Assembly (NCBI GenBank): GCA_964187785.1
Contig: OZ076409.1
Location: 11,782,001-11,846,000, forward strand
Direction: 5' to 3'
Length of the DNA stretch: 64,000 bases
DNA from: Amphiscolops sp. MND2022
Taxonomy: Eukaryota
Shown piece by piece: positions 1 through 64,000 of the stretch. A program made the translations under genes and the position numbers. Positions within the stretch are counted from its first letter, which is position 1. Every line of letters starts with the position of its first letter. The notes under the pieces are model-generated. The model searched no databases. It saw only the letters and a list, made by a program, of their open reading frames with translations, and was not told where the DNA came from.

Positions 1-246
1 TCACTGAATCCCACGAACGTTTTTGCAAAAAACATCAACTTTTCAAAAACAAATCCATGCTACGATGGTGTCATTAAATTGACGCAGATTCGACTTTTAT
101 GAATGTATTCTCAGTGAAAACAAGCCGGGAACGCTTGTTTTAAAAACACTGTTTCAAAAAAAACAGTTAAAACTTGTTTAATTCACGAAAAAAAAACACA
201 TTTTAACCAACCCCGGCTCAAGGTGATATGAAGTTTTGAGACTTAC

Positions 247-512
247 ATTGTTCCCGCAGTTCGTCATCACTCAAACTGGCACAGAGTCCCGACGGGTAGG
301 GCACTTCGTACTGAGTGCCAGTGCCCAGAATCAGGTGATCGTACGACAGAATTTGAGGAGCATCTGCCTCTTCCCCCGTCTCCTGGTTGCTGTGACTGCT
401 GCGCACATGGATGCGCCGTGACTTCCGGTCGATACCGATCATGGTTCCTTGGATCACTGTGATCCAGCTCCTTAAGCTCAGCCTCGATAACTTCTCAGGC
501 GGGTAGCTCAAG
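247..512 (-). CDS. CFAP61: CFAP61 exon (LSLRSWITVIQGTMIGIDRK...YDHLILGTG)
   Basis: ORF 218-586 trimmed to TTTCAG / GTAAGT. Confidence 0.92.
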
Positions 513-3500
513 CTGAAACGAGACGGGAAGGACTTACGTCTAAAGTCAGTGTAATCCCACTTGCGGTGCAAAAAGTGCGAAATCATTGGAATATGCTAAA
601 ATGCTGCTTCCATGAAAAGTCTGAAATCTCACAGTGCCGAAAAATATTGAAAAGGGGGCTTTGGGAATTTTTGCAGCTGGAAATGTTGAAAAAAGAGCAA
701 TCCTTTATTGAATTTTAGAAAGTTTCAAGAGTGTCAAAAAACCAAAAGGAGGGCCCTTTGGTACCATGCAGTTGGAACTGAAAAAAACTCGAAGAGGGGA
801 CCCTTTGACCTCTTTGACAAGTTTTTAGATCTCAGGCTAAATGATTATGAAAAAAGCGGAATATTTAGTCTGAGGATTGTCATCTCACAAAAAGCACATG
901 TCTAACTATGTGCTTGAAAGCTTGCCTCAGCTCTGAAAAATACTCCGAAGTGATTTCAAATCAAATGAAACGTAGTCTTGATTAAATAGCGCCAACTTGT
1001 TGACACATATGGGCATAAACTATTGACGCGCACATCTGACTTAAACTCACTCAGAAAAAATTTTGTGCTCAATGCTCATGAAATCCAATGAGTTCTCGAA
1101 TAAATTCACCTGGAGACTTCTCAAATTTTGAGCGATAAAAAACCATACACACGGACTGAATTGTGTGAAAATTCATACAGTGAATCCCGGATACAATCAA
1201 CGTCAGCCGAACGACTAGTGCTGTTTCATATAATCGAATTTCTTCTATGTGGGTTTGAAATGAAGTAAATTGGCAGTCGGGGCCAAGATCCACATTGACT
1301 ATAAGTGGGTATTTCTTATTTGTTATATGCAGGATCCACTGTATTAAAACAGGACCTAATTTAGAAATAACAAATTGAGCTTCCGAATACCTGGAAGACA
1401 GTAAGCCTTTTGCCTCTTCCGAAACGGGCAGGTCTCCTGGCAAGCCATGTGGAGAAACGAGAGTGATGTTGTTGAATCTCAAATGGGGTGAGAAGACCAA
1501 CGTTTCCAAGAATCCTAAGTTAGTAGTGGAAGCACCAACCACAACGATTCTGGCGTTGATGCCAATTTTGGGTTCCAATAGCAGTTTCCTGTTGATAGAA
1601 TACAAAGCAAAGGGATCTATTTCTTTCAATACCCGGTTGGAGGGCACATTACCATGCAGCATGTGAATAGGGTACACTATTTGTCTACGGGGTCTAATAG
1701 GAGCCATTTCGCCCAGACATGTGATCAAGGTGTGTTGTTCGATTTCGGGATTGGGTTCCTCGCACTCGGCTGTTGGTGTGGGGAAGATTGGATAGTAAAG
1801 ACACGATTTGCTGTCAAGTCTCATGATTTCCTGCAAAAACGGGCTATAATTAAGAAAATTCCTGCCAACAGAATGAAACGAAAACACCTTCAGAAAACTA
1901 ATCAGCCCTTTTTATTTCGTTTTTATCGTTTTTTTTTAAAAATAGCAGGGCAATTTTAGCACACAATCGTTAAGATGCGCAGTGACTCTTATTTTCACTT
2001 TCCGAATGATCATTGTTTCATTTTCAGGGTCAATTGATCAAACCGAAGTATCTTCTTTAGTATCAGCGAAAGGAAGGATTTATTTGCAAACCTGTAAAAC
2101 AATTGCAAACGTTTACAGATTGAGAACTGGATGATGCTTAAATGTCTTGAAATTGCGCAGAAGTCTTAAATAAAGACTAGTTTACCAAGGGTACGAGATA
2201 CGGGTTTTCAGACAAAATTCGTCTTTTATCATCTTTTCCAAGTTTTCTCAACACCTAATCACCAATCACCAATCACGTCCCCTCACCACATATTGTTTGC
2301 AATCTGTTGTAGTTTCCAAGTATATTGGAACGCTTAAACGGTTATTAGGTTACTCTTAACGAGGTTTTTCATCTTTTATCACGATGAGCTTTTTTGATAA
2401 AGATTTTTTCTTCAACGCTTCATCAAATTCAAATTGTTTTTGTTGGTGACACTTTGAGCTTGCAAGCTGTTTAGGAAAGGTGGCTACGGTCAAGCGAGCT
2501 TTCGCGCCCTTGGAAGTCTCTTTTGATTATGTATTAATGTTTATTCATACACTGTACAGTACTGTCATTTAAAAAACCGTCCCCCGGGCAAATTCAGGCT
2601 GGATTTTATCAAAATTGGTTGAAAATTTTGAAAAACATCAGAAATAGAAGTTTCTTAGAATTTCAACTAGTTAACATTAGTATTTTTTAAAAGTTTTGAG
2701 ACAAAAATTGATAAAAATACAAACAGCTGATTTTTGAGCAAAATTAGGAATTTTTGCCGTTTTTCCAATTTTTGACCGTTTTATCCAGTTTTTTTTTTGA
2801 CAAGTTTCATGCTCAATTAACTCCCACAAATCTACTGAATCTATTTTGATTTCAGAATTTATCAACAGTTTTCGAAATATCATGCTCGAAAGGTAAAATT
2901 TCGTCAATTTACATGTATTAAGATAGGAAATTAACGTTTACGAATTCGATGACTTTAAAATTTTCCGAAAAAAAAATCAAAAACCTGTCCGAAACTCGAA
3001 AAATAACAGAAGCGTTCTTTTTGCGCCTGAGGTTTCACTCGATGCGCCAATCAAAATTAAAAGTTAGAGCAAATAAGCAATTTTAATAGTTTGATAACGA
3101 CGCCCAGTGCATAGGGGGACGATTTCTTAACCACAGTACTGTATCGTTATAGTTAAATCAGTATTATTATTATTATCAATATAGTGTAAAAAGTTAAAAA
3201 GGTTTTGTTCAGACTTCACTTTAATGAATGTTTTGGTGAGGCGTGTTATTTTCCGCCCACATATAACGGGGGAGGAAAATCATAATCTATGTTGCGTTTT
3301 TTTTTCTAAATTCTGCCAAATCTCCACTCTATTACTCCATTTAGTAAATTCTCGTCAACATGGCGCAGTTGGTAGTGCGTCTGCGTGGCAGACACGAGGT
3401 CGTGGGTTCGAACCCGTGCTGATGCGTTACATTTTTAGCGCAAAATATCCCGGTGCTTAGCGGGCGTCTTGTTTACTTTAATGAATGTCTTGGTGAGGTG

Positions 3501-6500
3501 GTGGAAGATGGGGTTGAGCACGAAGTGGTGCAGGTGTCCGTGTTCGTTTCTCTGGTGGTGCGAGTAATAGACGAAGTCCTCGATGTTGTACCAGCTCTTC
3601 AGGTACTCTATCTTCTCCTCCTGTCTCACAATGGCCACGCCCACTACTCGGCCCCCTTCCACACACGCAGAGAACGCGTGCAGGGGCGTGCCATCCTGAA
3701 ACGAAACACCGTCCCATTGGTTTTTGTAACAAGCCGGGACCGGCCCAAGTCGGCGCCATATCCAAGGCTCAAAAATAGCAAAAAGACTTCCAAGTGTCAA
3801 GTACTGTTTTACAGTACTCGAAAATCGAAAATTTTTGAAAAAAAATTTTTCGAAAAAATTACATACTCAAAAAAATGGACCGAGTGGCGCGCCGGGGCTC
3901 GCTAGCGCAAGCCCCTGGCGCGCTAAAGTCTCACAATGCCGAAAAACTGAAAGGGTGGACCCTTTGAGGTTTTTCAACATCCATTCTGTCGCAAAACATG
4001 AAAAAATTGAAGAAAACAAAAATTTTCATTTTCGGGAAAAAATCTCACAATGCCGAAAAAACTGAAAGGGGGACCCTTTGGGATTGTTCAACATCCATTC
4101 TGTCGCAAAACATCAAAAAAATGCAGGGGGGACCCTTTGAGGAAAAAAATTCCGAAAAAAAAATGTCTCGCAGTGCCGAAAATAATGAAAGGGGGGAGTC
4201 TTTGGTCTCGCCCGGTATGGTATGTTACGCGGAAAAACAGGATAAACCTTTTTGGTTCAGTTCGCTAGACCAAATAGTGCATTTTGATGCAATAATATTT
4301 TGTAGAACTTTTGTAGAACTATTTTGGTCAGTTCGTGTGGATAGAAAAAAAAAGAGTCACTATAATAGTCGCGTTTCACTTCATGAAGCGCCGACTAAAA
4401 AAAAACTGTGAAAAACTTGCAATAACTGGAAAAACCGAAAATCTGCACTCAGTTTTTTTTCGATTTTTGGTCTCAGTTTCTTGATTTCAGAGACATCAAG
4501 TCAATGATTCGTGAAAATGCTTGCAATGCTGTGTAATATCGTCTAAAAATCTTATTCAAGAGTTTTCTTTTCCATTCGTTCAACTAGTGCCTTCAGACGT
4601 TTTGCAAAAACTAATTTGTGCGAGTTTGACCCAATCGTCCATTTAGGGTTATTGATAACGCTTTTTAAGAAGCACAAAAACTACCAACCTGAACCAATCT
4701 CCATCGGTGCTTCCATTTGAAAATAGGACAATTTTCAAAATTGTAAACTCAAGTCAGAAAACTTTTGCAGATTTTATTCCGGATCTTGAAATTGGGCAAA
4801 AGTATGAAAAAATTTCAAACTTCTATTTTCCCAAAGTTTTCCCAAAATGGAGACAGCTACAACAACGAATAGGAATACTCAGAATGGTATAGTTGAATTA
4901 TGATTCTAGAACCTTTTGTTCGAAGATTATAAAAGTTCATATAAAGCGGATGTATCTATGCAATTTTCAATGGCGATAGGTGATCTAACCTTATCTCTGC
5001 GAGCTTCATTGTACTGTTTGAGGTCTCGCAATATTCGGTCACCGCCTTCGATGGTCTTTGTCAAAACTTCGACCTCCTCGAAATCGGAACTGATTGAGGG
5101 TCGCACACAGAAGTCTCTGAAGAACAATTCACAATTCCGGTCACTTCAGGTTTTTCAAGGGAAAGACCTTTCAGGATTTCAACAGAGAAATCAAATGCCC
5201 AGGTTCCAAATATCATTCACTCACTCAAGGAACTGTTATCTCAACAATCCGGGAACGGCATAAGTCGGCGCCTCACTTTCGGCTCAAAAAGAGCAAAAGT
5301 ACTTCAAAGTGTCAAGGATTTGCTTTCCAATAAATTCTCAATATCACAGTACCGAAAAAAAATCAATTTGCTTCGGATATAAAGGAAAAAACTTGGATAG
5401 AGCGTGCTGGGCCAAATGGGAGCGCTTTTTTTCGAACCTCCGCATCCTGCTAAGTGAAACACTATTTAATTCGGATGTAACGTCAAAAATTCGGATATAG
5501 CGTGCTTTTCAAGATTTCAACATTTTGTAGAACTATTTTGGCCAGTTCGTGTGGAAAAAAAAACAGTTTTCATTGTCAATAAAGCGTCGACTAAAAATAG
5601 GCAGTTTTCGTGGTACGGAGATGGTTCTGTTTCAGATGTCTCTTACCTGAGGAGTCCATATCGATTGAAGACGTAGAGTTCCTGGTCCAAGTTTGATTGC
5701 ACCCGCGGTGTCACTCTCTGAAACAGAGCAGCTGTTAGAACTCAATAAAACCAAGGCTGTCATGTTGATAACAGCAGAGTTTTGACATCGCTATTTTTAG
5801 CTAATAAGCTAAACCGCTAATTTCAAAATCACTATTTCGCTGAATAACTTTTCCTTCAAACTATTAATTTTTTGAATTCAAGAATGTCCTAATTATAAAC
5901 GATAACTTGATTCAATTTTTGCAAGAAAAAACTAGCTTTTATACTGCGTGGGTTTTACAGATGAAGTGTCGGAATTTTCGAAATTCATTTTGAAAATCTG
6001 TCCATTTTCCGGTGAAATTTTTAATTTGGACAATCTATTAATACTTGCCGCTAATTAGAATCTGTAATAGATTCGCTGAAAAATTCTGCGTAGCCGCTAT
6101 TTCGCTAAGCCGCTGACAAACGGTGTCAAAATTTTGGATAACAGTACAGGTTTTGGCACTTCAACTCGAATATCGATCACTTTTATTTCAGACAAGCCTT
6201 TTAAATTTTTATTCATTCAGTTTTTATTAAACTGTTGAATGTCCTAAGTACTTCTAAAATCAACTTTTTGTAGAATAAAGACCAATTCATCATTTCACGA
6301 GAAATTAAAATTAACATAATTCACAAATTAAGATCATACCAACCATGGAATTTTCTTTGGGTACCAACCACAAAGTTTTGCAGAAGTGCGAACTCTGGCA
6401 CCATGTGCGGAACAGTGATTATGCAGAAATCTCTGTCTGGGTAGCACTGGAAGGCGTTGGCCATGAAATCCAGAGACCTCGTTTCCAAATCCTCCTTGAT

Positions 6501-9500
6501 GCAAAACAACTGGATGCAGAAGCAGTTGCTCTCGCCATTGTATTCTGGCACGAATGTGGGCTCTGGTCTCACCAACTCCACAGGGGGTTTGATCAAGTTG
6601 GCACCTGACTTGGAATCCGAATCTTCACTGGATAAAAAAGAGTATATGAGAAACGGATGTTCCGAGAAGTGATTTGTTAGCAAGAAGAAATGTCAGCGAA
6701 CAAACTAAACTGTTTAAACATGTTTTTGTTTTTGAACTTTTTTTGGCCAAAATTACTTTTTACAGTACATTTTGTGTCTGTACATTTTGGGTCAGATCTC
6801 ATTTTGGTATGAAAATTTCACACAAAAAAATCGAAAACTACTTTGAAGAAAAAAACGTTTTCGTCACACAAAAAGACACTCTACAAAGTCAAGAATGAAG
6901 GCATATCTCATGAAAAAAGCACTCAGAACTTCAAGAAAAGAATGGACTAAGAATATAGTGATATGAATCAAGAAAATAAATCAAATTAACGTAGAAATCT
7001 CATCTGCTTACTCGCTTCTTCTCGTGCTGGTAATTGCAAAAAGGGTTTATTTGGTTTGCCGAAATAGTTTGAAGAACCTCATCCTTTAATCGCAGATTCT
7101 CTCAACTGACATTTGGGCTCTCTTCGTTTTTTAAAATTTGCAACATGACAGAGCTTTCTACAGAATCAGTTTCAAGTAATTTCAACAAAGTATGGGTATC
7201 AAATCAAAATCTCCTAGCTTAAAATCTAGACAAAAATCTCCTCAGTTAAATCTCCTAAAGTAGGGTATTGTGATAAGCTACGTTCACATGGTACCCATAG
7301 TGCCCTAAATGCAGGAGCAAAGCGAAACGTAGCGACGTGCCACTACTGGTCCAGCGGCTGGTTTTGACGAAGGCCGACCCTCTTTTTCTTTACATTTTAA
7401 TTGAGGATATTTTGACATGTAACCGAAAGTATGGATGAAGTAATGAGCAGTGTCTACCAGCAGAATGATCAAAATGTCCAAAAAAACCCTAAATGCTCAC
7501 TCTGGCAGAGACGGTGTCTGGAGGGCGAAACGAGTTCTGGCAACGGTTTCCAGCACCACAGCCAACACGTCTTGCCCGGCTTCAGAGTTAGACAGGGCTG
7601 CTTGGCACAGGCCAACTCCGTTCTCGCCCGCAAACTCCTAAACGAAGTCAAAGTTACACAGGTATTGTGAAAACGGGGACTAAGTTGTCCCTAACGCAGA
7701 CTTCCGTTGTCTTATTCCTCAAAAACTACTCAGAAATAATGAGAATAAGAGAAACGAAGGTACAAAATTTTGTTTGTTTGAAATTTCTTTCAGGTTTTCG
7801 TATCTGTTTTTCCCAAAAAATGATTAGCTTAAATACGATTTTTCAAAGGTGTTATACAATTTCATCGATAAGAAACTATATAAGGAAGTTGAATTTAATG
7901 AATGAAACGTTATTAAAGCTAACGATTGTTTTCTCTCCAGTAGTTTTAGGATCAGAACAATTAGAATGTTTCTCGAAACTCCATAGAGTTTTAACCACGT
8001 ATCAAACAATATACGGCACTTCTGAATAAATCTATTGTCAAAATTATCCTGAATCTATGTCGAGGTTAGTTCCAAAATAATTGCGAATAACTACACTTTG
8101 AATTTCGAAGAAAAATTGGCCAAGTCTTTCATTTCTTTTTCAATTTCTTTTTTTTAAATTTTAAAACAGCGTGTTGTTAATAGTTGCGCAATGAATCATA
8201 GTTTCAACAACATACACCTGTATTAATTCGCAAATGTTTTTAAACTTCCGAAACTCCTTTTCGAAATTTGAAATACAGATCCTTTTTTTCTCACAGTCGA
8301 TAGTATAACTTCTTCTCAATAAAATAGGCCCCTCCGGGGCCCACTATTATTTCTGCCTTAAACTTTCATTAATAATAGCATCATATCTGGAATACCAATA
8401 TACTCTTCTTTAATCTTCATTTAACGCGCAAATAATCACTGTACCAGTTTATACCGCCTTTAAATCTCGGACTAAAGCAAATATAACTGCTAAGCGTAGA
8501 CGAAGTTTCGCATTCGCATTTGAATGCAGGCGAAGCTCTCCGCGAACGAATAAATAACACTCATTCACTTCATCTCAATAACTCGGCGCACGAAAGCATA
8601 ATTACGAACATTCGCTTGCTTCATCTCAATGACGTCAGCGTACGAATGCATAATTACCACTCGCTCGTTCCATCGCACGAGAATTGAATTGTCGTCGGCA
8701 CCTTGAGAAATTTAATTCTCACGCGTATAGTCACTGCCGAACAAAATATCTGAATTTTTCAGTATCACGACAAGAATTGTACTGAAAAAAAAGTAGAACT
8801 CTTGAGATTTTAATAATATTCCTGCTATCGCAGAAGTAATAATAAAACAAAAACGAACTTTAATGCTATCAGACGCTTCCCAGGTCTCAGCACCCTCCTG
8901 GATATCAGTCAAATCAGCCAGCAGCATTTTGATTTTGCTGCCCTTGGGCAATACAGGCAAAGATGTGTTTTCTCCTTGGGTGTGAGAATTCACGGCATCG
9001 GCTGAACTCTGAACTCCTTCCGTTTCCTTGGTAGTGGCAGCATCCACTTCACCGCCACCTGCCGAAATGTCTTCGTTGGGGTCTTTGGAGACAATCAGAT
9101 CCGAAAAATCCGCCAATAGATCTTCCATTGGCGACTAAAAAAACGATATCAACTGTGGAATGAATTCAAAACTACTGAGTCTTCTGATCCGACAACTGGC
9201 GGAAAAAATGGCGGAAAACACAATGAAAGGTATTCGAAGTCATTCGCTTTCACCATGTTGAAACGCTTAGACGAGAGTTAATGGGGAGGTAGAAAACGTG
9301 AACAAATTGGAATAAGATTTTCATAGTTTTGCTTTCCAATTCTCGATTACCAAAAATTTGGTCGTCCGTAATTACGTTCTGTAAAACTTTGTCGCATTTT
9401 AGCTCATTTATTAGGTATGTGAAGCGATTCTTATTAAGTTTACTCATCTTTATAATTATCGTTAATTGTGCAATATTTGCTTCCATTGATTTCTATTAAT

Positions 9501-12500
9501 TATGAATTTGAAAAAACTTCAACTTGTCCTATAAAATCTTCCATTATCACAGATTTTTTACACGTTACTTCTACGCATAATCAAACGTTTTGCGCAAATT
9601 TTGAGTATTTTTTGAATAACTGTTGGTAGAAATAGTTCAGGGCTGAAAGTATTCCGTTGCTTGTTGCTAGGACCTTTATTTAATACACAAATAACTGATT
9701 AAATGTGACCGCTTTTCACGAAATCATATCTTTTCAATAATTCTAATCAATACGACGAAATTTCCGCCATCAGTTTTTAAACGTGATAAAACAAGAGGAA
9801 ATCTGTTGAAAATAATATCGGGAAAACTAACAGCAGAAGAAGCATTGTAGACAAAGATGATTCCATCGGACGCTTCAATCAGAGCAGTCTGCTTGGGAGA
9901 GAGTCCTTTTTCTTTGTCAATGTCTGGAAGTTCAATCTGGAAAAAAATCGAGATATGACATTCCATGTCGGGTATTTCAGGTGACGAAAATTCGGATTTA
10001 ACAACACAGCTGAAAACTTACAAATGTCAACTTGATTGCTTTATCGAAGCTCTCTAGGTCCACTGTCAGCTGAAAAAGGGGTCAAAAATTAAACGAATAA
10101 TCTTAATTGTCTGAGAATTATGTTTTAAATACTTTAAAATGTTACATTCAAACAGGAACCCTTTAGCAATTAAAATCCGTATAACGTGTTAGTCGTTCTC
10201 AAGAAAATGTGCAGCCCAAAACTAATTATTAATACCAACAAAAAATAAATAAACAATAATAAAAATCAATACCAACACGAGAACAGCCGTCGTTGTCTTT
10301 TGTCATCTTTGAAGTTTCAGGATGAGAGGCCTAAAACGAAAAAATATATACAGTATTTCTTCCAATAGAAGTCTCCCCCGATTATAGGCCACCTTCGATT
10401 AGAAGCCGCATTAAGCCTAAAAATTTCATCTTAAAAGCCATAGTTTACCATATATCTTCGAATATAGGCCGCGAAATAACTACGGAAAAAACTTACAAGC
10501 CGCGGCCTGTACTCGAAGAAATACGGTATATGAAAAACTCGAGAAGTCGATTATCAACTTACGCTATCTAAGAAATTTCTCTCAGAAAATATATTGTGAG
10601 ACATAAAAAATGGAGATACCGTAAAATTTCAAATCTTCTGGAAAAGTATTTTGTATTGAGTACATGCAACAAGTCAATCCATGCAATTTGAAAATGTTTA
10701 AAAATTTGAAAATGACAAAAATAACTACAGCAGTGATATTATTAAAAGCAACAAAAAGTAAATTTCAAAATCGAATATCTCAAAGACGGCAGTGATTTTT
10801 GAAAAATGGCAAAAGCAAAAATTTCTTGGATTTGTATCTACTTTACAAAAATGTTTGTTTGAAAATTATGCGATGAAAACTGCAAAGTTATATAGGCCAT
10901 TTTCGGGCAAAGTTCAATCAACCCCCTGGTTTTACTGAGGCCCCTGATATGTTTTGATTCCGAAATCACACTAGAATCGTTTAAAAAAGTAGGCTGTCAA
11001 ATTAGGCTTTTTCGAGAATACATGTATTACGATACGATTTTGAAATTTAAAACTCTTACGTGAACATTAGAGAGGAACGTAGATTTGTTTGTTTCGTGAG
11101 AGGCCAGAAGGCAAACAGTAGCTTCCAAAACCTCTTCCACACTGTCCTCTCCCCCGGCTACGTCCTCTGGATTCGGAGAATCACACTGGGCTCCATGTGG
11201 CTCCAGCACGTCACCTGAAAAGAACAGGCACTGAAAAAAGCGCGCCCATCATTAGTCTCTCCCAGCATTTCTCTACAAACAATAGTGGCAAATATGACCC
11301 TCACTCTTGATTGTGAAAAATGCTTCGGACGTCTATATAAAAAAAATAATTCTATACATAGTTTATATAAAGGAAATTGGTAATTTCGGGTTGATACCGC
11401 ACCTGAGATACCATTTGTTGCGGTTTAATCAGGCATCATAAATTGAGCACTTTCTGTAGAGAAATCACAGATTAGAAAAGGGAAAGTGAAGTTCTTTCAG
11501 TGTTTTCTCTTCTTTTTATACTATTCTCATTGTTTGATGCGCGAGCACCTATAGACTTATCAATTTTGGATCCCATTGACTGTGTATTTTCGATTTCATT
11601 TGTTTCAGACCTAGGATTTGTGACCGCGGATGCACTTTTGTTAGATCTGATGTCTATTAAAATGATTTCAAACTAGTTATATATTTCCTCTCTTATTTTC
11701 ACGATTCTATCATGTTCTTTTGCTCGATGATCTGTGTCCATACTTGAATTTCATTGCTAATTTGACTAGGTTCAGTTAGTTGATTCTCCAAAATAATATC
11801 TCCCAAATTTTCTTGAACATGAGAATTTAGTTAAAGTCACATTGCCTGCATGAGCTGTCTCAACTTTGGTTTCACTTGTTTTTCTCTCAGGAGAGGGTGT
11901 TTCTAATCTCCTAAATCGCCTATTCACCATCTTTCCTCAAGTGAAAACAAAATTTTGCGGCAAGGAAACAGGTGAATTTTGTTGCAATTATTTAGTGGAA
12001 ACAAGGGCCAATTGAAGAAAGATATCGTTGAGAAGAGTTTACAAAATTGGGTAGAGAAAATCTCTTCACAAAAGAACTGCATTTAGTGGAAGTTCCTTCA
12101 CGATTGAATGATGTTTAAACTGCACTGCCGGTCTCAAAAAATGAAAGAATGACACTCCTTTTTATGAAAGTCATCATAGGAATGATAACAAAACAGGAAC
12201 GTCTAAAGTCGGCGCTATATCTAAGGCTCAAAACGCGCAAAGTTTCTAAATTGCAAAAGGGAGACCCTTCCGGCTTTTTGCAAATCCAGTTTGTTGCAAA
12301 ATATCAAAAAAAAATTAAAGGGGGAACCTTTGGAGACATTTGAAAAAATTCGAAATTTTTTTTGAAAAACGAAAAATGAGAACTTTGAAACAGTCTCATA
12401 GTGCCAAAAACTTTGAAAGGGAAGACCCTTTGGGCTTTTTGAAACTTCAGTTTGGTGCAAAATATCAAAAAACTTGTAGGGGGACCCTTTGGCGACAAAA

Positions 12501-15500
12501 AATCGAAAAAAGTCGCATAGTGCCGAAAAAAATTCAAAGGGGTACCCTGTAGTCCCGTCCGATTTTGTATCTTACGTTAAAAATTGAGAACACGAAAGGG
12601 GGGACCATTTGCACTAACTTAGATGCGTTCCGGCTTGCCGGTCCAGTAGTTTAGTAGTTCTGTAAAAAGTGCCCACTACGCATACATTCTGTTATCTGAT
12701 GAAAAAAAACTTGCCACTGTAAAACTCGGGCTCATTGTGTTTAAATGCGCAGACTATAAATAGGATTACGTCAAGGAAACGTCATGTAATTTATACTCTT
12801 CAAACTCTACTGTATGACATTTGAAATCTGATTAGCGGGCCCACGGGACCCTAGAAAATGGCAAAGGACATCATACAAAAAAGTATTCCAAACGTTATTC
12901 AACAAAACACGAATATTATCCATACTGCTTGAATAATCACGTTAAAAACGCATAATAACGAGTATTTGTTAATAATCGTAACCTAGGCTGTCGCATAGTG
13001 GCAAAACGCATAATGATGAGCATACGTGAGGCCAGGAACCGCATAGTACTGCATAATGGTACTATGCAAAAACGCGTGATGGCGTATCTTCGATAAATCT
13101 CGAACCGCATAGTGACGGCACATGCAACTATTGAATAGCATCACATGCTGCATATTACGTCATCTTTCGATCATATGAATCATTGGGTTGATGATGTATG
13201 TGAGGTTTTAATTCTCAATGCAATTTAGTGTTCATCATTTCATGTAGGAGAAACTTATTAAGAACAAAAATTTCATCCAAAATAATATATTTACATCATC
13301 AAAACAAACAAGGGCACTTAAAACCGCTACATTATCAGCTTTAAAGTTCAAATGAACTTCGGTCTTTGTTCACCTTGTTAATGTTGCTCCCCCGGTCCAA
13401 CACAGCTGTTGGGCTGTGACAAGGTGTTATCTCAGATATAAAGTTGACAAGAGATTGATGAAAAAAATAACAAACAAAAACTGCCCATCAAGGCAATAGC
13501 TAGACCACAGGCATTCCAATTAGTTTGAAATTTTAATCATTTCAAGTTCATTCATTTGATTTTTTTCATCAGTAGCATATTCACCACAAATTCAGAATGC
13601 GCTGACTGATTGAGTGTGCGAATGAAAAAACTGATTATATTATCATTTTCAGGGGGATTGGAGACTGGCTTTATTGGACTACCCTGTTTGAGTAAAAGGA
13701 TCTTACAAATCTTGCAAGATAATGCATTTTCCTTGAAGAATTCCCGTTTGAAATGCGTTACCTGCAAGATCCTTGGTAGCAATGCATTCCTTGCAAAGAT
13801 CTTTCAAAGTTCTTTTCGAAGTTCACGAGTCTTGCAAAGAATCAACGTCTTTGTAAGATCTTGCCAGGAAGGTGTTTTCTTGCAAGATCTTGCAAGGATT
13901 ACATTTAGTTGCAAGATCTTGAAGAAATGTATCAAATGCAAGGATCTTGTGAGACCCTTGCAAGGATTGCATTTTTCACAGCCAGGGTAGATAGAAAACA
14001 ACAAGGTTCGTCACAGAAGAACACCACGATCATTCTTTGTCCTCCATTTTGGAAGAAATTTCATCTCAATGTTTGCGATTTTCAAGTCCATAAAAGATAA
14101 CTGGAGAACTAGAGGTAAACTTCAAAACGTCTTCTCAACTATGTAAACTCTTAGAATCTTTTTATTCCATCCGCGACAACTGTTCACAACACTAGCTGAG
14201 GCTGCTGGAATTGTTTACATGCTGGAGGCCTGACAGCAAGACACTTTTAACAAAAAACTAGAAAATTCAGTATTGTTCTTATTATAAAATTTGTAGAGTT
14301 ACACTGCATTTTCCACAACTGCAATTGAATTTGAAAACAAATCCCACTTCATCACCGATACGATTCACAATTAAAGTCTCATTCTGATAGGTTTTGTGTG
14401 AGAGCGACCGTCTGCTTCAAGTATCTGCTGTCAAGACGCGTTGAAAATCAAACGCGGATATGACTGCTATTCCGACGCAATTAGCTTCATTCGTGCAAGA
14501 ATCAGCTTTGCGCTTCTACGGAGGTCGGCATCATGCTTGCAAGGATGTCGCGCCCTTAAGCGTCAAATAGACCATGTTGACTTTGCCATTGCGGCAATAG
14601 CACATGAGGGAAGACGGTGGTGAATTATGACAATCCCAAGTGGGTGCATCTCCTGACCGTCATATTTTTTTCAAAACTTTTTCCAATAAAATTCGCTTAT
14701 TATTATGTTTTGTAAATCTGTCCTCAACTTGTTGAGGTATTCAATATTTTTATATGCACGGGGACCGTTACTGACACTGCAAGGAAGTTCTGCAGCTTGC
14801 AGTGAATAGGCAGTATCCCATCATTCGATCATAAAATTGCCCCTTTGAACACAGGGCCATCATTACCGTTGCAAACGAAGATAGACTCGCTTCGCACGGT
14901 TCCCATTAAAGTTTCATTCGCAAAATGTTCAAGCCACTTTAACAAGGGAAGACGCGAAGACCTTCACGCAAAACTTTACCTACCTTGGTGAACCTTGCGT
15001 AGACCATGGAAGGGTTTGAGTTCGAAGGCTTCGTTGAGGAGCTGTAGGTTGACATTGGTGGAAAGAGACATGAAGCCGACTGCCTTGCCCTCTTTCTCGG
15101 CACACAGCGCGTGGTGCTCTTCGTCCTGCGAGTCAATCAGCTCGGCCACGAAGTAATTGCCGTACACGGCCTGCAATTGGTTGTTCTGCTTGGCGAAGAT
15201 GGGCGTCAAATCATCGTTGTCTTCCATTCTGAAATCAGTCGAATTAGATGGTGGAATTCAATCTTATTTTCAAAATACGTGACATTTCAAACCCAAAATA
15301 TTTTTAAATGCTAGTTTTGTAAAGATTTTAGCAGAAAGTACCAATAAAAGTGTATTTGGAATGCCAGTGTATTTATGTTAACTGAAAAAACCTTCGTTTT
15401 TTCAACCTTTTTTTTCAAAATACATAAAACTTTCGAAGCCAAACTGTTTCTAAGTGCTAATTTCGTAAAGATTTCAGCAAAAATACCAAAAAAGTGTATT

Positions 15501-18500
15501 TGGAATGCCAGTTTTCTTATGTCAACTGGAAAAAATCTTCGTTATTCATATTTTGTACCAACGAATAATTTTGTGTAAAAAGACGTTCAACCATCAGAGT
15601 CATGCGCAAGAAGTGCCTAGGGAATTTAAGTATGAGTCATTAGCGTGACTGCTTTCTCTCTGTAGAGTGACTGATAAATTATAAATTGACTCTCTATCAG
15701 TAAAAAAGTGATGAATTGGAAGCCTAAATAGCGGAGGTTCCTTCCAGTTAAAACCGATCAACAACGAGTTTCATTTCATCATTTGAGATAGTTGATCCTA
15801 TTCATACAATCGTTGGTATGAAAAAAGTCTCAAACAGCACAATCCAGTTTAATACATTTCAGTGTTATATCAGCCAATGTTGAAAATACCGGTTGTATGA
15901 CTCGACCCGTTTCCACACCGCTATTTTTTTCGCTAATCGGTAAACCGCTAATCTCAGAATCGCTATTTCGCTGAAACACTTTTTCCTCAAACTATTAAAT
16001 ATTCGTCTTCACGTATGTTTTAATCAAATGATAAGACTAGCAGTTTTCATACAATGTGGGTTTTACACTAGTAAAAGTTGGAATTTTTCGAGATTCATTT
16101 TGAAACAGGAAATTTTGTTGAATTTAAACAGTGCTCATTGGTTAGCGCTAATGAAATCGCTGGAAAAATTATGTGCGGCCGCTAATTCGCTGATTAGCGG
16201 TGTCAAAACTCTGAACTCGACCTTCCTCCTTCCGCGGCGTTTCGCGTCCTTCCAGGTCGGCTGTCGTTAAAACCAGCCGCTGAACTAATAGTGGCACGTC
16301 GCTCGGCTTCGCTTCTGCATTCAGGGCACTTAGAGCATATGAACATAACTGATGACTACGTTGTAATAATAGTTTAATTTTTTTTAAATTTCAACCCCCC
16401 CCCCCCCCCCCCAGTACCAGCGATGAGTATGAGTTTCAGTTGCAGTTGGAGTTATAAACACTCCAATTTGATTGGTTGATACTAATAAATCAATGATAAT
16501 TTCACTTGACCGCTTAACTGTGGGAATTAAATTGGTGGGGGGGGGGGGGTTGGTTTGCGGGAATTAACAGAAAAGATCCGTTTTCTGGTTGGTAATCAAG
16601 TCTTTTTGTTATAATATTTTCACTAATTTTCCATAAACTTATGGCGGTGGGGGGCAGAAAAGAGCCTTTCCCGGAAACTAACTTGGCCGATCGAACGTGA
16701 AGAACCGGCGAGACTTCGTGCCGATGGCAGACGTAGAAGGAAGCAGAGGAAGTGCTGGATGCCTTTATAGTCTTGTTCACTGGTTTGAAAATGTCGGAGA
16801 TGGCTGGATCCAGATGGTTGCCAGTGGGCACACAAGTCAGCAACTGGTGAACATCTGGCACGGCTGCGAACAACGACCTGCAACAAAAACAATCAAACGT
16901 TCCAAATCAAGAGAAAAAAATCTTTTTTTCATGATACTATGGATCGAAATTAGGTGTCAGTCGAGATGGGTGTAAAAAGATACATGTACATTGTTACAAA
17001 AATACACGAAAGATAAACAATGCTGATAGCTCTGAAGATTAAGATGTGCTATTAGCTTCACATTTAGGGACAACGATAGGAAGCTGGGAAAAAAGCGCAA
17101 AGTACTCCAAGCTTAAAGCAACTGTTTTTGAAAAATTCTCGATCTCACAGTTACGAAAACCCAATGGGGAATCTTTTGGGCTCAAAAGGCCTTATAATTA
17201 AAAATATGGGAAAAACCCGAGGAGGGATCATTTAGGAGAATTGATTTTTAAAAAAGTAACAAAGCCAAAAATAACCATCGAATTTCTTTTTAATCAGAAT
17301 AAAAATGTCACAATATTGAAACCCAGGACCCTTTCAAGCAAATTGGCAATTAGTATAATTTTTATAGTCACTTCGACCGGATTAAAAGCAAAATACGACA
17401 AAAACCACTAAAATAGTCGAGTTTTATTTCTAATAAAGACAAATGAAGTCATAAAAACTTTATATGCGAAGTGCTGGTATTGTTATGATTTTATTGAAAG
17501 GGGGCAGAGTATTAAAACAACCATGATGGAATCATGTCAATCTCTCCTCCCAAAAATATGGATACTGCAGATAGTGAAAATTAAAACTGAAGGAGTACGA
17601 ACTTGACAATTTCTTGGGCACATCCCACTGCGAAATCGGCTTTCGTCACGAAGAGGTGAAGAAACATGGTGTTTAAGCTCTAGAAACGAAATCAGGGAAC
17701 ATCATTGAAAAAAAAGAAGACGTAACAAAAAATATTGAAACATTAGAAGTGAATTGTGACTTAAAAAAATCCCAATAAAATAGGAGAAAAAATTAGTTAA
17801 GCAGTAGATCGTTTGAATTGCGACCGGATATTCATCACGCGTTCGTTCATTTTTTCCCGGAGAATTGGTTTGAATATTAATTATAACAATACTGAGCAAC
17901 GAGATATTTTCGGCACTAAACTATTTTAGCGACATATTTTTAGGGCTCGAAATATTTTTTTGGCTTTCTTTGGTTTCTCTAAAAACGATTTCTCTTTATA
18001 TAGTATGCTAAGTAGCTACTTATTTTGTTGTTGAAGTCAATGGAGATTCAAACCCATTAACTCATTCAAAAACTGTACAGAAAAATCAAAAAAATGAAAG
18101 CATTTTTCTTCGTTTTGGGGTATATTGGCATTTTAGAAGAATTCAATTATCTCCATAAATACATATGATACGAACTTAAATTCTTCATTACGTTTTGCGA
18201 AAATACCCCTGTTGTATGGTTATAAAATGGCAAATAGGCAAAATTTGAAATAAAAAACGCTGCATATTAGTTTTCGTTCATAATATGGAATTTAAGCTAG
18301 TATTTGAGTCCTAAAATTGAGAACCTCCATTACAAAGTTCTCAATTAGTGACCAGTGACCTTTGGATTGCGTCAGGAGCAATCGATTTACCGATTCATGT
18401 CTCAAATTTGACAATTTTTATAGAGACAAGTAAACGAGGAACAGAAAAAATAACCAAACTAAAGTTCTAGATTTGTGACTTGGAAACAAAAACTGTCATT

Positions 18501-21125
18501 CGAAAATTGTTTTCCATTTTCCCTTTCAAGTGTCGCCAATTTTCAGTTGGGCTCCTTTCTAAAAATAACTCCAACCAGGGTTGGCCATTCTATGTTTTAA
18601 ATTGATTTTAAACAAAACAAACGTTTTAAACATATTTAAAATTCTCTCGAAGAAAGACAGAAAAACAAGCTTAATACAGTGGAATCCGGCTAATTCGTAT
18701 CGCTAAGGACCAAATAAAATAGTACGAATAATGAGAAATACGAATTAACCGGATGATATTACTTTGGTGGTCCCGAAATAGGGATCTCAGATGCGTACGA
18801 ATTAAACGAAGATTCGAATTATCCAGGTACGAATTAACCGGAGTTGACTGTAGAATGAATTTATTCAATTATCATTCGAATAGAGCATCACAAAAGCAAG
18901 TTTTTCAACTTTCTGAACTCCAAGCCTGTTGCGAAGATCAATACACCGAGTGGATCTAATACGCCGGTGCTATGGCATATACTTCGAGTGCCCATTTCAG
19001 TATTTCCTCAGAGTCGGCTTTCATTTTGACTTGACATTTTATAAAACAAGCCGGGAACGGCATAAGTCGGCATCATATCAGAGCTCAAAAATAGCAAAAG
19101 AACTTCAAAGTGTCAAGTATTCTTTTACAGTACCTGAAAAACCCAAAAGTTGGAGCGAATTAGCGCGCTAAAAGAGGGGACCCTTTCGGATTTTTTAACA
19201 TCCATTGTTGCAAAACATCAAAAAATTGAAGGAAACCCTTTGAGGAAAAAATTCAAAAAAAGTCTCACAATGCCGAAAAAACTGTGAAGGGGACCCTATA
19301 GTCTCTCCTGGTACTGTATGTTACGCGGAAAAACGAAAAACCTTTTTGGTTCAGTCCGCTAGGCCAAATGGTTCAATTTCACACCATAAAATTTCGTAGA
19401 ACATTTCCCCGAGTTCTTCTGTTTATAATAGCATAACTGCCCAGTTCGCCCCCTCGTAAGTAGTATATCTAATTAATTTAATTTTTTTTATTTGTTATAT
19501 TTTATATTGTTTAATTGCTTGCTCAAATGGTACCTCGGATTTCATCCTTAAACAGTCCATCTATTCTTCCCCTGAAATAATGCACCTGCTAACCGGAGGT
19601 TTTTAATTGTTTTCTTTTGTCAAACCGATTGGGGAATGATTAATATCGTACCCCCGCTTCTGCCCCCGATGCAAAAATCCCGCGTTAGAGTTCCTAGGAG
19701 TCTATATCCTTGCTCCCTGTGACCATTGCAGACTCCTGGGGCCAGTAAAGTCGGGCATCGGGTGTGCAGAAGTCTTAAATAAAGACTAGTTCACCAAGGG
19801 TACGAGATACGAGTTTTCGGTCAAAATTTGACTTTTTTCCACCTTCTTTTCCGAATTTTCCAACATATAAGCAATGACCACCTCTACCTACCTACTTGAT
19901 GAAATCTGCTGAACTCAGCAAAACTTTTTGTTTGTGAAAATTTGAGCTTGCAAACTGTTTAGGATAGGCTTCCTCCAAGCGGGCTTGTGCGCCCTTGGAA
20001 GTCTGTTTTGGTCATAAATTTGTTTATTTATACACTGTAATTGTAATAAGAATGACCAAATGAATTAAATTATTATTATTATGTAGAACTTTGCAGAACT
20101 ATTTTGGTCAGTTCGTGTGGATCGAAAAAAGACAGTCGCGTTTCACTTCATGAAGCGCCGACTAAAAATATATAATAAAGTATAATCTGTCCACGTCGAT
20201 TACATAAAATTCAAAACCTTCGAACGGAATGTCTTTTACTCAAAATAGAAATGTTTTGACACGTGTTTTAAAACACCCGTGTTTTACATTGGCCAACCCT
20301 GACCGCAACCAACTCAGAATAAGAAATGAAGAATCTTGCAGAAACTCACGTTATAGTCGGGCAGATGAAGCTCTTTGTTCAACACTTTCGGCCATTCCAC
20401 AGGCGAGACATGAGCTGTGACAGGCGGATAGTCGTAAAACGCAGCGAAACCCACCACTTCGTCATTGAAGTCCACTAGTGTCACTGCGAAAAGTGACTTT
20501 TCTCTGTCAAACGAGGAAAATTCAGACACACACTATCGGAACAAGGCAGAGTTTTGACATCGATAATTATTTTCGCTAATTCACAACCGCTTATTTCAAA
20601 ATCGCTATTTCGCTATAAAAGCTTTTCTTCAAACTATTAAATGATTGAATTCAAAAATGTTCAAAATATAAACAATAACTTGATCCAGTGTTAGCAAGAA
20701 AAAACTAGAAATTTTTAATACTGTGTGGGCTTTACAGATGAAGAGTTGCAATTTTTCGAATTTCATTTTGAAACTCCGTGCATTTTCTGAGAAAATTTTG
20801 AATTTTGACAATCTATCAGTTGCCGCTAATTTGAATCGCAAACAGAATCGGTTGAAAAAATTCGACGCGGCCGCAAAATCGCTGCTTGATTAGCGGTGTC
20901 AAAACTCTGGGAAAAGGAGAGAGAAAATAGAAAATCAGCCAGGACTACCTACATAATACTGAGCACGTTGAAGGGTCCAAAAAGTTCTTCGGTCAAGTGG
21001 GAAACTAAGTTCTGAATGGCCGGGGCATCGGTTGCTTCAGTAGCTCTCACGTATATCTCCAAGGCTGTTTCCACGCTGAAGTTTGTCCTCTGACGACTTC
21101 CGATTCTTGAGCTTCGGGGAGACAT
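247..21125 (-). CDS. CFAP61: Cilia- and flagella-associated protein 61 (CFAP61/C20orf26 orthologue); 17 coding exons (~1000 codons) in window, 3' end beyond position 1
   Basis: Exons 21125-20953, 20503-20350, 17679-17603, 16877-16683, 15228-14984, 11214-11060, 10330-10277, 10069-10022, 9936-9832, 9134-8859, 7637-7501, 6627-6369, 5717-5647, 5116-4990, 3695-3477, 1830-1391, 512-247 all have AG/GT boundaries and consistent phases. Peptides match recalled CFAP61: EKSLFAVTL, LNTMFLHLFV, EDNDDLTPIF..YGNYFVAELI, FCIQLFCI..RSLDF, YNIEDFVYYSHHQRNEHGH, RPRRQIVYP, IVVVGAS..FLETLVF, YDHLILGTG. Confidence 0.93.
1391..1830 (-). CDS. CFAP61: CFAP61 exon (EIMRL...RPRRQIVYP...IVVVGAS...HGLPG), start of FAD/NAD-binding-like domain
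   Basis: ORF 1069-1887 trimmed to splice sites. Confidence 0.93.
2557..3141. mobile_element. Tc1/mariner-type MITE
   Basis: TA-flanked CAGTACTGT..ACAGTACTG termini with extended imperfect TIRs; interrupts the 2157-3176 repeat. Confidence 0.7.
3242..3474 (+). mobile_element. tRNA-related insert flanked by a 24-bp direct duplication
   Basis: A box TGGCGCAGTTGG and B box GGTTCGAACCC (tRNA-like 3354-3424); flanks 3218-3241 and 3475-3498 differ at 1 nt. Confidence 0.7.
3477..3695 (-). CDS. CFAP61: CFAP61 exon (DGTPLHAF...YNIEDFVYYSHH...LTKTFIK)
   Basis: ORF 3435-3800 trimmed to splice sites. Confidence 0.92.
3728..4400 (-). mobile_element. Helentron-associated / DINE-1-like non-autonomous element
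   Basis: Subterminal IRs AGTCGGCGC/GCGCCGACT, terminal hairpin GCCGG-GA-CCGGC next to AACAAG, short IR at the other end, A/T-run flanks, no TSD. Confidence 0.7.
4990..5717 (-). CDS. CFAP61: Two CFAP61 exons (5717-5647 RVTP..QELYVFNRYGLL; 5116-4990 DFCVR..YNEARRDK)
   Basis: Hand-translated; splice sites and phases fit; similarity to CFAP61. Confidence 0.85.
5243..5597 (-). mobile_element. Same Helentron/DINE-like family, deleted copy
   Basis: Both termini recognisable. Confidence 0.65.
5775..6136. mobile_element. hAT-type MITE (family also at 15907-16213, 20547-20909, 31674-32964)
   Basis: TIR CAGAGTTTTGACA; perfect 8-bp TSD GATAACAG. Confidence 0.8.
6369..6627 (-). CDS. CFAP61: CFAP61 exon (...FCIQLFCIKEDLETRSLDF...LLQNFV)
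   Basis: ORF 6321-6683; strong similarity. Confidence 0.92.
7501..7637 (-). CDS. CFAP61: CFAP61 exon (EFAGENGVGLCQAALSNSEAGQDVLAVVLETV...)
   Basis: Hand-translated; phase 0 to 2 joins exactly to exon 6627. Confidence 0.75.
8859..9134 (-). CDS. CFAP61: CFAP61 exon (SPMEDLLADFSDLI...KMLLADLTD...SDSIK)
   Basis: ORF 8712-9128; 92 codons, phase 0-0. Confidence 0.72.
9832..10330 (-). CDS. CFAP61: Three small phase-0 CFAP61 exons (10330-10277, 10069-10022, 9936-9832)
   Basis: Each is an exact codon multiple with a polypyrimidine-AG acceptor and GT donor; no stops. Confidence 0.65.
10351..10526. mobile_element. Tc1/mariner (pogo-like) MITE
   Basis: TA|CAGTATTTCTTC...GAAGAAATACGG|TA. Confidence 0.7.
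11060..11214 (-). CDS. CFAP61: CFAP61 exon (GDVLEP...VCLLASHETNKSTFLSNVH)
   Basis: TTTCAG acceptor, GTAAGA donor; phase 1 entry continues HQ-GDVLEP (cf. HPDDVLESP). Confidence 0.8.
12190..12760 (-). mobile_element. Same Helentron/DINE-like family
   Basis: AAGTCGGCGCTATATCTAAGGCTC start; GGGACCCTTT internal repeats; degenerate GCGCAGACTA end. Confidence 0.65.
13682..13987. mobile_element. MITE built from TCTTGCAAGA palindromic repeats
   Basis: TA|CCCTG...CAGGG|TA; many internal CTTGCAAG units. Confidence 0.65.
14984..15228 (-). CDS. CFAP61: CFAP61 exon (MEDNDDLTPIF...LKPFHGLRKVHQ)
   Basis: ORF 14976-15227; strong CFAP61 similarity. Confidence 0.92.
16683..16877 (-). CDS. CFAP61: CFAP61 exon (SLFAAVPDVH...VCHRHEVSPVLHVRSA)
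   Basis: ORF 16514-16873; splice sites and phase fit. Confidence 0.88.
17603..17679 (-). CDS. CFAP61: CFAP61 exon (SLNTMFLHLFVTKADFAVGCAQEIV)
   Basis: Hand-translated; matches recalled PLNTLFMHLFVA..GC..EI; phases fit. Confidence 0.88.
18677..18850. mobile_element. Tigger/pogo-like MITE
   Basis: TA|CAGT..CCGGCTAATTCG...CGAATTAACCGG..ACTG|TA. Confidence 0.7.
19045..20168 (-). mobile_element. Helentron/DINE-like copy interrupted by a retroposed insert at 19403-20082
   Basis: Both termini present; insert flanked by GTAGAAC duplication. Confidence 0.7.
19403..20082 (+). mobile_element. Non-LTR retroposon 3' fragment or SINE with (TAT)n tail; second copy at ~2157-3176
   Basis: 19766-20039 aligns to 2157-2556; both end in TATTATTAT; 7-bp TSD GTAGAAC. 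Confidence 0.6.
20350..20503 (-). CDS. CFAP61: CFAP61 exon (EKSLFAVTLVDFNDEVVGFAAFYDYP...)
   Basis: ORF 20314-20529 trimmed to AG/GT; N-terminal CFAP61 similarity. Confidence 0.88.
20953..21125 (-). CDS. CFAP61: CFAP61 first coding exon (MSPRSS...RATEATDAPAIQNLV...LFGPFNVLSI)
   Basis: ATG at 21125 downstream of a TTTTCAG acceptor; donor GTAGGT; phase 2 fits the next exon. Confidence 0.8.
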
Positions 21126-22710
21126 AGTTTTTCGAATTACATCTGAAAAATCTGAAAACCATAAAACAGAAAATCAAAAGAACCAACAATTGATTTCGTT
21201 CTCCAAAGTATTGCTGTAAAAGTGTCAGAATTATCACTTCGACTAGATTGAAAAAAAAAACATTATGATAGTCACGTTTCATTTCATAAAGCGCCGAATA
21301 AAAAAGAAAGAGGAACGCGAGAAACCTTTTCGGAAGTTTTTTGTTTCAAATCCGGTTGAAGTGACCATTAAAGATCTTTAAAAATACCCAGCGCACTTTT
21401 GGAAGTTAAGCGGCGCGTCGACTTGGGTTATTCCGAGCTTATTCTTGCTTTCTCTGCTACTGATGGGGTCAATCATCATTTTGCGTCGCTTTGGAAAGAA
21501 GCTTGCAAATAGCACTGGTCGCTCATTTTCCCTTTTTGAGAACTTGAAGATTTCACAGTTGCAGTTAGTAAACATTGCAAAGTGTAAGAGCATATATAGA
21601 CCAACCTCATGGTTCCAGGGATCACCGTTCAAAGAGCTGTCATAAATCTGACATACCCTCGGGTGCTTCTCATTAAACCAAATAATTTCTGACAATCAGT
21701 AAAATTTGTGATGCATTGTTCTAAGTTATAAATCATTTATAACTGTGATTTATAATCATTTATAACAATGATTGCCCTCCACTTACCGATGTTTTCCAAA
21801 TTTATGTTATAGGACCGTTATTGATACTGCAAAGAGCTGAGAACAAGATTAAGTTCCGCCACAAAAAGTTCAGGCTCCAGCCCCTGTTCGACCCCCAAGA
21901 CATACTGACTGGCAGACGGACATTATCCACTTTACTCAGCTAAGTTAACTAAATGGAGTGATAAAGTGGAGATTTGGCTGAATTTGAGAAAAAACGCTAC
22001 ACAGCTGATGATTCTCCGCCCGCTACGCGATAAACTGTGGAGGCAAAAAAATAAGAAGTCGGCGACCCGCTCAAGGCTCGAAAAGTATAAAGTTTTTGAA
22101 ATAATGCTTCAAAAAACTAGACAGCTTCATATTTAAAAATGCTATTAAAGTTTTCTTGGAAGTTCAATAACTCATTAATTGGATATTGGGCGAAAATTGC
22201 GCATGTCAAATCGTTCGATCCTAGGCGTTAGATCATAGGCATCGTTCCTTTAAATCATTCGATAAAAAAATGATGAAGGAGAAACTCGAAAGAGGCCTGT
22301 GGGAAAAACGTCTAAGTTGAAATGTACAACAGAAATAACGTCTAGAGCTGAGTCATACTCATGCTTAAATAGATCTAGAGCCCAAGAACTAGACAATTAG
22401 GGATGCTCATGAGATGACGTAGAATTTGACGCCGAAAATCTAACAAGATTCTAGCAAAAAAATTAGGACGAGAATCAACACAGAAGGCATTGCGTGTTGA
22501 AATAAGTTTCCCCAAATGAAAGCCGGGAGAAATTGTGAAAGGCGGGAACAACGGCTAAAAATGACCGTCTGAGGATGGATAAGGTCCGAAGCAAAAACAT
22601 CTGAAACTATTGAGAACGTCTATATCTTCAAAATTTATTCTCGAAAAACATTTTAATGAGTTTTTCTCGTTGTGCACTTAGAAGTTATTCTTTGGGCGTT
22701 CAACCCGCTC

Positions 22711-25491
22711 TGGGGTCACTATGTAACGCCCAAGATCTAATTACCAAATTTAAAAGGATCTAATGCGTAGGATCTTAGAAGTTTGGCACACTCCTGAGAT
22801 CTGAAGCATAAGGTCTAACGGATGATTCCAAAAAAATCAAACGTAAACTCAGAAGGCGTGAAACTAAGAGCGGGAATAACGTCTAAGGAATAACGTCTAA
22901 AAATCGACCGGGAATAACGTCTAAAGGAATAACATCTAAATCTGAAATGGACGGGAATAACGTCTAAAAAGTGGAAAAGGGTGTAAAAAGCGGAATAACG
23001 TCTACAAAGGATTCGAACCTATTCTTCCAAATCGCGACCTGACGTGCTGACCACTACACCACAGCTCCGATATTTGGGCAATCCGTCTAAACTTATTAAC
23101 GAAATTAGTGGTTGCTAATCCGTCTAATGAGTTTCACACATTATTCCTGTTTTAGAAACGGAACTTTCTGAAAGCAAAAAAAATCATAATGTGGAGCATA
23201 TGCGGTGTATGCACGCTCGCCCTCTCCGTCGCAAAGACCAGCTCCCACTACGATCAATTGGCGATCTCCGTTCCCGCTAGGTCTTTGCTCCTGGTCGACC
23301 TCGCTTAGCAAGATGGGAACAAAAGCGGCCCCAAGGGGCCGCGGGGCACTAGAGGAAATGGGGAAATATCAGAGGCGTTTTATACTTTGAAAAAGTTTAG
23401 ATATTATTCCTTTAGATACTATTCCGTTCTCCCCTTGGGTCTCATTCCGCATTTTAGGTCTTATTCCCACTTTTTTACTTCCAATTTCCGTAACAAATTA
23501 GTTCTAATTCCTGTTTGAGAAAATACGAAAATAGTTCTGTTTCACATGAACGTTTCAGAAATCTTGAGCATGTTAGTCCTAATTTATTTCTAAAGAATAA
23601 CATCTGAAGGGAATAAGATCTAAAATTTTAGATCTTATTCCCCTTTTGGAAGTTGAGCATGTCATAATTTTAGATCTTAATATTTTAGATCTTATTCTTT
23701 AGATCTTATTCCCCTCTCCCCATTCCCGCGGGAGACAGGAATTCGGACTAATGAAATAGGACTAATAATCAAAACTGAAATAGGACTAATGGAAATAGGA
23801 CTAATTCTTTTTTAGTGCCGCCTTAAAACTAATGGAAATGGGACTAATTGAAATAGGACTAAAACAACTTTTGGCACGGAAAATTTGCAATTACGTAGAT
23901 CAAACTGACAAAATCACGACATGTTCAATTGTAAACATCGAACATAAAAGTAGTACAAAAAAACGCAGAAGCGGATAAAAACATGGTACAAAATGCAAAT
24001 TGGAAACGTGGAACATGAAATGAGTACAAAAGTAACGTAATACAACTGATCAACAAAAAACTGATACAATCATTATTTTTTTCCTTCCATTGATTTTATG
24101 AATTAGTCAGATCTCAGATCATTTTATTTAAGAATAAAGTTTTACGTCTCGTAAGTGTCTCAAAATTTTCAGTACTTTCCCCTTCTAATGTGGGGGCGTA
24201 TTCGGTGTATGCACGCTCGCCCTCACCGTCGCAAAGACCAGCTCCCACTGCGATCGCTTCGCCATCTCCGTTCCCGCTAGGTCTTTGCTCCTGTTAGACC
24301 TCGCTTAGCAAGATGGGCACATAAGCGGCCCCAAGGGGCCGCGGGGCACTAGAGGAAATGAGAAATATGAGAGGCACGTTTTATACTTTGAAAACTTTAG
24401 ATATTATTCTTTTAGATGTTATTCCGTTCTCTCCTTGGGTCTCACTCCGCATTTTAGGTCCTATTCTCACTTTTTTAGTTCCAATTCCCGTAACAAATTA
24501 GTTCTAATTCCTGTTTTTAGTTACAATTCCCGTAACAAATTAGTTCTAAATCCTGTTTGAGAATATACGAAATTAGTTCTATTTCATATGAACGTTTCAG
24601 AAATTTTGAGCATGTTAGTCCTAATTCCATTTCTTCAGTCCGATTTCCGTTTCCCCAGCCGCAGTTCTACCCGCTTAGAGGGGGGAATAAGATCTAAAGA
24701 ATAAGATCTAAAATCAAAAAAGGGAATAAGATCTAAAGGGAATAAGATCTAAAATTTCAGGACGGGAATAAGATCTAAAGGGAATAAGATCTAAAATCAA
24801 TGCATTTTAGATCTTATTCCCCTTCTCTAAAGAATAACATCTGAAGGGAATAAGATGTAAAATTTTAGATCTTATTCCCCTTTTGGAAGTTGAGCATGTC
24901 ATAATTTTAGATCTTATTATTTTAGATCTTATTCTTTAGATCTTATTCCCCTCTAGGAGAACGGAATAAGATCGAAAGAATAAGATCGAAAATACGAAAA
25001 TGGAATAAGATCGAACGGAATAAGATCGAATGAAATCGTTCATCGCCTAAGATCGAATGGAATAAGATCGAAAAATTACGGAAAAAAAATATATTACAGA
25101 AACGGGAATACCGTGTAAATTGGGAAAAATCAAGTCAATCAAGATATAAACGTGTCTCGGATATGTCCCCATTTCCTCTAGTGTCCCGCGGCCCCTTGGG
25201 GCCGCTTATGTTCCCATCTTGCTAAGCGAGGTCGAACAGGAGCAAAGACCTAGCGGGAACGGAGATCGCGAAGCGATCGTAGTGTGAGCTGGTCTTTGCG
25301 ACGGTGAGGGCGAGCGTGCATACACCGAATATGCCCCAGATTAGATGGGAAAAATAAACAATATTGATAAACAATTCAAGTCAGGATTCGATCTTATTCA
25401 AGTGAAAATTTTGAGCATGTCAATTTCATTCGATCTTATTCCATTCGATCTTATTCTTTCGATCTTATTCCTGTCTCCCTTCCCCTCTCCC
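22711..25491. mobile_element. Cluster of four foldback/MULE-like non-autonomous elements (~22711-23720, ~23730-24656, 24676-25491, nested 24955-25479)
   Basis: TIRs made of tandem ~13-15-nt units; 9-bp TSDs CTACCCGCT (24667/25492) and TTCCCCTCT (24946/25480). Confidence 0.75.
23007..23064 (-). pseudogene. tRNA-derived fragment inside the foldback element
   Basis: TGGTGTAGTGGT and GGTTCGAATCC boxes without a proper anticodon or acceptor arm. Confidence 0.5.
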
Positions 25492-25859
25492 CTACCCGCT
25501 CGCCCGAAACTCAACTTCATGGGAAAAGTTGACAATCCAAGTCATTTCGAAAATTTCACTCGAGGCGAGTTTTTCGTAGAATCATTTTGAAATCATTCAA
25601 ACATTTTTTCATTCATTCTGAGCAGAGTTTTACGAGAGCAGAACCCCTCATTGATAGATTTCTCGCTGAGAAAGACCGGTCGTAACTGAAAAGATCAGAG
25701 AATGATAGGGAACGTTGAGTTGAAGCGAACGGTTCCAAAAGAAACCACACATAGATTGAAATCCAAATAAAAATGTGTGAAAATGGAAAAGAGGATCATT
25801 TGAATTATTTTGCCACTCGGAACCTCCTTCAGAATTTTTTAAAACATCGACCACATTGA

Positions 25860-26750
25860 AATAAATACGATGTTAATACTTCGATTGACAGTCAGCTCCG
25901 AAAGTGAAGTCAAGAAATTTATTGAAGAGTTTGAGTTTCCCCACAACTGCCTTCCCCCAGGCGTACCCAAGGCTTGTAGTCTGGGAGATCGAATCCGACC
26001 CATTGCACTCTTTCATCTCGCAATTTGCGGTGTTTCCAACAGTTGAAGAAAAGCATTCATGACGCATGTTGGGATTTTGGGGGTGAAAACTTCGGAATGG
26101 GTCGCCATTGGATTCCAATGCGCAACTTCTGTGCATGAAGGTAGCTAACTGATTGAATGTTAACACATCAGTGCCAAATTGTGACATTTCAAATTGCTTC
26201 CTCGATTCAGCACCTAGTTTCTCGAAGAACCAGGACACCAATATTGCATTCCCTGTTTTGATTGTTTCAGCACTGCTACTTCTTTGGATCTCTTTCCACT
26301 CATCAAAAATTTCGACTTATTGACTACTAGTGTGCTAATAGAATACTACTGTACCAATAGAAACCCGTAGCTGCTGATCATCAAGCTTCAGGACCAGATT
26401 GCTACAGGGAACGACGATCAATCACTGCGACCCAAATTAGGTTTGATGAGCGTTGAAAGTTTTCCAATGTTGTTCGTCCGTTTTAACCCACAAGTTCTCA
26501 GCAGTAGGCACCTCCAATTCGTTCGCTAGAAACAACCGTTTCTCAAGCACTCACTTGACCGAAAAATCTTCGAAGATTTCCGCCAAAAGGGTCGATAGCA
26601 AGCCACACGCATCGAAAGCCGAAGCCAAAACACCAAGAAGTGGTTTCAATGATGCGAATGACACCACTTGATTACCTATTACAGCCGCGAAAGTCAGCTG
26701 AACATTCAAAAAGGCGTCAAAACTTACGTTGCACAACTTTAAAAGCTGTT
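25860..26750 (-). pseudogene. Decayed LTR retrotransposon gag-like remnant (BEL/Pao-like)
   Basis: Fragments such as LTFNQLATFMHRSCALES resemble Pao gag; multiple frame breaks. Confidence 0.35.
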
Positions 26751-27049
26751 TTGCGGTGTTTTGTTGTTTTGAAACATTTCCCCAGATGCGTTTGATGAAT
26801 AAAACACGTGCTGGTTCGCAGAAAGTACAGAGGCTTTGGTAAATTCTTTACCAGAGAGATGCTTCTGGTTTTTCCAAGACTTTCTTCAGGTCGTTACATT
26901 CTTTTTCCAATAGGTCTGCCTGGGATTTCACGCCTACCGATAATCCGAGAAGAACTAGTTCATCACTCGTCGGGAAAACTTTTTGAAAAACAGAAGAATC
27001 GTTGATCGTCGTTTATCGGTGACATCACCCTTGAAAACAAATCGCATTT

Positions 27050-27900
27050 GGAGGCTTTTGTATTGAGCACTAGCTTTTTAACTCTTCAATATTTTTGCAA
27101 AATCTTCCAACACGGTTTTGTAATCTTAAGTTGAATTTCTGTCATCCATGAACCATAAGTTCATTTTCGACCACATAATGTCTATCAAGCCTTGAGTGGC
27201 GTCAAAATTTAAAGCTGCTGGTTCAGAGATTCTTTACTGGGTTCATTCACAAGGCTTGATTTCCAATTCACCGTAAAAAGAAGCTTGCAGACTATATGCT
27301 GAGTGTGCGTGCTTGTAAACTTTTGGAAGAAATTCAAGTGTTTTCTCAAACCTGCACTGTCTGTTGACAGAGTTATATGAGTATTCAAAGTAGATCGATT
27401 TCAAAATAATGTTGTCATAAAGTTGGCGACTTTAAACTGAAGTACGAAAAACGTGTGAACCAACGCCTACTTGAAGAATTCCGTACACAACCTTTCGCGA
27501 CAAAAATATGGGAACCAGCAACTTCCGCAGACAGACGCCGAAGAGTGTTTTCAACGCTGTCGGGCTTCGTCAACGCAGTAAATTCAGCACCCCAGAAGTA
27601 AGGTCACAGGTACTCAATTATTCTTCCTTCCAGTATCACAAAAACAAGATTGATCAGAGCTTTCAGCAATTTCAATCCTGTTTGCTTCTTGGACTTGTCA
27701 GTGTAGTCTTTGAAATGTAGAGGCGAAATGTCAACTGAACCTGCACTAGACCCGTTTGTGAAGGACGTCAGTGGTTTGTGCACAGAAAACTCGGCCATTG
27801 AAAAAGATTCTACTTTGGTGAGGTCCGGCGCAGTAAAACTGTCTCATTGTAGATGTTTCGGAATGAGTGCCGCGTAAATGTTGACAGTAAAGTCAGCAAC
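27050..27900 (-). pseudogene. Decayed CRE-like non-LTR retrotransposon RT fragment
   Basis: SFTNGSSAG..ISPLHFKD..GLKLLKALINLV..ILEG parallels ORF 54612-54845. Confidence 0.7.
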
Positions 27901-28017
27901 CTAAATTATCGCACGTTAATTGGACCCATCCGTTGAAAATGTTACCTCATTTGGTGTGTGTCAAGCTCCCCATAAAAACAAAACCTCTTGCCATATTAGG
28001 AGACGAAGGCAAAAAAA

Positions 28018-28217
28018 NNNNNNNNNNNNNNNNNNNNNNNNNNNNNNNNNNNNNNNNNNNNNNNNNNNNNNNNNNNNNNNNNNNNNNNNNNNNNNNNNNN
28101 NNNNNNNNNNNNNNNNNNNNNNNNNNNNNNNNNNNNNNNNNNNNNNNNNNNNNNNNNNNNNNNNNNNNNNNNNNNNNNNNNNNNNNNNNNNNNNNNNNNN
28201 NNNNNNNNNNNNNNNNN
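28018..28217. other. Assembly gap (200 N)
   Basis: Run of exactly 200 N. Confidence 1.
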
Positions 28218-28219
28218 CA

Positions 28220-29210
28220 GACATGTACGCCACATTTGAACACAGAGGCGAAGCCGTGCTTCGCAAACACTTGCGAAGAAAGTTGCGAACTTTTGAAGAA
28301 AACCAAATAAGAAATATCATACGGAGAACCAAACGTAAAAGGAAATTATTGTTAAAATTTCATCAATTTTACAGCGCCAAAAAATACCCGAAGCGATACG
28401 CATAGATCTCGAAAACCATTCTTCTCCAACTGGACACAGCAAAAGACCCATCTTCCTCAACCAAAAACATTTTTTTTAAAAAGAGAAAAAGGAAAAAATT
28501 TCGACATTTTCTGAAAAAATTTTCAACTGAAGGTCTCCGGTAAATCGCACAGTGCCAAAAACCTTGAGCAGTCCTTTATGCTCGCAAAACGTTACGTAAA
28601 TATTGAGGGGGCTTCGATGAAAACAAATTAGAAAAAAAGTCGCATAGAAAAAACAGCGGTCTTTAAAAAAACAAAAATCGGATATAGCGTGCTGGGCCTG
28701 AAGAAAACCTAATTTTAAGACAAAAATTACTCGATTTGAAAAATCTCACAATGTCGAAAACTGTAAAAGGGGGCACTTTGAGATTTTTTTATCATCCATT
28801 GTGTTGCAAAATTTCAAAAATTGAAGCGAGACTTGAAACGAGAATTTTCAACAGTCTCATAGTGCCGAAAAATCTGAAAGGGACCCTTTGGGATTTTAAA
28901 CATTTGTTCTGTTGCAAAAAATTGAAGGGAGGATCCTTCGGGGACATTAAAAAATTTTCGAAAAAAAGTCTCACAAAGCCGAAAAAAAGGGGGGAGTCTC
29001 ATAGTGCCGAAAAAGTGAGAACCTTCTGCTTCGGGATATTTGTAAAAAAAAATTGGCGCATACGCACGGGTTCGAACACGAACCCTCTGGGTTGAAAGGC
29101 AAGCATCTTACCACTAGACCACGAACGCCTGAACTATGCGACTTGCGGGCTGAAACGAGAGTTGTCGCGCGGAAAAAACACCCGCACTTTCCCATAACAC
29201 TTGCTTATCG
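28220..29210 (-). mobile_element. Helentron/DINE-like family sequence with an embedded tRNA-like segment (~29060-29130)
   Basis: Shares GGGACCCTTT and GTCTCATAGTGCCGAAAA blocks; A/B-box-like motifs on the minus strand. Confidence 0.55.
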
Positions 29211-30652
29211 CATGTGTAATAAATTGCTTAGAAATATAGCCCCTGAAAAAGCTTCCTATAAGCCCAGAGGTTTTTCAAAGAGGAAGCCTTCTGAAATGGA
29301 AAGGTTGAATTGTTTTTGAGTTTAGAGTGCAGTAGATAATTGACACCGATTCATCAGTTTCTCAGTAATTTACTCATAAATGAGATTACTATCAGTACAC
29401 GATTAACAAAACTGAAGAGCTCTGAGATTTGGTGAAAGGTTGTTTGAAGTTTCTTTTCGCCCATATAACAATTTTGTCAGGTAATACATCTCATTTATGC
29501 AAAGCATTCATTAGCGTTGTTGCAAGAGAATCTAATCTATCAATTTTTCCTGTGAAGTTCCAAATATCTTGATTACTGTTTCTTGTATGTCTCATTTGGG
29601 TTCCAATATTAAAATTCTTGAAACCATTTCGGATTTGGTTAAGTGAAAACATGAGAATTCCCCAGATGTGATATTGAAAAACTTGCATTTTCAGCTCTTT
29701 CAATTTTTCCATTACACTAACCAGGTTCAAAAGCTACAAGAAATTCGAGAAACTTCTGGAGCATTCAGTGTTTGTTTTTATTCTCGATTTTGTTTTTTTT
29801 TAAGTCGTCAATGCAGCTTTAAACAATACAGGATCACCTAGAGTATACAATTCAAACAAAACAGGTTTACCAATATTTTGAGCATTTGGTTCATTCAACA
29901 CTTTTTTGGAATAAAAAACTCAGTTTCTCTAAACGAACGTATGCTCAGTGCCTAGTTCTGTTCAACTTTCGTAAATTTGATACACACACTAATAAGCGCA
30001 AATCGTACATAATTCGATAGGACGTTCAAGAAATTAAGTTTGACACTTCGTGTCAATTGAAGCATTTTCATCGAATAAAAATCTATATTTTCTAGAGGCA
30101 TGCTAAGCATTCAAAATGTGACATTGTAGAACCCTGTGGGTATTTATTCCCACTAAAACATTCAAATCTTGCACTAAAATGGCATAAAACAGTTATGCTT
30201 GAAAGCCTGCAGGACTGCTAATTTTTTGTTATTAAACTCATTCAAAAATATTGAGGCGTTTTTGGGCATCTTTTTCATACATCTTCAAGAACACAAATGC
30301 TCGGACCTACTTTTATGGTAGTTGAGTTCTGTGAAAGAACGTGAGTCATTTGTGTGTAAAATTGGAACATGGCAAAATTTGGAAAAAAAATGCGGCTGAG
30401 TTCGTAATTTTTTTCCACACATGAAATAAGGGGACAGAAAATGATGAACGTTCAAAATTCAGTAATTAAAATTAGCATGGCTATTACGTAAACATTCGGG
30501 GGGCTAGCCTTAGAGATTATCGTGAAAAAATGCGGGAAAAAGAATCTAGTTAAGTCAAATTTCGACATTTAATACAAATATGATAACAATAAATTTAAAG
30601 GAAACTAACTTCTAATAGAGAACAATTAAGTTATGGAGTTTAGGGAATATAA

Positions 30653-31617
30653 TTAGGATATTTCTAGCACGGTGGTATCGATAGTTGAGAATTGCGAAGT
30701 AGCCCCTGAAGTGGTAATGGTTTCGGAAGGGGCATTACTACTGTCCACTTCTACTTGTATGATACAGGTAGAGCAGCTATTGTTAATGGAGGCATCGATT
30801 CCGCTTCCATCAGCATTGAGCGAACCCGTATTCCCATCTATTTTTTCACTAGAGTGTAAATCTTTCGAAATAATGACATCAGTTGGAACCGCTGATTGTT
30901 GTTCTGCCAGAGCACTGGCACTTCTTCTCTCGTAAGCGGCAGCTCCAATGCTTCTCAACGTCGAGCTCTGTTCCAATGCAGTTTGTAGCGACTGAAGAAG
31001 GAAGCCATTGACTAGAATTTGAGGTGAAACAAGAATGGAGACTTTTTCGGTGCCATTGGTGAGAATGAACTCGGCTTCAACGACAGCGTCTGAAGACTGG
31101 TCTGTGATTCCTGGAATTGTGATCGCTGAGTCATAGTTTGAAAGAGCGTTTGGGTCTCCGCCAACTACAGAAGCACAAACATGATCAGATGTACAAGTCA
31201 ACACAATCGTAGGTACGGGTCCATTGCCAATTGTTGATGCTGCTGGAATAACTGCCTGAGGGTCCGATTCTAAGGTCCGGGGTTCGTTGCTAACCAAGGT
31301 CTCTTCACTGTTTGTTCCTATTAGAGATTGGTTGAAACAGGAGCTCAGCTCTTCCATCATGTTCTCGATTTCAACCTGGTCTAATTTATGCGTTGCACGG
31401 AGATGCTGTCTCAGAGCCGCTTTACTGGCCAGTCTGCGATTGCATAGAGAACACAGCACTGAGTTAGCAGAGAGGTCCGCAATGGTATCTGCAGCGCTGC
31501 CCGGGACATCGTTCAGCGACATAACGGATTCCACGTGAGTTCGGGTCACGTGATCTTTAAGCTGCTGCTTCAATCTGAACTGTTGTCCGCACTGCGTGCA
31601 AATATAGGGTCTTTCAC
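30653..31617 (-). CDS. CTCF: CTCF last exon: ZF10, ZF11 and a long Ser/Thr-rich C-terminus
   Basis: ORF 30653-31624; phase 1 acceptor gives HTG-ERPY; stop at 30653. Confidence 0.9.
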
Positions 31618-34600
31618 CTAGCAAAAAGAAATATAGAAAACTTCGGTGTCATTGCGCGGGAGACTGTTTTCACCAGAGTTTTGACACTGCTAATCAGCGA
31701 TTTAGTGAATTGAGGCGATTATATTAGAGATTCAAATCAGCTGTAACTAATAGATTTTCCAAATTCGAAACTTTCTCGGAAAATACAAGGAGTTTCAAAA
31801 TGAATTTCAAAAAAATGCCAACTCTTCATCCGTAAAACTCACACACTAAAATTCCTTTCTTGCAAAAATTGAATTGAGTTATCAGCTGGGGTGTGGGAGT
31901 TTCAGACCGTGGACCGAAACCCGTAGTGCCAAACCGTAACCCGTAGTTGTGAAAAATACGAACCGTGCACCTTTCTGAGAGATCCGAGCGAATTGTTTAT
32001 TACATTTAACAGCAGTGTTTCTAAGAACAAGCCGGGAACGGCCCAAGTCGGCGCCATATCTAAGGCTCAAAAATAGCAAAAGGACTTCAAAGTGTTAAAG
32101 TATTCTCTTCTAAAGCACCCCAAAAACCCAAAAGTTGGACCGGATTGGCGCGCCAGGTGAAAGCTTTGACATTTTTCATCCCTTCTGTGGCAAATCATCA
32201 AAAAATTGAAGGGTGACCCTTTAATAAAAAAATTGAAGTCTCACAATACCGAAAAAAAACTGAGAGGGGGACCTTTTGGTATTTTTCAACATCCATTCTG
32301 CCGCAAAACTCCAGACAAAATGAAGGCAGAACCTTTACGGAAAATTGTTTTGTCTAAAAGAAGTCGCACTATGTCGAAATAATGAAAAAAATTTTACCGA
32401 AAGTTGCATAGTGCCGACAAATGTAAAAGGGGGGACCCCTTGGGATTTTTTGAACGTCCATTCGGTTGCAAAATATCAAAAAATGAAGGGAGGACCCTTT
32501 GGAGACATTAAAAAAGTTTGCGAAAAAAAGTCACAAAGCCGAAATTACACGCACAAAAAATTTGCTCAAGGGTCAGACTCGAACCCACGTCCTTCTGCTT
32601 GGCAGACATCAAAACTATCCTAATTAACCTCTATGCTAAGTGGCAGTAGAAGTTACAAGTGTGGCAGTTAGTGGACGCAGAGGGCGTTCCCTTATTGCCA
32701 TTTTGGGGCAAGGAAGATGAGTGCTTTTGATGAAAAAAAATTTCTGAAGCAAACCTGTTTTTCTGGAACCGTAAACCGTAGATGATAACCCGTAAACCGT
32801 AATTTCAATTCAACCCGCACGGTTCCACACCCCAGGTTATCAGTTATACTCAAAACATTCTTGAATTCAAACAATTTATAGTGGGGAAAAGTTTTTCAGC
32901 AAAACAGCGATTTTGAAATTAATGGTTTAGAGATTAGAAGAAAAATGAGCGATGTCAAAAACTGGTTTTTACAGAGCTACTAGTGTAATCTTTAGACTGC
33001 GCTACGAGATCAGTGGATTGTTCTTCAACCCATACTCCCAAAATATGTAAGCCCTACCTGTATGAGTCATGCGATGAGCTTTAAGGTGTCGTTGCTGTTG
33101 GCACCTGTAATCACACAGATCACATTTCCACACTTTTTCTCCCCGGTGTTTGCGCAGGTGTTCCTTCAGATTGTGTCTGTCTGGGAAAGACACGTTGCAA
33201 TATCTGCACTTCTGGGGTCTCTGACTCGTGTGCATCTTCAACATGTGTTGCTTCAAGTCACTGCGTCGCCCACACGTTGTATCGCAATATTCACACTGAT
33301 ACCTGTGGGAACACGGAGAGAAACAAGTCAACCCTAATTGATCTGCTGGGCCTTTTATTTCCAAATTTTCGAAAGTTCCAATGGTCAATATCTCCTTAAC
33401 TACACATACCAAAGAAATAAACTACAGGCGTGTTTGAAAAGTCCGATACTGGACTCTCATTTTAATTGGATGAGCCCCTGTCACCGCTCGCCGCATCCAT
33501 CAGAATTTTAGTTTCTTTGTGGTATTGCGGAATGGTAAAGGGTTTTCGCCGTAGTTCAAAGACTTTTGAAAACATCGAATTTTGCCAGAAGAAAACTTCA
33601 GAAAAGTATTAACATTTTTTTGCAAGAAAAATCCATTTTTCTCAGCTTCGGAGAATATTTCACTTTCCCTAATGATTGTGCCGTTCAAACCAAACGGAAT
33701 TAAACAGGGTGGCCACGGTGTCAGGGAGAGCAAAAGTGACTGGTCCTTGTCGGGTCGGTCACTTTTGGTCAGGGTTTCACCTAATTTCGTTTTGCTTTTT
33801 TCCGTGTTACGTATTTCAGATGCTATGAGTGGTTGAAAACGCGACAAAATGGACACTTGCAAGTACAATTCCGCTTGGTTGGAAGACGACGGATTCAAGG
33901 AATGGGTGCAGCGGTCGATCGTGTATCAAAAGCTGCAGTCTTGGCAACATGGGTTCCGGGTCCCTCCAGTTGCACCGAAAGAAACTTTACGCATGCGAAG
34001 CTGGTACAGTTGAAGATCCAAACATCTACCGGGGAAGAACATGCAGGCGAACATAGAATCAACTGACGTGCCAACAACAAGCAAGACTGTTATGATTATG
34101 TCCGCTTGTTTTCCCTGGCGGCTGTGGAGTCAAATAAATATGTCATTCCGAGCTGCTGATGTAGCTGGTGGTGTATTCAAGGTGGTGTATTCAATCCCAA
34201 ATAGCAAAATTGCGAAAGGATACTCATGAGGAAAAACGGAAGCAATGAATTTATTGAAGATTGGGCTCAGCGGATATTTTAACGATCAATTGTTGAAATC
34301 CGCCCGTATGACATCTTCGTACGTGATCGAATTCGACGAATCAATGAACCCACAAACCAAAACATGTCAGATGAATTTTCACGTTCGTTTCTGGTACGAT
34401 GGCCAAGTTGGTACTTTTTACTACGGATCGACTTCACTCGAGCCTGCTAGAGCAGATATTTTGAACGAATTGCGCAAATTCTTCGAGGTAATTATCCGTC
34501 TTTAACTTACCTCGCTTTTAACTTGACATGATAAATTTTTTGTTCAGCTCATGACGAACAAGTTGGTACAAATTGGAATGGACGGGCCCAACGTTATTTG

Positions 34601-37600
34601 GTCATTCATGAAGAGCTTAGATCTGAATTACGGGTTAACTCGACAGCACCATTACCAATTGACATCGGTTGGTGGTTCAAGGTGTCGATATGAAAAAGAT
34701 ATAAAAGACAAACAGTCGTCCGATAAGGAAGCCAAAAAGCGCAAAATACAAAAGCGTATTAATGATACAGCAGTAAAAATTCGACGTTCTTGGGCAAGAA
34801 GATGCTGATCTACTACAAATGGCTGACAATAAGGCGACGAATGCCGAGCGCAGAACTGGCCTAAAACTCATGGCTGAGTCCAACTCATTTCACATTTTGC
34901 CAAGAAAAAAGGTGAAGAGGAACGGCAATTGTTGAACTCTATAATGTTACGGCTTTGAAAGTCGCCCGAATGCTGAGTTTCTGTTAATACAATTATTCAT
35001 GAAATATAATCGTTTTCTGGTATGACTTCGTTTTCTTTCGTCCACTGGAGCATCTCTAAAAATATTTAGTGCAAAATCTGCGTTTTTCAGTTACATGGTC
35101 AGGGAGAGCACTTGTGTAATGTCAGGGAGAAAAAATTATTGCGCGTGGCCACCCTGAACAAATTGTTAAATTAAAAATGTACTAACTAGGGATGTACCGG
35201 AATTCCGGCCGGATTTCAAAAAAGTTCCGGTTCCGGCCGGAATCATAATTGGTTCCGGCCGGAACAAAATTCTCTTAAAAACATCATTGTTTCCAAATTG
35301 TTTCATAAATTGATACAATTGACTAAAACAATTTCAGATTATGGTGAAGAAATAAAAGTTTTTCGCCAGTTTCAGGAAGAAGTCTGCTTCTTTTTTCTTC
35401 ATATATGTTTCCGAATTCGCAGAACAGCCTTTGTGAATAAACAGATGACAGAGGTGATGTCAGAAATTTCTTCGCAACTTTTTTCAGAGAACGTAAATGT
35501 AGGATAGCACAATCAAAGTTCCGGTCCGGCCGGAACTGGAAATCGAGTTCCGGTTCCGGCCGGAACTCAAAAACGCATTCCGGTACATCCCTAGTACTAA
35601 CGAATATGGGCTACTGGCAAAACGAATCAGAATTTGAAAAACAGTAAGGTTCTTCAAAATACCGCTAGGTTAAGAGTTAAACAACTAAAAATTGAATTGA
35701 GTATAGCATATCTTCGATATATAAGTCGAAATTATTTTCCAGTAGGGGATGTCGAAAAATCATGACGACAAGTACTGGTTTTCATTTGCAACTTGTGAAC
35801 TGAGTTTGTTTCACTGACCCATTCTTTCGTGACAACCTCCCTTTATAGTGGTATAAAATCAAGCTTTTCTGATCTTGAAATTGACAATCGGCCACTGATT
35901 AGAACCGCGAATGAATGAAATTTTGGCCAACTTTCTTAAAATTTGATTGATTGAGAGCAACATAGCTGACACAAATAAAACAATGCACCAATTGATGCGC
36001 TTTTGCCTTAAATGGCCCAAGGTTCGAAACCCGGGTGAGTTGATTTCATGATCAAACTATTTTGAAAGATTTTCAGACCGTGGATATTCATGACAGTAAA
36101 ATAATACATTACTGCGTCTTGCTATTGATTTTCAGTTGATTTCAGCGCTTTGAATTAATCTGATGCAGAAATTAGGTATATAAAACCGGCTTTGAATCTA
36201 ATGACAAGCCTTGTAATGCAAAAAAGTTGTCTTAGCCTAAACCTACATTTCTCACAAGTTTAACCTTTTCATATATAGCCACATTGAATTTTTCACTGAC
36301 CTCGGTTTGTCCCCAGTATGACCCAGCAGGTGTTGTCTCATGGATCCCGCTTGAGTGAACCTCGCTTTACAAACTGGACACTCGTAAGGCTTCTCACCAG
36401 TGTGTGTCTTCAAATGACGCTTCAATTTGAAGTTATCTGCACAGCAGTAACTGCACAGATGACACCGAAAAGGACGATCACCTAAAAAACAAACCACAAT
36501 TCGAAAGTTATACTATAATTTAGGCGAGGATATTTTTGTGCCAACTGCAACAGTCCATTTTTTGGGAAACAAACATTTTAACATCGAAAAAACGAGGTCA
36601 AGGTCATTTATTCATGAATAAAACACAAAAAAAACAATTAAAAAGCACTTTTTCCTGTTTTTTTAGACACTTTACAGTTATTTATGGTCTAGTTTCTGAC
36701 TGTTCAATTTGTTTGGTAGTTTCCACCTTTTCCAGATCGAAATGCATCGTGTGAAAGATGATATCTGCAAAAAAGCAATGTGGCGAATGACTTCCATGCT
36801 TTATAATCATGTTACACTTTTGTAGAAGAAAATTTGGCAATAAATGAAAAGGCGTCGGGCATAACACACTGTTTTCCATGGTAGCTTTCCCAAGCGAAAA
36901 AAATAAACTACAAAAATAAAAATTTCAAAAAAAACTTGTTTAAAACACTTTTCGTGAAAAAACATATAAAAATAACAACTCTGTAAAAAAGATGTTTGCC
37001 AACAAAGATTGTTAATTATAGTTTTTTGACGAAAAATGTTTTACACAGGTTTTAAACGACATATAGTGTTTTTTGTACTTTATTGTTTTTTTTCCGTTTG
37101 GGAAAAACTACCGTGGAATTCATGAATGAAACACCTTAACTGTGATATCATGTGGATATCATGACCTTCAAAACTATGAACCTAGACAGAGAGCATATTA
37201 TTGTTGTCAAACATAAAACTCTAATTACTGTCAATTTGAGTTTACTACATATAGTGTTGTACAATAGAGTATTGACCATTGAACATGAGATTGATACTAT
37301 AGATTAGTTGCTAAAGAAGATACGAATTTATCGTCTTAGATAAAGAACCTTTTTATCGTGATAGACCGAGGTTACAACATGGCGCAGTAGCAAGATTTAC
37401 TTTTATCCGTAAATCCAATTTTAACCGACCAAATACCAATGACGACAACCAAGAGTAATATATTGCTACCATACCTTGAAGACACCGGACTTGATGGGAA
37501 AAAATTATACACCCCCAAAGAATGGACCGAACGATTACGGCATTACATAAAACGAATCCATGATATCGATATAAAACCGGCTTTATCCGGGGAAACAATG

Positions 37601-40600
37601 CCAACAAGTAACGAATGGACAACAAAAGAACCGGAAATAAGACAAGATTTCATCTGGGGAGCAGGACCATCGGCAATAGAGACGATCACCAAAGGAGAAT
37701 TCAACACAGATCCCGATACCATCAATACAGAAAGACTCATCCAACTATTCAAAGACTATTACATGCCAAAACGAAACACCTACCACAGCCGAGGAGATTT
37801 CTTCTGGGCGAAACAAGAAGACAACGAAACCCCGGAAGAACACTGGCGAAAATTAGTATCCCTCGAAAAGAACTGCGAATTCAAAGATATCAAACAAGAA
37901 GACCTACTAATATCAAAATTTATCACTAGTATTACCGATAAAAAACTACGGGAAAAACTCATCCGCGAAAAAACACTGAATCTGAAAACTACCATGGATC
38001 TGGTAACCCAAGATAGTTATGAAAAGAGACATAAGCAATCAACAATACCACCAGCACTGGCGAAAGAAAAAGAAATTAAAGAAGAACCCATACAGAAGAT
38101 ACAACCACGAAACTACCGGAAAAATACCGAAACAACCGCAAAAAACAACAACTGCGGTTTCTGCGGACAGCAAAACTGGTCACCATCACACAAATGCCCG
38201 GCAAAAACGGCAGAATGTAATAATTGCCACAAAATGGGACACTTCGCAAGAGTTTGCCGCAGCAAAACCAATAAGAACACGAGAAAGCAAAAAATCAACT
38301 ACCTGGAAGAAACATACACCGAAGAAGAAGAAAGTGAACCAGAAGAAATACAACAAATCACGCAAATCAATAGAGTACTACCGGATGAAAACGATAACTA
38401 CGGGATCAAACTAAAAATTAACGGCAAATACCAAAATTTCACAATTGACACCGGCTCTCCAGTTACAATAATGCCAAACAACCCAGAACTCTACAACCAA
38501 AGAGATATAAAACCCCTGAAAGAAAGATATCAAGACGTAAACAAAAACGAAATCCAATTCCTCGGGAAAATATGGGCCGATATCGAACACAACGGAAAGA
38601 CAACAAAATTACCAATCCTAATTACAAAAAGAAACGATATCACTCCATTATTAGGCGTGAACTGGTTGAAACAATTACCAATCACCATCAACAAAATTCA
38701 ATTGGACGAACCAACCAACCAATCAGAAACCATCTACGCGAAATTCAACAAACTATTCGAAACAAACCATACAATTAAAAATATAGAAGTGAAAATTCAA
38801 ATAAAGCCAGGATGCTACCCCATCCAGCAGAAAGCCAGACCAATACCGTACCATTTACAAAAAGACGTAAAAAACGAACTGGACCGATTAATAAAATCCG
38901 GACATCTCGAACGATTAGAAACAATCGAAGAAGATTGTTTTGTATCACCCGTTGTAATTACGGTGAAGAAAGACAAGACGGTAAAAATCGCGCTAGACGC
39001 CCGAAAACTCAATGACAGCTGCGTAAAGAAAAGGCCACACATGCCAAATATGGAAGAACTATTAAATCAAATATCAGCCGAATTATCCAAAAACGACCGC
39101 GACCCAATTTGGATATCCGTAGTAGACCTCGACTACGCATACGGACAAATGAAACTGGCCCCCGAAACAAGCAAACACTGCAACTTTGCAATGACAGGAG
39201 AGAAAATAAATGGATATTACCGATTCTTAAAAGGATTCTACGGCCCCGCCGACATACCAACGATTTTCCAAGAAAAAATAGACAGAACCCTGGGTCACCA
39301 AACACCAGTTTGGCTAGATGACATTATAATTGTCACACGTGGAACCAAAGAAGAACATACCCGAAAACTATATTCGGTACTGACAAAACTGGAAAATGAA
39401 GGCTACAAAGCAAGCAAAAAGAAGTCAAAATTCTATCAAAAAGAAACAATATGGCTCGGACATACGATATCACAAGACGGAATCAGGCCAAACAAAGAAA
39501 AGACAGATGCGATAAATAAACTAGAACCACCAACAAACGCCAAAGCACTAAAATCTTTCCTCGGAGCTATACAGTACTTTGCGAAATTCATACCGAATTT
39601 ATCCGAGAAAACAGACAACATGAGACAACTACTCAAAAAAGGGACGAAATGGGAATGGACAACCGATCGAAATTCGGACTTCAACAAAATAAAACAAGAA
39701 CTAACATCATTACCCTGTTTGGCACACTACAACGGCAACAAAGAAAACATCGTCACAACCGACGCATGCAAAACTGGTTTGGGAATAGCACTCTGGCAAA
39801 AACAAGGCAACGGAGAACTAAAACCGATAGCATTTGCCAGCCGATACCTAAACGATGCCGAAAAAAAATATTCTATCGGAGAATTAGAACTATTAGCCGT
39901 CGTATGGGGCTTGGAAAGATTTAGATTCCATTTATATGGCAAACAAGTCCAATTATTCTCGGACCATCAAGCACTAGAACCCCTCCTGAAGAGAAACAAG
40001 ACAAATAAACAATATAGTGCGCGACTAACACGATGGCTAGACAGATTGAACCACTTCGACATCTGCTTAAAACACACTGCCGGCAAAGAAATCAAATTCA
40101 CGGATTTCATCAGCCGAAATCCCACCGAAAATCCAGAACCGGAAGAAAATTACGAAGAAGAATTTGTTATTAACGCCATCGCGCAACTAGCAACGGTAAA
40201 CGCCCGAATAGGACGGATTTTCGACCAATCAGAAGACGCGACCACGGCAGCCAAAGCAAACATGCGTGATACGCGCTCGCTAATTGACACGCGACGCTAC
40301 CAAACAAACAAAAGCCATATTGATTCTAATTACCGCATACAACAGCATCCATCCAATACTGACTGTATAAAAATGAATAACAATGAAAACAATACACGCT
40401 TCTTCCGCACAGACGGACAATTACGACACCATTGGGGTGCAGATGACGATATCATGGCCATTATCAATGCAAGAGATAAATCACCCGAAACTTCGGAACT
40501 CGTGAGAAGAAGAGTACAATTGGCGAGACCGGGTGTAATGAGACCACATTTCAACAAGAATTTGGGCCGAGAAATTTACATACCGAGAAGACCGGAAGAA

Positions 40601-43600
40601 GATGAAAGAAGAGAAATAAAGCGAATTGACATTCAACTGAGACAAAAGATCAGAGAGCAACATATCGGCGGAGGATATTTTCAAAACTTTGGGGACGACA
40701 TTCCCCAGACCCAAAACACCGAACAACAACAAACCGAGAGAAATGAAACCAACCGAGACACAGAATCCACCGTCTCAAATAACTCGGAGGAAGCAGTAGC
40801 CACCCACGAACCCGGAACTTACCCAGCAATACCAGTCCAAGAATACAGAGACGGGCCAATCGAAGAAATTGCCGTACACTACGTGAGAATCAACCGCGTA
40901 GTTGAAGAAAAACCGAAGCGTAACAGACAACAAGAAGATAACGTCAGATCGGCAGAACTAGATTTCATGCTAGACTTGGAAACGATAATCAAGGAGACGG
41001 CCGCTGACCCTGATCTCATCGAACTAAACTGCTGCATCGAGGACAACAAATTGGATCAAATTCCGCAGAACTACAAAACCGTAGCCAAGAAACTGACATA
41101 CCGTTGGGGTATTATATTGGTCGACGACCGCATCGTAATTCCAAAATCACTACGCTACGCAGCACTCAATGCATTACATTTTGGACATCCCGGGATAAAC
41201 AAAATGTACAGCGACGCAGCAATATTCTGGTGGCCGAACATGCGGGAAGATATTGAAAAGAAATCAAAAACCTGCTCAGCCTGCCTCAACGCTGGTAAGA
41301 ATCTAAAATTCCAAATACCCCAAACCGAAAAATCAAAAATCGAACCGACAAAAACACCTGGTGAAGAAATACAAATTGATTTTACGGGAAATCTCAACAA
41401 TAAAAAACTGCAAAGCAATCCGTTCACACTAATTGCGGTGGATAAAAATAGCCGATGGCCCGTAGCAAAAATATGCAAAAATACGAACCATGAAACCGTC
41501 ATTTCATTTCTGGATGAATACATAAATGTATACGGAGTACCGAAACAAATAAAGTCGGACAAAGGCGGCGCCTTTATCTCCAAAGAATACATAGAATATT
41601 GCAAGACGCATAATATCAACCGCATATACGGTACGGCAAACCTACATACTGGCACCGGATTGGTCGAGCGTACAATCCAATCGCTGAAGAACCTAACTCT
41701 GGCAAATCTAGAAGACAACCAAAACCTTCGTGAAAGCGTAAATAGAGCACTATACGTCCTAAGATTTACAATACATTCAGAAATAAAGAAAACTCCGTTT
41801 GAATTACATTTCGGACGGACACCAAGAACCAAACTGTCTAACCTAAAAAATTCTATTTCAGTGGATTCCAAAGATCTCTCGGTGTATATCACCAGAAATT
41901 CAACCGGACAAATCACGGATCACCTGGTAATGTCAAAGAAAAAGATAGCCGAACCAAGATACAAGCGAGGAATGACATTCTCCCAAACAAAAAAAACCGA
42001 CCAGTGCGGTAAGTAAATTTGAATATCCTTTCAAATTTTACGAAAAAAACTACAAAAAAGGATCCATGGAAAGTAAATTCAAAAATAAAATACAAACCGC
42101 TGTATCTGGAACAAGACACACCGTAACAACGGATAAAAATAAAGTTATCCACAGGAAATTAATATCCAACCCGCTACCATTTCAGCAAACAACAACACCG
42201 GCAAAGAAGATCAACACCCGCCAAAACACCGCAGACCAACCCACCTGCTCCAAAACACTGGACAATACAACCACCAGCGGAGCACCCTGCATCTACAGCA
42301 GGAAAGAAACACCGAAGAACACCGCAAACTACGAAAGAAGCGAGGACTGGTCGAAAAGAAAGGAAATACCCAGGAACAACAAGGGACAATTTACTTCACC
42401 AAACAAAAACACAGAAAACCTAAACCTGAGCATCATATCTGACGATGACGACTTCGAATGTTACAATAAAGCGGAAGGAAAACCGATACAAGTCAACATC
42501 GAAGATGAACTTCAGCTCCACCCGAAGGAAACTAACCTGACACCGGAACAAGGTAGCTATAAAAGAAAAAATAGAACAGAAAAACCGATAGAACCGGTCA
42601 GAAGATCCAATAGACTACCTTTTGCAAAACAAACCGAAAAATTAGGCGGGATACCGTACCACATTAGTAACAATAAGAAAAAATTAACTAACCACGGTAA
42701 TTTATTACAGGAAACAACAGCGGAAACAGCGGAGAGAAATGAGACGAAGAATGACCGTCCAATGCGACAAAACAATGAAGAAATCCGTACCATACGGCCA
42801 CTACAACAAATCCCCATCGGACAACCCCGAAGAGGGGGGAATGTGATATCATGTGGATATCATGACCTTCAAAACTATGAACCTAGACAGAGAGCATATT
42901 ATTGTTGTCAAACATAAAACTCTAATTACTGTCAATTTGAGTTTACTACATATAGTGTTGTACAATAGAGTATTGACCATTGAACATGAGATTGATACTA
43001 TAGATTAGTTGCTAAAGAAGATACGAATTTATCGTCTTAGATAAAGAACCTTTTTATCGTGATAGACCGAGATTACAACATTAACAACAACCTTGATGAT
43101 GCTAACCCGTATGCGATCGCATGTGTCTTTTCAACTTGCTGACTTCAACACTTGCGTAATCACACTCCGGACACTGGTGAGGCTTATAAGACGTGTGTCG
43201 GTATCTTTGATGACGTGTCAACTCCCCTTTGGTTACAAACGCTTGGGAGCACTCCTCGCATTCATAAGGCTTGCGCCCTTTGTGAGTGTTCATATGATTG
43301 TTAAGCATAGATTGTAGTTTGAAGGCTTTGTCGCATTGGGGACACTGGAAAACAAAACAAATCAATATAGCCCAATTGGATATTCACCAGCATGCGAACT
43401 TTAACAACCATAGTCGCACGTGCGGTGAAGGTAAATTGAAAAACAAATTACGTACTTATTGTCATTTTTGCACTAAGTTTGACTCTGTCAGATCTGTTAT
43501 ACGATTTTGATGGCATTGTACAAATAGGACCCTAATATGGCGTAGAATGATTGTAAAAATTTCGTTCGAATCGTATGCACAGTTTTTGAGAAAATCAGAA

Positions 43601-44385
43601 AAAGTCCAAAAACGGCTGTTTTTGGCCACATTTTTGGGCTAATTTTGGCTGTTTCTCAGATCCCAACTATACGATTTTGATGTCATTGCGCACGTAGGAG
43701 CACCTTTGTGTGTAGAATGACTGCTGAATTTTATAAAAATGAAGTTTTTGAGAAATTTGAAATTTTCATTGAAAGGTCGGGAGAAAAAAGGTACGAGTGC
43801 ATAATTTTTTCCGACTCCTAAAATGAGTTCTTCATCTAACCTTGAAAGGTCGTTCCTGATAATGACTCTTCCAATGTTTTTCCAATGTCTCCTGCGACAA
43901 GGCGGCGTAGTTACCACAGATGCCACAGTGATATACTCTCGATTGGTTTTCAACCACATGGTCACTGTCAAACTTGATGTGTTTGTAGATATCGAATTTG
44001 GGTCTGGTAGAATCAACGTGATTGGTCAAAGGATCGTCTTCGTTTTCCTCCGCCCTCAAGCTCTGTTCACAACATGTCTCGCCGGCACTATTCGAAACGG
44101 CACTTTTTTTCTTTTCCGAATTCTCGTCTGATATCTCATCCAATTTTCTTTTCGGACTAGGCGTAAGGGTGGCTTCTTGGCTGGCGAGAGCACATGTGTT
44201 CTTTTCATGGAAAGCATCTTCGGTTTTTGGGAAGTGAGATGGACTAATACCCTCCAAGCTATCTTCCCACAAATCGGTGCCCTCGTAGGAAGAAATTATG
44301 CCTTCAGCGGTGAAAGAATAGAACGGTTTCAAATCTCCACGATTGACTGCACTTCTTGAATTGCGCAGAATGTTAGGTCTTTTGC
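30653..44385 (-). CDS. CTCF: CCCTC-binding factor (CTCF) orthologue, 11-zinc-finger and C-terminal exons
   Basis: Exons 44385-43841, 43344-43107, 36481-36301, 33302-33058, 31617-30653 splice in phase. Fingers follow CTCF order with diagnostic strings: [99 protein letters not shown]. Confidence 0.92.
31886..32835. mobile_element. hAT-type MITE nested in MITE 31674-32964 and itself containing a Helentron-like copy (32026-~32680)
   Basis: TIR CTGGGGTGTGG/CCACACCCCAG; 8-bp TSD GTTATCAG. Confidence 0.8.
33058..33302 (-). CDS. CTCF: CTCF exon: ZF7-ZF9
   Basis: ORF 33002-33412 trimmed to splice sites. Confidence 0.93.
33705..35156 (+). mobile_element. Internally deleted DNA transposon with hAT-like transposase remnants
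   Basis: 13-bp TIR CAGGGTGGCCACG; fragments [36 protein letters not shown]. Confidence 0.8.
35187..35593. mobile_element. hAT-type MITE
   Basis: TIR TAGGGATGTACCGGAAT; CCGGCCGGAA subterminal repeats; perfect 8-bp TSD GTACTAAC. Confidence 0.88.
36301..36481 (-). CDS. CTCF: CTCF exon: ZF5-ZF6
   Basis: ORF 36252-36497 trimmed to splice sites. Confidence 0.93.
37141..37379 (+). repeat. 5' LTR
   Basis: Direct repeat of 42842-43080. Confidence 0.97.
37439..42016 (+). CDS. Gag-pol polyprotein (Zn knuckles, protease IDTGS, RT WLDD, RNase H, integrase HHCC/DDE)
   Basis: 1525-aa ORF with recognisable motifs. Confidence 0.95.
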   Translation: MTTTKSNILLPYLEDTGLDGKKLYTPKEWTERLRHYIKRIHDIDIKPALSGETMPTSNEWTTKEPEIRQDFIWGAGPSAIETITKGEFNTDPDTINTERLIQLFKDYYMPKRNTYHSRGDFFWAKQEDNETPEEHWRKLVSLEKNCEFKDIKQEDLLISKFITSITDKKLREKLIREKTLNLKTTMDLVTQDSYEKRHKQSTIPPALAKEKEIKEEPIQKIQPRNYRKNTETTAKNNNCGFCGQQNWSPSHKCPAKTAECNNCHKMGHFARVCRSKTNKNTRKQKINYLEETYTEEEESEPEEIQQITQINRVLPDENDNYGIKLKINGKYQNFTIDTGSPVTIMPNNPELYNQRDIKPLKERYQDVNKNEIQFLGKIWADIEHNGKTTKLPILITKRNDITPLLGVNWLKQLPITINKIQLDEPTNQSETIYAKFNKLFETNHTIKNIEVKIQIKPGCYPIQQKARPIPYHLQKDVKNELDRLIKSGHLERLETIEEDCFVSPVVITVKKDKTVKIALDARKLNDSCVKKRPHMPNMEELLNQISAELSKNDRDPIWISVVDLDYAYGQMKLAPETSKHCNFAMTGEKINGYYRFLKGFYGPADIPTIFQEKIDRTLGHQTPVWLDDIIIVTRGTKEEHTRKLYSVLTKLENEGYKASKKKSKFYQKETIWLGHTISQDGIRPNKEKTDAINKLEPPTNAKALKSFLGAIQYFAKFIPNLSEKTDNMRQLLKKGTKWEWTTDRNSDFNKIKQELTSLPCLAHYNGNKENIVTTDACKTGLGIALWQKQGNGELKPIAFASRYLNDAEKKYSIGELELLAVVWGLERFRFHLYGKQVQLFSDHQALEPLLKRNKTNKQYSARLTRWLDRLNHFDICLKHTAGKEIKFTDFISRNPTENPEPEENYEEEFVINAIAQLATVNARIGRIFDQSEDATTAAKANMRDTRSLIDTRRYQTNKSHIDSNYRIQQHPSNTDCIKMNNNENNTRFFRTDGQLRHHWGADDDIMAIINARDKSPETSELVRRRVQLARPGVMRPHFNKNLGREIYIPRRPEEDERREIKRIDIQLRQKIREQHIGGGYFQNFGDDIPQTQNTEQQQTERNETNRDTESTVSNNSEEAVATHEPGTYPAIPVQEYRDGPIEEIAVHYVRINRVVEEKPKRNRQQEDNVRSAELDFMLDLETIIKETAADPDLIELNCCIEDNKLDQIPQNYKTVAKKLTYRWGIILVDDRIVIPKSLRYAALNALHFGHPGINKMYSDAAIFWWPNMREDIEKKSKTCSACLNAGKNLKFQIPQTEKSKIEPTKTPGEEIQIDFTGNLNNKKLQSNPFTLIAVDKNSRWPVAKICKNTNHETVISFLDEYINVYGVPKQIKSDKGGAFISKEYIEYCKTHNINRIYGTANLHTGTGLVERTIQSLKNLTLANLEDNQNLRESVNRALYVLRFTIHSEIKKTPFELHFGRTPRTKLSNLKNSISVDSKDLSVYITRNSTGQITDHLVMSKKKIAEPRYKRGMTFSQTKKTDQCGK
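42066..42917 (+). CDS. C-terminal continuation of pol in the +1 frame; runs into the 3' LTR
   Basis: Frame is open back to the A8 run at 41989-41996; removing one A fuses it to the polyprotein. Confidence 0.65.
   Translation: MESKFKNKIQTAVSGTRHTVTTDKNKVIHRKLISNPLPFQQTTTPAKKINTRQNTADQPTCSKTLDNTTTSGAPCIYSRKETPKNTANYERSEDWSKRKEIPRNNKGQFTSPNKNTENLNLSIISDDDDFECYNKAEGKPIQVNIEDELQLHPKETNLTPEQGSYKRKNRTEKPIEPVRRSNRLPFAKQTEKLGGIPYHISNNKKKLTNHGNLLQETTAETAERNETKNDRPMRQNNEEIRTIRPLQQIPIGQPRRGGNVISCGYHDLQNYEPRQRAYYCCQT
42842..43080 (+). repeat. 3' LTR
   Basis: Direct repeat of 37141-37379. Confidence 0.97.
43107..43344 (-). CDS. CTCF: CTCF exon: ZF2-ZF4
   Basis: ORF 43102-43365; [12 protein letters not shown] matches recalled CTCF ZF4. 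Confidence 0.95.
43841..44385 (-). CDS. CTCF: CTCF exon: acidic linker plus atypical ZF1 (CGIC-x13-HWKSH)
   Basis: ORF 43832-44332 extended to the acceptor at 44386; ends ERPFK|GTTAG. Confidence 0.85.
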
Positions 44386-46859
44386 CTGAATGAAAAGAAT
44401 TCCTTAAAAGGGAGAAAAAAACAAACTTTTCAAAGAATATAGCTTTTTCTTCGTTTCGAAAACAACTGTCTCATGTTACAGTCACGGTATCTAATCAAAA
44501 AAGACTAAACAATAGGGCTACTAGAGAATAATTGAGATTTAATTGCTGCAATACAACCGTTATTCGAAATACGGCGATCCCGAAACGCAGATCGAACTAT
44601 GTATACAAACCGCATACATTAGTTATTCCCAAAGGGATATTCTTTGATCTCGTCTAGATTCTCAAATTTTGCGTTTTCCACACTTAGCAAATGTTTCAGT
44701 CCTGATTTTTTGCTGAGATCATGTAGCGATGCAAAGGTTTGAGCCATGCGTAGGCGGAAAGCACTTGACGACAACAACAATAGAAAGGACTGCCTTTTTT
44801 CCTTTCTAATGCGCCTCACGATGAAATGTGCCTCAACAACACACCAGTGTGGCGTGCAGCTGACACTAATGCAACGAAAAATTTGAATACAGCGTCCGGA
44901 GAACCAGGAACCCTGTTATACCTAGAAACTGTTTTGAGGTTAACCAGGAATATGGAAAGTGCTTCAAGGTGATTTGTTTGTGCTCGACTTTGACAATAGC
45001 ACGTGAACACGACCAGCTGTAACTTTGAGACTGTTTGCGATCAGGTGAAAACTTTTGTTTCATCCAATTACAAAAACTTATCAATTTGTATGACTGGCCA
45101 CATTGTTATTGATGTTACATTTATTTCTACATGAAAACTAAATTGCTTGCGCAACTGAGAAAAAAACTGAAAAAGTCTGACTCAAAAAAGACAGAATGAC
45201 AAAAATACCAAGACTCAGCAAGCAATTGCTACACTTAATTTATTCTTGTAGCCCTATTCTCTTTTCTTTCACCTAATCTTCAGGACGTATGTCAAACGAC
45301 TTTTTAAAAATACTTCGAAAGAATTATTCGTTACTTCCTATTGGGTTATCAGCAAATGGAATTTAACTATAAAGAATTGATTTGAAAATTACCATGCCTC
45401 AATTTCGACCAAAAATTTCCTTGTAAATACAATTGTAAGTTCGAGACTGCTTAAAAAGATAGAGATCGAGATTTGCAGACTTCAACCCCAGAACATCTTT
45501 TTTAAAAGTTATTACCTTTCGGAGCGTTTTCTTTGGGTTATCATTTATCAAATCTTTCAAACATTGCTTATCTGGCAGAACTAAAATTTATTTTTATTTC
45601 AGATGAAGCCCTCTTCAAGCAACCCCGTCGTGGGCTCTATTCAAGCTTTTCTGTCGATAAAATTAGTCAAAAATTAAGATGAAATAGCCGCCACAACGAA
45701 AAAAAAATTACGAACAGTTGATTCAATCAACACTGGTCACAGAGGGCTACACAAATTTTACCGTTAAGGTTTCGTTAAAGCGCCTTGTGACATGTGAACT
45801 TCGTCAGAGCGGATGTTAACAGACAATGTAATGTCAAATTGGTCGCTTATTGATTTTTTCACATTGTTTTGATTTCAAAACCAGCCTTGCAGCTGTTCAA
45901 CAACTTTAAAGCGGGCCTTCTAAAAGACCAAAACCTTGAATTCGAAAAAAAACTAAAGCCCAAATCAGAAATCCACTGTTCCGGGACACAATCAAGAAGC
46001 ACCAAAACCAGTATAGAAACAGAAGTTGCACTATGCACCCTTGCAATAGGAAATGACAATTTTTCTTTGGTTTTTCTAGTTAATGTTAAAACTCTTGTCA
46101 TTCTGTGGTCGAATCAAAATTCGCTTTATTCATTTCTTATTCCACAGAATATTGTAGCAATCGATGGATTTCCACATTTTCAAAAAAGGGTTTTCCAAAA
46201 TGTTTAAGGAACATTCAATAATCAATCCTATCAGTTTTGTTTTCAAAATTTCAATGGTTCTAAACGCAGTGTTGCGTTTAAAGATGGTTTATCGGAAAAT
46301 CACTTGATACCTATGTGAAAATCTTAGTTAGAAATTTCAATATAGAACAGTTGCTAAAAATTTCTAATTCCTGCTGTTAACTAGATAAAATGGTTTTTAA
46401 AACTTAAGCAACTGTTCTTCCTTGAAATTAGAGTAAAGATTTTCATTGTATTTTACTTTAGTTATTTCCACTATATTAACTGAACAGCCTATTTACCTGA
46501 ATCATTGATTGTCAACATTACCTCAACACCCAGCCGATTGTGGATTCCTGATACTTTTTTGCTCTAACAATGAGTGGCATAATTTTAAAAAATAGTACAT
46601 TGATTCATTTGTTCTGTTCTAGCATATTTTTAGAAATTACCGCTACTGTTAGAGCATGGAAGAAGATACATGCCAATGCAAACACCTTGGTAATTGAAGC
46701 AGTCTCGAACTTCCAGAACGTGTATAAATTGTTTGAAAGCGTGCTATTTCTAGTGGAAAAACAGCTTACCTAACACAATAAAGAAATATCGGCCGTTCCT
46801 CATTTAAAAAAAAATTAAACCTAAAACATTAGGGAGAATTTCCTTCGAAGAAAATGCGA

Positions 46860-47383
46860 TTTTTAGTCGGCGCTTTTCGAAGAAAAACGCAGACTATAGT
46901 AGTGACTTTTTTAAGACCAACTAACTGAAAGATTTTATAAATTTTATAAGTGAGCACTAACACTGCTGTCTGGCACTAACATTGTCTGGCACTAACACTA
47001 AACCACACTGGCATAGAGGTTACGGCTTTTTGAGGTCTGCCAAGCGGAAGGACATGGGTTCGAGTCCCGCCCTTGACCAAATTTTTTTTGTGTAGATTTT
47101 TTTCGGCTTTGTGAGACTTTTTTTCGCATTTTTTTTAAATGTCTCCGAAGGGTCCACCCTTCATTTTTTTTCCTATTTTGCAAAAGAATGGATGTTGAAA
47201 ACAGCCAAAGGGCCCCTTTTACATTTTTCGGTACAATGCGACTTACCAGAAACTTCAAAAAAATTCAAAAAAAATTGGAAAATTTTTTTGGGTACTGTAG
47301 AGGAGAGTACTTGACAATTTGAAGTCCTTTTGCTATTTTTGAGCCTTAGATAGGGCGCCGACTTGGGCCGTTCCCGGCTTGTT
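46860..47383 (+). mobile_element. Helentron/DINE-like copy (duplicated at 50207-50704)
   Basis: TTTTTAGTCGGCGC...GGCGCCGACTTGGGCCGTTCCCGGCTTGTT termini. Confidence 0.7.
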
Positions 47384-47901
47384 CAACAGTTACAGTGGGT
47401 TTTGTCTCTGAATTAATTTACGTATGGAAAATTATCCTATCTTCTATAGAAGTTTCCAAAATTATTATATCATGCGACTTTTTTATTTCAGTTACGTACA
47501 TCTTCAAACAAGCTTGTGGCACACTTTTACTATACAAGTAATTTTTTTCTACAGTATTATACAAGAGAATTGACATTAAACTCAATCTTCTTTTCATGCA
47601 GCTTTTGTAAGACTAAATTATTCCGAACGTTAATCTGTGAACGAAAAACGATCGGAAGGATAAAAAGCATTCCCAGTGCCGATGGTAAATGTCGAAGGTT
47701 TCTACTTAGTTGTCTCTAGACTGACTGTGTCTCATACTCTTTTTCGAGATTCAATAAAGTCCTCTAATTGTAACATCTCAAATTTACAATAAAAAGCTAT
47801 TGTATTATTATCGGTAAAGTTTTGGGACTAGAGAAAATTGAGTTTGGTGCACAACAAAACTGTTTCAACACCAACAACTACTGAAATATACATCTGCCAG
47901 C

Positions 47902-47991
47902 CTAACAAAACTGTTTTCCTATGTAAGGTTATTATATATAAATTCTAAAATTTATATATAATAACCTTACATAGGAAAACAGTTTTGTTAG
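47902..47991. repeat. Perfect palindrome, 43-bp arms with 4-nt loop (copy at 51223-51312)
   Basis: Arms are exact reverse complements around CTAA. Confidence 0.95.
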
Positions 47992-48798
47992 TCTTTCAAT
48001 ACATGGACCGATGCGCAGCAGCTTCACCGTTTGAAGCAGTTAAATAAAGTTTCAACTCAATTTACAATTTGAGTAAGTTCCATGGGCAGTTTTGTGAAAC
48101 GAAATATAAAATCACCCACTGACATTTGTAAGTTTTAATCAAATTCTCAAACTAATCGACAACACAAAATAAACACAAACGCCCACCGTCCGTAGGCATG
48201 CCTTTCGACGACGTATGCCAAAAACCGCATACCACGCAGTCATTTCCGCTAGATTCTCAAATTTTGCGATGTTTTTCCCACACTTAGCAAATGTTTAAGT
48301 CCTGATTTTTACTGAGATCATGTAGCGATGCGAAGGTTTGAGTCATGCGTAGGCGGGTGTCTGGATTTAAACGTGGAAGTTCACCGTAGAAAAATATGGA
48401 GCTATCAAAAAACTTACGGTAAAAGCCGTTCAAAGTTACAGCAAAAAGTCAAACAACATAAACGCTTAGCTGAGAAACTTGCAATAGTGCCTGCATATGT
48501 GAAATCTGGTGGCGCCATTTTTTTCCTGGAAAGCTAAACATGACATCCGAATTTCTCGAGTTTCCACGAGTTCTGAGCAATATCAAAACCTTCAAGGTAC
48601 GTAGTCATGGTAATGATTTATGAATTTTCCAATTGTCGAAAATTCTCCAAAAAGTTTCAGGTGTTTTGGTACGACAGTCTTTCTTCTACAACAGCACCTA
48701 ACACCGAATCAACTTTCAGGTTAACGTTCGAGCGGAACAACCATAAAGGCACAAAATAGCTGTTTTCGTTCACGGGAAGCCCATATATTAAAACTTAC

Positions 48799-49521
48799 TA
48801 ATATTAAAGTGTGAAAACCACTGAACATCAGAGTCCTCGTCAAGAGAGCTTTTATTCTCGTTCGCTGTTAGACAAGAACCAGTGAGGCCAGACAAAATCG
48901 AGGAACCAAATTGACTAGATTTGGAGCATGTTGCAACCTGCGCAGATCCAGGCTCCGGTTTTAGCGAAACTTCATCGGGAAAATCGTAAACAGAGTCATC
49001 CGAACACCTGTTTCTTTCTTTGAATTTGTCAATTTTAGTATGACTGAATTTATTCGCTGTACTATTCTCATCCTGAAACCACAACGAGGTTGCAAAAATT
49101 TACATATAGTACAGAAATATGAGATTTGATGAGAATCAATACTAACCGATAAAGCTTTAATAGAGAAGGTAGAGCTGGTATTAGAGTCACCACTGACAGG
49201 AATAAGTTGAACTTTGTGACCCAAATGATCCAATAGTACAACCTTTTCACCAGTGATTGTTCTGAAGGTTCCATCACTTTCCCGGATTAACTGAACTTGG
49301 TTTCTGCTTCCATCGAACTGTTGTTTACTATTATTGGTCTCGGAATAGAATGTATCAACTGAGCTGGTGTTGGCAATAAAATCGTTTTCATCTTGGCTTT
49401 CCACAATTTTGATATCTTTCTGTAGTCGTTCATACACTTTTTCGAAACTTGTTTCAGCGAAAGAAAAATTGACTTCGGGAAACCCCTTAGGCGAAATTGG
49501 ACCTTTCGACAGAGAATACAT
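48799..49521 (-). CDS. CTCF: Probable CTCF N-terminal exons, proximal copy (49521-49147 and 49072-48799), containing SVYDF
   Basis: Overlapping ORFs 48961-49521 and 48788-49084 join through a 74-nt GTTAGT..TTTCAG intron; the phase 1 GTAAGT donor is compatible with acceptor 44385. Further small intervening exons are possible. Confidence 0.6.
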
Positions 49522-52119
49522 GCTTTGAGCTGGATATAGGAAGCCTTATATTTCCGCAAATAGCTCTGCACAAAAAGCCTCACATTTGTCTGAAAAAAAA
49601 CGAACGTGAAGTGGAGGCGCATCTGCATTACAATATTTTCCGCAAAATTTTACGGACACCTTTAGAAAGCAATAAAGCAATCGATAGTCCGAAACATCAA
49701 CCAACTGTTGAGAAAGGATATCGACTCATCAACTAGAATTTATCATGGATCTACGTCATTTACCTTACAATCAGAACTGGATCGTATTTTACTTTAGTTA
49801 TTTCCACTATATTAACTGAACAGCCTATTTACCTGAATCATTGATTGTCAACATTACCTCAACACCCAGCCGATTGTGGATTCCTGATACTTTTTTGCTC
49901 TAACAATGAGTGGCATAATTTTAAAAAATAGTACATTGATTCATTTGTTCCGTTCTAGCATATTTTTAGAAATTACCGCATATTTTAGAAATTTCTGTTA
50001 GAGCATGGAAGATACATGCCAATGCAAACACCTTGGTAATTGAAGCAGTCTCGAACTTCCAGAACGTGTATAAATTGTTTGAAAGCGTGCTATTTCTAGT
50101 GGAAAAACAGCTTATCTAACACGTTAAAGAAATATCGGACGTTCCCCATTTTAAAAAAAATTTAAACCTAAAACATTAGGGAGAATTTCCTTCGAAGAAA
50201 ATGCGATTTTTAGTCGGCGCTTTTCGAAGAAAAACGCAGACTATAGTAGTGACTTTTTTCAAGACCAACTAACTGACAGATTTTATAAATTTTATAAGTG
50301 AGCACTAACACTGCTGTCTGGCACTAACACTAAACCACACTGGCATAGAGGTTACGGCTTTTTGAGGTCTGCCAAGCGGAAGGACATGGGTTCGAGTCCC
50401 GCCCTTGACCAATTTTTTTTTGTGTAGATTTCTTTCGGCTTTGTGAGACTTTTTTTCGCAATTTTTTTAATGTCTCCGAAGGGTCCACCCTTCATTTTTT
50501 TCCTATTTTGCAAAAGAATGGATGTTGAAAACAGCCAAAGGGCCCCTTTTACATTTTTCGGTACAACGCGACTTACCAGAAACTTCAAAAAAAATTTGGA
50601 AAATTTTTTTGGGTACTGTAGAGGAGAGTACTTGACAATTTGAAGTCCTTTTGCTATTTTTGAGCCTTAGATAGGGCGCCGACTTGGGCCGTTCCCGGCT
50701 TGTTCAACAGTTACAGTGGGTTTTGTCTCTGAATTAATTTACGTATGGAAAATTATCCTATCTTCTATAGAAGTTTCCAAAATTATTATATCATGCGACT
50801 TTTTTATTTCAGTTACGTACATCTTCAAACAAGCTTGTGGCACACTTTTACTATACAAGTAATTTTTTTCTACAGTATTATACAAGAGAATTGACATTAA
50901 ACTCAATCTTCTTTTCATGCAGCTTTTGTAAGACTAAATTATTCCGAACGTTAATCTGTGAACGAAAAACGATCGGAAGGATAAAAAGCATTCCCAGTGC
51001 CGATGGTAAATGTCGAAGGTTTCTACTTAGTTGTCTCTAGACTGACTGTGTCTCATACTCTTTTTCGAGATTCAATAAAGTCCTCTAATTGTAACATCTC
51101 AAATTTACAATAAAAAGCTATTGTATTATTATCGGTAAAGTTTTGGGACTAGAGAAAATTGAGTTTGGTGCACAACAAAACTGTTTCAACACCAACAACT
51201 ACTGAAATATACATCTGCCAGCCTAACAAAACTGTTTTCCTATGTAAGGTTATTATATATAAATTCTAAAATTTATATATAATAACCTTACATAGGAAAA
51301 CAGTTTTGTTAGTCTTTCAATACATGGACCGATGCGCAGCAGCTTCACCGTTTGAAGCAGTTAAATAAAGTTTCAACTCAATTTACAATTTGAGTAAGTT
51401 CCATGGGCAGTTTTGTGAAACGAAATATAAAATCACCCACTGACATTTGTAAGTTTTAATCAAATTCTCAAACTAATCGACAACACAAAATAAACACAAA
51501 CGCCCACCGTCCGTAGGCATGCCTTTCGACGACGTATGCCAAAAACCGCATACCACGCAGTCATTTCCGCTAGATTCTCAAATTTTGCGATGTTTTTCCC
51601 ACACTTAGCAAATGTTTAAGTCCTGATTTTTACTGAGATCATGTAGCGATGCAAAGGTTTGAGTCATGCGTAGGCGGGTGTCTGGATTTAAACGTGGAAG
51701 TTTACCGTAGAAAAATATGGAGATGTCAAAAAAACTTACGGTAAAAGCCGTTCAAATTTACAGCAAAAAGTCAAACAACATAAACGCTTAGCTGAGAAAC
51801 TTGCAATAGTGCTTGCATATGTGAAATCTGGTGGCGCCATTTTTTTCCTGGAAAGCTAAACATGACATCCGAATTTCTCGAGTTTCCACGAGTTCTGAGC
51901 AATATCAAAACCTTCAAGATACGTAGTCATGGTAATGATTTATGAATTTTCCAATTGTCGAAAATTCTCCAAAAAGTTTCAGGTGTTTTGGTACGACAGT
52001 CTTTCTTCTACAACAGCACTTAACACCGAATCAACTTTCAGGTTAACGTTCGAGCGGAACAACCATAAAGGCACAAAATAGCTGTTTCGTTCACGGGAAG
52101 CCCATATATTAGAACTTAC

Positions 52120-52842
52120 TAATATTAGAGTGTGAAAACCACTGAACATCTGAGTCCTCGTCAAGAGAGCTTTCATTCTCGTTCGCTGTTAGACAAGAAC
52201 CAGTGAGGCCAGACAAAATCGAGGAACCAAATTGACTAGATTTGGAGCATGTTGCAACCTGCGCAGATCCAGGCTCCGGTTTTAGCGAAACTTCATCGGG
52301 AAAATCGTAAACAGAGCCATCCGAACACCTGTTTCTTTCTTTGAATTTGTCAATTTTAGTATGACTGAATTCATTCGCTGTACTATTCTCATCCTGAAAC
52401 CACAACGAGGTTGCAAAAATTTACATATAGTACAGAAATATGAGATTTGATGAGAATCAATACTAACCGATAAAGCTTTAATAGAGAAGGTAGAGCTGGT
52501 ATTAGAGTCACCACTGACAGGAATAAGTTGAACTTTGTGACCCAAATGATCCAATAGTACAACCTTTTCACCAGTGATTGTTCTGAAGGTTCCATCACTT
52601 TCCCGGATTAACTGAACTTGGTTTCTGCTTCCATCGAACTGTTGTTTACTATTATTGGTCTCGGAATAGAATGTATCAACTGAGCTGGTGTTGGCAATAA
52701 AATCGTTTTCATCTTGGCTTTCCACAATTTTGATATCTTTCTGTAGTCGTTCATACACTTTTTCGAAACTTGTTTCAGCGAAAGAAAAATTGACTTCGGG
52801 AAACCCCTTAGGCGAAATTGGACCTTTCGACAGAGAATACAT
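52120..52842 (-). CDS. Duplicate of the probable CTCF N-terminal exons, distal copy (52842-52468 and 52393-52120)
   Basis: Near-identical to 48799-49521; intact frame and splice sites; 4 amino-acid differences in the second exon. Confidence 0.5.
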
Positions 52843-53080
52843 GCTTTGAGCTGGATATAGGAAGCCTTATTTTTCCGCAAAGAGCACTGCACAAAAAGCC
52901 TCACATTTGTCTGAAAAAAAACGAACATGAACAGGAGGCGCATCTGCATTACAATATTTTCCGCATACTTTTACGGACACCTTTAGAAAGCAATAAAGCA
53001 ATCGATAGTCCCAAACATCAACCAACTGTTTAGAAAAGATATCGACTCATCAACTAGAATTTATCATGGATCTACGTCAT

Positions 53081-56000
53081 CAATCAAGTGCCATGTGTAT
53101 CATCATGTTGGGGGAAGCAACGAAAGTACCCGTGGTCTGCAATGAAAGTAGGGAACCCCATACCAGCCAATATCCCAGTAACAAAAAAACAACCGACAAA
53201 CTACTCATACCAGCCACTATCCCATTAAAAAGCAGTAATGACATAGGTTTAAAAAATACCACATGTATTAAATTTCTCCGAACGCATCACTGTCGCTCAC
53301 AGTTCCTAGAACACAGGCCCAGCTGAAAACTTGATACCCGAAATTAATGATATTTGTGAAACCCCGTCAAATAATGCCTTGTGGTACTTTGATACGTTCA
53401 TGTTATTGGACCGGTCTGTTTGTTCGATGCACTCTGTGGTGCTTATTGCTCTCCTCTCTAAGCTGTTTTTTGGAAAAACAAACCGGTGGAGGTACACGTC
53501 AGAGGTCATCACTCAGCGCAATTATCAACAAACGTATTTGAAACTAGGTCGTTGAGAAAAAACAAAATGCGACAGAAAACCGCAGCAGAAAAGCGAGTTA
53601 GATCGACGACTGCGTTCCATTTGCACTAAATTAGACGATGGTAATGTTGAGGCCGGAAACAGAATGACAGTGGGCGATGAGAAGATTGTAGATTTCACGG
53701 TCGACAACTACACAGCCTTCAAGCTGAAACATCCGCAGAAGGAAACTTGCTGTTCCGGACCCCACAGACATCGATTGTTTTTCAACGGCTACACGGAATC
53801 AGGTCTAATGAAATAGATTTAAGAGAGGGGGCAAAAGAGTGGGCGGAAGTAGGTCGAAGGAACGGGATCGAAAATCAGAGTTAGTCCTCAGGTCGACATA
53901 CCAAATTTTTGAACAGGATCGAAAGGACTCGGATCGAAATTTTTATAACGGAGCGACGTGCCATATGGCCATGCCTCAATGTTGCTACTTGGCGAAGGGA
54001 GCGAAGCGACCGAGCCATACAACAATTACGATAAAATTCGACTGCATTCCATTCGATCCCTGCAATTCGATCAAAAAGTTCGACCTCTGTCCTTTCGACC
54101 GGAAAAATTCGACCTATTTACATCCACCTGGGGCAAAACTGAGATCTAGATAAATTGATCTAAATAATCAGGTCTAAAAATTTCTTCTAAATTGATCTAA
54201 TTTGAGAAAAAAATAAGTCAATTGGGATCTAAAACTAAAAAGTGATATAAAGTATAAAACGTGCCTCGGATATGTCCCCATTTCTTGGGGCCGCTCATAT
54301 TCCCATCTTGCTAAGCGAGGTCGAACAGAAGCGAAGACCTAGCGGGAAAGGAGATCGCGAAGCGATCGTAGTGGGAGCTGGTCTTTTTAGACGATGAGGG
54401 CGAGCGTGCATACATCGCATATGCCCCACGTTATATTTTCGCTTTCAGAACACATATTAGATCATAAAGGGGTTAGACCTAAGTGTTTTAGATAAAATTA
54501 GATCTGAAAGTTAGACCTAACAGTTAGATCTAACTCCATTAGACCCAAGCAATTAGATCAAAGGCGTACACTCCTTTTTCAACCTCGTAGATTTTCGTTC
54601 ACAAGTTTCTCATGTCCTTCCCCAAAGGCTCTACTGCATTCTTGGATGGCATTTCGCCCCAAGATATGAAAGATTTGACTGCCAAGTCGAACGGGCAAAC
54701 TGGATTGAATTTTCTCAGAGCCTCAACAATACTTGTGAATGTGATTCTCGAAGGAAAATTATTTTTCGAACTTCGGCCGCACTTCTTTGGTGCGAAATTA
54801 ATTGCGCTAAAAAGTTCAATGAAGGACTTCGTCCTATTGCTGTAGGCAATAAATCCCACCAGATTGTCTGCAAAATGTGCAGAATACCATGTCTTCGAAT
54901 CACGCAAGCAAGATCCGGAAGACCCCAAGAAGGTATAGGCACCAAAAGGGGCGTTTAATTGGCCTCATATGTTTTCCGTTGTTTGGTAGAAAACCCCAGC
55001 CCAAAAAAATACGTAAGTTTGAACATTGACTCTGAAAACGTTTTTAATTCAATAAAACGTCATGTCATGTTAGAGAAAACTTTTGAAATACACACTGAAG
55101 TTTATAAGTACTCACACTCGGCGTACAGGTAGCCAACATTTCCTTTTTACAGCGATTCAGTAATCAAATCTTGTGAAGGGACACAGCAAGGAGATCTTGA
55201 GTCTCCAATTTTGTTTTTGGATTACATTCAGGATATGATGAACAGTTGGGAGTCGAAAATAAACTTATGGTATCTTGACAATGGAAATTCAAGTGATGCT
55301 TACGGAACAAACTTGAAGGATCTCAAAAAACTTTTGAAGCGGAAAAAACGCTGGGACTCAAAAATAAACCCACGGAATGCAAATTTTCTTTTTGGTGACA
55401 TCACTGAAAAACGACGATAGACACTTTTAGCATCTTTCCAATACAAAACCTTTGCACCGAATTCAAAACACCAAAGACAGATGAACTTATCATTCTTGGT
55501 TCACCGCTCGGCCCGAAATCACAAGCAGACTTATCGGTAAAGAAAAGTAATGAACTGAAAAAGTTATTGGAATTGTTCAAAAACTATATGCGCAATATGG
55601 TTTTTTGGTGAAAAATTGTTTCAGTCTGCCAAAGTTGTTGTATATCCTGAGAACCAGTACATGTTTTAATCATCCAGCTCTCTTGGAAAACCGTACGACA
55701 AAGTATTACAAAACCGTAAGCGACGGGCTTTCTAAAATGAGTAACGTGAACTACGACGATATTTCGAGTACTCAACAGGCTGTGCCCGCTGAATTAGGTG
55801 GTCTCGGGGTTTAATCTGCATCATTATTATCACTTTCCGCCTTTTCGGCTTCGGCGTTTGGTGCAAGTGACATTCTCATGACGATTTTCTCGGAAACATT
55901 CGAAGATGTTTTGTAAACAAAAGCGTTTGAGAAATGGCTGAGTTTGGCGATTGAGCAGGAAAGTCCTCTCGATCGAACCCAGAAAAATTGGGGACAACTT

Positions 56001-56706
56001 GTCTACGTCAAAACCGCCCACGATTTAATTTCTAGCTTGGATGACAAACGTTCGAAAGTTTTTAACGCTCATCAAGGCAGATTCGGGTCTCAATGGCTGA
56101 ACTTCGTTTCTTGCAAGAACTTAGGCCTGAAACTTGATGAACAACAGTTTCGAATTTCAATTGGTTCATGTCTCGGAGCCAACATACGTGTAGCGCATAC
56201 ATGCCACTGTGATAAAAAAGTTGAACGGGACGGTTTACATGGTCTTTTTTGCACCAAGTGCGCTGGTTGCTTCTCACGTCATGCTACTCTCAATTCTCTA
56301 ATAAAGAGACGTTTGGATCTTTCGACTTGCCTTCAATGCTTGAGCTGCGTGGGCTGTACCAAACTGATGGCAAACGCCCAGACGGTGTTACCATGATTGC
56401 TTGGGAAAAACAGCTGGTGTGGGATGTCACGGTTGTGGATGCTCTTGATGCCAGTCGCCTGAATCAAGGCTCTTTATCAACACGGGAACCACCGCCACAG
56501 AAGCTGAAGCGCGTAAAGTTGACAAATATCACAAATTATTAGACAATGGATACATTTTTCAACCGGTAGCCTTGGAAGTACAGGGTTCTAGGCGAGAGCA
56601 GTGAAAATTTCATCACGCGTCTCTGTAAAATGCTCTGTCGTTCGCACGACGATCAATGAGCTGACAGTTTTTTGAAGCAACGGATTTCAATGGCTCTTCA
56701 GATTGG
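53081..56706 (+). mobile_element. Decayed CRE-like (RLE-type) non-LTR retrotransposon
   Basis: RT blocks (FFGAKLIALK, EGTQQGD, NLWYLD, GGLGV), CCHC-like CHC..GLHGL.C and endonuclease RHA.LN / KRPDG / WDVTVVD; many frameshifts. Confidence 0.85.
53787..54574. mobile_element. Foldback/MULE-like non-autonomous element inserted in the CRE-like element
   Basis: Perfect 9-bp TSD TTTTTCAAC; GG..CC ends; GGTCTAA/GATCGAA arrays; shared GC-rich core at ~54258-54430. Confidence 0.8.
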
Positions 56707-57034
56707 CTTCGCGATTTCCCTTTCCGCTAGGTCTTTGCTTCTGTTCGATCTCGCTCAGCAAGATGGGAACATAAGCGTCCCCAGGGAGCCGCGGGTCACT
56801 AGAGGAAATAAGGACTGAACCGAGGCACGTTGTATACTTTGCCTCATTCCAACAAAATTAGTCTGTTTGTTTTTCTTTTAAATTGATGATTTCTACAAAG
56901 TGGTATTTTACAAACTGGACCTAATTCAAAATAATACCATAGTTCAGTTTGTAGAAAAAAATTCCACAAACTGGGCCTCACTTTTCTACAAACTGGATTC
57001 TACAAACTGGTTTTCTACAAACTGGTTTAATACC

Positions 57035-58703
57035 AACGACAGAGCATTTTACAGAGACGCGTGATGAAAATTTCACTGCTCTCGCCTGAAAAAAAATCTG
57101 TACTTTCAAAGCCACCGGTTAGAAAATGTATCCATTGTCTATTAATTTGCAATACTTCTCAATTTTACGCGCTTCAGCGTCGGTGGTTCCGAGTTGCATA
57201 AGGAGCCTTGATTCAGGCGACCATGTGCAAGAGCATCTCAACCATGATATCTCACACCAGCTGTTTACCCATTTCCCAAGGAATCATAATAACACCGTCT
57301 GGGCGTTTGCCATCAGTTCCGTACATTTCACTCGGTTCGAGCATTGAATGCCAGTCGAGAGATCGCAACGCCTGCTTTTTGACAGAATTGAGAGTAGCAT
57401 GGCGCATAAGCAACCGGCTTGCTTGGTGCAAGAAAGATCGTGTTAACCGTCCCATTCAACTCTTTCACCACAGTGGCACGTATGCGCGACACAGATGTTG
57501 GCTCCGAGACGTAAACCAACTGGAATTCGAAACTGCTGTTCATCAAGTTTCAGGCCTAAATTCTTACAAGGAACGACGTTCAGGCATTGAGACCCGAATC
57601 TGCCATGATGAGCGTTAAAAACTTTCGAACGTTTGTCATCCAGTCTAGAAATTAAATCGTGGGCAGTTTTGACGTAGACAAGTTGTCCCCAATTTTTCTG
57701 GGTTCGATCGAGAGGACTTTCCTGCTCATTCGTCAAACTCAGCCATTTCTCAAACGCTTTTGTTTACAAAACATCTTCGAATGTTTCCGAGAAATTCATC
57801 GTGAGAACCAAAAAAGCGGGAAGTGATAATCATGATGCGAATTAAACCCCGAGACCACCTAATTCAGCAGGCACAGCCTGCTGAGTACTCGAATTATCGT
57901 CGTAGTTCACGTTACTTATTTTAGAAAGCCCATCGCGTACGGTTTTGTCATACTTTGTCGTACGGTTTTCCAAGAGAGCTGGATGATTAAAACATGTACT
58001 GGTTCTCAGGATATACAACAACTTTGGCAGACTGAAACAATTTTTCACCAAAAAACCATATTGCGCATCTGGTTTTTGAACAATTCCAATAACTTTTTCA
58101 GTTCATTACTTTTCTTTACCGATAAGTCTGCTTGTGATTTCGGGCCGAGCGGTGAACCAAGAATGATAAGTTCATCTGTCTTTGGTGTTTTGAATTCGGT
58201 GCAAAGGTTTTGTATTGGAAAGATGCTAAAAGTGTCTATCGTCGTTTTTCAGTGATGTCACCAAAAAGAAAATTTGCATTCCGTGGGTTTATTTTTGAGT
58301 CCCAGCGTTTTTTCCGCTTCAAAAGTTTTTTGAGATCCTTCAAATTTGTTCCGTAATCATCACTTGAATTTCCATTGTCAAGATACCATAGGTTTATTTT
58401 CGACTCCAAACTGTTCATCATATCCTGAATGTAATCCAAAAACAAAATTGGAGACTCAAGATCTCCTTGCTGTGTCCCATCACAAGATTTGATTACTGAA
58501 TCACTGTAAAAAGGAAAGGTTGGCTACCACCTGTACGCCGAGTGTGAGTACTTTCAAACTTCAGTGTGTATTTCGAAAGTTTTCTCTAACATGACATGAC
58601 GTTTTATTGAATTGAAAGCGTTTTCAGAGTCAATGTTCAAAATTACGTATTTTTTTGGGCTGGGGTTTTCTACCAAACAACGGAAAACATGTGAGGCCAA
58701 TTC
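57035..58703 (-). mobile_element. Second CRE-like copy, inverted relative to 54960-56642
   Basis: ORFs 57842-58051 and 58236-58445 mirror 55605-55814 and 55211-55420. Confidence 0.88.
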
Positions 58704-58705
58704 GC

Positions 58706-59460
58706 CTAGAACAACCCCTGGAGATCTGGATAACAAATAGGGTACAGAGGCTATCAAAGTAGCACTTCGAACATTGAGAAACAAAAAAACAAACATGCTG
58801 AAAAGCTTTTCGAACATTAGATCATCATCAGTCAAATCTAAAATTATGAATTTTACACAGAGCTAAAGTAAGCATAGGTTTGTTAAACAAGGTGTAAGGA
58901 TAGATACTATCAGACAAAGAGACGCTATGTGTGAGAAGGAAGAGGGCTCCAGTTTTATAACGCGTAATGGAGGCTATCCAATCTGAATTTTTCTTTGGTG
59001 TTGACAACAGGCTTGCTCCGTTTTACATATTTTGCCTCCAATGCGAGGAGCGTCACGGTATCAGACATAGAGTCGGAACATCAGCACTAGTGAGTTTTTG
59101 AATAAAGGCTTGAAAGTGAAGGTTGATAGGGGCGTTCTTCATCCCATGCTCTTTGAATCGCGTTGATACGTGTCGGATAGTCTGTCCGATGCAGGTACCA
59201 GCACATGCTGGCCACGTTATGGTCTATACCACGCGACTCTTAAGAAGGGACGTGACGGGTTCCTCCAATGAATGAGCACACCTTGCTTCTGGACTTAGTG
59301 AAAACAAAATAAAAGGGAGAGCCTGGTAGTAGGTATTCCAGCCTTTTGTTTGAAATGTTTGCTTTTCTTGCCCCTGTGTTCGACAGGCGTCACTGCAGAG
59401 AATTTTTGTCCGTTGGATACAGTGTTATTACTCGGACCACTTTCTTTGGAACCAGTGATG
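58706..59460 (-). mobile_element. Penelope-like element 3' part (GIY-YIG endonuclease remnant plus 3' repeat)
   Basis: SRVV.TI..C..CIGQTIRHVSTRFKEH; near-duplicate of 59963-60715. Confidence 0.75.
58798..58835 (-). ncRNA. Minimal type I hammerhead ribozyme motif (Penelope-associated)
   Basis: UUGA-CUGAUGA-UGAUCUAAUGUUC-GAA-AAGCUU-U-UCAG. Confidence 0.6.
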
Positions 59461-59962
59461 AACGGGACGGTTTACATGGTCTTTCTTGCATCAAGTGCGC
59501 TGGTTGCTTCTCACGTCATGCTACTCTCAATTCTCTAACAAAAAAGGAATGGGATCTATCGACTTGCCTTCAATGCTTGCGCTGCGTGGGCTGTACCGAA
59601 TTGATGGCAAACGCCCAGACGGTGTTACCATGATTGCTTGGGAAAAACAGCTGGTGTGGGATGTCACGGTTGTGGATGCTCTTGCTGCCAGTCGCCTGAA
59701 TCAAGGCTCTTTATCAACCCGGGAACCACCGCCACCGAAGCTGTACCATATTTTTTGAGATCTTTCAAAACGGTTCCGTAATCATCACTTGATTTTCCAT
59801 TGTCAAGGTACCATAAGTTTATTTTCGACTCCAAACTGTTCATCAGATCCTGAATGGAATCCAAAAACAAATCTGGAGACTCAGGATCTCCTTGCTGTGT
59901 CCCTTCACAAAATTTGAGTACTGAATCACCGTAAAAAAGAAAACTAGGCTGACTGTATCAAT

Positions 59963-61960
59963 TAGAACAACCTCTGGAGATCTGGATGACAAATAGGGTA
60001 CAGAGGCTATCAAAATAGCACTTTGAACATTGAGAAACAAAAATACGAACATGCTGAAAAGCTTTTCGAACATTAGATCGTCATCAGTTAAATCTAAAAT
60101 TATGAATTCACACAGAGCTAAAGTAAGCATAGGTTCGTAAAACAAGGTGTAAGGATAGATACTATCAGACAAAGAGACGCCATCTGTGAGAAGGAAGAGG
60201 GCTCCAGTTTTAGAACGCGTAATGGAGGCTATCCAATCTGAATTTTTCTTTGGTGTTGACAACAGGCTTGCTCCGTTTTACATATATTGCCTCCAATGCG
60301 AGGAGCGTCACGGTATCAGACATAGAGTCGGAACATCAGCACTAGTGAGTTTTTGAATACAGGCTTGAAAGTGAAGGTTGATAGGGGCGTTCTTCATCCC
60401 ATTCTCTTTGAGTCGCGTTGATACGTGTCGGATAGTCTGTCCGATGCAGGTACCAGCACATGCTGGCCACGTTATGGTCTATACCACGCGACTCTTAAGA
60501 AGGGATGTGACGGGTTCCTCCAATGAATGAGCACACCTTGCTTCTGGACTTGGTGAAAACAAAATAAAAGGGAGAGCCTGGTAGTAGGTATTCCAGCTTT
60601 TTGTTTGAAATGTTTGCTTTTCTTGCCCCTGTGTTCGACAGGCATCACTGCAGAGAATTTTTGTCCGTTGGATACAGTGTTATTACTCGGACCACTTTCT
60701 TTGGAACCAGTGATGATCTTGTTCAATGTTGAATTGGTGATACCTTCATTTATGTATTTTGGGTAATGGTTGTTTCTGAGAATGTTATGGGCTTCAATGA
60801 TATCGTTGTTGAAAATTTTTCAATTGCTGCTGGTCATGTATATCCTGAAGCATACCAGCGACATTAGACTTTTTCTAAAGATCAGGACTCGATGTGGGAA
60901 AAGTGAGCAACACCCAGTCTCGTTCCAGTACCACTGTGAAGATAAACTTCCGTCAGCGTGTCTCTGAATTTTTATATCCAGGAACACAATACAGACTTGA
61001 TTGTCAGATGTTTCAAGTGTGAATTTAAGATTTTCGTGCAATGTGTTGACACAACCCAGTGAGTACGAATCACCACCGAAATGCAAAGTTCTTATAGCAT
61101 CATCCACATACCGGTTGTAGCATTTGCTAAACGATTCCATTTCAGCGTCATGTTTGGAAACATATATTTTAGCGAGTAGCGAACGCACTGAATTTCGCAA
61201 TGCGACACCATCATCAATCTGTTTGAAGTACCCTCGATGTGTTAGCAAAATTACGTCCTTTGAAACCCTTTCGAGAAGTACCTTGAAGGTTGAATTGTCA
61301 ATCCCCGCAGGAGCATGGTGAGTGGTGTATAAGAGGTCCACTGTGTAATTTAATGCTTTCACATAGAGGAACTTTAGTAAACAAGCTCATTATATCGAGA
61401 CTCACAACAACTTCATAGTCATCCAGTTTCGATGTCTGAATTGTGTGAGCACATCGTTCAAGCAGTCCTGATATTAGCTTCAGGCAATTTCTCCAGGAAG
61501 TTGGGAAGGGCTCAAGGAAGATTCTCGTATTGTGAGCCAGGCATTGAGAAATGAACATTACTTATTCCATGCCTGGTTAAAACCATTGAAAAAATTGCGA
61601 ACAGCCCGTCAGCGCCCCGCTCAAAAACATGGAGAAAACAAGAACCATACTCTCAGTACCAAAAAACAAACAAAGAACAGGCCCTTGAGACTCGAAAACC
61701 ACGATTCCTCGACTGAATACCAAATCTGTGATACAATTGCTCCGAAAAAGTAGCAAAATGCCGTTGACACAAAAACGCCACTCTGAGCGCCAAGAACGGA
61801 GTGAAATGTTGAAAAACAATTTTCATACCTAATTGGTCAATTTTCGACTGAATTTGGTTATGTTTCTCAGATACCAGTGATTCGATTTTGATGTCATCGC
61901 TTACATAGGACACTAACAATTTGTTGTCAAAATCGTTGTTAAAATGGTTGTGAATACAAA
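59963..61960 (-). mobile_element. Decayed Penelope-like retroelement (RT plus GIY-YIG); further RT fragment at 62590-63062
   Basis: SLDIMSLFTKVP, YFKQIDDGVA, YNRYVDD, LKFTLE, FLDIKI, followed by the GIY-YIG block. Confidence 0.82.
60054..60091 (-). ncRNA. Second minimal hammerhead ribozyme motif
   Basis: UUAA-CUGAUGA-CGAUCUAAUGUUC-GAA-AAGCUU-U-UCAG; one stem I mismatch. Confidence 0.5.
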
Positions 61961-63073
61961 ATAATTCTGGCTACTGTTCTCGGCTCCCAGTTATACGATT
62001 TCGATGACACTTCGCACGCATGAGCACCGTTGGGTCTATGAATACTGTGTCAAAATTGTATAAAAACCGTAAACAATGATTCGAGACAACACAGAGGAGT
62101 GAGAAGCATCTGACGCTGTTTTGTTGGTTTGTTCGTTTGACTGAAAGATAACACGAAATCCGGTGTTCTATCCCCCACCTCAAGACTCCAGTTGTAATTT
62201 TGTTGCCTTCCCCTACTAATTTGGCAAGAGGCTTTGTTTTTATGGCGAGCTTGACCCGCACCCAAATGAGGTATAACAACTCAAGCTCGACATGAATGTG
62301 AGAAGATAGCCATTACAGGACTCGAACCTGCATCTTAAGATAAATATAAACCAATAGACCAAATGGCTCATTTAACCTTACCAATCTCTCGACTTATCAC
62401 TGACAACGCCCTTCTTATGATGTTATTCCTTCAAAAATTTATGTTTCGATGAAAAACAATGAAACTTCTAGCGCCCCTTAGTGCCTAAAGCCCTCAGGCA
62501 CGGTAAACTGTGTACAATATAACATTTTTAACGGATGGGTCCAATTAACGTGCGATAATTCCGGTTGCTGACTTTACTGCCAACATTTACGTTCCAGTAC
62601 CACCGTGAAGATAAACTTCCGTCAGCGTGTCTCTGAATTTTTATATCCAGGAACACAACACAGACTTGATTGTCAGATGTTTCAAATGTGAATTTAAGAT
62701 TTTCGTGCAATGTGTTGACACAACCGAGTGAGTACGAATCACCACCGAAACGCAAGGTTCTTATAGCATCATCCACATACCGGTTGTAGCATTTGCTAAA
62801 CGATTCCGTTTCAGCGTCATGTTTGGAAACATATATTTTAGCGAGTAGCGAACGCACTGAACTTCGCAATGCGACACCATCATCAATCTGTTTGAAGTTC
62901 CTTCGATGTGTTAGCAAAATTACTTCCTTTGAAACCCTTTAGTTTAGTGGAGTATAAGAGGTCCACTGTGTAATTTAATGCTTTTACATAGAGGAACTTT
63001 ATAAACAAGCTCACTATATCGAGACTCACAACAACTTCATAGTCATCCAGTTTCGATGTCTGAATAGTGTGTT

Positions 63074-63485
63074 GATGACACTGCGCACGCATGAGCACCG
63101 TTGGGTATAAAAATACTGTGCCAAAAATGTACAAAAACCTTAAGCAATGATTTGAGACAACACAGACGAGTAAGAAGCATCTGACGCTGTTTTGTTTGTT
63201 TGTTCGTTTGGCTGAAAGGTAACACAAAATCCGGTGTTCTATCCCCCACCTCAAGACTCCGGTTGTAAATTTTTTTCCTTCTTTACTAATTTGGCAAGAG
63301 TTTTGTTTTTTGGGTAGCTTGACACAAACCCAAATGAGGTATAACAACCCAAGCTCGACATGAATGTGAGAAGATAGCCATTACAGTGCTCGAACCTGCA
63401 TCTTAAGATAAATCTAGCTGTCAAGTGCCTTAACCACTAGACCAAATGGTTAATTTAATCTTACCAATCTCTCGACTTATCACTG
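63074..63485 (-). mobile_element. tRNA-derived SINE plus shared flank (duplicated at 62012-62403; body fragment at ~27945-28017 on +)
   Basis: TGGTCTAGTGGTTAAGG A box, GGTTCGAG B box, AAAC-rich tail. Confidence 0.6.
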
Positions 63486-64000
63486 ATGTCGCAGGCTGCC
63501 GCCTGTGATGGTACAAGGATCACTACTACCGCAGAAGGACAGGAAATAGCGGCCGGAACTCTACCAATATTTTAGAGGTAAACATTAAAAACACAAACTT
63601 TGCTATTATTTTTTAGTCTACAAGTTGTACCTGTTATCGTTGCAAATTTTACACTTAGTATATAGTTTGCTGATATTAGTCCGTTAATGCCAACATTTGA
63701 AAATTCAGATGATGTATTGATAATTGTAAGAGCTAGAAGTGCAGTATGAACACGCTGTTATAGCAATAGATAGGCAGCTAGAAAGCGTGAAGGAAACGAG
63801 TTCAAGTGAACGTAACTCCAATTCCGGAGACGTCACTTGAGCTCAACCTGTTAGCCAATCATATTCATCCATTTGAGTAATAGTAGTGCTGTAGTTAATT
63901 AATGACCGGTTTAGGCCATATGCCGGAACTTCATCTTTATCTATTGGCGCTTTAGTCAAACGGCCGGTTCCGGCCTTAATGTTCAGATGAAAGAATATTA

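Follow-up and report, generated by a model that had tools for sequence, protein, structure and literature searches.

Sequence comparison indicated that the gene lying on the minus strand of the window (the whole 64,000-nt stretch of DNA analysed) is an intact acoel orthologue of CTCF, and its product is probably a sequence-specific CTCF of the invertebrate type, which would touch cohesin and would not form a vertebrate-type loop barrier. The frame extends from an ATG at 49521 to a stop at 30653, encoding 940 aa with no internal stop. The six introns separating the seven coding exons (Table 1) are all GT-AG with matching phases and leave the frame unbroken; exon 2 has a phase-0 acceptor and a phase-1 GTAAGT donor, and the corresponding segment of the Symsagittifera roscoffensis protein aligns with it. 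This splice model was inferred from the DNA and from that Symsagittifera protein. The seven exons and the intact 11-finger frame bear out the first-pass annotation of this DNA, which had described the gene as a complete CTCF.

Table 1 Features of the acoel CTCF gene and its surroundings (positions within the window).
Feature	Position	Strand	Remarks
Coding exon 1	49147-49521	-	aa 1-125; contains the acoel-conserved block aa 10-51
N-terminal block	about 49369-49494	-	aa 10-51, exon 1; amphipathic-helix pattern
Coding exon 2	48799-49072	-	aa 126-217; YDF motif within; preceded by a 74-nt intron
YDF (YxF) cohesin-binding-type motif	48980-48988	-	aa 154-156, exon 2; 216 aa before the first Cys of ZF1
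Coding exon 3	43841-44385	-	low-complexity linker, pre-ZF1 block, ZF1
Pre-ZF1 block	about 43934-44011	-	aa 342-367, exon 3; occupies the place of the basic patch
ZF1	43862-43927	-	atypical C-x2-C-x13-H-x3-H
Coding exon 4	43107-43344	-	ZF2-ZF4; 58-66% identity to CTCFs; matches human CTCF 296-374
Coding exon 5	36301-36481	-	ZF5-ZF6
Coding exon 6	33058-33302	-	ZF7-ZF9; best PDB match human CTCF 437-518, E 2.6e-43
Coding exon 7	30653-31617	-	ZF10, 27-aa spacer, ZF11 (about 31388-31453), 244-aa tail, stop codon
Tail block	30926-31237	-	aa 747-850
Second-copy exon 1	52468-52842		intact; identical to exon 1
Second-copy exon 2	52120-52393		intact; 5 nt differences (4 aa) from exon 2
Ty3/gypsy-type LTR retrotransposon	37141-43080	+	intron 4, antisense to the CTCF gene

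The first-pass annotation had proposed CTCF identity together with a phylogeny of the finger array as a check. In a tree of ZF2-10, 16 CTCFs, the window protein among them, were split from 34 other poly-C2H2 arrays with SH-aLRT/UFBoot values of 100/100. Array scores against the window protein ranged from 530 to 752 for 114 other CTCF arrays with at least 9 fingers and did not exceed 397 for non-CTCFs, no cnidarian array being knowingly among those scored. The CTCF comparison set was mostly vertebrate, with 11 invertebrates that included arthropods and one bivalve, and contained no insect, echinoderm, lancelet, tunicate or nematode. Eleven fingers were counted, in the CTCF order previously proposed: fingers 2-10 each found their best match in the same-numbered finger of Limulus CTCF (9/9; 8/9 for Peromyscus), and because of this one-to-one mapping on Limulus the agreement in order is not due to chance. 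ZF1 and ZF11, which had no clear best match among the Limulus or Peromyscus fingers, were assigned by position and by the ZF11 helix of Symsagittifera, which has Asn-Thr-Met in common with vertebrates. When exon 6 was used to search longer proteins, 2 of 9 candidates matched, neither of them CTCF.

Both the window CTCF and the neighbouring CFAP61 had their nearest relatives in Symsagittifera roscoffensis, in agreement with an earlier suggestion of an acoel host. The Symsagittifera orthologue (XP_063720262.1, P0295), which was found via cluster membership of a fragment only, is named 'zinc finger protein 184-like' and not CTCF in RefSeq. The branch from the window array to its node with Symsagittifera measured 0.09 substitutions per site in the ZF2-10 tree. 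In that tree acoel CTCF fell outside a group of vertebrates and protostomes (91.5/97), a position derived from 198 columns with no ambulacrarian, lancelet or tunicate and rejected on those grounds as evidence on Xenacoelomorpha.

The five recognition helices quoted earlier were all found in ZF3-7. At the base-reading positions of these fingers (-7, -4 and -1, in the numbering of PMC10484683), 12 of the 15 residues were those of Peromyscus CTCF, and the nine of ZF3-5 were all identical to those of vertebrate CTCF (human; PDB 7W1M, 8SSS, 8SSQ). One of the differences from Peromyscus, a Ser in ZF6, also occurs in protostomes, and the two remaining ones fall at positions too distant from DNA for base contact (PMC10484683). 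The agreement at 12/15 positions supports the previous proposal that motif specificity was retained, and for the core motif this is likely. The 5' end of the motif could be changed by the Gln that ZF6 and ZF7 carry at position -1. Both acoels keep Arg(-5) of ZF9 and Gln(-5) of ZF10, the residues with which human CTCF reads the upstream motif, and the window protein also has the Gln/Arg/His set of vertebrate ZF9. Remodelling of ZF9-10 was rejected, given these retained residues and a ZF10 as near to mammals (7/19 identical residues) as that of protostomes (7-8/19).

The reported change in ZF1 was confirmed: 13 residues separate its second Cys from its first His, versus 12 in 105/105 eleven-finger non-acoel CTCFs, and the longer spacing was found in two more proteins, P0249 and P0295. 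Window ZF1 lacks both Arg residues that read GAG in human ZF1, is predicted to fold as beta-beta-alpha (pLDDT about 70) and is strongly conserved among acoels, with 14/19 non-ligand residues identical between the window and Symsagittifera. A fold search with ZF1 returned nothing at E 0.001 or better, the weak rows being Kaiso and BED fingers, and an Atlas search returned generic C2H2 clusters. Measurement also upheld a C2H2 ZF11, a spacer (27 aa from His to Cys, noted before as ~30 aa) and a tail (244 aa, noted as ~240 aa). The spacer is long in both acoels (29 aa in Symsagittifera), and its sequence is not conserved between them (225/300 shuffles reach the score). Nevertheless, neither the C2H2 ZF11 nor the long tail is peculiar, since 11/11 invertebrate CTCFs compared have a C2H2 ZF11 and their tails span 70-328 aa; ZF11 is also the finger with the lowest conservation between mammals and invertebrates (2-4/19 residues). 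With ZF10 near its mammalian counterpart and the ZF9 Arg and ZF10 Gln kept, the earlier view that peripheral functions had changed holds for ZF1 and the ZF10-11 spacer only.

The YDF of exon 2 was the top-scoring N-terminal window against the YDF contexts of CTCFs, a score reached by 3/1000 shuffles. In Symsagittifera an FDF aligns with it, 210 aa from ZF1, a match that is weak alone (35/1000 shuffles; 6/300 in the block test), and the Tyr-to-Phe form of YxF is weaker in human assays. Position, acidic flanks and exon of the motif match in the two acoels, and the surrounding linker cannot be aligned; aa 200-340 are not conserved between them (281/300 shuffles reach the score). The distance from YxF to ZF1 is 38-53 aa in 100/102 other CTCFs, and about 42 aa in vertebrate loop-anchoring CTCF, versus 210-216 aa in acoels, about five times farther from the fingers. 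YxF comprises just three residues, and both acoel N-termini contain further F/YxF words. Among 114 CTCF-like proteins compared, 12 lacked a Y[DE]F N-terminal to the fingers, a bivalve and a spider protein among them. The basic patch immediately preceding ZF1 is absent: the net charge of these 16 aa was -1 in the window protein and P0249 and -2 in Symsagittifera, compared with +8 in 4 vertebrates and 0 to +4 in 5 protostomes. A KTYQR-like word in the N-terminal helix was rejected, as 145/300 shuffles were as good and it differs in Symsagittifera. The features bearing most on genome folding, namely the displaced YxF and the missing basic patch, had not appeared in the first-pass annotation.

Three conserved blocks found in acoels, and in none of the protostome CTCFs compared, flank the finger array. 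The N-terminal and tail blocks are identical to Symsagittifera at 24/43 and 48/107 residues, respectively, scores reached by 0/300 shuffles in each case. The tail block had no Pfam, PDB-sequence or Atlas match, and AlphaFold2 (2-row alignment) gave a low-confidence fold, with pLDDT under 50 across most of it; the two acoel proteins show no conservation over aa 697-740 (226/300 shuffles reach the score). Symsagittifera has all three blocks, including the pre-ZF1 one, and a similar C-terminal end; its model contains ZF2-6 twice (139 identical aa), possibly an assembly artefact. Protostome CTCFs (Limulus, Tachypleus, Caerostris, crustaceans and the bivalve Sinanodonta) share with the window protein eleven ordered fingers, an H-x3-H ZF6, a C2H2 ZF11, a weak or missing basic patch and, mostly, YDF, but have a 12-residue ZF1, a 15-aa ZF10-11 spacer and YDF at the usual distance. 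Vertebrate CTCF shares the YDF with an acidic flank, whereas its C2HC ZF11 with Arg566, H-x4-H ZF6, 10-11 aa spacer, +8 basic patch, GAG-reading ZF1 and, in jawed forms, KTYQR have no counterpart in the acoel protein.

On these comparisons, ZF3-7 would read a CTCF-like core motif, ZF8 would act as a spacer and ZF9-10 would read the upstream motif, while the YxF in the disordered N-terminus would bind cohesin at its STAG-RAD21 surface, tethered by about 215 aa and with no basic patch to position it as in vertebrates. The long leash and the missing patch, combined with reading by the fingers, suggest that acoel CTCF most likely marks promoters or insulator-like sites in loose contact with cohesin and most likely does not block loop extrusion efficiently in an orientation-dependent manner. 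The N-terminal helix, the tail block and the unit formed by ZF1 and the conserved block before it would be surfaces specific to acoels and under selection, most likely for protein partners. The functional model proposed is CTCF of Drosophila, which keeps a cohesin-binding YxF and does not anchor loops (10.64898/2026.10.19.760054; PMC10003631). Its folded self-associating part is N-terminal (PMC7021899), whereas the largest conserved acoel block is C-terminal. It is conceivable, though a good deal less probable, that acoels use a third mode of CTCF action, with a selected YxF at the end of a 210-aa leash and no longer coupled to ZF1, ZF1 and its upstream block forming a partner or RNA module that does not read DNA, and a new folded tail domain recruiting or pairing CTCFs. 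Such a mode would imply orientation-independent cohesin tethering and direct bridging, and a CTCF-cohesin contact as old as all bilaterians with a job other than halting loop extrusion.

The cohesin contact itself might be doubted, the protein then being a plain transcription factor with YDF as a relic or chance word. The distance of 210-216 aa, outside the usual range, the Tyr-to-Phe change in Symsagittifera and the 12 CTCF-like proteins with no Y[DE]F agree with this, but the common position, flanks and exon in two acoels despite an unalignable linker, and a fit to CTCF contexts that so few shuffles reach, make it rather unlikely. It should also be considered that the protein could truly block loop extrusion by different means, with the long-leash YxF, the N-terminal helix and a unit of ZF1 and its preceding block standing in for KTYQR and the basic patch. 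In support of the reading preferred here, two preprints of October 2026 on the evolution of CTCF, whose main texts do not name acoels, report that YxF is kept in invertebrate CTCFs without loop anchoring, and one of them links loop anchoring to the basic patch. The missing patch is not decisive, because loops in cells were not severely impaired when the fly patch alone was swapped in. Lamprey CTCF lacks KTYQR and yet anchors loops, so other sequences can do its job. The lamprey case, the YxF kept in two species and the three strongly conserved blocks speak for such a barrier, which we nonetheless regard as improbable, since neither preprint found loops restored by an invertebrate orthologue, the patch is absent and the KTYQR-like word is at chance level.

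We considered it very unlikely that the gene is a diverged paralogue, comparable to vertebrate BORIS/CTCFL, and that a canonical CTCF lies at another locus of the genome. Its termini and ZF1 have diverged strongly and the genome evidence consists of the window, but no closer acoel sequence was found among the best 120 of 253 matches, the array branch is short, and YxF is kept here, whereas the CTCF-like paralogues compared from cartilaginous fishes lack it. Least credible of all is an impaired allele, in which splicing would be disturbed by two features, the recent insertion of an LTR element 26 nt away from the donor of exon 4 and the tandemly repeated exons 1-2. Both are present, and a transcript through both exon copies stops early in all three frames tried; against this, every splice site and the frame are intact, the LTR element is antisense and intronic, and the extra exon copies may represent an allele left uncollapsed.

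A bilaterian would be expected to have CTCF, and the presence of the gene alone does not demonstrate CTCF-based folding in acoels. CTCF is called 'bilaterian', but a main gene survey states that its set lacked xenacoelomorph sequences and is really nephrozoan (PMC7535936), and no description of an acoel CTCF was found in the literature searched, one preprint's supplement, outside the search, being a place that may contain one. A clear acoel CTCF with YxF fills this xenacoelomorph gap wherever Xenacoelomorpha is placed, and reveals the Symsagittifera RefSeq orthologue as an unrecognised CTCF. One of the preprints finds it enigmatic that YxF persists in species lacking CTCF loops; the acoel protein, with YxF kept and moved about 170 aa farther and no basic patch, offers a natural test, both of the importance of the spacing to ZF1 and of how CTCF and cohesin first cooperated.

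At the locus, a 3.3-kb segment occurs twice (46445-49759 and 49781-53080, 97.4% identical), and the second copy of exons 1-2 may be a true duplication or an uncollapsed allele. The LTR element has 239-bp LTRs with 1 mismatch, a 5-bp target-site duplication and the domain order protease, RT, RNase H, integrase. This element, the second exon copies and exon 2 with its YDF were additions to the first-pass annotation.

Zinc-finger frames were found by a six-frame scan on the minus strand only, at 30.6-44.5 kb. Splice junctions were assigned by eye and exons joined by coordinates, giving a CTCF model of 7 coding exons and 6 GT-AG introns with matching phases, whose 940-aa frame lacks internal stops and comprises a 369-aa N-terminus, 11 fingers and a tail. 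Independent backing for this model, inferred from DNA, comes from RefSeq protein XP_063720262.1 of Symsagittifera roscoffensis, which aligns to it end to end. The five ZF3-7 helices, 13-residue ZF1 spacing, C2H2 ZF11 after a long spacer (27 aa) and tail of about 240 aa (measured, 244) listed in the first-pass annotation were all present. Against PDB sequences, exon 4 (ZF2-4) matched human CTCF 296-374, with ZFP568 above CTCF by summed score over many fingers, and exon 6 (ZF7-9) matched human CTCF 437-518. Exon 4 had 253 database matches, and among the 120 that scored best, 114 carried the CTCF ZF4 signature. Finger by finger, the best match of ZF2-10 was the same-numbered CTCF finger in 9/9 cases for Limulus and 8/9 for Peromyscus, and ZF1 and ZF11 had no clear best match. 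A maximum likelihood tree of ZF2-10 (198 columns) was built with 16 CTCFs chosen from 116 and the best nine-finger run from all 34 other fetched proteins with at least nine fingers, omitting the second ZF2-6 copy of the Symsagittifera model. The CTCFs, ours included, separated from the 34 other arrays with 100/100 support, as the proposed CTCF identity predicted, and XP_063720262.1 was the sister of our protein (81.8/97). The gene is a real, intact acoel CTCF.

The closest named relative of the CFAP61 gene in the same window was that of S. roscoffensis (71% identity over 530 columns; 47-55% for 8 other named animals), and the two grouped at 100/100. Adjacency of CFAP61 and CTCF rests on scaffolding across a 200-N gap, whose sides are tied by 23 repeat matches. 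With the ZF1 region as query, 46 matches came from a set of 1.84 billion representatives. Two were close, at 73% and 61%; XP_063720262.1, named 'zinc finger protein 184-like' in RefSeq, sits in the cluster of the latter. Judged by CFAP61, with CTCF itself pointing the same way, the host is an acoel, as had been loosely suggested, though a different one from S. roscoffensis. The S. roscoffensis CTCF model carries ZF2-6 twice at aa about 365-685 (139 identical residues, 16 fingers); this may reflect either a recent duplication within the gene or an artefact of assembly.

At positions -7, -4 and -1 of ZF3-7, 12 of 15 residues were the same as in Peromyscus CTCF, and at the base-reading positions of ZF3-5, 9 of 9. 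ZF6 has Ser in place of Thr, likewise in the 4 protostomes shown, and position -1 of ZF6 and ZF7 is Gln. Because the human ZF6 and ZF7 -1 residues lie beyond base-contact distance from DNA (PMC10484683, available text), the core motif should be kept, in agreement with the specificity initially proposed; its 5' end may differ. The same text attributes upstream-motif cross-strand specificity in human CTCF to ZF9 Arg and ZF10 Gln, which both acoels possess; ZF8 has 10 Lys/Arg, versus 8-10 elsewhere.

Of the 105 non-acoel CTCFs with eleven fingers, 94 combine a C2HC ZF11 with a spacer of 10-11 aa. The other 11 are all invertebrate-type: their ZF11 is C2H2, their spacer is 15 aa long and their ZF6 is H-x3-H. 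Our protein resembles the latter in ZF6 and ZF11, and since all 11 share the C2H2 form, its ZF11 is ordinary. Between mammals and protostomes, too, no finger is less conserved than ZF11 (2-4/19 residues), and CTCF tails in the comparison span 38-328 aa. The remodelling proposed for both terminal fingers stands for ZF1, which has 3-5/19 residues in common with other CTCFs (mammal versus protostomes, 8-9/19), and is not supported for ZF11. Within this sample, ZF1 is acoel-specific, as is, by length only, the 27-29 aa ZF10-11 spacer, whose sequence is not conserved between the two acoels. ZF1 is without the Arg residues that read GAG, yet it is 14/19 identical to that of Symsagittifera (above ZF3, ZF6 and ZF9) and identical in a third, acoel-type protein (P0249). 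The structure predicted for it is that of an ordinary beta-beta-alpha finger (pLDDT about 70). On sequence grounds, its change is one under selection, not decay. An RNA-binding region overlaps human ZF1, according to the available text of PMC7645679.

Cohesin-side features were absent from the first-pass annotation. A cohesin-binding-type YxF motif, YDF, lies at aa 154, in acidic surroundings encoded by exon 2. Scored against ten distinct CTCF YDF contexts, the stretch around it was the highest of the whole N-terminus, reached by 3/1000 shuffles; the aligned Symsagittifera word, FDF, was reached by 35/1000. The motif precedes ZF1 by 216 aa (210 aa in Symsagittifera). Y[DE]F occurs ahead of the fingers in 102 of 114 non-acoel CTCF-like proteins, at 38-53 aa in 100 of them, the two outliers (19 and 168 aa) being ten-finger models. 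The 16 residues before ZF1 carry a net charge of -1 to -2 in proteins of the acoel type; four vertebrates have +8 there, and five protostomes 0 to +4. As the sample is mostly vertebrate and holds no insects, echinoderms, lancelets, tunicates or nematodes, distance and charge are unusual against this sample only. A word resembling KTYQR, the PDS5-binding motif of jawed vertebrates, was rejected in the N-terminal block (145/300 shuffles as good).

YxF binds a STAG-RAD21 surface and most CTCF loops are gone without it (available texts of PMC7645679 and 10.1101/2025.01.26.634934); the FDF form is weaker, still active, in human assays. Invertebrate CTCFs retain YxF and fail to restore loops, according to the accessible parts of two preprints (10.64898/2026.10.19.759930, 10.64898/2026.10.19.760054), one of which links the anchoring of loops to a basic patch before ZF1 that chordates gained. 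Acoel CTCF would then probably bind CTCF-like sites, might contact cohesin via YxF on a long flexible leash, and would serve as a promoter or insulator-type factor, not a polar loop barrier. That it is a plain transcription factor with YDF as a relic would suit the motif's distance from the fingers and sit less easily with its counterpart in Symsagittifera; we consider this unlikely. A true loop barrier acting by other means, which the kept YDF would suit and the missing basic patch would not, is less likely again. A diverged CTCF paralogue, a reading that fits the divergent ZF1 and fits poorly with the short branch of the array in the tree, is very unlikely, and an impaired allele, with exons 1-2 duplicated and the frame uninterrupted, is the least probable reading.

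Outside the fingers, the two acoels share three conserved blocks (aa 10-51, 342-367 and 747-850), each scoring above 300/300 shuffles. Symsagittifera scores were 106, 76 and 168, against 39, 32 and 44 for the best of 114 other CTCFs. The tail block (aa 747-850) had no match in Pfam, PDB sequences or Atlas; its model gives strands then helices at low confidence. CTCF termini are described as unstructured and unconserved, the fly N-terminal multimerisation module excepted (PMC7021899, available text). The C-terminal end (30662-30700, minus strand) is identical to the Symsagittifera end at 11/22 positions, a score reached by 12/300 shuffles. The protein's last residues are a possible short C-terminal motif.

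CTCF in an acoel is expected for a bilaterian; flatworms and derived nematodes have lost it (PMC10003631, available text). The value lies in a xenacoelomorph gap closed, a YxF displaced yet conserved, and selected ZF1 and tail modules. Acoel CTCF was undescribed in the titles and abstract openings listed for the literature searched (acoels and their genera and clades, Xenacoelomorpha, Hofstenia, Xenoturbella), a scope outside which most subscription papers fall and which Heger et al. 2012 entered through citing papers only, and unreported in the available parts of PMC8851819, PMC7535936, PMC9680502, PMC13508932, PMC12221973 and 10.1101/041806. By its own statement, in the text available, PMC7535936 has no xenacoelomorph data; the PMC12221973 species table includes Hofstenia and Xenoturbella, the word CTCF being absent from the supplements examined. 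About 1000 metazoan proteomes, which may include xenacoelomorphs, underlie a supplementary tree in 10.64898/2026.10.19.759930, as far as its accessible part indicates.

Features in and around the CTCF gene (positions within the window)
Feature	Position	Strand	Description
CFAP61	about 220-21130 (0.2-21 kb)	-	multi-exon; runs past left window end
Nested short tandem arrays (14-15 bp unit) and inverted repeats, one family	22870-25470, 54250-54500, 56700-56840		MITE-like layout
200-N scaffold gap	28018-28217		between CFAP61 and CTCF
Ty3/gypsy-type LTR retrotransposon	37141-43080	+	CTCF intron 4, antisense, 26 nt from splice donor
3.3-kb tandem duplication	46445-49759 and 49781-53080		97.4% identical; each copy holds CTCF exons 1-2
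96-bp near-perfect palindrome (96%)	47899-47994 and 51220-51315		one inside each duplication copy
Large inverted duplication	54957-58702		arms about 1.7 kb, 90% identical; broken reverse-transcriptase-like frames

The retrotransposon is very young (LTRs 238/239 identical, 5-bp target-site duplication, 1541-codon frame). Both copies of exons 1-2 have intact splice sites; exon 1 is identical between them and exon 2 differs by 4 amino acids, one adjoining the YDF motif. The repeated segment (46445-53080) may be a true duplication or an uncollapsed allele. An acceptor-like site 68 nt ahead of the ATG hints that the first exon is non-coding and lies farther upstream. Further partial copies of the reverse-transcriptase-like frames reach 60.7 kb; at 60.5-63.5 kb lies another family of decayed elements.

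Follow-up and report, generated by a model that had tools for sequence, protein, structure and literature searches.

Organisation of the Locus

The window, a stretch of 64,000 nucleotides from the acoel Amphiscolops sp., carries on its minus strand a gene for CTCF, with a retrotransposon in one intron and a second, upstream copy of its first two exons (Table 1). Seven exons bounded by GT-AG introns yield a CTCF model of 940 amino acids with 11 zinc fingers (ZF1 to ZF11) and a single terminal stop; its joins connect open frames between plausible splice sites and were deduced from the sequence. Exons of CFAP61 neighbour CTCF on the minus strand (positions 251-21125), and were among those used for the training of splice-site scores. 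One CFAP61 exon shares 71% identity with Symsagittifera roscoffensis, and none of the other 118 relatives listed exceeds 62%; by this one gene, the source is very likely another acoel.

The pentapeptide SVYDF, reported in an earlier note as a cohesin-docking motif in unannotated upstream exons of CTCF, is read directly on the minus strand (48994-48980). The list of open reading frames of the window contains 49545-48961 and 49099-48788, and the intron of 74 nt across which these frames had been said to join was located at 49146-49073, with GT-AG borders and in phase 0. The donor of exon 2 at 48798 (GTAAGT, phase 1) is in frame with the TTCAG acceptor preceding 44385, and the direct join suggested in the same note keeps the 940-residue model open; the splice from 48799 to 44385 and the expression of the model are predictions from the DNA. 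A strong acceptor before 49589, together with an in-frame stop, leaves a predicted 5´ UTR of about 68 nt before the ATG of exon 1 copy A.

On the minus strand, intron 1 (49146-49073) contains no stops in the frame of exon 1, so its retention would give a product of 186 amino acids that stops at 48961 and lacks both SVYDF and the fingers. A second Y-x-F, FYSF, is found at residues 238-241 of the model (window 44385-44300, minus strand), 131 amino acids before ZF1 and without acidic flanks, and an F-x-F is also present at residue 19. Both are probably due to chance.

Table 1. Features of the CTCF locus, in window coordinates.
Feature	Position	Strand	Details
Exon 1 copy A	49147..49521	-	ATG; KVYER residues 28-32; arthropod-like residues 75-91
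Exon 2 copy A, bears SVYDF	48799..49072	-	phase 0 in, phase 1 out
SVYDF copy A, YxF-type, predicted STAG-RAD21 docking motif	48980..48994	-	sole match of the HMM built from orthologue N-termini
Exon 3	43841..44385	-	most of the long spacer, SPKRK basic cluster, degenerate ZF1
Exon 4	43107..43344	-	ZF2-ZF4; 58-66% identity to named CTCFs
Exon 5	36301..36481	-	ZF5-ZF6
Exon 6	33058..33302	-	ZF7-ZF9
Exon 7	30653..31617	-	ZF10-ZF11, C-terminal region, stop
Exon 1 copy B	52468..52842	-	identical to copy A
Exon 2 copy B	52120..52393	-	SVYDF (52315-52301), both splice sites kept
Tandem repeat unit A	46445..49759		holds exons 1-2 copy A; 3331 columns, 97.4% identity to unit B
Tandem repeat unit B	49781..53080		97.4% identity to unit A
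Gypsy-type LTR retrotransposon, CTCF intron 4	37141..43081	+ (opposite to CTCF)	LTRs 37141-37380, 42842-43081

Identity of the Gene and Its Zinc Fingers

The naming of the gene as CTCF in the earlier note is borne out by the identity of exon 4 to named CTCFs, the alignment of the fingers and a tree. A protein search with exon 4 (ZF2-ZF4) gave 253 matches among 257 candidates, with the CTCF ZF4 signature in 113 of the 120 matches listed, and the exon aligns to residues 296-374 of human CTCF (7W1M, chain H). The 11 fingers pair one to one, in CTCF order, with those of five orthologues. The ZF4 recognition helix, EVSKLKR, is the same as in vertebrates, and those of ZF3, ZF5, ZF6 and ZF7 are close. 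ZF1 (43927-43862, minus strand) is degenerate, with 13 residues between its second Cys and its first His, one of them extra, and its helix, SQETLEK, is unlike that of vertebrate (RRSNLDR) or protostome CTCF.

In a tree of 23 rows, the model is grouped with 15 CTCFs against seven other poly-zinc-finger proteins at 97/95 support. Its placement outside the protostome and vertebrate CTCF groups in the same tree is weakly supported (86/78), and its branch is long (0.93). In a search of representative proteins with ZF2-ZF4, dominated by long poly-zinc-finger proteins, the CTCF ZF4 signature was present in none of the 150 matches listed.

Probable Assignment of Exons 1 and 2 to CTCF

In the N-terminal part of the model, Met occurs only at residues 1, 411 and 416, and only residue 1 precedes ZF2. 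Because the frame of exon 3 lacks Met altogether, the gene must have a coding exon further upstream. It is very probable that exons 1 and 2 belong to CTCF, as the earlier note held, since they are the best 5´ coding candidates by HMM rank, donors and acceptor type.

Two HMMs were built, one from 112 orthologue N-termini and one from 13 sequences. The larger matches the model solely at the SVYDF stretch. With both, the exon 2 reading frame ranks first among the 1634 stop-to-stop frames of the window, at low scores (E 1.2 with the 112-sequence HMM and 0.15 with the 13-sequence HMM), and its counterpart in copy B ranks fifth and second. The splice-site model was trained on 11 introns fixed by homology and used to rank 321 GT and 332 AG sites. 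By the intronic part of the donor, exon 1 comes first and exon 2 seventh of the 321, and the exon 2 acceptor is fifth of the 332. The full score of the donor at 48798 is modest (61st of 321), and the acceptor at 44385 ranks 50th of 332. A competing AG before 44402 outscores the latter and requires phase 2; among the training acceptors, the TTCAG type of 44385 is the commonest (5 of 11), while the AAG type of 44402 is found in none of the 11.

Codon scores of exons 1 and 2 are highest in the modelled frame, yet lie close to zero or just below it (totals -3.4 and -7.2, respectively); exon 3 has a total of +31.4 and scores above the 99th percentile of the intron null. Within intron 2, six further exon candidates were rejected, having poor codon totals or being short. 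Pfam gave no match above cut-off for exons 1-3, and Atlas family searches gave nothing usable for exons 1 or 2. When exon 2 was compared with longer proteins, none of 50 candidates matched. In metagenome scans, none of 245 pattern matches was a hit for exon 2, and none of the 33 loci recovered with ZF2-ZF4 carried the CTCF signature or an SVYDF-type motif. No acoel CTCF came up in these protein and metagenome searches. A single-sequence fold of exon 1 was uninformative (mean pLDDT 38.5).

The description of the N-terminus as otherwise unalignable is right nearly throughout, but one stretch of 17 amino acids in exon 1 (residues 75-91) resembles an N-terminal segment of arthropod CTCF, with weak support. 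A hand-picked arthropod profile places this stretch at the top of 51522 windows; a mixed profile places it at rank 16, and it is absent with a vertebrate profile. In the unbiased test, an arthropod HMM on exon 1 is matched by 62 of 2000 shuffles and a vertebrate HMM by 1272 of 2000, and two of nine pairwise comparisons lie at or below 20 of 500 shuffles. The stretch is offset from YDF by 70 amino acids, compared with 53-84 for the common values in orthologues. The likeness may be taken as a weak lead.

The SVYDF Motif and Its Distance from the Fingers

The frequency of the motif by chance was estimated from 150 order-4 Markov simulations of the window. For exact SVYDF they predict 0.047 occurrences per 64 kb over six frames, or 0.0036 per 10 kb on a single strand; the two exact matches observed come from the two units of the tandem repeat. 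Bare YDF occurs often (13 times versus 8.0 expected), so the signal resides in the flanks. The context is DDSVYDFPDE, with S/T-V before the core and acidic residues around it, much like the crustacean DDTVYDFNE. A search of the PDB with a 30-aa peptide holding the motif gave no CTCF chain, its three hits being chance matches to tRNA ligase. In human CTCF, the YxF motif comprises Y226 and F228 and binds STAG1/2-RAD21. Judged by its residues, SVYDF is most likely the orthologue of this cohesin-binding motif, and by analogy it is likely to dock cohesin.

In the model, the Tyr of SVYDF (residue 154) and the first Cys of ZF1 (residue 370) are 216 amino acids apart; the earlier estimate was about 210, against about 40 in human, and the vertebrate values are 42-43. 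Spacing was surveyed in 113 listed proteins bearing the signature, mostly vertebrate, of which 112 had a located ZF1 and 101 a Y[DE]F before it. The distance from Tyr to ZF1 is 38-43 amino acids in 98 of these 101; one protein has 53, and two seemingly mis-predicted models have 99 and 168. The worm spacer is about five times the usual length, an outlier within this sample only, since just nine of the 101 motif-bearing proteins come from invertebrates, all arthropod.

Y[DE]F is missing in 11 of the 112 listed CTCF-like proteins, comprising nine cartilaginous-fish paralogues (P0155, P0160, P0163, P0166-P0168, P0170, P0175 and P0269), one mussel model (P0158) and one spider model (P0176). Two of the cartilaginous-fish proteins have CDYR or CDCR in place of SVYDF. 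The worm spacer contains 23 K/R and 37 D/E. Its last 17 residues before ZF1 hold three K/R and three D/E, and the lysine-rich patch is absent, compared with eight K/R and no D/E in all four canonical vertebrate CTCFs shown and four to five K/R and no D/E in the seven crustacean and horseshoe crab proteins shown.

The KVYER Motif

KVYER had been seen as a weak echo of the N-terminal KTYQR motif. K.Y.R stands at residue 28 in the worm and at 23 in a rodent protein, and the pattern is rarer by chance than had been assumed: it arises within the first 50 amino acids in 127 of 50000 shuffles (0.25%, a post hoc figure) and anywhere in 955 of 50000. Against the likeness, position 2 is Val in the worm and Thr in 38 of the 38 K.Y.R matches in listed orthologues, one of which reads KTYER, and K.Y.R is found in none of the 13 non-gnathostome CTCFs checked. 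KTYQR is reported to recruit PDS5A and to be dispensable for folding (PMC7645679), and is described as mostly gnathostome (10.64898/2026.10.19.760054, 10.64898/2026.10.19.759930). KVYER can be regarded as a lead, its pattern having been chosen post hoc.

Tandem Repeat and Mobile Elements

The 3.3-kb duplication of exons 1 and 2 was absent from the earlier note. About 21 nt, occurring once in the window, separate units A and B, and there is no N gap. The units differ by five substitutions and no indels in 649 nt of coding sequence, and by 35 substitutions and 10 indels in 2666 nt of non-coding sequence. The exon 2 copies show four nonsynonymous differences and one synonymous difference, with no sign of purifying selection at n = 5, and SVYDF and all splice sites are kept in both. 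The differences are unevenly spread: a stretch of about 1 kb (48331-47275) is free of them, as are exon 1 and intron 1. Such a pattern could be produced either by a real duplication with gene conversion or by an assembly artefact. Likewise, a substitution divergence of about 1% could reflect a recent duplication or haplotypes assembled in tandem; as a matter of judgement, the balance leans somewhat towards a real duplication.

Exon 2 of copy B can be joined in frame to exon 1 of copy A through an AG before 49529, which would place YDF at residues 154 and 373. This AG is weak (3.8) beside its competitor before 49589 (14.4), and splicing to the latter runs into a stop. If the duplication is real, an isoform with two SVYDF motifs can be predicted. 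Upstream of copy B, neither a promoter nor a non-coding first exon was located within the window. The region directly upstream (53009-63486) consists of nested, decayed reverse-transcriptase elements in inverted and direct copies.

The gypsy-type element in intron 4 is young, its LTRs differing at one of 240 bases. It contains an ORF of 1541 amino acids, with protease, reverse transcriptase, RNase H and integrase domains, and an overlapping ORF of 313 amino acids. The element starts some 25 bases in from the donor end of the intron and could affect CTCF splicing.

A Proposed Loose Cohesin Tether and Its Alternatives

It is proposed that the locus encodes an acoel CTCF whose true 5´ exons are exons 1 and 2 and whose YxF motif is inherited, serving as a loose cohesin tether and not as a polar loop anchor. 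This reading is considered probable, and it builds on the sequence, open frame, orthology, motif rarity and spacing described above. ZF3-ZF7 would bind a CTCF-type DNA site, as extrapolated from the vertebrate protein, with the disordered N-terminus extending away from the DNA-bound fingers. The Tyr and Phe of SVYDF could then occupy the STAG-RAD21 pocket, and this contact may recruit or hold cohesin at CTCF sites. Some 175 extra residues would have accumulated between SVYDF and ZF1, with the basic patch lost and ZF1 drifted. Given these three features, the contact would probably tether cohesin loosely, as in other invertebrates; both the binding and the absence of polar blocking are argued from analogy.

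YDF is reported to bind STAG-RAD21 and to be required for polar arrest, to which the basic linker and ZF1 contribute (10.1101/2022.09.15.508177, PMC7645679), and it has been proposed from human cryo-EM that the short basic linker limits the reach of YDF and thus sets polarity (10.1101/2022.09.15.508177). YxF is reported to persist in all the bilaterians sampled, even where CTCF loops are lacking, and invertebrate CTCF orthologues are reported to fail to restore loops (10.64898/2026.10.19.760054, 10.64898/2026.10.19.759930); Drosophila CTCF carries YEF (as cited in 10.64898/2026.10.19.760054). The conclusion of the earlier note that the loop-anchoring interface is kept finds no support in that form. 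Loop anchoring is unlikely, given that YxF is reported in bilaterians without CTCF loops and that the worm protein lacks the basic patch and has a degenerate ZF1.

The same gene model could nevertheless be read as a vertebrate-like loop anchor, in which SVYDF would contact STAG-RAD21, KVYER would contact PDS5 and the SPKRK/KKK cluster of the spacer would replace the basic patch, both N-terminal motifs being ancestral or convergent. The pentapeptide is the same as in vertebrates, and the position of K.Y.R, its rarity in shuffles and the KTYER of one orthologue all speak for this reading. It is judged unlikely, however, since the pattern was chosen post hoc, Val stands where every listed match has Thr, the non-gnathostome CTCFs checked lack K.Y.R, no basic patch adjoins ZF1, and the available reports describe KTYQR as gnathostome-restricted and dispensable for loops and invertebrate orthologues as unable to rescue them. 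A related proposal, that the acoel CTCF joins SVYDF (for STAG-RAD21) and KVYER (for PDS5) on a five-fold longer tether, possibly with a double-SVYDF isoform, is doubtful. If it were true, the two-motif N-terminus would either be older than the jawed vertebrates or have two separate origins, and the spacer would offer a natural way of testing if polarity is set by the geometry from YxF to ZF1.

Other alternatives question the 5´ exons themselves. Exons 1 and 2 could belong to another transcript or be non-coding, with SVYDF arising by chance and a CTCF without YxF starting from a small exon in 44386-48798 or beyond the window. Short combinations of an ATG and a phase-1 GT do occur in the intron, YxF is missing from some listed CTCF-like proteins, and the low codon scores and the unmatched exon 2 would fit; but this explanation is quite improbable, needing motif, strand and position to coincide by a 1-in-270 chance along with compatible phases and good donors, and exon 1 to resemble arthropod CTCF, weakly and independently, at a fitting offset, and no Pfam or Atlas family accounts for the exons otherwise. 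It is highly unlikely that exons and motif are real CTCF parts joined by other splice sites, with an unremarkable spacer of about 40-60 amino acids. Although 32 of 164 in-frame direct joins give 80 amino acids or fewer, and the best of them uses a donor at 48937 whose full score ranks 12th of 321, every such join relies on a donor whose intronic part scores no more than 2.9 or on an acceptor below -8, and the part of exon 3 that would be skipped has the highest codon score tested (0.189 versus -0.021 for the 99th-percentile null).

Significance

The YxF motif and its persistence in invertebrates are already known, and its retention in invertebrates without CTCF loops has been termed an 'enigma' (10.64898/2026.10.19.760054). 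New here are a CTCF probably from an acoel, its long spacer and the doubling of its first exons. Literature searches, whose coverage left out most subscription papers, found no paper on acoel CTCF, and the CTCF passages of PMC7535936, PMC8851819 and PMC9680502 are silent on it. The alignment in 10.64898/2026.10.19.760054 covers eight taxa, and acoels and xenacoelomorphs are absent from the main texts of that paper and of 10.64898/2026.10.19.759930.

The worm motif is a modest variant of a known one; the acoel CTCF overturns nothing and depends on a predicted splice. It would extend YxF to a deep bilaterian branch of debated position, and its 216-residue acidic spacer would be a ready natural chimera for testing the proposal that the linker sets polarity.

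Comparison with Known CTCF Proteins

The worm protein shares with vertebrate CTCF (7W1M) the identical SVYDF, its acidic flanks and its position N-terminal to an array of 11 fingers. However, the vertebrate motif lies 42-43 amino acids from ZF1, a finger with the helix RRSNLDR and a lysine-rich patch beside it, whereas in the worm the distance is 216, the patch is absent and the helix is SQETLEK with one additional residue in the finger. The gnathostome KTYQR (PMC7645679) and KVYER share K-x-Y-x-R near the N-terminus, at residue 23 versus 28, but differ in Thr versus Val at position 2. In crustaceans (DDTVYDFNE) and the horseshoe crab (SVYDFNE), the core motif is embedded in a diverged N-terminus, as in the worm; these proteins also share with it a reduced basic patch and the weak likeness of 17 amino acids upstream. 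Unlike the worm, arthropod CTCFs have a well-conserved ZF1 and a spacing of 38-53 in nine of the nine motif-bearing proteins listed.
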